Below are positions 1 through 53,109 of a stretch of 53,109 nucleotides of DNA, one piece after another. The notes beneath the pieces are model-generated. The model saw only the letters and a list, made by a program, of their open reading frames with translations, made no database searches and had not been told where the DNA came from. Each line of letters starts with the position of its first letter. Positions within the stretch are counted from its first letter, which is position 1. The DNA is from Corallococcus coralloides (GTDB lineage Bacteria > Myxococcota > Myxococcia > Myxococcales > Myxococcaceae), in contig JABFJY010000032.1 in assembly GCA_013116665.1 (NCBI GenBank), positions 1-53,109 on the forward strand, read 5' to 3'. The position numbers were made by a program, and so were the translations under genes.

Positions 1-511
1 GCGCGGGGACGACCAGGCTCTCGCGGGGCACCTCCACCACGATGGGGGACTGGCCGGAGCGCTGCCGGTTCTCGTCCTCCAGGGAGTAGAAGAGCTGGAT
101 CTGCGAGCCGCCCTTCATGACGAGCTCGCCCTTCTGGTTCTCCGCCCAGAGGTCGATTTCGACGAAGTACCGGCCGCCGGAGCCGTGGCGGTCGCTCACG
201 CGGCCCTTGCAGACCACGGTGTCGCCCGGCCACACCATCTTGATGAAGCGGACGTTGTAGCGCCGCAGCTGGCCGCCGCGGGCCCAGTCGCTGATGAGCT
301 GGCCCAGCATGCCCATGACGAGCATGCCGGGGGCGTAGACGGACGGCATGCCCACGCTCTTGGCGTAGAGCTCGTCCACGTGCACGGGGTTGTAGTCGCC
401 GGAGGCGCCCGCGTAGCGCGACAGCTGGACGCGGTCCACCGGGGCCTTGGCCAGCGCCGGCAGCTCGTCACCGACGCGGATGGATTCGAAGTAGAGCTTG
501 CGCGCGGGCAT
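1..511 (-). CDS. MaoC-like (R)-specific enoyl-CoA hydratase, hot-dog fold, C-terminal subunit. Partial: start codon at 511-509, runs off the window start.
   Basis: Reverse-complement translation begins MPARKLYFESIRVGDELPALAKAPVDRVQLSRYAGASGDYNPVHVDE, a typical MaoC dehydratase N-terminus. TGATG stop/start overlap with the upstream gene. Not in the ORF track because there is no stop in the window. Confidence 0.7.
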   Translation of the reverse strand, partial: MPARKLYFESIRVGDELPALAKAPVDRVQLSRYAGASGDYNPVHVDELYAKSVGMPSVYAPGMLVMGMLGQLISDWARGGQLRRYNVRFIKMVWPGDTVVCKGRVSDRHGSGGRYFVEIDLWAENQKGELVMKGGSQIQLFYSLEDENRQRSGQSPIVVEVPRESLVVPA

Positions 512-960
512 CAGGCGTTCTCCTTGGCGGCACGCACCACGAGGGTCCGGCGGGCGCGGAAGACGAGGTTGCCCTCTTCGTCCCGGCCTTCGTCCTCGAT
601 GACCGCGATGTCCATCTTGCCGGACATGCCCGGCCGCTCGAAGACGTCCGACACGCGGGTGGACACGTAGATGCGGTCCCCCGCGAAGATGGGCCGCTCG
701 TAGTCGAAGCCCTGCTCGGCGTGCAGCAGGCTCTTGATGCCCACCCCCAACAGCTCCCGGAGGTCCGCGGCGGAATGGAACGACGCGGGGAACGTGGGCG
801 GCGCGACGATGGTGGGGTAGCCCGAGGCGCGGGCGTACTCCTCATCGTAGTAGATGGGATTGTAGTCGCCGATTGCCTCGGCGAAGCGCCGGATGGCGCC
901 CTTCTCCACCTCGTTGAGCGTCGGCGGCGAGGCGCGGCCAATCGCGTTCTTGTCCAGCAT
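511..960 (-). CDS. MaoC-family dehydratase N-terminal-like subunit (FAS1-like hot-dog), partner of the downstream subunit
   Basis: 149-aa ORF (GIKSLLHAEQGFDYERPIFAGDRIYV). Stop overlaps the start of the next MaoC gene, like the two-subunit HadAB type dehydratases. Confidence 0.7.
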   Translation of the reverse strand: MLDKNAIGRASPPTLNEVEKGAIRRFAEAIGDYNPIYYDEEYARASGYPTIVAPPTFPASFHSAADLRELLGVGIKSLLHAEQGFDYERPIFAGDRIYVSTRVSDVFERPGMSGKMDIAVIEDEGRDEEGNLVFRARRTLVVRAAKENA

Positions 961-980
961 TTCCCTCTCCTGATGAACCT

Positions 981-1982
981 TCAGCGACCTGACGGAAGCT
1001 CGAGCACCGTCAGGAGCCCGGCCTCCGCGGCCGTCAAACGTGGCGCGGCATTCACCAGCGCGTTCGCGGTGGCCCGGTCGCCCGCCACTCCCCCCGGTAT
1101 CTCCAGCACCAGCTTCGGATCCGCGTCGATCTCGATGCGATCTCGTGGGTTGTCCGCCCCTACCGCGATGGTCAGCTCCAGGCGGACCCGCTCCTGCCCC
1201 TCCTCCAAACCCACCACGGACTGGAACATGCCCGCGACGCGGCCTTTCTTCACGACAAATGCGCCGCCGGTGATCTCCTCCTCGGCGAACACGGGAGTCA
1301 CTTCCTCCTCGAAGTCGTCACAATCCAGCCCCAGCCCCACCGCCGCCAGCGCCGCGGACTCCACCAGCCCCACGTGGCCCAGCTCCTCGCGGTCCACCAG
1401 GTCGAAGAACTCCTCCTCCGTCAGGCCCGCGCCCACCTTGCGCTGCAGGGCCTCACGGCGCGTGCGGGCATCCACCACGCGGCTGGCCGTCACCTTGCGC
1501 ACGGGGCCGCACACCTGACCGGCGGTGGCCACCAGGCGGTCCAGCACGAAGCCCGGGTTCACGCCCGTGCCCACGATGGCGACGCCCGCCTTCAGCGCGG
1601 CGCGCTCCAGCTTCTCCGCCAGCTCCGGGTACTTGAGGTGCGGGAACGCCAGCTCCTCGCAGGTGCTGGCCACCGGCAGGCCCAGCTTCAGCGCTTCCAG
1701 CAGCTGATCCATCACCTGGGCGAGCCGCGAGCTGGTGGCGTGCAGCACCACCACGCCCTTGCGGCGCCCCACGGCCTTCTCCAGCGAGTCCGCCACCTTG
1801 AAGCGCGGGCCCGCCAGCCCCAGCACGTCGCCCAGGGGACGACCCACCAGGGAGGGCTGCGGATCCACCGCGCCCATCAGCTCCACTTCGGGGGACGACA
1901 GGGCTGCCCTGGCAATCTCCTGCCCGATGAACCCCAGCCCCATCACCACCACCGGCACCGGCCCATCAGGGGCTCTAGCCAT
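981..1982 (-). CDS. Dihydrodipicolinate-reductase-like NAD(P)-binding oxidoreductase (DapB family)
   Basis: 333-aa ORF. N-terminal Rossmann motif VVVMGLGFIGQEIARA. The C-terminal region resembles the DapB C-terminal domain. Confidence 0.65.
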   Translation of the reverse strand: MARAPDGPVPVVVMGLGFIGQEIARAALSSPEVELMGAVDPQPSLVGRPLGDVLGLAGPRFKVADSLEKAVGRRKGVVVLHATSSRLAQVMDQLLEALKLGLPVASTCEELAFPHLKYPELAEKLERAALKAGVAIVGTGVNPGFVLDRLVATAGQVCGPVRKVTASRVVDARTRREALQRKVGAGLTEEEFFDLVDREELGHVGLVESAALAAVGLGLDCDDFEEEVTPVFAEEEITGGAFVVKKGRVAGMFQSVVGLEEGQERVRLELTIAVGADNPRDRIEIDADPKLVLEIPGGVAGDRATANALVNAAPRLTAAEAGLLTVLELPSGR

Positions 1983-2229
1983 CGGAGATTGCTCCCGAAT
2001 TCCAAGGGGTTACAGCCATTTACGTTGGGTAGGAGGCCACCATAGAACACGGCTCGACGGGCAGGCAAGCAGGACGTGGAATCCAGCGACCGCCTGTTTC
2101 AGGGAAACCTCAAGAATTCCGGCAGTTTGGCGGTACTGGAAAGCTTGGGGGGGCCTGTTTGCCCGCATGCGGACCGGCTATAAGACTCTGAGAAAAAACG
2201 CAGCCCACTCGCTCGGAGCGTATCAGCCC

Positions 2230-3351
2230 ATGGCCCGAATCCTCGTGGTGGACGACGACGTGCTCATCCTCGCGGCGCTGTCCCGGATCCTCCACGCGGA
2301 GGGTTACGAGGTCGTGACACACAGCGACCCGGTGGCGGCGGCGCGGGAGCAGGGGTTCGACGTCGTCCTCACGGACTTCATGATGCCGTACCTCAACGGC
2401 ATCGAGCTGTTGTCGGCGCTCCGGGAGAAGAACCCTCGCGCGGTGCGGCTGATGCTGACGGCGGCGGCGGACTTCAAGACGGCGTCGGAGGCGGTGAACC
2501 GGGGCGAGGTCTTCCGGTTGCTGGGCAAGCCGTGGGCGCTGAGCGAGCTGACCAGCAGCGTGCGGCAGGCCATCGAGCACCACCGGCTGGTGGCGGCCAA
2601 CGAGCGGCTGACACGCGAGGTCGCGGAGAAGAACGCGGAGCTCTTGTCCATCAACGAGGGGCTGGAGCGCCGGATCATCGAGCGCACCACGGGGCTCCTG
2701 GACGGACTCATCAGCGCGCTGGACTACCGCGACACGGAGACGCAGTGGCACTCGCGGCGCGTGTCGCTGTACGCGCGGCGGCTGGCGCTGGAGATCGGCC
2801 TCACCGGGCCGGCGCTGGACGTGGTGGAGCAGGGCGCGCTCCTGCACGACATCGGGAAGATTGGCGTGCGGGACTCCATCCTGCTCAAGCCCGGGCCGCT
2901 CACGCCGGACGAGTGGGTGGAGATGAAGCTGCACCCGGAGTTCGGCTACCGGATGCTGGCGAAGATGCCGTACCTGCACGAGGCGGCGCTCGTCGTCCTG
3001 CAGCACCAGGAGCGCTGGGACGGCAAGGGCTATCCGCTGGGGCTCCAGGGCGAGGAGATCGTCATCGGGGCGCGCATCTTCTGTCTCGTGGACACGCTGG
3101 ACGCCATCACCTCCGACCGGCCCTATCGCAAGGGGCGCCCCATGAGCGTGGCGCGCGACGAGGTCCGCCGCTGCGCGGGCACGCAGTTCGATCCGATGCT
3201 CGCGGAGGCGTTCCTCGGCCTGCCGGAGACGGAGTGGGCCCGCATCCGCCGTGAGGTGGAGATGATGGAGGAGTCGGAGAGCCACCGCTGGACGGGCGCG
3301 AAGCTCAACGCCCAGGGCGAGCCCGTGCCCGCGCGCGCCGCCGGGGCCTGA
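2230..3351 (+). CDS. Response regulator with receiver domain and HD-GYP domain (c-di-GMP phosphodiesterase type)
   Basis: ORF 1735..3351, trimmed to the ATG at 2230 (MARILVVDDDVLILAALSRIL). REC motifs DVVLTDFMMPYLNG. HD-GYP motifs HDIGK and DGKGYPLGL. Confidence 0.85.
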   Translation: MARILVVDDDVLILAALSRILHAEGYEVVTHSDPVAAAREQGFDVVLTDFMMPYLNGIELLSALREKNPRAVRLMLTAAADFKTASEAVNRGEVFRLLGKPWALSELTSSVRQAIEHHRLVAANERLTREVAEKNAELLSINEGLERRIIERTTGLLDGLISALDYRDTETQWHSRRVSLYARRLALEIGLTGPALDVVEQGALLHDIGKIGVRDSILLKPGPLTPDEWVEMKLHPEFGYRMLAKMPYLHEAALVVLQHQERWDGKGYPLGLQGEEIVIGARIFCLVDTLDAITSDRPYRKGRPMSVARDEVRRCAGTQFDPMLAEAFLGLPETEWARIRREVEMMEESESHRWTGAKLNAQGEPVPARAAGA

Positions 3352-3369
3352 CGCGCGAAGGGCCCCGCC

Positions 3370-5466
3370 TCAGGGGGCACGGGTGCCGACGACGACCTCG
3401 TCGATGATCGTGCCCTCCAGGAGCGCGTCCACGACGTCCATGCCTTGAATCACTTCACCGAAGGCCGTGTAGCGGCCATCCAGGTGCGGCTGCGGTGAGT
3501 GGGTGAAGAAGAACTGGCTGCCGCCGGTGTCCTTGCCCGACAGCGCCATCCCCACGGTGCCCCGCGCATACGGCCGGCGCGTCATCTCGCAGCGGATGGA
3601 GTAACCGGGCCCCCCCTCCCCGTCTCCGCGCGGGTCTCCGCCCTGCGCGACGAAGTCCGGCACCACGCGGTGGAAGGTGATGCCGCGGAAGTAGCCCTGC
3701 TTCGCGAGCGCCACCAGGTTGCCGCCCGTGAGCGGCGCGTCCGGATCCAACAGGACGGTGATGTCGCCCTTGCGCGTGCGCAGCATGAGCGTCGTGCCGG
3801 AGGGCGCTGCCGGCGGACGGTACGTCTCCGGAGGCAGCTCCACGCGGGCGGAGCGGACCGGCGTGCCCGTGAGCGTCGTGAGGGACTCGGCCGCGACCCG
3901 GCGCACGTTGGCGTGCGGATGGCCCAGCCACTCGCGCAGGCGCGGTTCCGCCGCCTTTCCCTGCAACGCGACGAGCGCGCCGGCCACCGCCTCCGCCAGG
4001 TCCGGCTCCTTGGGGACGCGGTCGGCCAGGGCCTGCACCGCGGTCAGGGCTTCGGCATCCTTCAGCTTGCCGGCGGCGGCCGCGGCCAGCCCCGCCACCA
4101 CCGCGTCCCCTCCTCCGATGAGCGCGCGAATGGGCGCCAGCGCTTCGGGCACGGGACGTTCGGAGAGGGCATCCAGCGCGGCGCCGCGCACGATGGGACT
4201 GACGTGGTCCAGGTAGGGCACCGCGAACGCAGCGCCGGTGGGCTGTCCCTTGAACTGCGCCACCTCGTGCAGGCCCAGCGCGAGCCATCGCGCTTCGGGG
4301 ACACGACCGTAGCCGCACTGGAGGACCTGCTCCAGCGCGCCCTGCTGCCGGTCCATGGCCGCCGCGATCCGGCAGTCCAGCCAGGCGAGGTCCGCGTGGG
4401 CTTCTTCGGACACGGCCGCGCGGTCTGCATCGGCCAGCGCCCCCCTCATGCGCGAAAACACCGGCCGGCCCTGGAGCGGAAGTCCCTGCTGCGCCACCGC
4501 CAGCAACACGTGGCCCTTCGCCGCCTTCCCCTCCGCCACCTGCTTCGCCAGGAGCGCCTGGCCTTCCAGTGCGATGAGCGGGGCACAGGGTGAGCCGGCC
4601 TCGCACTTCGCGGCGAGCTTCGCCAACGCACGCGCGGCCTCCGCCGACACGCGGGACGTGGTGTCGCCCATCATCAGGGTCAGCGCCACCGCGTCCCGCG
4701 GGCTGCCCACGTCGCCCAGGCCCTTCACGCAGAGGGCCATCACGTCCGGATGCCCGTTCGCCAGACAGGATTGGAGCGCATCCACTGCATCCGGCCGCTT
4801 CGACGCCGCCAGGAGGTACGCCCCGGCGAGGTTCACCTCGCTCCGCAATCGGGGCTTCAGCAGCGCGCGGATGGTCTCCAGGGGCACGTTCGCCACCGCC
4901 GCCGCGCCCGCCTTGCGCGCGGCCACGCCCAGCGCCGTCGCCGCGGCCTCGGACCAGGGACCACTGGCCGGAGACAGGCGGGCCGTCAGCACCTCCACCG
5001 CCCCCGGCGTGGCCAGCTTGCCCAGGGTCTCCAACAGCGTGATGCGCACCCAGCCGTCGGCTTCCGTGGCCTCGGCGTGCACCAGCGCTTGCGTGAGCGC
5101 TGTCCGTGCGTCCTCCGGCAGCGGCTCCCACGACTGCGCCAGCTCACCCGCCGCGAAGGCGGCCTCGTCGCGCACGGCCTTGTCCGGCGCCGTCAGCCCG
5201 GAGAGGACCGCGTCCAACGTCGCCACGTCCTGGATTCGCGCCAGGGACCGGAGGGCTCGCACGCGCACGGCCACTTGCGGCGCGGAGGTGGCGAGCCGCA
5301 CCAGCTCCCCGCCGCCCAGCGAGCGGCGGTCCTCCCAGTCCTGGATGCGCGCGAGGACCTGTGCGGGCGCTTCCTGGGGCGGAGGCACGTCGGGCGTCGG
5401 CACCGAGCGGACACAGGCGCTCACGAGGAGGACTCCGGCGGACACGGCGGCGGGCAGGCGAGCCAT
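3370..5466 (-). CDS. Lipoprotein with HEAT/PBS-lyase-like repeats fused to a C-terminal cyclophilin-type peptidyl-prolyl isomerase
   Basis: Long ORF 3370..7050, trimmed to the ATG at 5466 (MARLPAAVSAGVLLVSAC, lipobox). Repeated A/L-rich HEAT-like units. C-terminus FHRVVPDFVAQGGDP...GTVGMALSGKDTGGSQFFFT is a cyclophilin signature. Confidence 0.75.
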   Translation of the reverse strand: MARLPAAVSAGVLLVSACVRSVPTPDVPPPQEAPAQVLARIQDWEDRRSLGGGELVRLATSAPQVAVRVRALRSLARIQDVATLDAVLSGLTAPDKAVRDEAAFAAGELAQSWEPLPEDARTALTQALVHAEATEADGWVRITLLETLGKLATPGAVEVLTARLSPASGPWSEAAATALGVAARKAGAAAVANVPLETIRALLKPRLRSEVNLAGAYLLAASKRPDAVDALQSCLANGHPDVMALCVKGLGDVGSPRDAVALTLMMGDTTSRVSAEAARALAKLAAKCEAGSPCAPLIALEGQALLAKQVAEGKAAKGHVLLAVAQQGLPLQGRPVFSRMRGALADADRAAVSEEAHADLAWLDCRIAAAMDRQQGALEQVLQCGYGRVPEARWLALGLHEVAQFKGQPTGAAFAVPYLDHVSPIVRGAALDALSERPVPEALAPIRALIGGGDAVVAGLAAAAAGKLKDAEALTAVQALADRVPKEPDLAEAVAGALVALQGKAAEPRLREWLGHPHANVRRVAAESLTTLTGTPVRSARVELPPETYRPPAAPSGTTLMLRTRKGDITVLLDPDAPLTGGNLVALAKQGYFRGITFHRVVPDFVAQGGDPRGDGEGGPGYSIRCEMTRRPYARGTVGMALSGKDTGGSQFFFTHSPQPHLDGRYTAFGEVIQGMDVVDALLEGTIIDEVVVGTRAP

Positions 5467-5589
5467 GCTCGAATGGGCTAGGTCAATTCCCCGCGAAAAT
5501 CCAGGGGTTATGCCGCTGAACAGGTTTGACAGCCGCGCGCCGGGGCCGGGAAGATATCGGGCCGTTTCCCCCCTCCCGGAGCACCGGCC

Positions 5590-6531
5590 CTGAACTGCCC
5601 AGGCTGCAATCGCAAGGTCGCGGAAGACACCGCCATCTGCCCCCACTGCGACCACATCATCGACGAGTCCTTCCTTGGGGGAACCGGGGATGAGGGGAAC
5701 TCCGGCGGTGAAGACGAGAGCACCGGCATCCGTCCTCCGCCGCGCTCGCGGCCCCCTCCGGCCCGGGCTGCTCCGGAGCCTCGTGCACGCCCTGCTCCGG
5801 CCCGCGCCAGGACGGGCGCCCGCCCCGCCGCGCCGCCGCCGAGCGACGACGCCACCAACGTGCGGAGCATGGACGACATCGCCCGGGAGAAGGCCCAACG
5901 CGCCGCGCCTCCCGCCCGGGGCGGTGGCGCCGCCAGGGCCGCTCGCGCGCCGGCCCGTCGCGCCCCGGCGCCCGCGCCCGTCGAGGAGGAAGAGGACGAC
6001 TCGGGCGACGCGGTGGCGGATCCCTGGTCGCGCGAGGCCCGGGAGCTGGAGTCGCCCCGCTCGCCCATCGACGATCCGGAGGTCCTGCTGGACGACGCGC
6101 GATCGTTCCTGCGCGAGCTGGAGGGCGGCGACCGCATCGCGTTCTGGGGCGCGACGCTGGTGGTGCTCTCCTGCTTCATGCCGTGGAAGGAGACGGCGGA
6201 GGGCGGCGACTTCCTGGGCCTCATCAGCCTGGGGTTCATCTCCTTCCTCTTCGCCGTGGCGACCATGGTCTTCGTGGGCCTGCGGGCGCGTCAGGTGATG
6301 ACCTGGGTGAACCCCATGCTGCCGTGGGGCGCGCAGATGGTCTGCAGCGTGGTGACCCTCGTCTGGTCGCTGGTGTTCCTGAAGCTGTCCTCGGACACCA
6401 CGCTCGTGCCGTCGCCGCTGGGCAACGCGGAGATGATGAACTCGTCGCCGAGCATCGGCTGTTTCCTGGGCATCCTCGGCGGCGTCATCGCGGTGCTGGG
6501 CGGCCTGATGGGCCTGAAGCGCCAGGAGTAG
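5590..6531 (+). CDS. Zinc-ribbon (CPGC...CPHC) plus Pro/Arg/Ala-rich linker plus C-terminal polytopic membrane domain. Start codon uncertain (no in-frame ATG before 5860).
   Basis: The frame of ORF 5860..6531 is open upstream to the TGA at 5527. It encodes LNCPGCNRKVAEDTAICPHCDHIID from 5590. The C-terminus has 4 predicted TM helices. Only CTG/GTG-type starts are available. Confidence 0.55.
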   Translation: MNCPGCNRKVAEDTAICPHCDHIIDESFLGGTGDEGNSGGEDESTGIRPPPRSRPPPARAAPEPRARPAPARARTGARPAAPPPSDDATNVRSMDDIAREKAQRAAPPARGGGAARAARAPARRAPAPAPVEEEEDDSGDAVADPWSREARELESPRSPIDDPEVLLDDARSFLRELEGGDRIAFWGATLVVLSCFMPWKETAEGGDFLGLISLGFISFLFAVATMVFVGLRARQVMTWVNPMLPWGAQMVCSVVTLVWSLVFLKLSSDTTLVPSPLGNAEMMNSSPSIGCFLGILGGVIAVLGGLMGLKRQE

Positions 6532-6589
6532 GCCCGCGAGGATTTCGCTGCCGCGCCGGGCGTGAGGCGGGCTACCGTCGCCCGCCACC

Positions 6590-7525
6590 ATGTCCGACGC
6601 CACGCCCCTCTCCCGCCTCCTCGACGCGCTGGGCTCGGCCGTCGTGGGCCAGCCCCGCGTGCTGGCCGACCTGGTGACGGCCTTCCTCGCGCGCGGCCAC
6701 GTGCTGCTGGAGGGCGTGCCCGGGGTCGCCAAGACGCTTACCGCGCGCAGCATGGCCGGGGCGCTGGGGCTGTCCTTCTCCCGCGTGCAGTTCACCCCGG
6801 ACCTGATGCCCGCGGACATCCTGGGCACCAACGTCTTCCAGCCGCAGGAGCAGACCTTCCGCCTGATGAAGGGCCCCGTCTTCACGGAGGTCCTGGTCGC
6901 GGATGAGATCAACCGCACGCCGCCCAAGACGCAGGCGGCGCTCCTGGAGGCCATGGAGGAGCGGCAGGTCACCATCGACGGCGTCACCCACGCGCTGCCG
7001 CCGCACTTCTTCGTCGTCGCCACGCAGAACCCGCTGGAGCTGGAGGGCACCTATCCCCTCCCCGAGGCGCAGCTGGATCGCTTCCTCATGCGCGTGCGCG
7101 TGGGCTACCCGGATGGCGACGCGGAGACGTCCCTCCTGCGCGCCTTCCACCAGCGCGAGGGCCGGCCACCCGCCGTGTCCCGCGTGCTGGACGCTGGCAC
7201 GCTGACGGAGCTGCAGGACCGCGCCGCGCGCGTCGCGTGTGACGACTCCATCCTCCAGTACGTGGTGCAGCTCGTGCGCGACACCCGTGCACATCCTCGC
7301 GTGCGGCTGGGCGCGAGCCCCCGCGCCGCGCAGGCCCTGCTCGCGGCGTCCAAGGCGCACGCGGCGCTCCGGGGCACCGACTTCGTCACCCCGGACGACG
7401 TGAAGGCCGTCACGCCCAGCGTCCTCAACCACCGCCTCCTCCTCAAGGCCGAGGCGGAGGTGGAGGGCGTCACCGCGGACGACGTGCTGAAGCAGATGCT
7501 CGAACGGGTGCGAGTGCCCCGGTGA
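6590..7525 (+). CDS. MoxR-family AAA+ ATPase
   Basis: 311 aa. Walker A LLEGVPGVAKT. MoxR-type sequence throughout. Followed by a DUF58 gene with GTGA overlap. Confidence 0.9.
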   Translation: MSDATPLSRLLDALGSAVVGQPRVLADLVTAFLARGHVLLEGVPGVAKTLTARSMAGALGLSFSRVQFTPDLMPADILGTNVFQPQEQTFRLMKGPVFTEVLVADEINRTPPKTQAALLEAMEERQVTIDGVTHALPPHFFVVATQNPLELEGTYPLPEAQLDRFLMRVRVGYPDGDAETSLLRAFHQREGRPPAVSRVLDAGTLTELQDRAARVACDDSILQYVVQLVRDTRAHPRVRLGASPRAAQALLAASKAHAALRGTDFVTPDDVKAVTPSVLNHRLLLKAEAEVEGVTADDVLKQMLERVRVPR

Positions 7526-8847
7526 GCCTCGGGCGCCCCGTCCCCAGCGGCCTCGCCGTGGCGCTGTTCGCCGGAGCGCTGGTGCCCGCCGCGCTCGCGG
7601 TGGCGAGCCCCGCCTTCGGGTGGCTGGCGCTCGCGGTGGACGTGGCCGTCCTGCTCCTGTGCGCGGTGGACTTCCTGCGCGCGCCGCATGCCCGGGACGT
7701 CGACGCGCGCCGTGAGGTGGAGCCCATCCTCTCCTCCGGCGTGGACAACACCGTGCGCTGGGAATTGCGTTCGCGCACGGACCGGCCCGTGCGTGGCGAG
7801 CTGCGCGACGAGCCGCCCCTGGACGTGGAGAGCCATGGCCACCGTCAGTCCTTCACGCTGGAGCCGAAAGACGCCACGCGGCTGACGTACCGCGTGCACC
7901 CTCCCTCCCGGGGCGACGCGCGCTTCGGCGACGTGAACCTGCGCCTGATGGGGCCGCTGGGCCTGTGCTCGCGGCAGGTGCGGCTGCCCGCGGGCCAGGA
8001 CGTGAAGGTGTACCCGGACCTGCGCGCCCTGTCGCGCGAGGCGCTGACGCTGGCGCGCGCGTCGGAGGCCGTGTCCGCGCGCACGCTCCTGCGCAAGTCC
8101 GTGGAGGGCCGCGAGTTCGAGTCGCTGCGCGAGTACCGCCCCGGCGACGACTACCGGCACATCGACTGGAAGTCCTCCGCGCGCCACGGCCACACGCTGG
8201 TGCGCACGTGGCAGCCGGAGCGCAACCAGCCGGTGCTGCTGCTGTTGGACTGCGGCCGTCACATGGCGGGCCGGGTGCAGGGGCGCAGGAAGCTGGACCA
8301 CGCGGTGGACGCGGCGCTGCGGCTGGCGCGCGTGAGCCTGGACGCGGGCGACGTGGTGGGCGTGCTCGCGTTCGCCAGCGACGTGCGCGCCTTCCTGCCC
8401 CCTCGCAAGGGCGCGGAGCACCTGCGCCTCATCACCGAGTCCCTCTACCGCGCGGAGGCCGGCCTGGAGGAGAGCGACTACGGCCGCGCGTTCGACTTCG
8501 CCTTCGCCCGCCAGACGCGCCGCGCGCTGGTGGTGCTCTTCACCGACCTGGTGGATCCGGACGCGTCCTCCGCGCTCCTCACGCGCACGCTGGCCCTGCG
8601 CCCCCGGCACCTGCCCGTCGTCGCGTCGCTCCTGGACGAGGACCTGGAGGCCGCCGCCACGGACGTGCCCGGCGACGCGACGTCCGCCTACGCGCGGCAG
8701 GCCGCCTCCCGCATGGAGTCCGAGTACCGCCGCACCGCCACCACGCTGCGCGACGCGGGGGCACTGGTGGTGCGCGCGCCGGCCCGCGGCTTCGGCGCCG
8801 CTGCACTCAACGTGTACCTGGACGTGAAGGCGCGCGGGCGCCTCTGA
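7522..8847 (+). CDS. DUF58-family protein (vWA-like), MoxR partner
   Basis: 441 aa, GTG start overlapping the MoxR stop. Motif EFESLREYRPGDDYRHIDWKSSAR is typical of DUF58. Confidence 0.85.
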   Translation: MSLGRPVPSGLAVALFAGALVPAALAVASPAFGWLALAVDVAVLLLCAVDFLRAPHARDVDARREVEPILSSGVDNTVRWELRSRTDRPVRGELRDEPPLDVESHGHRQSFTLEPKDATRLTYRVHPPSRGDARFGDVNLRLMGPLGLCSRQVRLPAGQDVKVYPDLRALSREALTLARASEAVSARTLLRKSVEGREFESLREYRPGDDYRHIDWKSSARHGHTLVRTWQPERNQPVLLLLDCGRHMAGRVQGRRKLDHAVDAALRLARVSLDAGDVVGVLAFASDVRAFLPPRKGAEHLRLITESLYRAEAGLEESDYGRAFDFAFARQTRRALVVLFTDLVDPDASSALLTRTLALRPRHLPVVASLLDEDLEAAATDVPGDATSAYARQAASRMESEYRRTATTLRDAGALVVRAPARGFGAAALNVYLDVKARGRL

Positions 8848-8981
8848 GCGCTCACGACGCATTCGTCAAGCCCTTTGAAACATTCCAGCGCTCGCGCGCG
8901 CATGCGTCGCTCCGCCGAACAGCACGCTTGCCAATCGCGCGGAGGCCGAGTTTTCGGCCTCCGGGAGGACCCCCTTTACAG

Positions 8982-11810
8982 ATGCGGATCGCTCCCCAGA
9001 ATGGCGCGCCTCAACTGTTCGCGCGCACGCGCGCACGCTCCAAACCGGACGGGAGGCGGGACTTGGCGGAGGTCGCGAGGGGTTTGAAGCTGGAAGTGGA
9101 GGCGGACGCCGCGGCCATCGCGGCCCGTGCCGCGGAGGAGCTCGTGGAGGCGGGGCTGACGCCCTTCCACGAGCGGCTCCTCGCCGAGGAACTGCTCGCG
9201 CGCAGCGGAGACACGCAGCAGCGGCTGGCGAACGCGCTGGCCGAGGCGAAGGTGGACCTCAACCCCCACCAGGTCGAAGCCGCGATGTTCGCGCTGGACG
9301 CCCTGTCGCGCGGCGGCTGCATGCTCGCGGACGAGGTGGGCCTGGGGAAGACCATCGAGGCGGGCCTCGTCATCGCCCAGCTCATGGCGGAGGGGAAGAA
9401 CCGCATCCTCATCCTCGCCCCCGCGGTGCTGCGCGCGCAGTGGAATGCCGAGCTGCGCGAGAAGTTCGACCTGGACAGCGTCCTCGTCGACGGCCGCGAC
9501 GTGAAGAAGCACAACAACTGCTTCGATCAGCCCTTCCCCGTCATCTGCTCGCACCCGTTCGCGGCGAACCGCTCCGCGCTCGTGTCGGAGATTCCGTGGG
9601 ACCTGATCATCATCGATGAGGCCCACCGGCTCCGGAACGCGCACCGTCCCAACAACAAGACGGGCCAGGCGCTGCGCGCGTCGCTGGCGGGCCGCCCCAA
9701 GCTGCTGCTCACCGCCACCCCGCTCCAGAACGACCTGATGGAGCTGTTCGGCCTGATGTCGCTCCTGGACGAGCAGATCCTGGGCCCCGAGCACGCCTTC
9801 CGCAGCCGCTACCGCGCCGACGAGGGCGGCGGCATGACGGAGGCCGCCGCGTGCGAGCTCAAGGAGCGGCTGGCCCCGGTGGTGCAACGCACGCTGCGCC
9901 GGCAGGTGCGCGAGTACGTCCGCTACACCAACCGCCGCAGCATCGTGGAGGACTTCCTCCCCTCCCCCGAGGAGCACGACCTCTACGAGAAGGTCAGTGA
10001 GTACCTGCAGCGCTCGGAGGCCGCGGCCATCGAGCCGGGCAAGAAGACGCTCCTGACGCTGTGCTACCGCAAGCTCCTGGCCTCCTCCACGTTCGCCATC
10101 GCGCCCACGCTGCGGCGGCTGTCGGAGAACCTGGAGAAGCGCCTGTCGGCCGCGCGGCTGGGACAGCAGGCCCTGTCGCTCTTCGAGCCGGAAGAGGCCA
10201 AGCAGTTCGTGGAAGAGGGCGAGGAGTGGTCAGACGACCCCGCCAAGGCGCCCCAGGTCCGCACGCTGGAGCAGGAGGTCTGGGAGCTGCGCCAGTACGC
10301 GGACCTCGCTGACTCCATCCGCATCAACGCCAAGGGTGAGGCGCTCAAGCGCGCCCTGGACCGCACCTTCGCGGTGATGCGCACGCACTCCTGGCCGGAG
10401 AAGGCGCTCATCTTCACGGAGTCCAAGCGCACGCAGCAGTACCTCTTCAGGCTGCTGTCGGAGCACGGTTACAAGGACAAGATCTCGCTCCTGTCCGGCG
10501 ACGCCGGCGGCACGCCCGAGGAGCGCCGGGCGCTGGTAGAGGAGTTCCGCCACAAGACGCAGATCCTCATCTGCACGGAGGCCGGCGCGGAGGGCCTCAA
10601 CCTCCAGTTCTGCAACCTGGTGGTGAACTACGACCTGCCGTGGAACCCGCAGCGCGTGGAGCAGCGCATTGGCCGGTGCCACCGCTATGGCCAGCAGCGC
10701 GACGTGCTGGTGGTGAACTTCCTCAACCGGCAGAACGCGGCGGACGCGCGCCTGTTCGAGCTGCTGGAGAAGAAGCTCAACCTCTTCGACGGCGTGTTCG
10801 GCGCGTCCGACGAAATCCTGGGCGCGCTGGAGAGCGGCGTCGACTTCGAGCGTCGCGTGCTGGACATCTACCAGTCCTGCCGCGACCCGAAGGACATCAA
10901 CGTCGCCTTCGACAAGCTGCGCGAGGAGCTGGAGGGCAGCATCAACCAGCGCATGACGTCCATGCGCTCGGTGGTGCTGGAGCGCTTCGACGGCGACGTG
11001 CGCCGCCGGCTGCGCGTGGCGGGAGACGCGGCCAAGGAGGTCGTGGCCAGGCGCCAGCAGGAGGCGAAGGCGCTCACCGGCTCCGTGCTGGGCAGCCGCA
11101 CCTCCGGACGGCTCCAGGTGGCCAAGGCCGCCTACGCGGTGCGCGACCGCACCCAGGACACCGTCAGCTACCTGCAGCTGGACGCGGCGGGGCTCCCCTC
11201 GCGGCTGGCGCGGCTGGCCGGCAGCGAGGGCTGGTGGTTCGTCTACAAGTTCGAGACGACCGGCCTCAAGCCGGAGGAGAAGCTGGTCCACCTGGTGCTG
11301 GTGAAGGACCGGGACGGCGGCTTCCGCGCCCTGCCGCTGACGGACGGTGTCCACTTCACGAAGCTCGACGCCAAGGAAGAGAAGCGCCGGCAGCCCGCGC
11401 CGGTGTCGGTCCAGCTCATGCAAGAGCAGTCGCTGATGACCGCCAAGGATGAGCTGATTCGGGCCGCGGAACGGCGCAACGCGTTGGAGCTGGACAAGGC
11501 CAAGGAGCGCGCGGACCGCTACGTCGAGGACTGCCTGATGGAGTCGCGCGAGGTGGTGGAGTCCGCCCGCCAGGCGTGGTTCGACGCGCGCAAGGAGGTC
11601 TCCGGCATCGAGGACATCGCGGAGCGCGCGAAGGCGCGGGCGCACGCGGACCGGCAGGAGCGCGACTACCGCCGCAAGCTGGCGTCGCTGCGCAACGAGG
11701 AGGAGAAGCGCTACGCCTCCAAGGACCGGCAGATGGCGGAGCTGGCGAACAAGGCGCGCGTGACGGAGAAGCGCACCCTCATCGCCTCCGCGTACTTCTG
11801 GCTGTCTTGA
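8982..11810 (+). CDS. SNF2/Swi2-family helicase: N-terminal DEAH helicase core with a ~400-aa C-terminal coiled-coil-rich extension
   Basis: ORF 7965..11810, trimmed to the ATG at 8982. Motifs ADEVGLGKT, IIIDEAHRLRN, TATPLQN, and helicase C motifs LICTEAGAEGLNLQ...QRIGRCHRYGQ. Confidence 0.8.
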   Translation: MRIAPQNGAPQLFARTRARSKPDGRRDLAEVARGLKLEVEADAAAIAARAAEELVEAGLTPFHERLLAEELLARSGDTQQRLANALAEAKVDLNPHQVEAAMFALDALSRGGCMLADEVGLGKTIEAGLVIAQLMAEGKNRILILAPAVLRAQWNAELREKFDLDSVLVDGRDVKKHNNCFDQPFPVICSHPFAANRSALVSEIPWDLIIIDEAHRLRNAHRPNNKTGQALRASLAGRPKLLLTATPLQNDLMELFGLMSLLDEQILGPEHAFRSRYRADEGGGMTEAAACELKERLAPVVQRTLRRQVREYVRYTNRRSIVEDFLPSPEEHDLYEKVSEYLQRSEAAAIEPGKKTLLTLCYRKLLASSTFAIAPTLRRLSENLEKRLSAARLGQQALSLFEPEEAKQFVEEGEEWSDDPAKAPQVRTLEQEVWELRQYADLADSIRINAKGEALKRALDRTFAVMRTHSWPEKALIFTESKRTQQYLFRLLSEHGYKDKISLLSGDAGGTPEERRALVEEFRHKTQILICTEAGAEGLNLQFCNLVVNYDLPWNPQRVEQRIGRCHRYGQQRDVLVVNFLNRQNAADARLFELLEKKLNLFDGVFGASDEILGALESGVDFERRVLDIYQSCRDPKDINVAFDKLREELEGSINQRMTSMRSVVLERFDGDVRRRLRVAGDAAKEVVARRQQEAKALTGSVLGSRTSGRLQVAKAAYAVRDRTQDTVSYLQLDAAGLPSRLARLAGSEGWWFVYKFETTGLKPEEKLVHLVLVKDRDGGFRALPLTDGVHFTKLDAKEEKRRQPAPVSVQLMQEQSLMTAKDELIRAAERRNALELDKAKERADRYVEDCLMESREVVESARQAWFDARKEVSGIEDIAERAKARAHADRQERDYRRKLASLRNEEEKRYASKDRQMAELANKARVTEKRTLIASAYFWLS

Positions 11811-11831
11811 GCCGTCTGGCGACGGGCCCCG

Positions 11832-12170
11832 TCACAGGGGCTTGAGCCGCACCCACGTCGCGCCCCAGCCTCCGTCCGCCTCGGAGGCGGTCTGGAAGCC
11901 TTCCACCTCTGGCAGCGTGGGCAGCAGGGACTGCACGGTGCGCCTCAGCGCGCCCGTGCCCTTGCCGTGGATGATGCGCACGTCGAGCACGCCCTTCTGG
12001 CGGCAGGCCCAGAGGTACTCGGTGACGAGCTCCTTCACCTCGCGAGGCTGGAAGAGATGCAGGTCGAGGTTCCCATCGACCGGAATTTCTACCGCTCCCA
12101 ACTCCTCAGGGGTGGGCGGAGGCTCCGGACCCTCCGGTGGCAGGGGCGGGAGTGGCTTTCGGCGAGACAC
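11832..12170 (-). CDS. Smr-domain protein
   Basis: 112 aa. LDVRIIHGKGTGALRRTVQSLL is an Smr motif. Confidence 0.7.
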   Translation of the reverse strand: MSRRKPLPPLPPEGPEPPPTPEELGAVEIPVDGNLDLHLFQPREVKELVTEYLWACRQKGVLDVRIIHGKGTGALRRTVQSLLPTLPEVEGFQTASEADGGWGATWVRLKPL

Positions 12171-12420
12171 CGTAGCGGGCCTCCTCCTGGCGCTGCTTCT
12201 CCTCGGCCGCCAGACGCTGACGCTCGCGCGCCAGCCGGAACTGTTCCTTGAGGCTGGTGATCTCCCCCTTGAGCTGGTTGATGTCCTCCTTCACCGCTCG
12301 CGGGTGGCTTTCGCCAGTCCCCTCCACGTGATTGCCCACACGCCTGCCCTCCGAGCCGGCTCCACCGGAGGAGGTCATCTGCATCAACAGCGCAGCCAGG
12401 GTCATCACCATCATGCCCAA
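12106..12420 (-). CDS. Small hypothetical protein: hydrophobic N-terminus plus charged coiled-coil segment
   Basis: 104-aa ORF with high GC3. Overlaps the Smr start by 65 nt in another frame. Lies between the DUF72 and Smr genes on the same strand. Confidence 0.35.
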   Translation of the reverse strand: MGMMVMTLAALLMQMTSSGGAGSEGRRVGNHVEGTGESHPRAVKEDINQLKGEITSLKEQFRLARERQRLAAEEKQRQEEARYGVSPKATPAPATGGSGASAHP

Positions 12421-12452
12421 TCACGTAAGCAAGCGCCGTGCTCGCGCGCAAG

Positions 12453-13511
12453 TCATGTTGCGTGAACGGCGCCTCTCTGACCGCCCTCCTCCTTGTGTGA
12501 CACGACGCGTTCGGCGAGCCGTACGGCGGACAGGGGGGCGCTGCCCTCCGCCTTGTTGTTGATGGTCACGAAGACGGGGCGGTCGCGCCGCACCGCGGCC
12601 ATGCACACCCGAGCCAGCACGTCGCGGGTGCCCACGTCCTCGTCCACCAGCCGGTTGAACGGCGCATAGCGGGCATAGGCCTCCTCGTAGCCCAGGTTCG
12701 GCGGCAGCATCCAACGCACCACCACCGCTCGGGCCTCGAAGGCGCGCGTGAGCTTCGCCTGCCGCGCGACGGGCGGCATGTGGGCCCACACCGCGAGCAC
12801 CGGGCTCACGCCCGTGTCCGCGAGCGCCTGGGCGAAGCCCTCCGTGAGCAGCTCCTCGTTGCGCACCTCCACCGCGTACAGCGGCCCCCGGGGCAGCGCG
12901 GAGAAGAACGCGTGCAGCCGCTCCACGAAGCGGCCCGCGCCGCCCAGTGCCGCGGGGTCCTGCGGCGGGAACTGGAAGACGAGCGGCCCGGCCTTGTCGC
13001 CCAGCCCTTCCAGGAACGGCGCCACCACGTGGTCCACCGCGTAGGCCGCCTGGAGGAAGCGGTCATTCACCTGCCCCCGGTGCGCGCCATACCGGTCGTG
13101 CACGGGGAAGCGCGCCAGCGTGCAGGCCTCGTGGGCCTTCACCAGGAAGCGGAAGCCGTCCGGCACCTGCTGGGCGTACTCGGCGAAGGTGGTGGCTGGC
13201 ACTGGCGCGTAGAACGTCCGGTCGATGCCCACCGTGCGCAGCACCGGGTGGTGCGCGTAGGCGGCCAGGCCCTCGCGCGCCAGCTGGGTGGTGCTGGCCT
13301 CATGGTCGTAGACGAGCCCGTCCCAACCGGGGAAGGTCCACGACGACGTGCCCAGGTAGACGCCCCGCGGAAGCTGCTCGCCCAGCAGGCGCAGGCTGTC
13401 GGACGGCTCGGCGGGCCCCACCGGCTGGGTCCTGCGCCGCGACGACGCCGGGGGCTCCTCCACCGCGCCGGTGAAGAGGTCGAACTGCGCGGGTCTTCGC
13501 GGTGCGCTCAT
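12453..13511 (-). CDS. DUF72 (UPF0759) family protein
   Basis: 352 aa. The DUF72-like core includes YLGTSSWTFPGW. Confidence 0.7.
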   Translation of the reverse strand: MSAPRRPAQFDLFTGAVEEPPASSRRRTQPVGPAEPSDSLRLLGEQLPRGVYLGTSSWTFPGWDGLVYDHEASTTQLAREGLAAYAHHPVLRTVGIDRTFYAPVPATTFAEYAQQVPDGFRFLVKAHEACTLARFPVHDRYGAHRGQVNDRFLQAAYAVDHVVAPFLEGLGDKAGPLVFQFPPQDPAALGGAGRFVERLHAFFSALPRGPLYAVEVRNEELLTEGFAQALADTGVSPVLAVWAHMPPVARQAKLTRAFEARAVVVRWMLPPNLGYEEAYARYAPFNRLVDEDVGTRDVLARVCMAAVRRDRPVFVTINNKAEGSAPLSAVRLAERVVSHKEEGGQRGAVHAT

Positions 13512-13776
13512 GCGTGCAGCTCCTCTCCCACGGAGGGGACGGCGGGGAAGCCCTGGGAGTAATCCCCGAGCCCAGGTGATGCAGCAGGTTGCCCCGATTC
13601 AGCGCGACGTTCCAGGTTTCCAGCACGCCCTCCAGGCGGACGGTCACGCACGGACAGTCCTCTTCCCATCACCACGGTATGTGATTGGACCTATGTCCCA
13701 ATGCAAACGCAGTCGCTTCGCTGTAAGCTACTCAAACCAAGGAATTCGGCACTACCCATGTAAAGCTTGAACGAGC

Positions 13777-14721
13777 TTGCAACGGCCGGGGGGCCTCATG
13801 GACTGGTCGTTGACCGCGTCGCTGCTCGCGGAGCGGGACACACGCCCCATCGTCGTGATGGACCGGCGAGGCCGCATCGAGCTGGCGAACGGCGCGTTCA
13901 CGTCGCTGCTGGGCCGGCCCCGTGAGGAGTTGTTGGGGCGCCGCTGGACGGATGTCTGCACGCCACGCGAGCACGGACGCGAGGTGGGCCAGGCGCTGCG
14001 GGCCATCTTCACCAGCGCGGAGACGCGGCTGGAGACGGAGGTGCTCACGCGCGACGGCGAGCGGCTGTCGGTGGAGCTGGACGTGGCCGCCGTGGGCCGC
14101 CCGCCCCTGCGGCTGGTGGCCATCATCACGCGCGCCTCTGCGCCCCTCTCCGTCCCCGAGCGCACCGTCGTCCCGGAGCCGGCCGCGGCCCAGGGCCCCC
14201 ACCGGGACCTGAGCTACGAAATCTCCACCGAGCTGTCGTCGTTCGGGACGCTCAAGGCGGTGTGGACGTCCGGAGAGGCGCGGCAGGAGGAGATGGTGGG
14301 CCAGCCGTGCTTCGGCGCCTTCGCGCACCGCGACGCCCCCTGCCTGGACTGTCCGTTGACAGCGGCGGCGCCTGCCTCGTGGCCACACACCATCGTGCGG
14401 CAGGCCGCCGAGCACGCCGAGGGCTATGAGGTCGTCACCGCCACGCCCACGGGCGCCGGCACCGCGCGTGTCAGCGTTCACACCATCGGGGATGAGACCC
14501 TCAGCGGCCTCTTCGAGGCGAAGGTGCGGCGCATGGCGCACGCCGCGCGGCTGTCCGAGCGGGAAGGCGATGTGTTGCGATATCTCGCGCTCGGCCGCTC
14601 ACCGACCGACATTTCAACAGTGCTAGGAATTACCGAGCGCACTGTGAAATTCCACCAGACCAACCTGCTCCGGAAGCTGGGCGCGGAGACTCGCTACGAT
14701 TTGCTCCGCCTGTTCTTCTGA
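13777..14721 (+). CDS. PAS-domain plus LuxR-type HTH transcriptional regulator. Alternative start at ATG 13798.
   Basis: The C-terminus EREGDVLRYLALGRSPTDISTVLGITERTVKFHQTNLLRKLG is a LuxR/GerE HTH. The N-terminus is PAS-like. Lies immediately upstream of cheA. Confidence 0.8.
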   Translation: MQRPGGLMDWSLTASLLAERDTRPIVVMDRRGRIELANGAFTSLLGRPREELLGRRWTDVCTPREHGREVGQALRAIFTSAETRLETEVLTRDGERLSVELDVAAVGRPPLRLVAIITRASAPLSVPERTVVPEPAAAQGPHRDLSYEISTELSSFGTLKAVWTSGEARQEEMVGQPCFGAFAHRDAPCLDCPLTAAAPASWPHTIVRQAAEHAEGYEVVTATPTGAGTARVSVHTIGDETLSGLFEAKVRRMAHAARLSEREGDVLRYLALGRSPTDISTVLGITERTVKFHQTNLLRKLGAETRYDLLRLFF

Positions 14722-14926
14722 GCAGGGCGCCTGCCCTCCGGGACAGCTTTCACGGCGTTGACTTTGGAGGATGCTGGGATTTCGACTCCGGAGTCTTGTG
14801 GGTCGGGGGGGCCGTTGCCCATGGGCAGCGCCAGTCAAATCCGTCTCATCAAACACATACAGTCTGTCTGGACTCTTATCCAAGGGCGTCCTGTCCGTGA
14901 GTGACACTCCGGGCTGGGACGACGTG

Positions 14927-17065
14927 ATGCGGGAGTTCCTCCTCGAGTCCCGCGAGCACGTGCAGAGCATCGAGGCGACGGTGCTGGAGCTGGAGGCGCA
15001 GCCGGGCGCTCAGCCATTGATGGCGCAGCTGTTCCGGGCCCTGCACACCGTGAAGGGCACCTGCGGCTTCCTGGGCTTCAGCCGCCTGGAGGCGCTGATG
15101 CACGCCGCCGAGGAGATGCTCTGCCTGGCGCGCGACCGGCGGCTGGTGCTGGACCGCGAGCGCGTGTCCACGCTGCTGGCGCTGGCGGACGCGGCGCGAG
15201 GGACGCTGGAGCACATCGAGGTGACGGGGCTGGAGCCCGCGGTGGACCACTCCGCGCTGCTTGCTCGCATGGCGGGCGCGGCGGCGGGCTCCGCGCCGCA
15301 GGAGGTGTCCGAGCCCCTGACGCCTCCGGGCGCCCTGCCCTGGCGCGGTGCCGCGACCGGGGTGGACTCCAAGCTGCGCGTGGACGTGGCGCTGCTGGAC
15401 CGGTTGATGAACCTGATGGGCGAGCTGGTGCTGGCGCGCAACCGCATCCTCCAGTGCGCGGCCTCGTCCACGCCGGGCGCGGACCTGCTCACCGCGTCGC
15501 AGCGGCTGGATGTCGTCACCACGCAGGTGCAGCAGGTGGTGATGAAGACGCGGCTCCAGCCGGTGGGCCAGGTGTGGAACCGCTTTCCCCGGCTGGTGCG
15601 CGAGCTGGCGCACGGGTGCGGCAAGCAGGTGCGGCTGCAGTTGCAGGGCGCGGACACGGAGCTGGACAAGACGCTGGTGGAGGCGCTGCATGATCCGCTC
15701 ACCCACCTCCTGCGCAACGCCGTGGACCACGGCGTGGAGACGCCCGAGCAGCGCCGCGCCGCGGGCAAGCCGCCCGTGGGGTGCCTGACGCTGAGCGCGT
15801 CGCATGAGGGCGGGCTCGTGCACCTGGGCATGTCCGACGACGGCGCGGGCATCGACGTGCAGCGGGTGCGGCAGGTCGCGGTGCAGCGGGGTCTGCTCAC
15901 GGCCGACCAGGCGGCGCGGATGCCGGACGCGGACGCGCGGATGCTCATCTTCATGCCGGGCTTCAGCACCGCGGAGCGCGTCACGTCGCTGTCCGGCCGG
16001 GGCGTGGGCATGGACGTGGTGCGCTCGCAGGTGGAGCGCATTGGCGGCACCGTGGAGGTGCACAGCCGGCCCGGTCAGGGCACGACGTTCACCCTGAAGA
16101 TTCCCCTCACGCTGGCCATCATCCCGGCGCTGCTCGTCACCTGCCGGGGAGACCGCTACGCGCTGCCGCAGGCCTCCCTGCGGGAGGTGGTGTTCCTGGA
16201 GCCGGCCCAGGCCCGCAAGGACATCACCCGCATCCAAGGAGCGTGCGTCCTGCGGCTGCGCGGAGAGCTGCTCCCGCTGGTGGTGCTCGCCGCCGAGCTG
16301 GGCGTGGGGCCGGCGCTGCCGGACCTGGACGAGGGCGCCACCGTCGTCGTGCTCCAGGCCGGTGAGCGCACCTTCGGGCTGTGGGTGGACGCCATCCACG
16401 ACACAGAGGAGATCGTCGTCAAGCCGCTCTGGAAGCACCTGAAGGGGCTGGCCTGCTACGCGGGGGCGACGGTGCTGGGCGACGGGCGCGTGGCGCTCAT
16501 CCTGGACGCCATGGGCCTGGGCCGCCGCCTGGGCACCGTCACCGAGGCGCAGGCCCAGGTCGTCATTCCAGAGGCCGCCGCGGAAGCACCGGCCCCGGAG
16601 GAGCCGCGCGAGCGAGTGCTGCTGTGCCGCAATGGCGCGGAGGGCCGCGTGGCCATTCCCCTGTCGCGCGTGGCCCGGCTGGAGGAGCTGCCCGCGTCGG
16701 ACGTGGAGCGGCTGAGCGGCGGCATGGAGATGGCGCGCTACCACGGGCAGCTGCTGCCGCTGGTGCGCGTGGCCTCCGTGCTGGAGGCGAGGCCCGGCGC
16801 GACGGAGCGGATCACTCAACACCTTCAGGTCGCGCTGGGTGAGTCGCTGTCCGTCGTCGTCACCCAGCACGCGGACACGCGCGTGGGGCTGGTGGTGGAC
16901 GCCATCCTCGACGTCGCGGAGGTGGAGCTCGCGCTCCAGCGCGAGACGCGCCGCCCGGGCGTGCTGGGCTCCATGGTGGTGCAGGCCCGGGCCACCGAGT
17001 TCCTGGACGTGGAGGGCACCGTGCGCGCCGTGCACCCGGAGCTGCTGACAGGCGGTGCGCCATGA
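14927..17065 (+). CDS. cheA: Chemotaxis histidine kinase CheA (HPt, dimerization, HATPase) with two C-terminal CheW-like domains and no receiver domain
   Basis: ORF 14771..17065, trimmed to the ATG at 14927 (MREFLLESREHVQSIE). HPt motif HTVKGTCGFLG. The HATPase region and two tandem CheW-like domains are present. Confidence 0.9.
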   Translation: MREFLLESREHVQSIEATVLELEAQPGAQPLMAQLFRALHTVKGTCGFLGFSRLEALMHAAEEMLCLARDRRLVLDRERVSTLLALADAARGTLEHIEVTGLEPAVDHSALLARMAGAAAGSAPQEVSEPLTPPGALPWRGAATGVDSKLRVDVALLDRLMNLMGELVLARNRILQCAASSTPGADLLTASQRLDVVTTQVQQVVMKTRLQPVGQVWNRFPRLVRELAHGCGKQVRLQLQGADTELDKTLVEALHDPLTHLLRNAVDHGVETPEQRRAAGKPPVGCLTLSASHEGGLVHLGMSDDGAGIDVQRVRQVAVQRGLLTADQAARMPDADARMLIFMPGFSTAERVTSLSGRGVGMDVVRSQVERIGGTVEVHSRPGQGTTFTLKIPLTLAIIPALLVTCRGDRYALPQASLREVVFLEPAQARKDITRIQGACVLRLRGELLPLVVLAAELGVGPALPDLDEGATVVVLQAGERTFGLWVDAIHDTEEIVVKPLWKHLKGLACYAGATVLGDGRVALILDAMGLGRRLGTVTEAQAQVVIPEAAAEAPAPEEPRERVLLCRNGAEGRVAIPLSRVARLEELPASDVERLSGGMEMARYHGQLLPLVRVASVLEARPGATERITQHLQVALGESLSVVVTQHADTRVGLVVDAILDVAEVELALQRETRRPGVLGSMVVQARATEFLDVEGTVRAVHPELLTGGAP

Positions 17066-17550
17066 GCGGCTCCCGCCAGCTGTGCTCGTTCCAGGTGGGT
17101 GACCACCTGTTCGGCCTGGACATCGAACGCGTGCAGGAGATTCTGCTCCCGCCCCCGCTCACGCGCGTCCCCGGTGCGCCTCCGGAGGTGGCGGGGCTGC
17201 TCAACCTGCGCGGGCAGATCGTCCCCTCCATCGACCTGCGCCGCCGCCTGGACCTCCCTGAGGGCACCGCCCCCGCGGACGCGCCCCACGTCGTGCTGCG
17301 CGGCGACGAGGGCGCGGTGAGCCTTCGCGTGGATGCCATTGGCGACATCCTCCCCTTCGAGCAGTCGGACCTGGCGCCGCTGCCGGACAACCTCCGCGGG
17401 CCGCTGCGCTCGCTGCTGTTGGGTGTCCATGCGCTGCCGGACCGGCTGCTGCTCGTGTTGTCCGCGGACGCGGTGGTGGACGGGCTCTCCCCAGCGTCCA
17501 GCGCCTCCGCCTCCCCTTCCTTCCCCGTGCTTCCCCAGGAGTCCCGCTGA
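17062..17550 (+). CDS. cheW: CheW coupling protein
   Basis: 162 aa. ATGA overlap with the cheA stop. CheW fold motifs [21 protein letters not shown]...[14 protein letters not shown]. Confidence 0.9.
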
Positions 17551-26768: not shown

Positions 26769-27434
26769 TCAGTGGATGGGCTTCCCGCGCGTCATCCGGC
26801 GGGCCTGCTCGCGCGAACCGCCCTTCACCTCGATGCGCTTGCCCTGGGGCAGCTCCTCCGGGAGCTTCAGGGAGACCTCCAGGACGCCGTTCTCGAAGTG
26901 CGCCTGGACTGACTCCGTGTCGATGCCTTCCGGCAGCGGAACGGCGCGGCGGAACAGCCCGGTGCTGCGCTCCAGGCTCCAGATGCCTTCGGCCTCCTCC
27001 TCCTCTTCCAGCTCGAAGGAGCGCTCGCCTTCGATGATGAGCAGGTCCGGCTGCAGCTCGACGTAGATGTCCTCCTGCTTCATCCCCGGCAGGTCTGCCT
27101 TCACGATGAGGCTTCCGTTCCGCTCCAGCACGTCCACCTGCGGCGACCAGATGCCCTCGTCCAGCACGCCGCTCCGGGCGGCAATGCCCCGGCCTCCGAA
27201 GCCGGTGACGAGCTGGTCCATGTCCTCCATCATGCGACGCAGCAGCCCGAACGGGCTCACGGGCGCGGCTTCCCTCCCGATGGCGGGGGCCTGGGACTCG
27301 CGGCGGCTGATGCCAGCGCCAGTCCTGGGCTCCTGCCCCTGCGAGGTGGCGCCCGGCGCACCGGCCTGGGCGTTCTTCACGGCGGGCGAGGAGGGCTCCC
27401 CCTGCGCGCCTGCGTTCCTGTTGTCGGTTGCCAT
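26769..27434 (-). CDS. Hsp20/alpha-crystallin family small heat-shock protein
   Basis: ORF 26769..27494, trimmed to the internal ATG (MATDN...). The alpha-crystallin domain includes PQVDVLERNGSLIVKADLPGMKQEDIYVEL...AHFENGVLEVSLK. Confidence 0.8.
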   Translation of the reverse strand: MATDNRNAGAQGEPSSPAVKNAQAGAPGATSQGQEPRTGAGISRRESQAPAIGREAAPVSPFGLLRRMMEDMDQLVTGFGGRGIAARSGVLDEGIWSPQVDVLERNGSLIVKADLPGMKQEDIYVELQPDLLIIEGERSFELEEEEEAEGIWSLERSTGLFRRAVPLPEGIDTESVQAHFENGVLEVSLKLPEELPQGKRIEVKGGSREQARRMTRGKPIH

Positions 27435-27589
27435 GACGTCCTCCCCCGGTGGAGCCGGCTGGCGACCGGCCGCCGGACCGCACCGGTCACTCAAGCGGGG
27501 ATGGGATCATCCCAACCCCAAACCTGGAGGCGCGCGGCGGGGCCATCAAGGGGGCCCGGCCCCGCGGTCTGGCATTCACGGGCGCCCCG

Positions 27590-28477
27590 CTACGCGAGCA
27601 GCGTGGCGTCCATCACGGTGAGGGCCACCCCGCCAACGCGAGCGCGTTCGATGTGGCCTGGCCGGCCGGTGACCTGGATGTCGATTCGGCCCGGCTTGCC
27701 GAGCGTGTCGCCCTGTTCGATGCGGCTCGACACCGTGCCGCCGTGCTCCGGCAGGCGAAGGCTCCCGTGCTCGGCGAGCCAGGCCGCGAGCGGTCCCGCG
27801 GCGGAGCCCGTCACGGGGTCCTCCAGGATGCCGAAGCCCGGGACGAAGTAGCGCGCCTGGGCCACGCTCCCCTCCTCCTTCGCTTCGCGGGTGAAGAGGT
27901 AGACGCCGCGCAAGCCGTGCGGCATCAGCAGCGCGTTCATCGCCGCGCCTCGCGGCGTCAGGGCCTCCAGGTCCGCGAGCCGCCGGAGGGGCACCACCAG
28001 CCGGTGGCCCTGGCGGATGACCGGCAGCGACGATTCCACCTGCGACGCGGTCCCGCCCAGCGTGGCCATCAGTGCGTCCAGGGCCACGGGGTTGGGCTGC
28101 GCGGGCGGCGGGGGCGTGGTGATCCACACCCGAGTCCCGCGCGTGCCCTGGGGCTCCAGCTCGATGCTGAACGTGCCACCGGGGCACTCCAGCGTGTACG
28201 TCCCCGGGCTTCGCAGGAGCCCCTTCTCCGCGAGCAGGTGGAAGGTGGCCACCGTGGCATGGCCGCAGAAGGGAATCTCGTCCACGGGCGTGAAGTAGCG
28301 CAGGCGCACGGTGGCGTCGCCGGGCCGGGACAGCAGGAACGCGGTCTCCGACGCGCTGACGGCCGCGGCGGTCCGCTGCATCGTGGGGACCTCCAGCGCC
28401 GCAGCGTCGAGCACCACGCCCGCGCGGTTTCCTGCACCGGCAGTGCGGGTGAAGGCATCGATGATGTGAACCTGCAT
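27590..28477 (-). CDS. PhzF-family phenazine-biosynthesis-like isomerase
   Basis: 295 aa. MQVHIIDAFTRTAGAGNRAGVVL...FCGHATVATFHLL is a PhzF/DAP-epimerase-fold signature. Confidence 0.8.
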   Translation of the reverse strand: MQVHIIDAFTRTAGAGNRAGVVLDAAALEVPTMQRTAAAVSASETAFLLSRPGDATVRLRYFTPVDEIPFCGHATVATFHLLAEKGLLRSPGTYTLECPGGTFSIELEPQGTRGTRVWITTPPPPAQPNPVALDALMATLGGTASQVESSLPVIRQGHRLVVPLRRLADLEALTPRGAAMNALLMPHGLRGVYLFTREAKEEGSVAQARYFVPGFGILEDPVTGSAAGPLAAWLAEHGSLRLPEHGGTVSSRIEQGDTLGKPGRIDIQVTGRPGHIERARVGGVALTVMDATLLA

Positions 28478-28619
28478 GGGCGGACTCCGGACAGGGCAAG
28501 GGCCAGGGGAACGTCGCAGGCATGCTCCGCGCCACCGCCGGCGTCAAGCGCTGGCCCGACGCACCGGAGCCCCCACAACAAGGTTGAACGAGAGCGCGCG
28601 AGCAGGCACAGCAAGATGC

Positions 28620-29396
28620 ATGAATCTCCTGAAGTCGGGTGGGTGGGTGGTGCTGGTGGCGTTGCTCCACGCGAGCGGCGCGGCGGCGCAGATCGTCAAC
28701 GTGCAGGCGCTCTTCGACGAGAAGGCGGAGCCGGGGCCGGCCGCTGCCATCGAACTCGGGGGCGACTGGCGCACGGGCAGCACGGAGCTGTTCGCCATCC
28801 GGGGCTCGCTGGTGGGCCAGCTGCGCTCCGAGCGAGACGTCTGGCTGGGCGTCATCCGGGGTGAATATTCGTTCGCCAGCGGCGAGCGCATCGTCAGCCA
28901 GGTGCTGGAGCACGTGCGCTACCGGCGAAAGTTCACGGACACGGTGTCGGGCGAGGTCTTCGCGCAGCACGAATACAACGAGTTCCGCCGGCTCCAGTTC
29001 CGGGCCCTGCTGGGCGCGGGTCCGCGCTTCATCCTGCTCAATGAGGCCCGCTTGGGGCTCACCTTCGGGGTGGCGCTGATGCTGGAGTACGAGCGGCTGC
29101 GCAAGGACGGCGAGCCGGACGCGGGGGACCGCTACATGGATCCGCGAGTCTCCAGCTATCTGCTGGCCCGGGTGAAGCTGATGGAGAACATCGACCTCGT
29201 GGAGACGGTCTACTTCCAGCCGCGAGTCACCCGCCCCTCCGACCTGCGCGTGCTGAACGAGACGATCTTCGCGGTGACGCCCAATCCCCGCGTCACGGTG
29301 GGCATCGGCTTCAACCTCACCTACGACAGCGCACCGCCCGCGACGGTGCCGCCCCTGGACACGCAGCTGCGCACCACGGTGGGAGTGAAGTTTTGA
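28620..29396 (+). CDS. Secreted outer-membrane beta-barrel-like protein (DUF481-like)
   Basis: Signal peptide MNLLKSGGWVVLVALLHASGAAAQ. Alternating amphipathic beta strands. Ends in an aromatic residue (VGVKF). Confidence 0.55.
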   Translation: MNLLKSGGWVVLVALLHASGAAAQIVNVQALFDEKAEPGPAAAIELGGDWRTGSTELFAIRGSLVGQLRSERDVWLGVIRGEYSFASGERIVSQVLEHVRYRRKFTDTVSGEVFAQHEYNEFRRLQFRALLGAGPRFILLNEARLGLTFGVALMLEYERLRKDGEPDAGDRYMDPRVSSYLLARVKLMENIDLVETVYFQPRVTRPSDLRVLNETIFAVTPNPRVTVGIGFNLTYDSAPPATVPPLDTQLRTTVGVKF

Positions 29397-29699
29397 GTGG
29401 GCGGCAAGCAGCGCGTTGACACATCGGGCGCGCAAACAAGGCGCGGGAGGACGCATCTCCTCCGTCGACGACGCATCCACTGTCACAGCGCGAGAATTGT
29501 TCTTGGGGCACTGGCCCCCAAGGCCCCGCGCAGCAAGCCACCGCAGCGCCTCGTGCGCCGTGTCCCGACAAACGTCATAGAGACGCGTCAGCTTCGCTTT
29601 CCCCATCCCCATCCCCTCCTCGTCCCAGCATGGCCATCCAACCACGGGGGTCTGACATGAGCGCGAAGGCCCACCGTCCGCATCGTCCGTCGGCCAGCG

Positions 29700-30140
29700 C
29701 GGCCCCCGGGCCTCATGTGTCTGAAACCTGTCCGACTGTCGGACAGGTTTTGAGGGAACCCGTCCCAGGCGGGTGCGTCTGTCCGAGTCCATCCCTGGAG
29801 TTCACGCACGCATGACATTGCTCGACCGACGGCCCAGCGCGACCTCGGACCGCATGCTTCGAAAAGCTGTCCGGCTGTCGGACAGGTTTTGAGCGAACCG
29901 GACCCGGGCGGCCCCTCTCCCCGTGTCACGACCTTGCGCTCGCGCACGCATGACGTCGCTGACCTGGTGGACTGGCGTGGCCTCGGACTGCTTGCCGCGA
30001 ATCTTGTCCGACTGTCGGACAGGTTCTGAGCGTTCCGGGCCCGACGTGCCCTCCGCTCCTGCATCCAGTCGAGCCACATCGCTGCACCCTCGAAGGCGGA
30101 CCTTGTCGGCGAACTCCTGGCGGCCCGCTTGAGGGTAGGC
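29700..30140. repeat. About 3.1 tandem copies of a ~137-bp intergenic unit, each containing the perfect palindrome TGTCCGAC-N-GTCGGACA followed by GGTTTTGAGCGAACC
   Basis: Palindromes at 29729-29745, 29868-29884 (one mismatch in the left arm) and 30005-30021. Shared CGCACGCATGAC and CCTCGGAC blocks lie between copies. Lies between the DUF481 gene and proC. Confidence 0.85.
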
Positions 30141-30147
30141 TCTAGCG

Positions 30148-30999
30148 ATGGCGTCCCATTCCATCTCTGCTCCCGTAGTCCTCCTGGGAGGCGGCAAGAT
30201 CGCTGAAGCGCTCATCCTGGGACTGTTGCGCTCCGGCCACGTGCGTCCTTCGGACCTTCGCGTCACGGTGCGCCGGCCCGAGCGCGGAGAGGAGCTGCGC
30301 TCCCGGCACGGCGTGAACGTCCTCATGGACAACGCGCAGGCGGTGCTGGGCGCGGGGGTGATCCTGCTCGCGGTGCGGCAGGCGCAATTGCGCGAGCTGA
30401 TGGAGGTCATCTCGCCGGCTCTGGAACAGGGGCAGACCGTGGTGTCGCTGTCCGCAGACGTGCGCCTTGCGCAGTTGGAAGCGGCGCTGCCCTCCTGCGT
30501 CTCCGTCATCCGCGCCCTGCCACATACGCCCGTGCGCGTGGGAGCGGGCGTGACGCCACTGACGGCCGGGACCCGGGCAACGGAGACCTCAAGGCTGGCC
30601 ACCGAGTCCGTCTTCGCGGCGACGGGACGGCCCATGTGGATGACCGAGGAGGCGCTCACGGTCTGCACGGGGGTGTGCGGCACGGGCCCCGCTTATGTCT
30701 TCCGCTTCGTGGAGACCCTGGCCCAGGCCGCGATGGCGCACGGGATGGACGCGGCGGAAGCGGAGGCGCTCGCCAGGGAAACGCTCATTGGCGCGGCGAA
30801 GCTGCTGGCCGAACCCGGCGCCACCACCCCTCGCCTCATCACGGAGATCGCGACCCCGGGAGGCATCACCGAGGCAGGGCTGAAGGCGATGGACTCCCAC
30901 GGTCTGCCTCGCGTCGTGGGCGAAGCAGTCTCCGTCGCCATCCAGCGAACCCGCGAGCGCGCGGACGCGAACGCCGCGGCCTACAGCACGCCAAAGTGA
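30148..30999 (+). CDS. proC: Pyrroline-5-carboxylate reductase
   Basis: 283 aa. N-terminal NADP motif LLGGGKIAEALILGL. ProC C-terminal dimerization region TPGGITEAGL. Confidence 0.85.
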   Translation: MASHSISAPVVLLGGGKIAEALILGLLRSGHVRPSDLRVTVRRPERGEELRSRHGVNVLMDNAQAVLGAGVILLAVRQAQLRELMEVISPALEQGQTVVSLSADVRLAQLEAALPSCVSVIRALPHTPVRVGAGVTPLTAGTRATETSRLATESVFAATGRPMWMTEEALTVCTGVCGTGPAYVFRFVETLAQAAMAHGMDAAEAEALARETLIGAAKLLAEPGATTPRLITEIATPGGITEAGLKAMDSHGLPRVVGEAVSVAIQRTRERADANAAAYSTPK

Positions 31000-31664
31000 C
31001 GCTTGAGCCCCCGCTGGCCTCCAGGCGTCACGATGAGGCCGCGTGAGTCGGGCTGACGCTCCACCCATCCCAATGCGAACACCCGGGCCGCGAGCGCCGC
31101 GCCCAGCGCCCCCGCGAGGTGATCGCGCCGCTCACTCCAGTCCAGGCACCGGTGGGCGAAGTGGCGCCGCTGTTCGCGCACGGGCGCCAGGTCGATGCCG
31201 AAGTCCTGGAACCACGCCTCGCCGCTCGGGGTGAGCGCGAACGCGCGCTTGCGAAGGGACAGGTGCCCGGCCCGCAGGAGCGCGTCGGTGATGCCCATGC
31301 CCAATCTGCCCGCCAGATGGTCGTAGCAGTAGCGCGCGGCCCTCAGGGGCTCCGGAGTCGCTGACGCTCGGGGGCCCCGGACCGCCACGGTCATCAGCGC
31401 CTCCACCATCCGCGCCACGGTGGGCGTGGCGATCCGGAACACCTTGTTGCGCCCCTGACGGGTGGCGCGGACCAGCCGGGCCTGCTCCAACCGCTGGAGG
31501 TGCGCGGTCGCCGTCGCGGGGCTGACGCCCGTACCGAACGCGAGCTCCTTCGCGACGAGCGCCCGGCCCTCCATGAGCAACTCCAGCATCCGGATCCGCG
31601 TGGCATCCCCCACGGCCGTGGCCAGCGTCGCGAGGTCCGGCCCTGCATTCATCGTTCGGTCCAT
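30981..31664 (-). CDS. ArsR/SmtB-like winged-helix transcriptional regulator with C-terminal extension
   Basis: ORF 30981..31928, trimmed to MDRTMNAG at 31664. HTH region IRMLELLMEGRALVAKELAFGTGVSPATATAHLQRLEQARLV. Divergent from the P450 gene. Confidence 0.65.
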   Translation of the reverse strand: MDRTMNAGPDLATLATAVGDATRIRMLELLMEGRALVAKELAFGTGVSPATATAHLQRLEQARLVRATRQGRNKVFRIATPTVARMVEALMTVAVRGPRASATPEPLRAARYCYDHLAGRLGMGITDALLRAGHLSLRKRAFALTPSGEAWFQDFGIDLAPVREQRRHFAHRCLDWSERRDHLAGALGAALAARVFALGWVERQPDSRGLIVTPGGQRGLKRHFGVL

Positions 31665-31727
31665 GACGAACCATTTCCTAGCACACGGACACGGCAACGG
31701 CAGCAGAGTGCCCGGCCACGAGGACCG

Positions 31728-32849
31728 ATGACACCGCCGACCGACCCGTATCAAGCCGTCACCCACCCCGACCCCTACCCCTACTACTCGGAGCTTCGAG
31801 CCCGGGGCGGCCTGCACCGCGTCCCCGGCTTCGGGCCATGGATCGCGGCGGATGCGGCCACCGTCCGCGCGGTGCTCACGAGCGAGCACTGCCGGGTCCG
31901 GCCACGGTCGGAGCCAGTGCCTCCGCACCTGGCGGGCACCGCCGCGGGGGCCCTCTTTGGACGGCTGGTGCGGATGAACGACGGTGGCCCCTACCCCGCC
32001 GTGAAGCAGACACTTTCAAGTGCGCTGCCGTTGGCGCTGCGCGAGGTCGAAGCGGAGAGCCGCCGCCAGGCGACACGGTTGTTCGCAACGCCCTCGCTGT
32101 CACGGCTGCCGGACGCCGCCCTCCAGCTTCCCGTGTTCGTGCTGGGGTCGCTGCTGGGCTTCCCAGAAGACACGCTGGAGGCGAGCGTGCGGGATGTGGA
32201 TGCCTATGTCCGCTCGGTCGCCGGGTCCCCTGCTGGCAGTGAGGGGGCGGCAAGGCTGCACGAACGCGTGGCGGCCTGCTTCCGGTCCACTGCGAGGACC
32301 GCGTTCACGGCCCGGCTGATGGAAGGCCACGGCCCGGAGGACCTGCTCGTTCCCAACACCGTGGGCCTGCTCACCCAGGCGTATGAAGCGACGGCCGGTC
32401 TTCTGGGCGCGACGCTGCGGGCCTTCGCTCGAATGCCCGAGCTGCGTGAACAGCTCTCACGGGGCACCTGCACCATGGACGACGTGGTCCAGGAAGCAGC
32501 TCGTCACGATTCCCCGGTCCAGAACACACGGCGCTTCACCCATGCCGCCGCGGTCGTCGCGGGTCAGGCGCTGGAAGCCGGTGAGACCGTGGTCGTCGTG
32601 CTCGCCGCCGCGAATCGGGATCCCCTGGAGAATCCCCAGCCCGACGCCTTCCTTCCACGGCGCGCGGGGCGCAAGAGCTTCACCTTCGGCCTGGGCTCGC
32701 ATGCCTGTCCCGGGCCTTTGCTCGCGACGACGATGGCCACGGCGGCGGCGGAGCGAGTGCTCGCGAATGGCCTGGACCTGTCGCCTCTGTCGCGCACCGT
32801 CACCTGGCGTGCCTCCACCAACACCCGCGTCCTGGGAGGACTGGAATGA
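31728..32849 (+). CDS. Cytochrome P450
   Basis: ORF trimmed to MTPPTDPYQ at 31728. Heme-binding loop FTFGLGSHACPG. ExxR-like motif EAARHDSPV. Confidence 0.85.
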   Translation: MTPPTDPYQAVTHPDPYPYYSELRARGGLHRVPGFGPWIAADAATVRAVLTSEHCRVRPRSEPVPPHLAGTAAGALFGRLVRMNDGGPYPAVKQTLSSALPLALREVEAESRRQATRLFATPSLSRLPDAALQLPVFVLGSLLGFPEDTLEASVRDVDAYVRSVAGSPAGSEGAARLHERVAACFRSTARTAFTARLMEGHGPEDLLVPNTVGLLTQAYEATAGLLGATLRAFARMPELREQLSRGTCTMDDVVQEAARHDSPVQNTRRFTHAAAVVAGQALEAGETVVVVLAAANRDPLENPQPDAFLPRRAGRKSFTFGLGSHACPGPLLATTMATAAAERVLANGLDLSPLSRTVTWRASTNTRVLGGLE

Positions 32850-33190
32850 TTGCTGTCATCTTCGAGGTCCGGGCACACGAGTCGCATCGGCAGCGGTACC
32901 TGGACCTCGCCGCGGAGCTGCGGCCCCTGCTGGCGGACATCGACGGCTTCATCTCCATCGAGCGGTTCCAGAGCCTCAGCGAACCGGGGAAGCTGCTGTC
33001 CCTGTCCTACTGGCGAGACGAGGCAGCGGTGGCGGAATGGCGGCGACTGGAGGCCCACCGTGAAGCCCAGCGCGAAGGCCGGGGAGGCGTGTTCAGCGAC
33101 TACCGACTGCGGGTGGCGCACGTCGTGAGGGACTACGGCTTGACGGACCGGGCGGCCGTGCCCGCTGACAGTCGCACCGTGCACGGCTGA
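32846..33190 (+). CDS. ABM-domain monooxygenase-like protein
   Basis: 114 aa. ATGA overlap with the P450 stop. MIAVIFEVRAHESHRQRYLDLAAEL...SLSYWRDEAAVAEWRRLEAH is typical of ABM. Confidence 0.7.
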   Translation: MIAVIFEVRAHESHRQRYLDLAAELRPLLADIDGFISIERFQSLSEPGKLLSLSYWRDEAAVAEWRRLEAHREAQREGRGGVFSDYRLRVAHVVRDYGLTDRAAVPADSRTVHG

Positions 33191-33270
33191 AGCAGCCTGC
33201 GCACGGCGGCTGTCTTCCCGCCCGTCCCTCCCATGCGGGCCATGACTCCCCCACCTTCCGTGGGAGGTGA

Positions 33271-33672
33271 ATGATGAAGCGAGGCCAATGGAGACGTTGC
33301 TGGGGGCTGGCTGCCGCGCTGCTCGGGCTTCCAGCGGCGGGGCAACTGGAAGGCCCTCCCGAGGGTTCGTCGCAATACTCCTGCTTCGAAGCAGCGCGCC
33401 AGGGCAGCTCGGTGAGCGAGAGCATCGCGGCGCAGCTCTGCCAGGGTGCCCGTTCCGACTCCCCGGCACGGTGCTTCCTCCGGGTGCAGGAGAAGGGCTT
33501 CCTCGCCGACCCGCAGGCGCTCCAGCTCTGCCAGTACGCCACGCCCTCGGATGATCCCGCGTCCTGCTTCCTCAAGGCGCGGAACTCCTCGTTCCTGGAC
33601 GAGACACAGCTCCTGGAGCTCTGCCGCCCACCCATCGCGCAGATGCTGAAGATGTGTCCCTACGGGCCGTGA
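33271..33672 (+). CDS. Small secreted protein with three internal ~32-aa repeats (CF...LC pattern)
   Basis: SD gggaggtgaATGATG. Signal peptide MMKRGQWRRCWGLAAALLGLPAAGQ. The repeats end ...ARCF, ...ASCF, ...LCRPP. Confidence 0.6.
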   Translation: MMKRGQWRRCWGLAAALLGLPAAGQLEGPPEGSSQYSCFEAARQGSSVSESIAAQLCQGARSDSPARCFLRVQEKGFLADPQALQLCQYATPSDDPASCFLKARNSSFLDETQLLELCRPPIAQMLKMCPYGP

Positions 33673-33673
33673 G

Positions 33674-36358
33674 TCACCGGGCGCGGAGGAACGCCTTGAC
33701 GCTCGGGGACTGGAGCTTCTGGGACTCGATGCACAGCCGGATGGACTCCAGGGCCCGGGTCAGCGCGCGCGGACCGCCTTCGACCTTGTCCACGCGGGGC
33801 GTGAGGAACGTCTCCACCTGCGCCAGGTGGATGTCATCGCAGAGGCTCCCCGTCTGGCCAATCAGCCGGCCCAGCTCATCCGAGCGCAGCCGCTGCGTCA
33901 GCGCATCGAAGTGCGTCTGGTAGAAGTTCCACGCCAGCGACTGCGACTCCGGTGACATCAACGCCATCCGGAGGATGACCTGCGAGTCCCGCACGTCGAA
34001 GTCCGGCGACACCACCAGCCCCAGCGCCCGCCACAGCAGGTCCGGGTTCCGGAAGTACGCCAGCGACGTCAGCAGCCGGGACCGCTCGGTGCGGTCCGGC
34101 TCCTTCTTCGCCGCCTCCAGCAGCGCGTCGAACAGCGCCGCATCACCGTGCGTCGCCGCTCGGGGCAGCGCGGCACCGAATGCCTCTGGATCCACCGACT
34201 TCCGGTCCGCCAGCCAGGCCCGCACCAGGGGCAGCGACTCCTTCACCAGCCGGGGGTCATCGCCCAGACCGCCGGCCAGCCGGAGGAACAGGGAGCGTGA
34301 GTCCTTCACGGAGTCGTCCTCGCCCGGCTTCGGCACCCAGCCCATGGCATGTGCGCGCGCCGAGTAGAGCGAGGCCACCCACGCGCGGAAGCGCTGGCGC
34401 TCCTCGGGCGTGAGCTGATCCAGGCGCACGAGCTCCAGCAGCGAGGCGGCGCTCTGCACCACGAGCCGGTTCGGCGACTTCGCGGAGGCAGGCACCGCCT
34501 TCAGCGCCTCCCCCAGCGGCAGGTCGCCCCGAGTCACCGCCGCGTCCACATCCGCCCAGAGCGCCACCTGCTCCGCGGGAGTGAAGGCGGCGGCCGGAGT
34601 CGCGAGCAGCTTCGTCAACTGCTCGCGGGTGTAACCGCCGCGGTAGTAACCCGTGCCGCCCGCGTTGAGCAGCACCCACGCCGGGCACTGCTTCGTGGGC
34701 AACGCGACCTCCGCGGACGGTCCCTGCAACATCGAGCACACCCGCGACGACTGCGTGCCCGTGCCCACGCGAAGACACACGGGCACCTGCCATTCCTGCC
34801 GCGCGTCCGCCTTGGAGCCCACGGGCAGGTAACGCTCCTGGGACAGCTTCACGGACGGAGCGCCGCCCGCCGGGCACGACAGCTGCGCGGTGATCCGGGG
34901 CGCTCCGGTCCGCTCGATGAACCCGCCGAAGGACCGCGCCACCTCCGGCCCCGCCGCCTGGGACAGGTCCGCGAGGAGGTCCTCCATCGTCGCGACCTTC
35001 CACTCGTGCTTGCGGACATAGCCCCGGAGGAAGTCGCGGAAGCGCTCCGGTCCCAGCCAGGCCTCGTACATGGCGATGACGGACGAGCCCTTGTCATACG
35101 TCGTCCCGTTGTCGAACGAGCCGACGATGTCATCATTGCTCTCCACCGGCTTGCGCACGGGCAGCGCCGACGCCAGCTCATCCGACGCCAGCGCGGAGCG
35201 GGTCGCGAACATGGCGCGCTCCTGCTGGTAATCCCAGGACGGCTCCAGCCGGTCCACGGTCTGCCGGTCCAGCCACGCGGTGAAGGACTCGTTCAGCCAG
35301 ATGTCGTTCCACCAGGAGCAGGTGACGACGTCACCGAACCAGTAGTGGCCCAGCTCATGGTTGGCGATGACCGCGTAGGACTTGCGGCGGGCCAGCGTCT
35401 CCTCGCCGGGCGGGATGAGCGTGAGCGGCTGCCCGAGCGCGACGAGGCCCGGGTGCTCCATGGTGCCCCAGTACCGGGGCACGACCGCGACATCGAGCTT
35501 CTCGTACGGATACGGCTGGTCGAAGAAGTCCTCCAGGCCCTTCACGATGCGAGGCGTGATGCTCGCGGCGTAGCGCGTCTCCGCGCCCCGGCCCTTGGGG
35601 ACGATGAAGCGCAGCGGCACGTTCGTGCGGCCCACGGTGCCGGCCTCCACCACGTCGAACGGCCCCACCATGAAGGCCACGAGGTAGCTGGGCATGGGCT
35701 TGCTTTCGGCGAAGGTGACGCGCTCCAGTCCGTCCGCCAGAGGCTCGCGAGACACGACGGGATGGTTGGCCAGCGCCACGTGCCCGGCCTTCACGGTGAA
35801 GCGCAGGCGCCACGGCACCTTGAAGGTCGGCTCGTCGAAGCACGGGAAGGCGCGGCGCGCGTCGATGGGCTCGAAGAACGTGTAGAGGTAGGGCTCACCG
35901 CCCTCGTCCACCCCATAGAGGCCCTGGCTGCGCTCGCGGTCCACCTTGCCGGTGAAGTCGAGCAGGAGCTGGGCCTTGCCCACCGGCAGCTCCTCCGGCA
36001 GGAGCAATCCCAGACGTCCTTCCGGCGCGGCGACAGGCTTCGCGTCGAACGTGCGGCCCGCCACGGTGACGCGAGCCCGTGTCACCTCCAGGTCCTGCGC
36101 ATGCAGCCACACCTGGCGCACGGGCGCGCGGACCTCCACGTCGATGGTTACGCTGCCCGGATACGTGTCCTCCGAGGGCACGAGCTTCAGGTCCAGTGCG
36201 TAGTGCACGGGCCGCACGGTGTCCGGCAGCCGCAGCGCGGGAGGCAGGGCCTCCGGCCACGAAACAGCGGGCGGCGCGGAAGCCGGTGGCGCGGCCTCTG
36301 GCGCGTGCGCACAGCGGACGGTCAACACCACCAGCACCAGGAGTGGAAGCAGTCGCAT
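33674..36358 (-). CDS. pepN: M1-family aminopeptidase N (zinc metallopeptidase), secreted
   Basis: 894 aa. Signal peptide MRLLPLLVLVVLTVRCAHA. GTMEH exopeptidase motif. HELGHYWFGD...NESFTAW is a zinc-binding HEXXH-E18 motif. Confidence 0.9.
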   Translation of the reverse strand: MRLLPLLVLVVLTVRCAHAPEAAPPASAPPAVSWPEALPPALRLPDTVRPVHYALDLKLVPSEDTYPGSVTIDVEVRAPVRQVWLHAQDLEVTRARVTVAGRTFDAKPVAAPEGRLGLLLPEELPVGKAQLLLDFTGKVDRERSQGLYGVDEGGEPYLYTFFEPIDARRAFPCFDEPTFKVPWRLRFTVKAGHVALANHPVVSREPLADGLERVTFAESKPMPSYLVAFMVGPFDVVEAGTVGRTNVPLRFIVPKGRGAETRYAASITPRIVKGLEDFFDQPYPYEKLDVAVVPRYWGTMEHPGLVALGQPLTLIPPGEETLARRKSYAVIANHELGHYWFGDVVTCSWWNDIWLNESFTAWLDRQTVDRLEPSWDYQQERAMFATRSALASDELASALPVRKPVESNDDIVGSFDNGTTYDKGSSVIAMYEAWLGPERFRDFLRGYVRKHEWKVATMEDLLADLSQAAGPEVARSFGGFIERTGAPRITAQLSCPAGGAPSVKLSQERYLPVGSKADARQEWQVPVCLRVGTGTQSSRVCSMLQGPSAEVALPTKQCPAWVLLNAGGTGYYRGGYTREQLTKLLATPAAAFTPAEQVALWADVDAAVTRGDLPLGEALKAVPASAKSPNRLVVQSAASLLELVRLDQLTPEERQRFRAWVASLYSARAHAMGWVPKPGEDDSVKDSRSLFLRLAGGLGDDPRLVKESLPLVRAWLADRKSVDPEAFGAALPRAATHGDAALFDALLEAAKKEPDRTERSRLLTSLAYFRNPDLLWRALGLVVSPDFDVRDSQVILRMALMSPESQSLAWNFYQTHFDALTQRLRSDELGRLIGQTGSLCDDIHLAQVETFLTPRVDKVEGGPRALTRALESIRLCIESQKLQSPSVKAFLRAR

Positions 36359-36521
36359 GGGGGCGCAGCGTAGACCATGCGCAAGTCGCGCACCGGGCCT
36401 ACGGCTCGACCCGCACCCACAGCAGTCTCGAGATGTCTCCAGGTCCGTGAGTCAGTGCGTTCAACCCAGCGAGCCGCTACGGTCCGGATCCCCCCGCTTC
36501 AGCTACAAACCGAGGAAGAAC

Positions 36522-37157
36522 ATGTTTCGTCGCAACAGCGGTCTCCCCTCCCTCTTCGTGTCCCTGCTTTTCGTCGTGGGCTTCGCGTCGTCAGCCAGCG
36601 CTGACACCTACCAGACCTACGTGGTGCCCACGGTCAATGGCTTTCAGATTGGAACCGTCCTCCCCAGCCAGCCCACCGGGAACTTCAGCAGCGCCGCGGA
36701 CACCGCCCGCCGCTTCTGTCAGGACCAGGGCCACACCGGCGCGCAAGGCTTCACCACCGCCATCCGCGGAGCCTCGTACTCGTACATCGTTGGCACGAAT
36801 GGCGTGGGCCCCTGGAACACCACCGGCAACTCCAACGTGACCATGCTGGAGAGCATCACCTGCGTCACCTCCACGTCCCCCTCCCCCGCGGACGTCACGT
36901 ACACGACGCCGAAGGTCAACGGCTACCAGATCGGCACCATCCAGCCCAACTACCCGTCCGGCAACTTCAGCACGCCGGTGGATACCGCCCGCCGCTTCTG
37001 CCAGGACCTGGGCCACGTCAACGTGCGCAGCTTCACCACCGCCATCCGCGGCTCCGCCTATACGTACATCGTGGGCACGAACGGCGTGGGCAACTGGAAC
37101 ACCACCGGCAACGCCAACGTGACCCTGCTCGAAACCGTCACCTGCATCACCTGGTAG
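36522..37157 (+). CDS. Secreted protein built from two tandem ~95-aa repeats, unknown function
   Basis: Signal peptide MFRRNSGLPSLFVSLLFVVGFASSASA. Each repeat has Y.TYVVP.VNG(F/Y)QIGT..P..P.GNFS...DTARRFCQD.GH.....FTTAIRG..Y.YIVGTNGVG.WNTTGN.NVT.LE..TC. Confidence 0.75.
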   Translation: MFRRNSGLPSLFVSLLFVVGFASSASADTYQTYVVPTVNGFQIGTVLPSQPTGNFSSAADTARRFCQDQGHTGAQGFTTAIRGASYSYIVGTNGVGPWNTTGNSNVTMLESITCVTSTSPSPADVTYTTPKVNGYQIGTIQPNYPSGNFSTPVDTARRFCQDLGHVNVRSFTTAIRGSAYTYIVGTNGVGNWNTTGNANVTLLETVTCITW

Positions 37158-37173
37158 CATCCCCGCCTGGACG

Positions 37174-37198
37174 AGGGGAGCCCACGCGGCTCCCCTCC
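37174..37198 (+). terminator. Stem-loop: GAGGGGAGCC - cacgc - GGCTCCCCTC
   Basis: Perfect 10-bp GC-rich inverted repeat, 17 nt after the stop of the 36522..37157 gene. No U-tract, which is common in high-GC genomes. Confidence 0.5.
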
Positions 37199-37319
37199 GT
37201 GGGGTAGTCATAGACCCCGATCGGGTTTGGACAGACACCCCCAAATCTCACAACACGTCTGTCTTCAGGTTTTCAACCTGATAGATCGCCCTTTCCTCTC
37301 ACTGCCCCAGGAAGGTGCG

Positions 37320-39665
37320 ATGCGCCAACAAGCCACTCTGTCTCGGGTTTTGTTTTACGCATTAATCAGCGCTGTCATTTCTGTCACGGCCTGCGACACA
37401 GGTGGCGAACCGGAGCGGGAGACCGGCAACGTCCGGTTCGTCAGCGCGGTTCCCCAGGCGCTCGCGGGCGATGAGATCACCCGCGTGACCGTCACGCTGA
37501 CGGCGTCCGGCGTGCCTTCCGCCACCACCGTGCTCACGAAGGGCACGGAGGGCTGGAGCGGCACCATGTACCAGGTGCCCGCCGGCACCCAGCGCACCTT
37601 CACCGCTGAGGCCTTCGCCGCGGACGGCGCCCTGCGCTACCGGGGCGTGGCCTCGGATGTCACCATCACCGCGGGCGCCACCTCCATCGTGGCCATCACC
37701 CTCCAGGCGCTGGATGTCCCGGGCCCGTTCGACAACTCGGCCCCGTGCATCGACTCGCTCGTGGCGTCCGCGAGCGCCGTCCTCCCCGGGGGCACCCTCT
37801 CCCTCCAGGCCACCGCGCATGATCCGGACGCGTCCGACACCCTCACGTACGCCTGGACGGCGGCGGAGGGCACCTTCGGTTCGCCCACGCTCACGTCGAC
37901 GACCTGGACGGCCCCCGCGACCCCGGGCGTGTACGCGCTGACGCTGACGGTCACCGACTCGCGCGGCGCCACGGCGACCATCCGCATCGACATCACGGTC
38001 ATCTCCAAGGACGGCGGCACCACGGCCGGCACCGCGGAGGTGTCCGTCACGTTCAACATCTCCCCCGCCGTCACCCGCGTCACCGCGTCCCGGTCCCCCG
38101 TGCCCGTGGGCCAGAGCACCACCGTCACCGCGGACGTGACGGATCCGGACGGCGACGCGCTGACCTACCAGTGGGCCGCGTCCTGCGCGGGCACCTGGGC
38201 GGATGACACCTCCAACATCGCCTCCTTCACCCCGACCGCCGTGCCCGCTGGCGACAGTTGCGGCAACTGCTCGCTCACCGTCACCGTGAAGGACCCGAAG
38301 GGCGGACAGACGCAGGGCACCCTGCGCATCTGCGTGGGCGACGGCGCGAGCGCCAACGTCCCCCCGCGCATCGTCCTCGCGCACCAGAGCAGCGCGTCCG
38401 TGGTGGGCGACAACACCGTGACGTTCCGCGTCCTCGCGGAGGACGGCAACGGTGGCGCCCTCACCTTCAACTGGGCCTCGAGCACCGGCACGCTGGCGAC
38501 GCCCGTGTCCGGGTTCACCTCCAGCGAGGTCTCCTGGAAGGCCCCCACCTGCGCGCCCACGGGCGGGAACGCGACCGTCACCGCCACCGTCACCAACGCG
38601 CAGGGCTTCTCCGCGTCCCAGGCCTTCACCGTGGCGGTGCAGAACGCCCCCGCGTGCACGCCGCCCACGACGGTCGCGCGGTGGGACTTGACGGCCAGCC
38701 TGACGCAGCGCCGCTTTGGCGCGAGCCTCATCGCCCTGCCCTCCGGGAAGATCCTCGTCTTCGGCGGGTCGGTGACCTCCAACCCCATCCTGGGCACCGC
38801 GGAGCTCTACGATCCCGCGACGGCGACCTGGTCCGCGGCCGGAACCCTGGGCACCTCGCGCTACAACCCCGCGAGGACGCTGCTCCCCTCCGGCAAGGTC
38901 ATGGTCACGGGCGGCTTCGCGTCGTATCCGGCCACCACCCCGCTGCGCGCCGTGGAGTTCTATGATCCCGCGACCAACACCTGGACGGCCGGCCCGCAGA
39001 TGGCCTTCGCGCGCGGCGCCCACACCTCGACGCTGCTGCCCAACGGCAAGGTCCTGGTCATCGGCGGCGTCACCACGGGCGACAGCGTCAGCAACCGCTC
39101 CATCGAGCTCTACGACCCCGCCACGAACAACTGGGTGCCGGTGGCGAGCCCGACCTTTGCCCGGTCCAACCACCGTGCTGTGCTGCTGCCGTCGGGCAAG
39201 GTGCTCACCGTGGGCGGCAACCTGCCGTCGGAGCTCTACGATCCATCCAACAACACCTGGAGCACCGCCACCGGCCTGACGACGCGGACGTTCACCGACG
39301 CCTTCCTCCAGCCTTCCGGCAAGGTGGTCCTGGTGGACGGGACGCTGGTCGCGACGTACGACCCGGTGCTCAACGTCCAGGCCACGCTGGGACACTTCAC
39401 CTACGAGCGCTCCAATTCCTCCCTGGTCCAGCTGAACTCCGGGAAGCTGCTGCTCGCGGGTGGGAACTCCACGGTGGGCCTGACAACGGAGGTCTTCGAC
39501 CTGGCGACCGGCACGTCCACGTTCTCCACCAGCATGGCGTCCAACCGCGACCTCATGACCACCACCGTGCTGCCCAACGGCAAGGTGCTCTTCATCGGCG
39601 GCTATGACCGGGACACCCCCGGGAGCGTGAGCGCCGTGCTCGTCTACACGCCCGCGACGCCCTGA
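37320..39665 (+). CDS. Lipoprotein with Ig-like/PKD-like repeats and a C-terminal Kelch-repeat beta-propeller
   Basis: Trimmed to the ATG at 37320 (MRQQATLSRVLFYALISAVISVTAC, lipobox). The C-terminal repeats LPSGKVLV.GG...ELYDPATNTW are Kelch-like. Confidence 0.8.
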   Translation: MRQQATLSRVLFYALISAVISVTACDTGGEPERETGNVRFVSAVPQALAGDEITRVTVTLTASGVPSATTVLTKGTEGWSGTMYQVPAGTQRTFTAEAFAADGALRYRGVASDVTITAGATSIVAITLQALDVPGPFDNSAPCIDSLVASASAVLPGGTLSLQATAHDPDASDTLTYAWTAAEGTFGSPTLTSTTWTAPATPGVYALTLTVTDSRGATATIRIDITVISKDGGTTAGTAEVSVTFNISPAVTRVTASRSPVPVGQSTTVTADVTDPDGDALTYQWAASCAGTWADDTSNIASFTPTAVPAGDSCGNCSLTVTVKDPKGGQTQGTLRICVGDGASANVPPRIVLAHQSSASVVGDNTVTFRVLAEDGNGGALTFNWASSTGTLATPVSGFTSSEVSWKAPTCAPTGGNATVTATVTNAQGFSASQAFTVAVQNAPACTPPTTVARWDLTASLTQRRFGASLIALPSGKILVFGGSVTSNPILGTAELYDPATATWSAAGTLGTSRYNPARTLLPSGKVMVTGGFASYPATTPLRAVEFYDPATNTWTAGPQMAFARGAHTSTLLPNGKVLVIGGVTTGDSVSNRSIELYDPATNNWVPVASPTFARSNHRAVLLPSGKVLTVGGNLPSELYDPSNNTWSTATGLTTRTFTDAFLQPSGKVVLVDGTLVATYDPVLNVQATLGHFTYERSNSSLVQLNSGKLLLAGGNSTVGLTTEVFDLATGTSTFSTSMASNRDLMTTTVLPNGKVLFIGGYDRDTPGSVSAVLVYTPATP

Positions 39666-39751
39666 AGTTCCACTGAAGCTCTGTCGACGAGCGGCCGGTC
39701 CCACCTGGTCCGGCCGCTCCGGGCATTGCGGCGCCGCGCGATTGAGCGAGG

Positions 39752-40582
39752 ATGCGGCCCATGTCCAACCTCCAAGGCAAGACCCTCTTCATCACCGGCG
39801 CCAGCCGCGGCATCGGCAAGGCCATCGCGCTGCGCGCGGCCCGCGACGGCGCCAACATCGTCATCGCCGCGAAAACCACGGACCCGCACCCCAAGCTGCC
39901 CGGCACCATCTACACGGCGGCGAAGGAGATTGAAGAGGCCGGCGGCAAGGCCCTCCCGTGCGTGGTGGACATCCGCGACGAGGCGCAGATCCACGCCGCC
40001 GTCGCCAAGGCCGTGGAGACCTTCGGCGGCATCGACATCCTGGTGAACAACGCCAGCGCCATCAGCCTCACCGGCACGCTGGACACGCCGCTCAAGCGCT
40101 TCGACCTGATGCACGGCATCAACACGCGCGGCACCTTCGCGTGCTCGCAGGCGTGCATCCCGTACCTCAAGAAGTCCTCCAACCCGCACATCCTCAACAA
40201 CTCGCCGCCGCTCAACATGGAGCCGCGCTGGTTCGGCCCCCACGTGGCCTACACCATCGCGAAGTACGGCATGAGCCTGTGCGCGCTGGGCATGGCGGAG
40301 GAGCTCAAGGACGACGGCATCGCCGTCAACACGCTGTGGCCCCGCACCGTCATCGCCACCGCCGCCGTGCAGAACCTGCTGGGCGGTGACGACACCATCA
40401 AGGGCAGCCGCAAGCCGGAGATCATGGCGGACGCCGCGTACGCCATCCTCACCAAGCCCAGCCGCTCCTTCACCGGCAACTTCTGCATCGACGATGAGGT
40501 GCTGCGCGCCGCCGGCATCACCGACCTGGACAAGTACCAGTCCGTCCCCGGCGCGGAGCTCCTGCCCGACTTCTTCCTCTAG
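39752..40582 (+). CDS. Short-chain dehydrogenase/reductase (HSDL2-like SDR)
   Basis: 276 aa. TGASRGIGKAIA NAD(P) motif. YTIAK catalytic YxxxK. Confidence 0.85.
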   Translation: MRPMSNLQGKTLFITGASRGIGKAIALRAARDGANIVIAAKTTDPHPKLPGTIYTAAKEIEEAGGKALPCVVDIRDEAQIHAAVAKAVETFGGIDILVNNASAISLTGTLDTPLKRFDLMHGINTRGTFACSQACIPYLKKSSNPHILNNSPPLNMEPRWFGPHVAYTIAKYGMSLCALGMAEELKDDGIAVNTLWPRTVIATAAVQNLLGGDDTIKGSRKPEIMADAAYAILTKPSRSFTGNFCIDDEVLRAAGITDLDKYQSVPGAELLPDFFL

Positions 40583-40597
40583 CGCGCCGCAGGCCCC

Positions 40598-41518
40598 ATG
40601 CCCCCGCGCAAGCTCCAGCGGCACCTGGTCTGGCTCGAGTCCTTCACCGCCGCCGTGGAGGCCGGCAGCATCGACGCCGCCGCGGAGCACCTGGGCGTCG
40701 CCCGCTCCGTCGTGAGCGAGCACATCCGCGCCCTGGAGGAGGCGCTCGCGGATGGCGCCGCCCTGCTGGAGCGGGGGCCGGGCCGGCGCCTGCAACTGTC
40801 CGCGCGCGGAGAGCGCCTCTACGCGGGCACCCAGACGCCGCTGCACCAGTTGGACGTGAAGCGGCTGATGGACCTGGCCCGCGTGGAGCCCACCCTGCGC
40901 CTGGGCCTCAACCCCACGCTGTCCATGTCGCTGTTGGGCGGCATCGCGCAGGACGCCGCCGCCGCCGACCTCAAGCTGGTGGTGGGCTTCGGCGGCTCGC
41001 ACGAGCTCATGCGGCAGGTGCAGACGCGGCAGCAGGACCTGGCGCTCGACTTCACCCCGCTGCCCCCACACGAGGGCGTGGACACCGAGTCCCTGCTGCG
41101 CATGTCCTTCGTCGTCATCGCGGGCCCTGACTCCGCGCTCGCCCGGACGCACGCCTCCCGCCGCTCCCTGGACGTGAAGGATCTCCAGGACCAGCGCTTC
41201 GTGGACTGGCTGCGGGACGACCCCTACGGCGGCGCCAACAGCGCGCGCTTCGCCGACCACGGCGTCTCCGTCACCGAGGTCGGCCGGGTGGAGAGCTTCC
41301 TCCACCTCTACGAGCTGCTGCGCGCCTACAAGGCCTGCACCATCGCCCCGGACGTGCGCCCCACCCAGCCCTTCCCGGCGGACCTCCACGTCTGGCCCCT
41401 GCGCGAACGGGAGCCCCAGGTGGTGGAGGTCGTGGCCGTGTGGCCCTCCGGCGGCCTCAGCCCCGCCGTCCAGGCCATCCTCGACGGGGTGCGTCGTCGC
41501 CTGGGGAAACGGCGATAA
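40598..41518 (+). CDS. LysR-family transcriptional regulator
   Basis: 306 aa. N-terminal HTH LESFTAAVEAGSIDAAAEHLGVARSVVSEHIRALEEAL. Confidence 0.85.
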   Translation: MPPRKLQRHLVWLESFTAAVEAGSIDAAAEHLGVARSVVSEHIRALEEALADGAALLERGPGRRLQLSARGERLYAGTQTPLHQLDVKRLMDLARVEPTLRLGLNPTLSMSLLGGIAQDAAAADLKLVVGFGGSHELMRQVQTRQQDLALDFTPLPPHEGVDTESLLRMSFVVIAGPDSALARTHASRRSLDVKDLQDQRFVDWLRDDPYGGANSARFADHGVSVTEVGRVESFLHLYELLRAYKACTIAPDVRPTQPFPADLHVWPLREREPQVVEVVAVWPSGGLSPAVQAILDGVRRRLGKRR

Positions 41519-41611
41519 TCCGACGAAGACGTCGAATTCCGCCGGATTTCCGTCTTGCAGCGCGGTGCGTATTCTTCAGGAGTCCTGTTTCTCCAGAAGG
41601 AGCCGCCCGCG

Positions 41612-43207
41612 ATGACGCCCACGGAACGGACCATTGCCCGCCTTCCCGCCCACCTGCGCCGCTACGTGGTGAGCCAGGACTACGCGGCGTACACGCCCCG
41701 GGATCAGGCGGTGTGGCGGCACATCCTGGGGCAGCTGCGTGAGCACCTGAGCGACAAGGCGCACCCCGTCTACCTGGAGGGCCTGGAGGCCACGGGCATT
41801 GGCGCGGAGGCCATCCCCAGCCTGGACGAGATGAACGAGAAGCTGTCCAAGCTGGGCTGGGCCTGCGTGGCGGTGCGCGGCTTCATCCCGCCGGCCGTCT
41901 TCACGGAGCTACAGGCGCTGGGCGTGCTGGCCATCGCGGCGGACATCCGCACGCACGAGCACATCCAGTACACGCCCGCGCCGGACATCGTCCATGAGAG
42001 CGCGGGCCACGCGCCCATCATCGCCAACGCGCGGTATGCCCAATACCTCAAGGCCGTGGGGCTGGTGGGCTTCAAGGCCATCGCCAGCGTGGAGGACCAG
42101 GCCGTCTTCGAGGCCATCCGCAACCTCTCCGTGGTGAAGGAGGACCCCACCGCGACGGAAGAAGAGATCGCCCACGCCCAGGCCCGCCTGGAGGCCGCGA
42201 ACGCCAGCCACCGCTACATCAGCGAGAGCACCCGCGCGAGCCGCCTGTACTGGTGGACCGCGGAGTACGGGCTGATTGGCGACCTGAAGCACCCGCGCAT
42301 CTACGGCGCGGGCCTGCTGTCCAGCATCGGCGAGGCCCGGCACTGCCTGACGTCCGCCGTGCACAAGCTGCCTCTGGGCGTGGCGTGCGCGGACACGGAC
42401 TACGACATCACCCGCATGCAGCCGCAGCTCTTCGTGGCGCGCGACTTTGAACACCTCTTCGAAGTCCTGGCGGAGTTCGAGTCCACGCTCGCGTGGAAGC
42501 GCGGCGGGGACCACGGCCTGAACGAGGCGCTGCGCGCGCGCACGGTCAACCACCTGGTGCTCGCGGACGGCCGCGAGGTGACGGGCAAGGTGGTGGAGCT
42601 GCTGCCCGCCGCGAAGGACGTGGCCCCGGGACTGTCCACCGCGCTGGCCCGGCTGGAGGGCCCCATCCTCACGTCCGTGAACGGGCACGCCGTGGACAAG
42701 CCGTTCAGCGGCGCGGCGCTGGTCGCCTTTGGCCAGGGCACCCTGCCGGAGCGCGGGAGCTTCCAGCTCACGCTCGACAGCGGGCTGGTGCTGGAGGGCT
42801 TCGCGGTGGGCGGCGGCGAGGTGATTGCCCTGCGCGGCACGCTGGCCGGCCAGGAGCTGACGCTGCCGTCCATGGCGCGCCTGTACCTGACGGAGCGGCT
42901 GCCGTCCGTGGCGGGCGGCCCCGCCGACCCAGGCACGTGGGACGAGTGGTTCGGGGAGCTGGACGCCTTCACCGCGGGCGACGGCGAGGCCCAGGCGCGC
43001 GAGCGCAAGGCGCAGGCCCTGCCCCCGTCGCTGGCCGCCCTCTACACGGAGGTGCGCCGCATCCGCGAGGCGGGGCAGCTGGCCCCCGAGCGGCTGGAGC
43101 AGATCGCCCGGGCGAGCACGGACTTCCCGTCCGACTGGCTCCTGCGCGCCGAGGTCGCGGAGCTGCGCGGCGAGGTGCCCGCGCGGCGCGAGGCGGCGCA
43201 CGCGTAG
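41612..43207 (+). CDS. phhA: Phenylalanine-4-hydroxylase (biopterin-dependent aromatic amino-acid hydroxylase) with a ~250-aa C-terminal extension
   Basis: Trimmed to the ATG at 41612 with SD gaaggag. Iron-binding region PAPDIVHESAGHAPII and downstream conserved E. Total 531 aa versus ~270-300 for typical bacterial PAH. Confidence 0.85.
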   Translation: MTPTERTIARLPAHLRRYVVSQDYAAYTPRDQAVWRHILGQLREHLSDKAHPVYLEGLEATGIGAEAIPSLDEMNEKLSKLGWACVAVRGFIPPAVFTELQALGVLAIAADIRTHEHIQYTPAPDIVHESAGHAPIIANARYAQYLKAVGLVGFKAIASVEDQAVFEAIRNLSVVKEDPTATEEEIAHAQARLEAANASHRYISESTRASRLYWWTAEYGLIGDLKHPRIYGAGLLSSIGEARHCLTSAVHKLPLGVACADTDYDITRMQPQLFVARDFEHLFEVLAEFESTLAWKRGGDHGLNEALRARTVNHLVLADGREVTGKVVELLPAAKDVAPGLSTALARLEGPILTSVNGHAVDKPFSGAALVAFGQGTLPERGSFQLTLDSGLVLEGFAVGGGEVIALRGTLAGQELTLPSMARLYLTERLPSVAGGPADPGTWDEWFGELDAFTAGDGEAQARERKAQALPPSLAALYTEVRRIREAGQLAPERLEQIARASTDFPSDWLLRAEVAELRGEVPARREAAHA

Positions 43208-43243
43208 GGCTGTCGCTTCGAATCACGGACGGCGGATGCGAAA

Positions 43244-43279
43244 CGGCCCGGTCGACCTCCTCACGAGGTCGCCGGGCCG
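43244..43279. terminator. Imperfect GC-rich hairpin between the convergent phhA and LysM genes (ggcccggtcgacct...aggtcgccgggcc)
   Basis: Stem ~13 bp with one bulge, loop ~7 nt. Possible bidirectional terminator. Confidence 0.35.
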
Positions 43280-43312
43280 AAGCACTTCCGGGGAGCTGCT
43301 TCGCGACAGGGA

Positions 43313-44905
43313 CTACGCGTTGCGGCGCACCATGGCCACGTCGTAGTGGCGCTCCGTCACGTAGCCGTTCGCGGCCTTGCCGGGGCGGTACATGTTCCCG
43401 GTCTTGTCATCCACGTAGAAGCGGTTGTTCGGGTTCGTGTCCTTGCCCGTGCTGGCGTTCTTCGTGCCCGGGTCGTGGAACGTGTAGTAGGTGCGGCCCT
43501 TCTCGTCGACGCCGCGGCCCGTGATGGTCACGAAGTGGTCCGTGAGGCCGTCCGCGTTGTAGCTCGCGTCCTTGTGGCTCACGCCCACGACCACCGGCTT
43601 GCCGGCCTCCAGCTGCTTGTCGATGTAGTTGCGGCCCTCGGCGGCCTTCTTCGAGTCCACCTTCAACGCGCCGACGCCGTTCTCGCTGGTGCCCACCTGG
43701 ATGCGGCGGTCGGGGCCCAGCACGGTCGCGCCCGCGTCGCGCGACATGGCCGTCGCGGCCTTGAAGCACGCCGTGTCGCTCGCGGTGTAGCCGTGGCCGT
43801 TCTCGAACTGGCTGTAGTACGGCACCTTCACGTGCACCGCCGGCTTGTCCTTGGACGGGGCCACCTGCTCCGTGTTCGCGGGGGCCGCCTCCGTGGTGGG
43901 CTTGGACGTGTTCGTGCCCTGGCCTTCCGTGCGGCCCGGCTTCGAGTCGCCGCTCACGGACGGGGGGACCACGCCCGTGTTGGTGTTGGCCGGCTTCGTC
44001 GTGGCGCCCGACTTCTCCTGCTTCAGCATCGCGAGCGCGTCCTTCGCCTCCGACTTGAAGCGGTTGGCCACGCCCTTCTGCACGTCCTTGGAGCTGCCGG
44101 AGAAGTGCACCAGGGTGCCGTTGCCGTTGGTGCGGCCGCGCTCGGCGTAGATGTCCTTGATGAGCTGCTCGTCGCTCACCTTCGAGGGGTCGCGCCCGGC
44201 CAGCGCCTTCTTGAAGATGTCATCCGCCTTGCCCGGGCCGTGCTGCACGGAGGTGGACCAGGCCACGTCCCGCAGCGCCGCGGAGCGCTTGTCCAGGTCG
44301 ATGCCCGTCGCACTCTTGATGTTGGCGGCGCCCTTGTCGTAGTGCGTGGCCTTGATGTAGTCGTGCTGCGCCTTGTCGAAGCCCTTCGGGTCCTTCGCCG
44401 CCAGCTGCTTCCACGCGGCGGAGAACTGCGCGGAGCCCGGCTTGCTGCCCGACAGCGCCTGGTGGAACTCCGGGTGCGTCTTCTTCAGCGAGTTGACGAA
44501 CGACTGCGCGGACCCGTTCGCGGAGGCGAACTGGTAGGAGCCGTAGGACACGCCGCCCTTGTCACCCTTGCCCGTGGACACGGTGCCGGGGCCGCGCGCC
44601 TCGTACTTGCGGCTCAGCCCGCCCAGCTCCCCGCTGCTGGAGGACGTGTTCGTCGCGGGCGTCGTCGCCTTCGCGCCGTCGGTGGCCTGCGTGAAGCTGT
44701 CACCCGACGTCTTCGTCCCCGCGCTCGACTTCGTGGTGCCCTTCGTGTCGAAGCCGTCCTGCACCTTCAGCGTCTTGCCGGCCTGGATCTTGTTCGGATC
44801 CTTGATGTTGTTCGCCTTGGCCAGCGCGTCGACGGTCGTGTTGTAACGCTTCGCGAGCCCGGTAAGCGTGTCACCCGACTTGATGCGGATATTGGAGACG
44901 GTCAC
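43313..44905 (-). CDS. LysM-domain multi-domain protein, Lys/Thr/Ser-rich, with C-terminal Cys/His peptidase-like region. Putative cell-wall hydrolase/toxin.
   Basis: N-terminal Lys[42 protein letters not shown]. Long low-complexity S/T/G/K linkers. C-terminal block [22 protein letters not shown]...DHFVTITG. Confidence 0.7.
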
Positions 44906-44971
44906 GGAGAAGACCCCTCTATGTCAGGCCGCGAACAGACGCGCCGCGGACGTGCTTGGATTGCAGCGATT

Positions 44972-44991
44972 ATCGAAAGGCAATGCGATCA
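44972..44991. promoter_or_regulatory. Inverted repeat AATGCGA-N6-TCGCATT in the low-GC divergent promoter region between the LysM gene and the 45084 gene
   Basis: Perfect 7-bp arms seen directly in the sequence. Local GC is markedly lower than flanking DNA. Confidence 0.4.
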
Positions 44992-45083
44992 GTTTCGCAT
45001 TCCCAGTCACAATCCTGTGAAACCAGTGATTCCGGCAACTTCAGTTTCAACGGATCGATCCGCTGAGACTGGAGAAGCTGCCC

Positions 45084-46136
45084 ATGAGGACCAATCAGAT
45101 GTTCAGGATCCAACCGGATTTCAAAAGTGTGGCATTACTGTTTGCCATTTGCGTCACGAGCGCGGTCCCGGAGGCCTCGGCCCAGGGGCCCGAGGGACTC
45201 ACGGGGGTCTATTCGAACAAGGGCGGGACGCTGGCCATCGTCGAGGGCAGCAACGAGACGCTCGTGCACTTCTCCGGTTCGTTCCCGCAGGGTGAGAGCG
45301 CGGGCACGTGCGATTGCGCCCTGGTCGTCCAGAAGAAGACCGCCACGAATTGGTCACTTCAGCAGGCAGGAGAGCAGGACTCCTGGACGCTGCGCGTCAA
45401 CCCCAAGCAGTTCGTGCTGGAGTCGGGTCCGTCACCGTCCTGTTGCGGGGCCGGCTACCCGGGCAAGGACACCTTCGCCCGGAGCACGGCCAGGCCCCTG
45501 GGCATCTGCAAGGTGAAGGTGTCCAAGGCGGGCTTCCACGCGTCGGACGCGGCCAACACGCCGCGCAAGGCGTTCGTGGTGTCCGGCGACGCGGTGGAGG
45601 CCTACGTCGACCCGGTGGAGCCGGACTTCCTCGCCGCGCGATTCCAGGGGCCCCAGAAGGCCACGGCGGGGCTGCTCAAGCGCGAGGACCTGGACTGTGC
45701 GGCGGAGTCCGCGCCCAAGGCCGCCGTGAAGGCCCCCGTGGCCGCGGACAAGCTCCAGCCCTTCGCGGGGACGTGGGTGGAGCTGACGCGGCAGGGCAAG
45801 GGCTTCGTGGTGCTCAAGCCCTGCTCGGCCGCGACGCGCAGCTTCACCGTCAAGCCCGCGACGGGCGAGGTGGAGGTGCAGCTGGGTCAGGAGGCCACGA
45901 CGCTGAAGGTGACGTCCGTGGAGCCCGGCAAGGGCGCCGGGGCCTGGGTGCTGGGGCTCACGTCCGCGGACGGCAAGCCGGAGGCGCTCCAGTGGAAGAC
46001 GGCCGACGCCGCGAAGGGCACCGTGTCCGTGAACAGCCCGGACCTCTTCTCCCAGAGCCACGACTACGTGCGCCAGGAGAAGAAGTCCGCCTTCCCGTCC
46101 AAGCAGGAGACGGGGTGCGACGAGTACGAGCGCTAG
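45084..46136 (+). CDS. Secreted hypothetical protein (signal peptide, multiple Cys)
   Basis: 350-aa ORF. N-terminus FKSVALLFAICVTSAVPEASAQ. No recognised domain. The 3' end overlaps the MVP gene by 4 nt, convergently. Confidence 0.6.
   Translation: MRTNQMFRIQPDFKSVALLFAICVTSAVPEASAQGPEGLTGVYSNKGGTLAIVEGSNETLVHFSGSFPQGESAGTCDCALVVQKKTATNWSLQQAGEQDSWTLRVNPKQFVLESGPSPSCCGAGYPGKDTFARSTARPLGICKVKVSKAGFHASDAANTPRKAFVVSGDAVEAYVDPVEPDFLAARFQGPQKATAGLLKREDLDCAAESAPKAAVKAPVAADKLQPFAGTWVELTRQGKGFVVLKPCSAATRSFTVKPATGEVEVQLGQEATTLKVTSVEPGKGAGAWVLGLTSADGKPEALQWKTADAAKGTVSVNSPDLFSQSHDYVRQEKKSAFPSKQETGCDEYER

Positions 46137-53109: not shown

What the first reader, a model, noticed from the sequence alone, without database searches (positions are those of the whole stretch)
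29700..30140. Array of ~137-bp tandem repeats each carrying a perfect TGTCCGAC-N-GTCGGACA palindrome, upstream of proC
About three diverged copies occupy the intergenic region between the DUF481 gene and proC, at 137-139 bp spacing. The 8-bp-arm palindrome with a 1-nt spacer is too tight to be an RNA hairpin loop. It therefore looks like a dimeric DNA-binding-protein site repeated three times, or a tandemly amplified small non-coding element (MITE or sRNA-like). It does not look like CRISPR: the sequence between the palindromes is also conserved, and the copies are 137 bp units rather than short repeats with unique spacers. Antisense ORFs reported here simply reflect the repeats (recurrent NLSDSRT peptides).
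Basis: seen in the sequence. Interest (0 to 1): 0.6.

Follow-up and report, generated by a model that had tools for sequence, protein, structure and literature searches.

The report
Dispersed palindrome array beside decayed regulator
The three palindromes are local copies of a 27-bp perfect palindrome found about a hundred times per genome between genes in Corallococcus, and here they mark the leftover upstream region of a FadR/GntR-type regulator gene that has decayed, not a control region specific to proC.

Summary
Three copies of TGTCCG[A/G]CTGTCGGACA lie at 29729, 29868 and 30005, against 0.01 expected by chance. They sit in diverged ~138-bp tandem units. The true motif is a 25-27-bp perfect palindrome, AAACCTGTCCGAC-W-GTCGGACAGGTTT.

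It is not locus-specific. There, 94% of copies are intergenic, often in small arrays, and preferentially near gene 3' ends. This is a REP-like family.

In all 26 cases examined, one copy lies 95-131 bp upstream of a multi-copy FadR/GntR-type regulator gene. Four of those 26 were chosen by protein alone.

The window holds a ~52-codon remnant of that gene (29457-29612, minus strand), with palindrome 1 at -125. The orthologous locus in two other Corallococcus genomes has the gene intact. C. praedator has neither the gene nor the palindromes.

Best reading: this is a relic regulator-plus-operator module whose operator-bearing upstream segment was tandemly triplicated. The palindrome is probably the binding site of the FadR-like dimer; that step is inferred, not shown.

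There is no Rfam match, no CRISPR features and no canonical terminator. I found no description of the family in the searched literature.

The parts
29724..29750 (.). Palindrome copy 1: AAACCTGTCCGAC-T-GTCGGACAGGTTT, with perfect 13-nt arms. Its centre (29737) lies 125 bp upstream of the remnant's ATG.
   Evidence: (I4). The -125 position matches the -124 to -129 seen in most intact modules.
29863..29889 (.). Palindrome copy 2: AAAGCTGTCCGGC-T-GTCGGACAGGTTT. It has one A>G change in the 17-nt core and one in the outer arm.
   Evidence: (I6).
30000..30026 (.). Palindrome copy 3: AATCTTGTCCGAC-T-GTCGGACAGGTTC. The 17-nt core is perfect and the outer arm positions are degraded.
29683..30095 (-). 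Array of three ~138-bp tandem units (29683-29821, 29822-29958, 29959-~30095). Each unit is a palindrome plus a linker carrying ACGTCATGCGTGCGCG and CGGACAGAGG.GCCCGCC.GGG.CCGGTT.CCTC blocks. The same unit type recurs upstream of FadR-like genes in other genomes.
   Evidence: 12 homologous units in 8 loci, including L063, L121, L123 and L125.
29613..29723 (-). Leader/promoter segment of the module. It includes the block CATGTCAGACCCCCGTGGTTGGATGGCCATGCTGGGACGAGGAGG (about 29615-29659), which is 90-99% conserved among modules, with a GGAGG ribosome-binding site just before the ATG.
29457..29612 (-). Remnant (pseudogene) of a FadR/GntR-family regulator gene. It keeps the ATG at 29612 (a second at 29606) and lacks about 29 codons (an 87-bp deletion) after codon 4. 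It retains the part of the wHTH matching residues 29-81 of an intact paralog and has lost everything beyond that.
   Evidence: tblastn gives 49% identity over 53 aa, E = 4e-7.

Best explanation
**What it is (shown).**
- The three palindromes are copies of a dispersed, almost exclusively intergenic 25-27-bp perfect palindrome, AAACCTGTCCGAC-W-GTCGGACAGGTTT. The family belongs to Corallococcus and a few related myxobacteria. A rough estimate is about a hundred copies per genome.
- About a fifth of the copies sit in a recurrent ~1-1.4-kb module. The module has one or more palindromes 95-131 bp upstream of a stand-alone FadR/GntR-type regulator gene, and often a degraded palindrome at the gene's 3' end.
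- The window holds a decayed module. The regulator gene, on the minus strand and divergent from proC, is reduced to a ~52-codon remnant.
- Its upstream segment (palindrome plus part of the leader) has been tandemly triplicated into ~138-bp units. The same has happened in intact modules elsewhere.

**How it works (inferred).**
- The palindrome is the operator recognised on double-stranded DNA by the dimeric wHTH of these near-identical paralogs. In modules this would give autoregulation.
- Solo copies, which sit mostly after gene 3' ends, would act as extra binding or decoy sites, or as insulator or hairpin sites.
- In this window the cis regulator is dead. The array is therefore a relic that other paralogs can still bind in trans. 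Any effect on proC would be incidental.
For: **A dispersed family.**
- The held loci carry 171 core palindromes. Information content is about 2 bits at positions -12 to +12 and collapses beyond +/-13.
- 160 of 171 copies lie outside called genes, against 83% coding sequence.

**Link to the regulator module.**
- Window 29505-29785 matches about 19 loci as part of a ~1-kb repeat. That repeat encodes a PF00392 GntR-wHTH protein.
- The AlphaFold model hits only FadR-subfamily regulators.
- 21 of 21 palindrome-selected modules have a palindrome at -95 to -131. So do 4 of 4 paralogs fetched by protein alone, and one more in the proC ortholog locus L126.
- 14 of the 26 modules also carry a palindrome-like site (3 or fewer mismatches) at +897 to +1311.

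**The orthologous locus.**
- C. coralloides DSM 2259 and C. sp. EGB have the intact gene between DUF481 and proC.
- A close relative (proC 95% identical) has the same deleted state with 2 palindromes.
- C. praedator has DUF481 stop, 16 bp, then the proC ATG, with no palindrome.

**Constraint acts on sequence, not on pairing.**
- Paralogs differ at dS of about 0.32, and module flanks are 50-70% conserved. The palindrome is 90-99% conserved.
- Orthologous solo sites keep the core while their flanks are riddled with indels.
- Deviations at +/-9 to 12 are all one-sided, with no compensatory changes.

**Fit with FadR-type recognition.**
- The wHTH is nearly invariant among paralogs.
- The palindrome contains CTGT-CCG-ACAG. 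This resembles the E. coli FadR probe sequence CTGGTCCGACC (PMC4259882).
Against: - No binding data exist. The FadR-box resemblance is a lead, not a test.
- 80% of copies (137 of 171) have no FadR-like gene nearby.
- Solo copies favour gene 3' ends. In tandem gene pairs, 49 lie closer to the upstream stop and 23 closer to the downstream start. 23 convergent intergenic regions carry a copy. That is a REP- or terminator-like distribution, not a typical operator distribution.
- Fifteen to twenty paralogs sharing one operator would cross-talk, which is odd for ordinary regulators.
- Near-identical 5' coding stretches in two paralogs of one genome point to gene conversion. That could homogenise palindromes within a genome without selection.
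- One MAG has 13 or more copies with conserved ~75-bp flanks and no FadR-like gene in the held loci.
- The loci were ascertained by exact match to the core, so variation inside the core is under-sampled.
Confidence: 0.6

Rival explanations
1. Pure REP- or MITE-like selfish DNA. The palindrome would be a hairpin-forming mobile element spread by an unidentified transposase, such as a RAYT-type Y1 enzyme acting on single-stranded hairpins. The FadR-like gene would simply carry one in its upstream region by descent, and the window array would be junk from local duplication.
For: - The family is high-copy, extragenic and clustered.
- Intergenic regions that carry it are much longer than background: 402 vs 59, 256 vs 15 and 504 vs 201 bp.
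- It is biased toward gene 3' ends and convergent regions.
- Orientation is biased relative to the upstream gene, 61:31.
- Several flank subfamilies exist, including a ~75-bp extended palindrome in a MAG and a ~100-bp conserved flank in 24 loci.
- Sister palindromes of the same design sit next to it in other genera.
- Copy number at one orthologous locus ranges from 0 to 8.
Against: - No Y1/RAYT gene was found in about 1 Mb of palindrome-bearing loci. The only hit was in a spurious frame. This is a weak negative, because the queries were recalled from memory and a RAYT may be single-copy.
- The element lacks the conserved GTAG/GGAG-type 5' tetranucleotide.
- It is a perfect, effectively orientation-less palindrome. 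Its constraint is on sequence rather than on pairing.
- Many solo sites are at orthologous positions in different species, so recent mobility is limited.
- The 26/26 association with one regulator family, flanked on both sides, is hard to call incidental.
Confidence: 0.25
2. Bidirectional transcription terminator or RNA-stabilising hairpin. Each palindrome would fold in the transcript into a 12-13-bp stem and end or protect mRNAs. The array upstream of proC and the FadR-like gene would insulate them from read-through.
For: - The hairpins are strong on both strands (-18.5 to -19.9 kcal/mol, z about -5 to -6).
- A-run / stem / T-run geometry is clearest in the MAG copies, CAGAAACC...GGTTTTTGAAAA.
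- Sites are enriched after stop codons and in convergent regions.
- For example, the L003/L119 site lies 6-40 bp after a stop codon.
Against: - The consensus scan finds no terminator-like site in 29300-30300. The U-tract is only 2-4 nt and is lost in some orthologous copies.
- A structural role predicts compensatory changes and many different stems. Instead one exact 25-mer is kept and no compensation is seen.
- Terminators do not explain the fixed -125 position before one gene family, or tandem arrays of 3 to 8 copies.
Confidence: 0.1
3. Locus-specific operator array, or tandem sRNA genes, controlling proC.
For: The position is 135-411 bp upstream of the proC ATG, with three sites at ~138 bp, about 13 helical turns.
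Against: - The same palindrome occurs at more than 120 unrelated loci.
- Orthologous proC loci carry 0, 2, 3 or 8 copies at different spacings.
- C. praedator has 16 bp between DUF481 and proC.
- There is no Rfam family and no promoter-like or terminator-like site.
- Whole-unit folds are not better than shuffles for units 2 and 3.
Confidence: 0.04

Closest known systems
REP / BIME elements of enterobacteria and pseudomonads, including REPIN-RAYT systems
   Same: - Short GC-rich palindromes in high copy number, almost exclusively extragenic.
- Often at gene 3' ends, single or in small arrays with conserved linkers.
- Several sister families per clade.
- A specific gene is bracketed by copies of the element.
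   Different: - The palindrome is perfect, with a single central base and no bulge, and lacks a GTAG/GGAG-type 5' tetranucleotide.
- The bracketed gene is a FadR/GntR wHTH regulator present in 13 or more copies per genome. It is not a single-copy HUH/Y1 transposase, and no RAYT was found in the held loci.
- Many sites are orthologous between species.
FadR-subfamily GntR operators (E. coli FadR, PdhR; NanR and VanR multi-site operators)
   Same: - A dyad-symmetric site next to the regulator's own gene.
- A GT-N3-AC core, CTGT-CCG-ACAG, resembling the FadR box CTGGT-CCG-ACCAG.
- The protein fold is wHTH plus an all-helical FCD-like domain.
- Some family members use repeated or paired sites.
   Different: - The site is 25-27 bp rather than ~17 bp, and is invariant at about 100 places per genome.
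- Most sites are not in promoters.
- The regulator itself is amplified to many near-identical stand-alone copies, each with a ~170-residue disordered, variable tail.
MITE-like long palindromic repeats (ERIC/IRU, Neisseria Correia elements, Stenotrophomonas SMAG)
   Same: Intergenic, hairpin-capable elements of 70-180 bp with subfamilies. They sit near gene ends and lengthen the intergenic regions that carry them.
   Different: - Only the central 25 bp is conserved across subfamilies.
- No clear terminal inverted repeats distinct from the core.
- No convincing target-site duplication. The only candidate is a 4-bp TGAG at the borders of this one module.
Dispersed chromosomal binding-site systems (ParB-parS, Noc-NBS, MatP-matS)
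   Same: Tens to hundreds of near-identical palindromic sites recognised by one dimeric DNA-binding protein.
   Different: - Those sites lie in coding and non-coding DNA alike and are not tandemly amplified.
- Their protein is single-copy and not bracketed by its sites.

Membership tests
REP / BIME (repetitive extragenic palindromes) | Short palindromic unit in high copy number, dispersed and extragenic | tested here: met
160 of 171 lie outside called genes, against 83% coding sequence.
REP / BIME (repetitive extragenic palindromes) | Occurrence in clusters with conserved linkers | tested here: met
   Arrays with periods of about 50, 69-73, 83 and 134-144 bp. The window-type 138-bp linker is shared by 12 units in 8 loci.
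REP / BIME (repetitive extragenic palindromes) | Imperfect stem with a conserved 5' GTAG/GGAG-type tetranucleotide that gives polarity | tested here: not met
   The consensus is a perfect palindrome flanked by AAA / TTT, and no conserved tetranucleotide lies outside it.
REPIN-RAYT system | A Y1 (HUH) RAYT transposase gene flanked by the repeats | tested here: inconclusive
   tblastn with remembered E. coli YafM and IS200 TnpA sequences against about 1 Mb of held loci gave one spurious-frame hit. Whole genomes could not be searched.
FadR/GntR operator | Dyad-symmetric site with a GT...AC core adjacent to a GntR-family gene | tested here: met
   The palindrome contains CTGT-CCG-ACAG. 26 of 26 modules carry it at -95 to -131. 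The protein has PF00392 and a FadR-subfamily fold.
FadR/GntR operator | Specific binding by the cognate regulator, relieved by an effector | not testable with these tools
   Needs EMSA, footprinting or ChIP.
MITE | Terminal inverted repeats plus target-site duplication; empty and filled sites | tested here: inconclusive
   There is one empty/filled comparison for the whole module, C. praedator against the window and DSM 2259. The only candidate duplication is a possible 4-bp TGAG. Solo copies show indels right next to the core but no clear duplication.
CRISPR array | Short identical repeats separated by unique spacers of similar length, with a leader and usually cas genes | tested here: not met
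   The inter-palindrome sequence is itself repeated. Arrays have 2 to 8 copies at dozens of loci per genome.
Intrinsic terminator | GC-rich stem-loop followed by a U-tract (5 or more U in 8) | tested here: not met
   The stem is present, but the scan finds no terminator-like site in 29300-30300. The T-run is 2-4 nt and not conserved.
Any Rfam RNA family (sRNA, riboswitch and so on) | Match at the family's gathering score | tested here: not met
   No hits in the window or in 17 related loci. The permissive scan gave only E > 4 hits.

The most novel reading that the evidence does not exclude
The FadR-type paralogs and the palindrome may form a self-propagating regulator-operator module. A wHTH protein family without a nuclease would be bracketed by, bind to, and co-amplify with its own palindrome. 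It would stand in the place a RAYT occupies in REP systems. Its sites would have colonised about a hundred intergenic regions, acting either as a genome-wide architectural or insulating network or as a new kind of selfish element.
Probability: 0.2. Interest if true: 0.8.

Novelty: new variant of a known kind. Interest (0 to 1): 0.55.

Why it matters
For this window, the result changes the annotation. The proC upstream 'array' is a relic of a decayed regulator module, plus an unannotated pseudogene. It is not a proC control region.

More broadly, it points to a lineage-specific repeat family in a genus mined for natural products. These repeats lengthen and destabilise intergenic regions: the same locus carries 0 to 8 copies in different species.

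The repeats are tied to an unusual expansion of near-identical FadR-type regulators, at least 13 in one genome. If the protein binds the palindrome, this is a tractable case of a transcription factor and its site amplifying together. It would also offer a REP-like system without a RAYT, testable with one EMSA or DAP-seq experiment.

Tried and rejected
- **Rfam.** The gathering-score scan of the whole window, a permissive scan of 29350-30200 and a scan of 17 related loci found nothing.
- **Tandem Repeats Finder.** It did not report the array.
- **Sigma-70 promoter and terminator consensus scan.** None in 29300-30300.
- **Whole-unit RNA folds.** Only unit 1 on the + strand is better than shuffles (z = -2.3), and that is driven by the palindrome. 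The sRNA reading was dropped.
- **CRISPR.** Rejected, because the spacers are repeated and the arrays are tiny and dispersed.
- **RAYT / IS200 search.** Run with sequences recalled from memory. The one hit, in L080, lies in a non-coding frame.
- **Recurrent neighbour genes.** Clustering 762 called proteins gave only the FadR-like family as consistently adjacent.
- **Metagenome and viral scans.** The metagenome scan for protein relatives confirmed nothing. The viral-contig scan for the palindrome found 0. The metagenome DNA scan found 2 short contigs.
- **Look-ups that failed.** Three proteins were not on record.
- **Literature.** Five searches (Corallococcus + REP, the motif itself, RAYT + Myxococc*, myxobacterial repeats, the M. 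xanthus repetitive sequence) found no description of this family.
- **Pxr sRNA tandem paralogs.** Considered early. Dropped because the genomic context differs and there is no Rfam support.

Full report
**1.

The 17-mer TGTCCGACNGTCGGACA occurs at 29729, 29868 (one mismatch) and 30005, all within the 751-bp gap between a DUF481 gene (ending 29396) and a pyrroline-5-carboxylate reductase gene (starting 30148). Chance expectation is 0.01 per window.

The copies are 139 and 137 bp apart, and the surrounding sequence is repeated too. U1 and U2 are 76% identical over 90 nt, and all three copies are 82-86% identical over 44 nt. The units are too diverged for Tandem Repeats Finder.

Copy 1 is AAACCTGTCCGAC-T-GTCGGACAGGTTT, with perfect 13-nt arms. 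It is not 'too tight' to fold. Opening the innermost pair gives a 12-13-bp stem with a 3-nt loop (RNA -19.9, DNA -13.2 kcal/mol, z about -6).

**2. It is a dispersed family, not a local site**

Nearly all hits were in Corallococcus (exercitus, coralloides, interemptor, carmarthensis and others), with a few in Archangium, Hyalangium and myxobacterial MAGs.

The held 8-kb loci carry 171 core copies. Lower bounds are 54 in C. exercitus SDU142 and 33 in C. coralloides KYC2213.

Information content is about 2 bits per position from -12 to +12 and falls to background beyond +/-13. Only the central base (A or T) gives the element an orientation.

Using my own codon-usage gene caller, 160 of 171 copies lie outside genes although 83% of the DNA is coding. 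The copies fall in tandem (72), convergent (30) and divergent (25) gene pairs. In tandem pairs, 49 are nearer the upstream stop and 23 nearer the downstream start. Intergenic regions that carry a copy are several-fold longer than those that do not.

Arrays recur, with periods of about 50, 69-73, 83 and 134-144 bp. There is no Rfam match in the window or in 17 related loci. The palindrome was absent from viral contigs and present in two metagenome contigs.

**3. The window copy belongs to a regulator module**

Window 29505-29785 is 75-88% identical to about 19 of the loci. There it is the end of a ~1-kb repeat present in at least 10 copies among the held loci of one genome.

That repeat is a gene on the strand opposite to proC. 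It encodes a protein with a GntR wHTH (PF00392, E = 3e-10). Its closest PDB sequence matches are PdhR and FadR.

The AlphaFold model has a confident wHTH plus helical domain over residues 1-235 and a disordered tail over 240-405. It matches only FadR-subfamily regulators such as NanR, FadR, McbR, VanR and DhdR.

The family is a Corallococcus-specific expansion. There were 252 hits, and the top 120 are all from Corallococcus. At least 13 distinct paralogs occur in SDU142.

Residues 1-240 are 80-88% conserved, the wHTH is almost invariant, and the tail is about 45% conserved. Median dN/dS is 0.31 at dS 0.32, so these are working genes.

In 21 of 21 palindrome-selected modules, a palindrome centre lies 95-131 bp before the ATG, mostly at -124 to -129. 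The reverse test also holds: 4 of 4 paralogs fetched by protein sequence alone have it, often as arrays. One more module, found in locus L126, brings the total to 26 of 26. Fourteen modules also carry a mostly degraded palindrome at +897 to +1311, so the gene is bracketed.

Neighbouring genes are unrelated, and the modules stand alone.

**4. What happened at this locus**

On the window's minus strand an ATG at 29612 is preceded by GGAGG and by the module's highly conserved leader block. Palindrome 1 sits at -125. The reading frame then lacks about 29 codons and matches only residues 29-81 of an intact paralog (49% identity, E = 4e-7) before homology ends. It is a pseudogene remnant.

The orthologous locus differs between genomes:

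| Genome | Regulator gene | Palindromes |
|---|---|---|
| C. coralloides DSM 2259 (p450 / ArsR-HTH / proC / regulator / DUF481) | intact, 425 aa | 3 |
| C. sp. EGB | intact | 1, plus a 7-copy array of ~50-bp period |
| Strain with 95%-identical proC | deleted, as in the window | 2 |
| C. praedator | none (DUF481 stop, 16 bp, proC ATG) | 0 |

The module therefore looks like an insertion between two formerly adjacent genes, and it later decayed in the window's lineage.

The ~138-bp unit is not peculiar to the window. Twelve homologous units occur upstream of FadR-like genes in 8 loci, including a 5-copy array at -125, -264, -404, -540 and -677 in L063.

**5. Mechanism**

The palindrome is under sequence-level constraint:
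- In modules whose silent sites differ by about 30% and whose flanks are 50-70% conserved, the palindrome is 90-99% conserved.
- At orthologous solo sites in different species, the 25-27-bp core is intact while the adjoining DNA is full of indels.
- Deviations at +/-9 to 12 are always one-sided, with no compensatory pairs, and pairing is not above chance beyond +/-13.

That pattern fits recognition of a specific sequence better than a generic hairpin. The obvious candidate is the adjacent dimeric wHTH protein. The palindrome contains CTGT-CCG-ACAG, which resembles the E. coli FadR site CTGGTCCGACC (probe sequence in PMC4259882). A sister palindrome in other genera contains CTGGTCCGACC exactly.

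I therefore favour operator function in modules, meaning autoregulation. This step is inferred, not shown.

Several facts cut against a simple regulon:
- 80% of copies are solo.
- Solo copies are biased toward gene 3' ends and convergent regions.
- Orientation is skewed 61:31 relative to the upstream gene. Arrays make these counts non-independent.
- Arrays are hypervariable between species.
- Two paralogs in one genome show signs of gene conversion.

These features look REP-like. No RAYT was seen in about 1 Mb of held loci, which is a weak negative.

**6. Comparison, novelty and verdict**

The family meets the descriptive REP/BIME criteria: short palindrome, high copy number, extragenic location and clusters. 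It fails the polarity-tetranucleotide criterion, and no RAYT was found. It is not CRISPR, not a canonical terminator and not a known RNA family.

I found no description of it in five literature searches.

I rate it a new variant of a known kind. It is a REP-like palindrome family whose constant gene partner is an amplified FadR-type regulator rather than a transposase. For this window, the practical conclusion is that the array is a relic of a decayed module, not a proC-specific control element.

Noticed in passing
window 19637-19853: A 109-bp tandem duplication (2.0 copies, 95% identical). It starts right after a TAG at about 19651 and carries a GGCCAGGTGGCC-type hairpin. It is unrelated to the palindrome family.
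   Followed up: no
L006:1650-1760, L021:5920-6030, L024, L035, L036, L044, L047, L061, L065, L067, L068 and others (24 loci): A second conserved module lies next to the palindrome. It is a ~100-bp flank, GGTTCGTGCGGTGCGCCGCCGACGGGGAGCCCC...GGGTTCTCACCTTCTCATCC.GGGGACAGGACTTCATGTCCGAGGG, found mostly just after the 3' ends of unrelated genes. In some loci it is paired with a ~50-bp conserved flank on the other side. It could be a longer non-autonomous element or a small RNA. There is no Rfam match.
   Followed up: partly
L020, L028, L030, L079, L116 (about 90 nt from the main palindrome); L054: Sister palindromes of the same design sit at a fixed distance from the main one in a MAG and in Archangium: AAC(T/C)TGT(A/C)CAC-TWA-GTGGACA(A/G)GTT and ACTGGTCCGAC-CA-TCGGACCAGT. 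The second contains the E. coli FadR-box core CTGGTCCGACC.
   Followed up: no
L121:3001-3190 vs L123:3001-3190 (C. coralloides DSM 2259): Two FadR-like paralogs at different loci of one genome are almost identical over the first ~190 nt of coding sequence and the leader, although they diverge elsewhere. This suggests gene conversion between paralogs.
   Followed up: no
FadR-like proteins P0001-P0120, residues about 240 to the end: The annotated proteins carry a ~100-190-residue C-terminal tail. It is poorly conserved (~45%), predicted disordered, and in many paralogs includes LSDCRTG-like residues that are simply the translated 3' palindrome. The tail may be over-extended annotation in GC-rich DNA.
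   Followed up: partly
window 30148-33190 (proC, ArsR-type HTH, P450, ABM): This 'proC' is a lineage-restricted P5C-reductase-like gene. Orthologs occur only in Corallococcus, Pyxidicoccus and Myxococcaceae MAGs. The next relatives are about 40% identical, mostly Actinobacteria. It is conserved in a block with an ArsR-HTH gene, a P450 and an ABM monooxygenase, which looks more like a small specialised-metabolism cluster than housekeeping proline synthesis.
   Followed up: no
window 29390-29400 and 30118-30135; L127:3476-3500; L123:4290-4300: The borders of the inserted module show a possible 4-bp duplication: TGAG after the DUF481 stop and TGAG before the conserved 17 bp upstream of proC. Compare the empty site in C. 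praedator. It is too short to be convincing.
   Followed up: partly
held loci L001-L120: For copies lying 300 bp or less downstream of a gene's 3' end, the central base is A on that gene's sense strand in 61 cases and T in 31 (binomial p = 0.002). Counts are not independent because of arrays. No such bias is seen for genes starting downstream, 40:33.
   Followed up: partly

Follow-up and report, generated by a model that had tools for sequence, protein, structure and literature searches.

Described lysins and their protectors

Myxobacteria lyse prey by contact, and local holes form in the prey wall; to our knowledge, the enzyme behind these holes has not been identified. In Bdellovibrio, the predatory DD-endopeptidases are Sec-exported PBP4-type enzymes that are encoded beside a self-protection protein, the ankyrin-repeat protein Bd3460. 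The locus described here comes from a 53,109-nucleotide stretch of Corallococcus DNA (the window). It similarly places the gene of a predicted wall-degrading enzyme of a predator, the 530-aa PGH530, beside a candidate gene for a dedicated protector, the 350-aa N350, but neither protein is homologous to its Bdellovibrio counterpart.

The middle domain of PGH530 resembles the C-terminal domain of VgrG3 from V. cholerae (PDB entries 4NOO and 4NSO): it spans the full length of Pfam family PF21277 and keeps the KYE...GD.GG signature. Like VgrG3 with TsiV3 (TsaB), PGH530 is paired with a signal-peptide-bearing neighbor. Unlike VgrG3, it is not part of a VgrG spike, has no T6SS genes nearby, and carries a LysM domain before the shared domain and a second enzyme after it. 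N350, in contrast to TsiV3, is encoded divergently rather than downstream and is unrelated to it in sequence and fold.

The C-terminal domain of PGH530 is homologous to that of the B. fragilis T6SS effector BtaeB (Bfe7), whose immunity protein is BtaiB (PDB entries 9JDD and 9JG8). The N-terminal 434 residues of the 617-aa BtaeB, which serve T6SS loading with the adaptor BtapC (PMC13402684), have no counterpart in PGH530, and no BtaiB-like neighbor of PGH530 was detected. Aeromonas TseP, which combines an amidase and a lysozyme (PMC11893102), and a bifunctional effector of A. baumannii (PMC11796386) share with PGH530 the absence of a leader, the combination of glycan- and peptide-cutting enzymes, and an immunity gene (a candidate one in our case). 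They differ from it in domain families and in being reportedly tied to the T6SS by both genetics and experiment, which PGH530 is not. Within the same genus, C25GH19C of Corallococcus silvisoli is also leaderless and carries LysM at its N terminus with a lysozyme-type domain after it, and its authors predict non-classical secretion (PMC10875029). Its catalytic domain belongs to GH19, however, a second enzyme is absent, and no partner gene has been reported for it; the secretome supplement for C. silvisoli contains GH19 sequences only.

Gene and domain organization of PGH530

The PGH530 gene starts with GTG, preceded by the ribosome-binding site GAGGGG, and a stop codon upstream bounds the reading frame, so that a longer N terminus is not possible. 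The gene and the parts of its product are as follows.

43313 to 44905, minus strand: PGH530 gene, an open reading frame for a 530-aa leaderless tri-modular predicted peptidoglycan hydrolase (stop codon at 43313-43315)
44762 to 44887, minus strand: LysM peptidoglycan-binding domain, aa 7-48 (Pfam PF01476, E value 4.2e-15)
44627 to 44755, minus strand: linker 1, aa 51-93, rich in T, S, G, and K (from composition and conservation)
44048 to 44626, minus strand: predicted VgrG3-C-type lysozyme-like glycosidase domain, aa 94-286 (PF21277, E value 1.6e-52)
43841 to 44047, minus strand: linker 2, aa 287-355, rich in T, P, K, S, and G (from composition and conservation)
43316 to 43840, minus strand: predicted papain-fold cysteine peptidase domain similar to the BtaeB C-terminal domain, aa 356-530 (triad C380/H457/D478)

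This organization bears out the sequence-only reading, which had described a LysM domain, a domain with the GSYQFAS motif, and a C-terminal YYSQ...C...DHF block joined by S/T/G/K-rich linkers. The three non-LysM segments that it had counted, however, are really two enzymatic domains and two disordered linkers. An exact-sequence lookup returned no record of PGH530, and orthologues stood in for it.

The LysM domain scores 55.8 bits against a Pfam gathering cutoff of 20.9 and is likewise N-terminal in all 24 aligned homologues. Neither a Sec nor a Tat signal peptide was found in PGH530, and there is no room for one, since LysM starts 6 residues past the initiator, at residue 7, in a reading frame bounded by a stop codon. 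Matches in NCBIfam (DipM, SafA, MltD, YneA, and others) involve the LysM domain alone and lie far below the cutoffs, and an assignment of PGH530 to housekeeping or spore-coat proteins was rejected on these grounds.

The middle domain matches positions 1 to 182 of the 183 in the T6SS_VgrG3-like_C profile (PF21277) with 178.6 bits (cutoff, 27) and the VgrG3 structures 4NOO and 4NSO with an E value of 1.3e-27. The alignment with 4NSO places the putative catalytic residues of this domain, E102 and D115, in the KYE and GD.GG motifs; 98 of 100 relatives have them, and the other two are gapped there. By the numbering offset of 4NSO, the two residues presumably correspond to E827 and D842 of VgrG3. 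The Pfam search of PGH530 returned LysM and PF21277 and none of the gp27/gp5-like spike domains of VgrG. The identity of this segment supports the earlier comparison of the protein with cell-wall-lytic effectors and polymorphic toxins.

The C-terminal domain is homologous in sequence and fold to the solved C-terminal domain of BtaeB (E value of 6e-22 in a search of PDB sequences). Members of the C39, CHAP, and NlpC/P60 families had been considered for the non-LysM segments; the peptidoglycan hydrolase part of that suggestion holds for the VgrG3-C-type domain, but the three families do not. Peptidase_C39_2 (PF13529) gave no HMM match above the gathering score in PGH530, and neither NlpC/P60 nor CHAP is the closest fold of the C-terminal domain, which is BtaeB-like. 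The proposed Cys/His peptidase module is nevertheless supported, as C380 is retained in 67 of 70 relatives and H457 and D478 in 69 of 70 each; this is the opposite of the missing Cys/His conservation that would have spoken for a structural protein.

With 10.2% K, 4.2% R, 9.4% T, and 8.7% S, PGH530 is as atypically Lys rich and Arg poor as had been noted: K/(K+R) is 0.71, compared to 0.0 to 0.36 for most genes of the window. Its codon usage is native, judging from a GC3 value of 0.98, and its pI of 9.6 suits binding to an anionic cell envelope. Orthologues are 73 to 93% identical in Corallococcus and 50 to 69% identical in Cystobacter, Archangium, Pyxidicoccus, and Stigmatella. Within the genus, the catalytic domains are 82 to 96% identical and the linkers drift; beyond the closest species, linker 1 retains just 16 to 37% identity while the domains stay conserved.

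Catalytic modules in other proteins

The BtaeB-type domain, for which there is no dedicated Pfam model, lies nearly always at the extreme C terminus (1,207 representative proteins). It is fused to WXG100-like N termini in Actinomycetota and belongs to a 2,073-aa Rhs/YD protein in a Bacteroidetes metagenome-assembled genome. This toxin domain is thus a widely shuffled module, with T6SS, Rhs, WXG100, LysM, and 3D-domain contexts. The VgrG3C domain is likewise joined to WXG100-like N termini in two proteins (P0079 and P0091) and in M. landrumensis adjoins Rhs and IS66 genes. However, two independent Acidobacteria-like contigs encode short LysM-VgrG3C proteins amid housekeeping genes, in the position immediately following alanine racemase, and the glycosidase module is therefore not solely a weapon.

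The partner protein N350

The sequence-only reading had proposed a search for an adjacent immunity gene in orthologous loci, and a conserved candidate was found.

45084 to 46136, plus strand: N350, a 350-aa exported Cys-rich all-β protein with a signal-like N terminus, candidate periplasmic immunity protein or inhibitor

The N terminus of N350 resembles a Sec signal peptide ending at ASA/QG, and the protein has 8 invariant or nearly invariant Cys residues. The family comprises just 26 clusters, all of them myxobacterial, and has no match in Pfam, NCBIfam, PHROG, or the PDB sequences. Foldseek searches with the AlphaFold2 model (pLDDT, 83.8) produced weak matches alone, to a lipocalin (Tp0751) and to SH3b-like folds. 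No similarity in sequence or fold was seen to the known immunity proteins TsiV3 and BtaiB or to lysozyme inhibitors, and a relationship to these proteins was discarded.

N350 is the divergent neighbor of the hydrolase gene in 20 of the 21 VgrG3C-type loci, which represent five genera. All loci of Corallococcus, Cystobacter, Archangium, and Pyxidicoccus have it beside the hydrolase, whereas the other neighbors vary by genus. In Corallococcus sp. RDP092CA, the two genes have lost their 5′ portions to a single 2.5-kb deletion, which shows that the pair is dispensable. Hyalangium has an orphan truncated copy of N350 without an adjoining hydrolase gene. The pairing suggests that N350 is probably a periplasmic immunity protein or inhibitor.

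Relatives of the Myxococcus type keep the C-terminal peptidase and have neither N350 nor another universally conserved neighbor. N350 is likewise missing beside the second copy in Myxococcus sp. RHSTA-1-4, and the 275-aa divergent neighbor of that copy was rejected as an N350-like protein (hhalign probability of 0.6%); this neighbor resembles an ECF-type sigma factor. HMMs of the three modules of N350 matched nothing beside loci with the C-terminal domain alone or VgrG3C alone, and the assignment of N350 subdomains to individual toxin domains was therefore abandoned.

Divergent control region

The two genes are separated by a shared control region with the following elements.

44906 to 45083, no strand: shared divergent control region, 178 nt, 55% GC, between the PGH530 and N350 genes
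44969 to 44974, minus strand: −10-like box GATAAT of the hydrolase gene (from its recurrence across genera)
44991 to 44996, minus strand: −35-like box GAAACT, 16 nt upstream of the −10-like box (from its recurrence across genera)
44982 to 45001, no strand: perfect inverted repeat AATGCGA-N6-TCGCATT, straddling the −35-like box

The region has a mean identity of 84% across 10 Corallococcus species. In 19 of 21 upstream sequences (the window and 20 loci) from five genera, GAT[AG]AT lies 53 to 79 nt upstream of the start codon, and the combined pattern G[AC]AAC[TAC]-N16/17-GAT[AG]AT also recurs across genera. Any sigma-factor assignment of these boxes would be inferred from their sequence; a sigma-70 consensus scan of positions 43200 to 45200 found no promoter. 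A search of Rfam over the region gave nothing meaningful (RT-15, at 17.8 bits where the gathering score is 82). The low GC content remarked upon earlier is real, at 47 to 51% for positions 44950 to 45150 versus about 70% for the window, but a drop of this kind is ordinary for a divergent promoter region.

The perfect inverted repeat, previously proposed as an operator, is indeed present, but the end coordinate of the earlier finding as a whole, 44991, cuts it in half. The repeat is not statistically unusual: 8.6% of intergenic shuffles contain at least one perfect inverted repeat of 7 nt with a spacer of 0 to 10 nt, and the window holds 102 such repeats in total. It is perfect in 3 of 10 Corallococcus sequences, namely, the window and 2 of 9 orthologous regions (L005 and L009). 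Two regions (L006 and L008) retain a 6+6 core, two others (L004 and L007) have one arm mutated, and in three species (L010 to L012) the repeat is degenerate although the region as a whole is 84% conserved. Neither the window, with up to 2 mismatches allowed, nor the 47 fetched loci contain another copy, which argues against a regulon-wide operator; the case for an operator of any kind is weak.

Genomic surroundings and the relative in Myxococcus xanthus

PGH530 is surrounded by genes for MVP, Biopterin_H, LysR, and SDR proteins, and this synteny is stable throughout the genus. The earlier link to an MVP/toxin island holds within Corallococcus (MVP and DUF6310/DUF5953) but not in other genera, and the adjacency is probably incidental. 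No T6SS, Tad, or T3SS genes were found near PGH530, and markers of delivery by a T6SS or by outer membrane exchange, which that reading had suggested looking for, did not turn up.

The relative of PGH530 in M. xanthus is MXAN_0563, as judged from its synteny with ettA (MXAN_0559). The prey-induced LysM gene MXAN_0418 was dismissed as the homologue, as its neighbors do not match those of the Myxococcus locus L003, which MXAN_0563 fits. MXAN_0563 is upregulated on Sinorhizobium meliloti prey (log2 fold change of 1.53) and is absent from the developmental expression clusters (PMC9548883, supplement).

Proposed function and alternatives

Taken together, these features make it reasonably probable that PGH530 is a bacteriolytic effector, with three modules on flexible linkers, and that N350 protects its producer. 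LysM would dock the protein on peptidoglycan, the VgrG3-type lysozyme-like domain would cut the glycan strands, and the BtaeB-type papain-fold cysteine peptidase would cut the peptide part, as either an amidase or an endopeptidase. With both polymers of the sacculus cut, the target cell should lyse quickly. The lack of a Sec or Tat signal would keep PGH530 off the wall of the producer until a non-classical exit. N350, a Sec-exported and disulfide-rich predicted β-barrel, might neutralize in the periplasm of the producer any hydrolase that arrives from siblings or re-enters. Corallococcus and related myxobacteria probably use PGH530 to kill or lyse other bacteria, whether as prey or as competitors. 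The pair is a plausible addition to the known kind of antibacterial systems that combine a bifunctional peptidoglycan hydrolase effector with an immunity protein, and not a novel type of system.

Several observations count against this reading. Effector-immunity pairs are not usually arranged divergently, N350 is unlike known immunity proteins, and the Myxococcus-type relatives lack it. Moreover, neither the 53-kb window nor the flanks of related loci contain secretion-system or adaptor genes, and the glycosidase module also occurs in housekeeping contexts.

Alternatively, PGH530 could be a cargo effector that a myxobacterial T6SS fires into neighboring kin or competitors, with N350 as the cognate periplasmic immunity protein. 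Among characterized proteins, those nearest to the two catalytic domains, VgrG3 of V. cholerae and BtaeB of B. fragilis, are T6SS effectors, a leaderless toxin next to a signal-peptide-bearing neighbor is the classic layout of periplasm-acting T6SS effector-immunity pairs, and the truncated N350 copy of Hyalangium looks like an orphaned immunity gene. Yet what PGH530 has in common with BtaeB is the toxin domain alone (residues 435 to 591) and not the loading region, and neither the protein nor the 53-kb window contains a VgrG, gp27/gp5, PAAR, Hcp, MIX, or adaptor domain. Such domains are also absent within 10 kb on either side of the Corallococcus, Cystobacter, and Myxococcus loci (L001 to L003). 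The catalytic domains are conserved, not polymorphic, between species, and prey killing by M. xanthus is reportedly independent of its T6SS (PMC8460266). Delivery by a T6SS is therefore unlikely.

An endogenous autolysin that acts on the wall of its own cell in division, rod-to-spore conversion, germination, or developmental lysis, with N350 as its periplasmic regulator, would account for a single-copy core gene with native codon usage across Myxococcaceae and Archangiaceae. It would also fit the short homologues found after alanine racemase on two independent contigs. Many housekeeping and spore proteins are LysM-bearing hydrolases, DipM, LytE, and SafA among them, but the NCBIfam and PDB matches to them come through LysM alone. 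Without a signal peptide, such an autolysin would have no obvious route to its own periplasm. The loss of the gene pair in one Corallococcus strain, the induction of MXAN_0563 by prey and its position outside the developmental clusters, and the recurrence of both enzymatic modules as toxin domains at the C termini of WXG100, Rhs, and T6SS proteins likewise make this role quite unlikely. A domesticated or remnant phage endolysin or virion-associated lysin, freed by holin-like lysis, is extremely improbable: lysins that lack a leader and combine several domains, including a wall-binding one, are characteristic of phages, and the VgrG3C segment matches two very large phage protein families (phrog_26249, 1.1e-43; phrog_34863, 2e-42) and the LysM segment matches endolysin PHROGs, all at the domain level only, but the flanking genes (MVP, Biopterin_H, LysR, and SDR) are not of phage origin, synteny is stable genus-wide, GC3 is 0.98, and N350 has no PHROG match.

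Within the preferred reading of a bacteriolytic effector, the route of delivery invites a further, highly speculative suggestion. The PGH530/MXAN_0563 family might be a wall hydrolase effector that leaves the cell at prey contact through the Tad-like Kil system or the needle-less T3SS*, with N350 protecting the sacculus of the predator. The absence of a leader, as in T3SS-type substrates, the two predicted wall-cutting activities, and the lack of T6SS linkage are consistent with this suggestion, as are the prey induction of MXAN_0563 and the reported dispensability of the T6SS for prey killing. A 2025 review names no effector for the Kil/T3SS* prey contact machinery (PMC12428579).

Should PGH530 prove to be one more secreted myxobacterial lysin, the result would be a useful if unsurprising annotation. 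As it stands, the locus offers a concrete and genetically simple candidate for a prey wall hydrolase with a dedicated exported partner, and N350 would represent a protein family that has not been described before, with its members as candidate inhibitors of lysins or immunity proteins.

Domain organization of the predicted hydrolase

PGH530 combines a LysM domain with two enzymatic domains:

43313-44905, minus strand: PGH530 gene, a single ORF for 530 aa, with a GTG start and GAGGGG ahead of it
aa 7-48: LysM (Pfam, 4.2e-15)
aa 94-286: T6SS_VgrG3-like_C (PF21277; Pfam, 1.6e-52), nearly the entire profile covered
aa 51-93 and aa 287-355: linkers rich in S, T, G, K, and P

An in-frame stop codon upstream of the ORF makes a longer N terminus impossible. 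The closest matches are from Corallococcus exiguus (93%) and C. coralloides (91%); the linkers drift fast, and the domains are 82 to 96% identical within the genus. In PDB sequence searches, the middle domain matches the C-terminal domain of Vibrio cholerae VgrG3 (4NOO/4NSO; 1.3e-27), and alignment with 4NSO places E102 and D115 at the KYE and GD.GG positions. By the construct offset, they presumably correspond to VgrG3 E827 and D842. Both are kept in 98 of 100 relatives, the remaining two being gapped there. The C-terminal segment (aa 356-501) matches 9JDD/9JG8, a “Peptidase C39-like domain-containing protein” (6e-22), and its C380, H457, and D478 are conserved in 67, 69, and 69 of 70 relatives, respectively. 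Its further structural neighbors are generic clan-CA peptidases, including staphopain (9.8), AvrRpt2/C70 (9.2), a C39-like peptidase (9.1), and PCAT peptidase domains (7 to 9).

By sequence, fold, and catalytic residues, PGH530 is a member of the PF21277 and BtaeB C-terminal domain families. The two enzyme domains with conserved catalytic residues support the lytic-effector interpretation of the sequence-only reading, whose observations were largely right. The contrary view, a spore-coat or structural protein lacking conserved catalytic Cys and His, does not apply, since these residues are conserved; matches to spore and division NCBIfam models come via LysM alone, far under the cutoffs. Assignments as a VgrG, Pfam C39_2, NlpC/P60/CHAP, or Sec-secreted enzyme or as a prophage endolysin were each rejected; the Pfam Peptidase_C39_2 match is subthreshold (17.2 versus 24 bits), and NlpC/P60 scores just 5.3 in the structural comparison versus 9.8 for staphopain.

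PGH530 has no leader: its LysM domain starts at residue 7. LysM is likewise N-terminal in 24 of 24 aligned homologs, and many proteins with VgrG3C-like modules have no recognizable signal peptide. A LysM-GH19 lysozyme described from Corallococcus shares this leaderless layout and is predicted to undergo nonclassical secretion (PMC10875029).

PGH530 contains 10.2% Lys, 4.2% Arg, 9.4% Thr, and 8.7% Ser (pI 9.6). Its K/(K+R) ratio of 0.71 is the maximum of the window, where most genes fall between 0.0 and 0.36, in agreement with the Lys-rich, Arg-poor composition noted from the sequence; only the divergent neighbor gene, encoding N350, is comparable (0.68). The GC3 of 0.98 is level with that of neighboring genes, so the PGH530 gene is not a recent import. 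Arg-poor composition is common to PGH530 and a Thr-rich (14.8%) 812-aa protein (37227-39665, plus strand) with PKD/Big_9 and Kelch beta-propeller domains, which may be secreted.

The divergent partner N350

45084-46136, plus strand: N350 gene, divergent from the PGH530 gene, 350-aa product

The N terminus of N350, a hydrophobic core followed by ASA|QG, is like a signal peptide. The protein carries eight cysteines, all invariant or close to it, and has no match in Pfam, NCBIfam, PHROGs, or PDB sequences. Its AlphaFold2 model (pLDDT 83.8) is all-beta, with three modules that weakly resemble lipocalin-like barrels and SH3b domains; structure comparison gave no match to TsiV3 or BtaiB, the immunity proteins of VgrG3 and Bacteroides fragilis BtaeB. 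At 90% identity, the family falls into just 26 clusters, each of them from Myxococcaceae or Archangiaceae.

In a comparison of 41 related loci from the genomes of GTDB species, N350 lies directly upstream of, and divergent from, every VgrG3C-type hydrolase gene but one. The paired loci come from Corallococcus (nine), Archangium (four), Cystobacter (three), Pyxidicoccus (two), and Myxococcus sp. RHSTA-1-4 (first copy); the exception is the second paralog of the latter strain, in which N350 is replaced by two genes (locus L049):

5052-5879, minus strand: divergent ECF-sigma-like gene
1687-5040, minus strand: 1,117-aa Ser/Thr kinase with TPR repeats

Because the remaining neighbors (MVP, Biopterin_H, LysR, SDR) are common to Corallococcus only and N350 is kept across genera, the PGH530 and N350 genes form a module. 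A natural 2.5-kb deletion in Corallococcus sp. RDP092CA (L043 9879-10192) fuses the equivalents of window positions 46012 and 43509 and has taken out the promoter region between the genes, the bulk of N350, and residues 1 to 465 of the hydrolase. Only the 3' ends of both genes remain, which indicates that the two were lost in one event and that the strain can do without them. Hyalangium gracile encodes a truncated 210-aa N350 homolog with no adjoining hydrolase gene (L048 6001-6633), perhaps an immunity gene left without its toxin, perhaps a mere remnant.

Periplasm-acting toxin/immunity pairs usually combine a leaderless wall hydrolase with an exported disulfide-rich partner. By this analogy, N350 is a candidate immunity partner of PGH530, which gives the search for an adjacent immunity gene in orthologous loci a conserved, if putative, answer.

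The shared control region

44906-45083: 178-nt intergenic region between the divergent genes, 55% GC, 84% identity in ten Corallococcus species
44969-44974: -10-like box
44991-44996: -35-like box
44982-45001: inverted repeat straddling the -35-like box

The GC drop noted from the sequence in this promoter region was confirmed (55% versus ~70% for the window). A sigma-70 consensus scan found no promoter; the boxes belong to a cross-genus motif, in which a -10-like GAT[AG]AT lies 53 to 79 nt upstream of the hydrolase start and a G[AC]AAC[TAC] box 16 to 17 nt farther upstream, in five genera. The GAAC motif in the -35-like box may point to an ECF-type promoter.

The inverted repeat, previously proposed as an operator, is present, and its position over the -35-like box would be sensible for a repressor site. 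However, an equivalent repeat arises in 8.6% of shuffles of the intergenic region, and among Corallococcus sequences only the window and the orthologous regions L005 and L009 have the repeat in perfect form. C. coralloides and C. exercitus have one mutated arm, and in three species both arms have decayed, with the promoter boxes intact; other genera have small palindromes of their own at this box. The shuffling frequency and poor conservation therefore make an operator possible but weakly supported. Separately, two copies of the octamer TCAGTTTC (on the hydrolase strand, GAAACTGA) lie 52 nt apart, at 44989-44996 and 45041-45048; neither varies among ten Corallococcus species, and one includes the -35-like box.

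The enzymatic modules in other proteins

A full-library HMMER search (E<=1e-3) found 1,207 representatives of the C-terminal domain, nearly always at the extreme C terminus behind variable N-terminal regions. These include WXG100-like N termini in Actinomycetota MAGs (L036 to L038), PG_binding_1 or LysM with nothing else, and, in a Vulcanimicrobiota MAG, a 3D domain. Two Myxococcota MAGs encode the domain right behind a signal peptide. A BtaeB-like domain, 36% identical to query aa 416-521, forms the end of a 2,073-aa Rhs/YD-repeat protein of a Bacteroidetes MAG (L044 4103-10324). The VgrG3C module is fused to WXG100-like N termini (P0079, P0091), CHAP, M23, and PG_binding_1, and adjoins Rhs and IS66 genes in M. 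landrumensis. The WXG100 fusions of each catalytic module, separately, suggest type VII secretion toxins with the same warheads. Two very large phage protein families, phrog_26249 and phrog_34863, contain internal regions similar to the VgrG3C-like segment (~1e-43) and may represent virion-associated lysins.

The glycosidase module in general may also serve as an endogenous autolysin, because on two Acidobacteria-like soil metagenome contigs (L046 6344-7228, L047 5048-5926) the gene that follows alanine racemase, in a conserved setting of housekeeping genes, encodes a short leaderless LysM-VgrG3C protein (~293 aa).

Neighboring genes

14771-22762: chemosensory cluster (CheA-like kinase, CheW, globin-coupled MCP, CheB), interrupted by an ABC1 kinase gene
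24661-25398: Fic-domain gene
41555-43207, plus strand: 550-aa protein with Biopterin_H (aromatic amino-acid hydroxylase) match
46133-48400, minus strand: full-length major vault protein (MVP) homolog with Vault repeats and MVP shoulder domain
48946-49875, plus strand: DUF6310 (4e-56)
49770-50633, plus strand: DUF5953 (7e-113)

Vault proteins are unusual in bacteria; this one, adjoining N350, is 93 to 98% identical across Corallococcus species. The overlapping DUF6310 and DUF5953 ORFs past it are probably what had been called a toxin island, and C. exercitus also has a DUF5953 gene near MVP. The Biopterin_H match is confined to the N-terminal part, ahead of a long C-terminal extension with no assignment; the gene is convergent with the hydrolase gene and kept in Corallococcus.

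Delivery and possible role in predation

The window otherwise holds the chemosensory cluster, metabolic genes, MVP, and DUF6310/DUF5953. The proposed T6SS delivery markers did not materialize: no T6SS, Tad/Kil, or T3SS genes occur across its 53 kb or in the +/-10-kb flanks in C. exercitus, Cystobacter fuscus, and M. xanthus. BtaeB and PGH530 have the toxin domain in common, but the N-terminal loading region of BtaeB has no counterpart. PGH530 is thus a possible T6SS cargo effector to which linkage lends no support. T6SS mutants of M. xanthus still kill prey, and in its contact-dependent lysis, tied to Kil/T3SS*, peptidoglycan is broken down locally by a hydrolase that these papers do not name (PMC8460266, PMC12428579); it is improbable that the PGH530 family supplies this effector.

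A literature search found no paper on PGH530. PGH530 is predicted to work like the bifunctional peptidoglycan hydrolases known as T6SS effectors (TseP, an A. baumannii effector) and like VgrG3/TsiV3 and BtaeB/BtaiB. The locus encodes a predicted lysin with two activities and no leader, next to a candidate immunity protein, of an already known type.

Myxococcus relatives (536 to 565 aa; M. xanthus L003 10001-11623, also L024 to L032 and L041) have the same LysM and C-terminal peptidase, the latter 55 to 61% identical. Their middle domain of ~230 aa (GYRN...NSESA.V.GTSEGNR...GGHTDPGN) is unrelated to VgrG3C, with no Pfam or PDB sequence match; these loci have no N350 and no universally conserved neighbor. 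Gene order (EttA, VanY, M48, porin, LysM protein) identifies the copy in DK1622 as MXAN_0563. In the transcriptome of Perez et al. 2022 (PMC9548883), which covers predation as well as development, this gene, annotated “LysM,” is upregulated on Sinorhizobium prey (log2FC 1.53 early, 0.55 late) and belongs to none of the developmental clusters. Prey induction outside the developmental clusters, although the datum comes from a paralogous architecture in a different genus, speaks for predation, not development, as the role of this hydrolase family.
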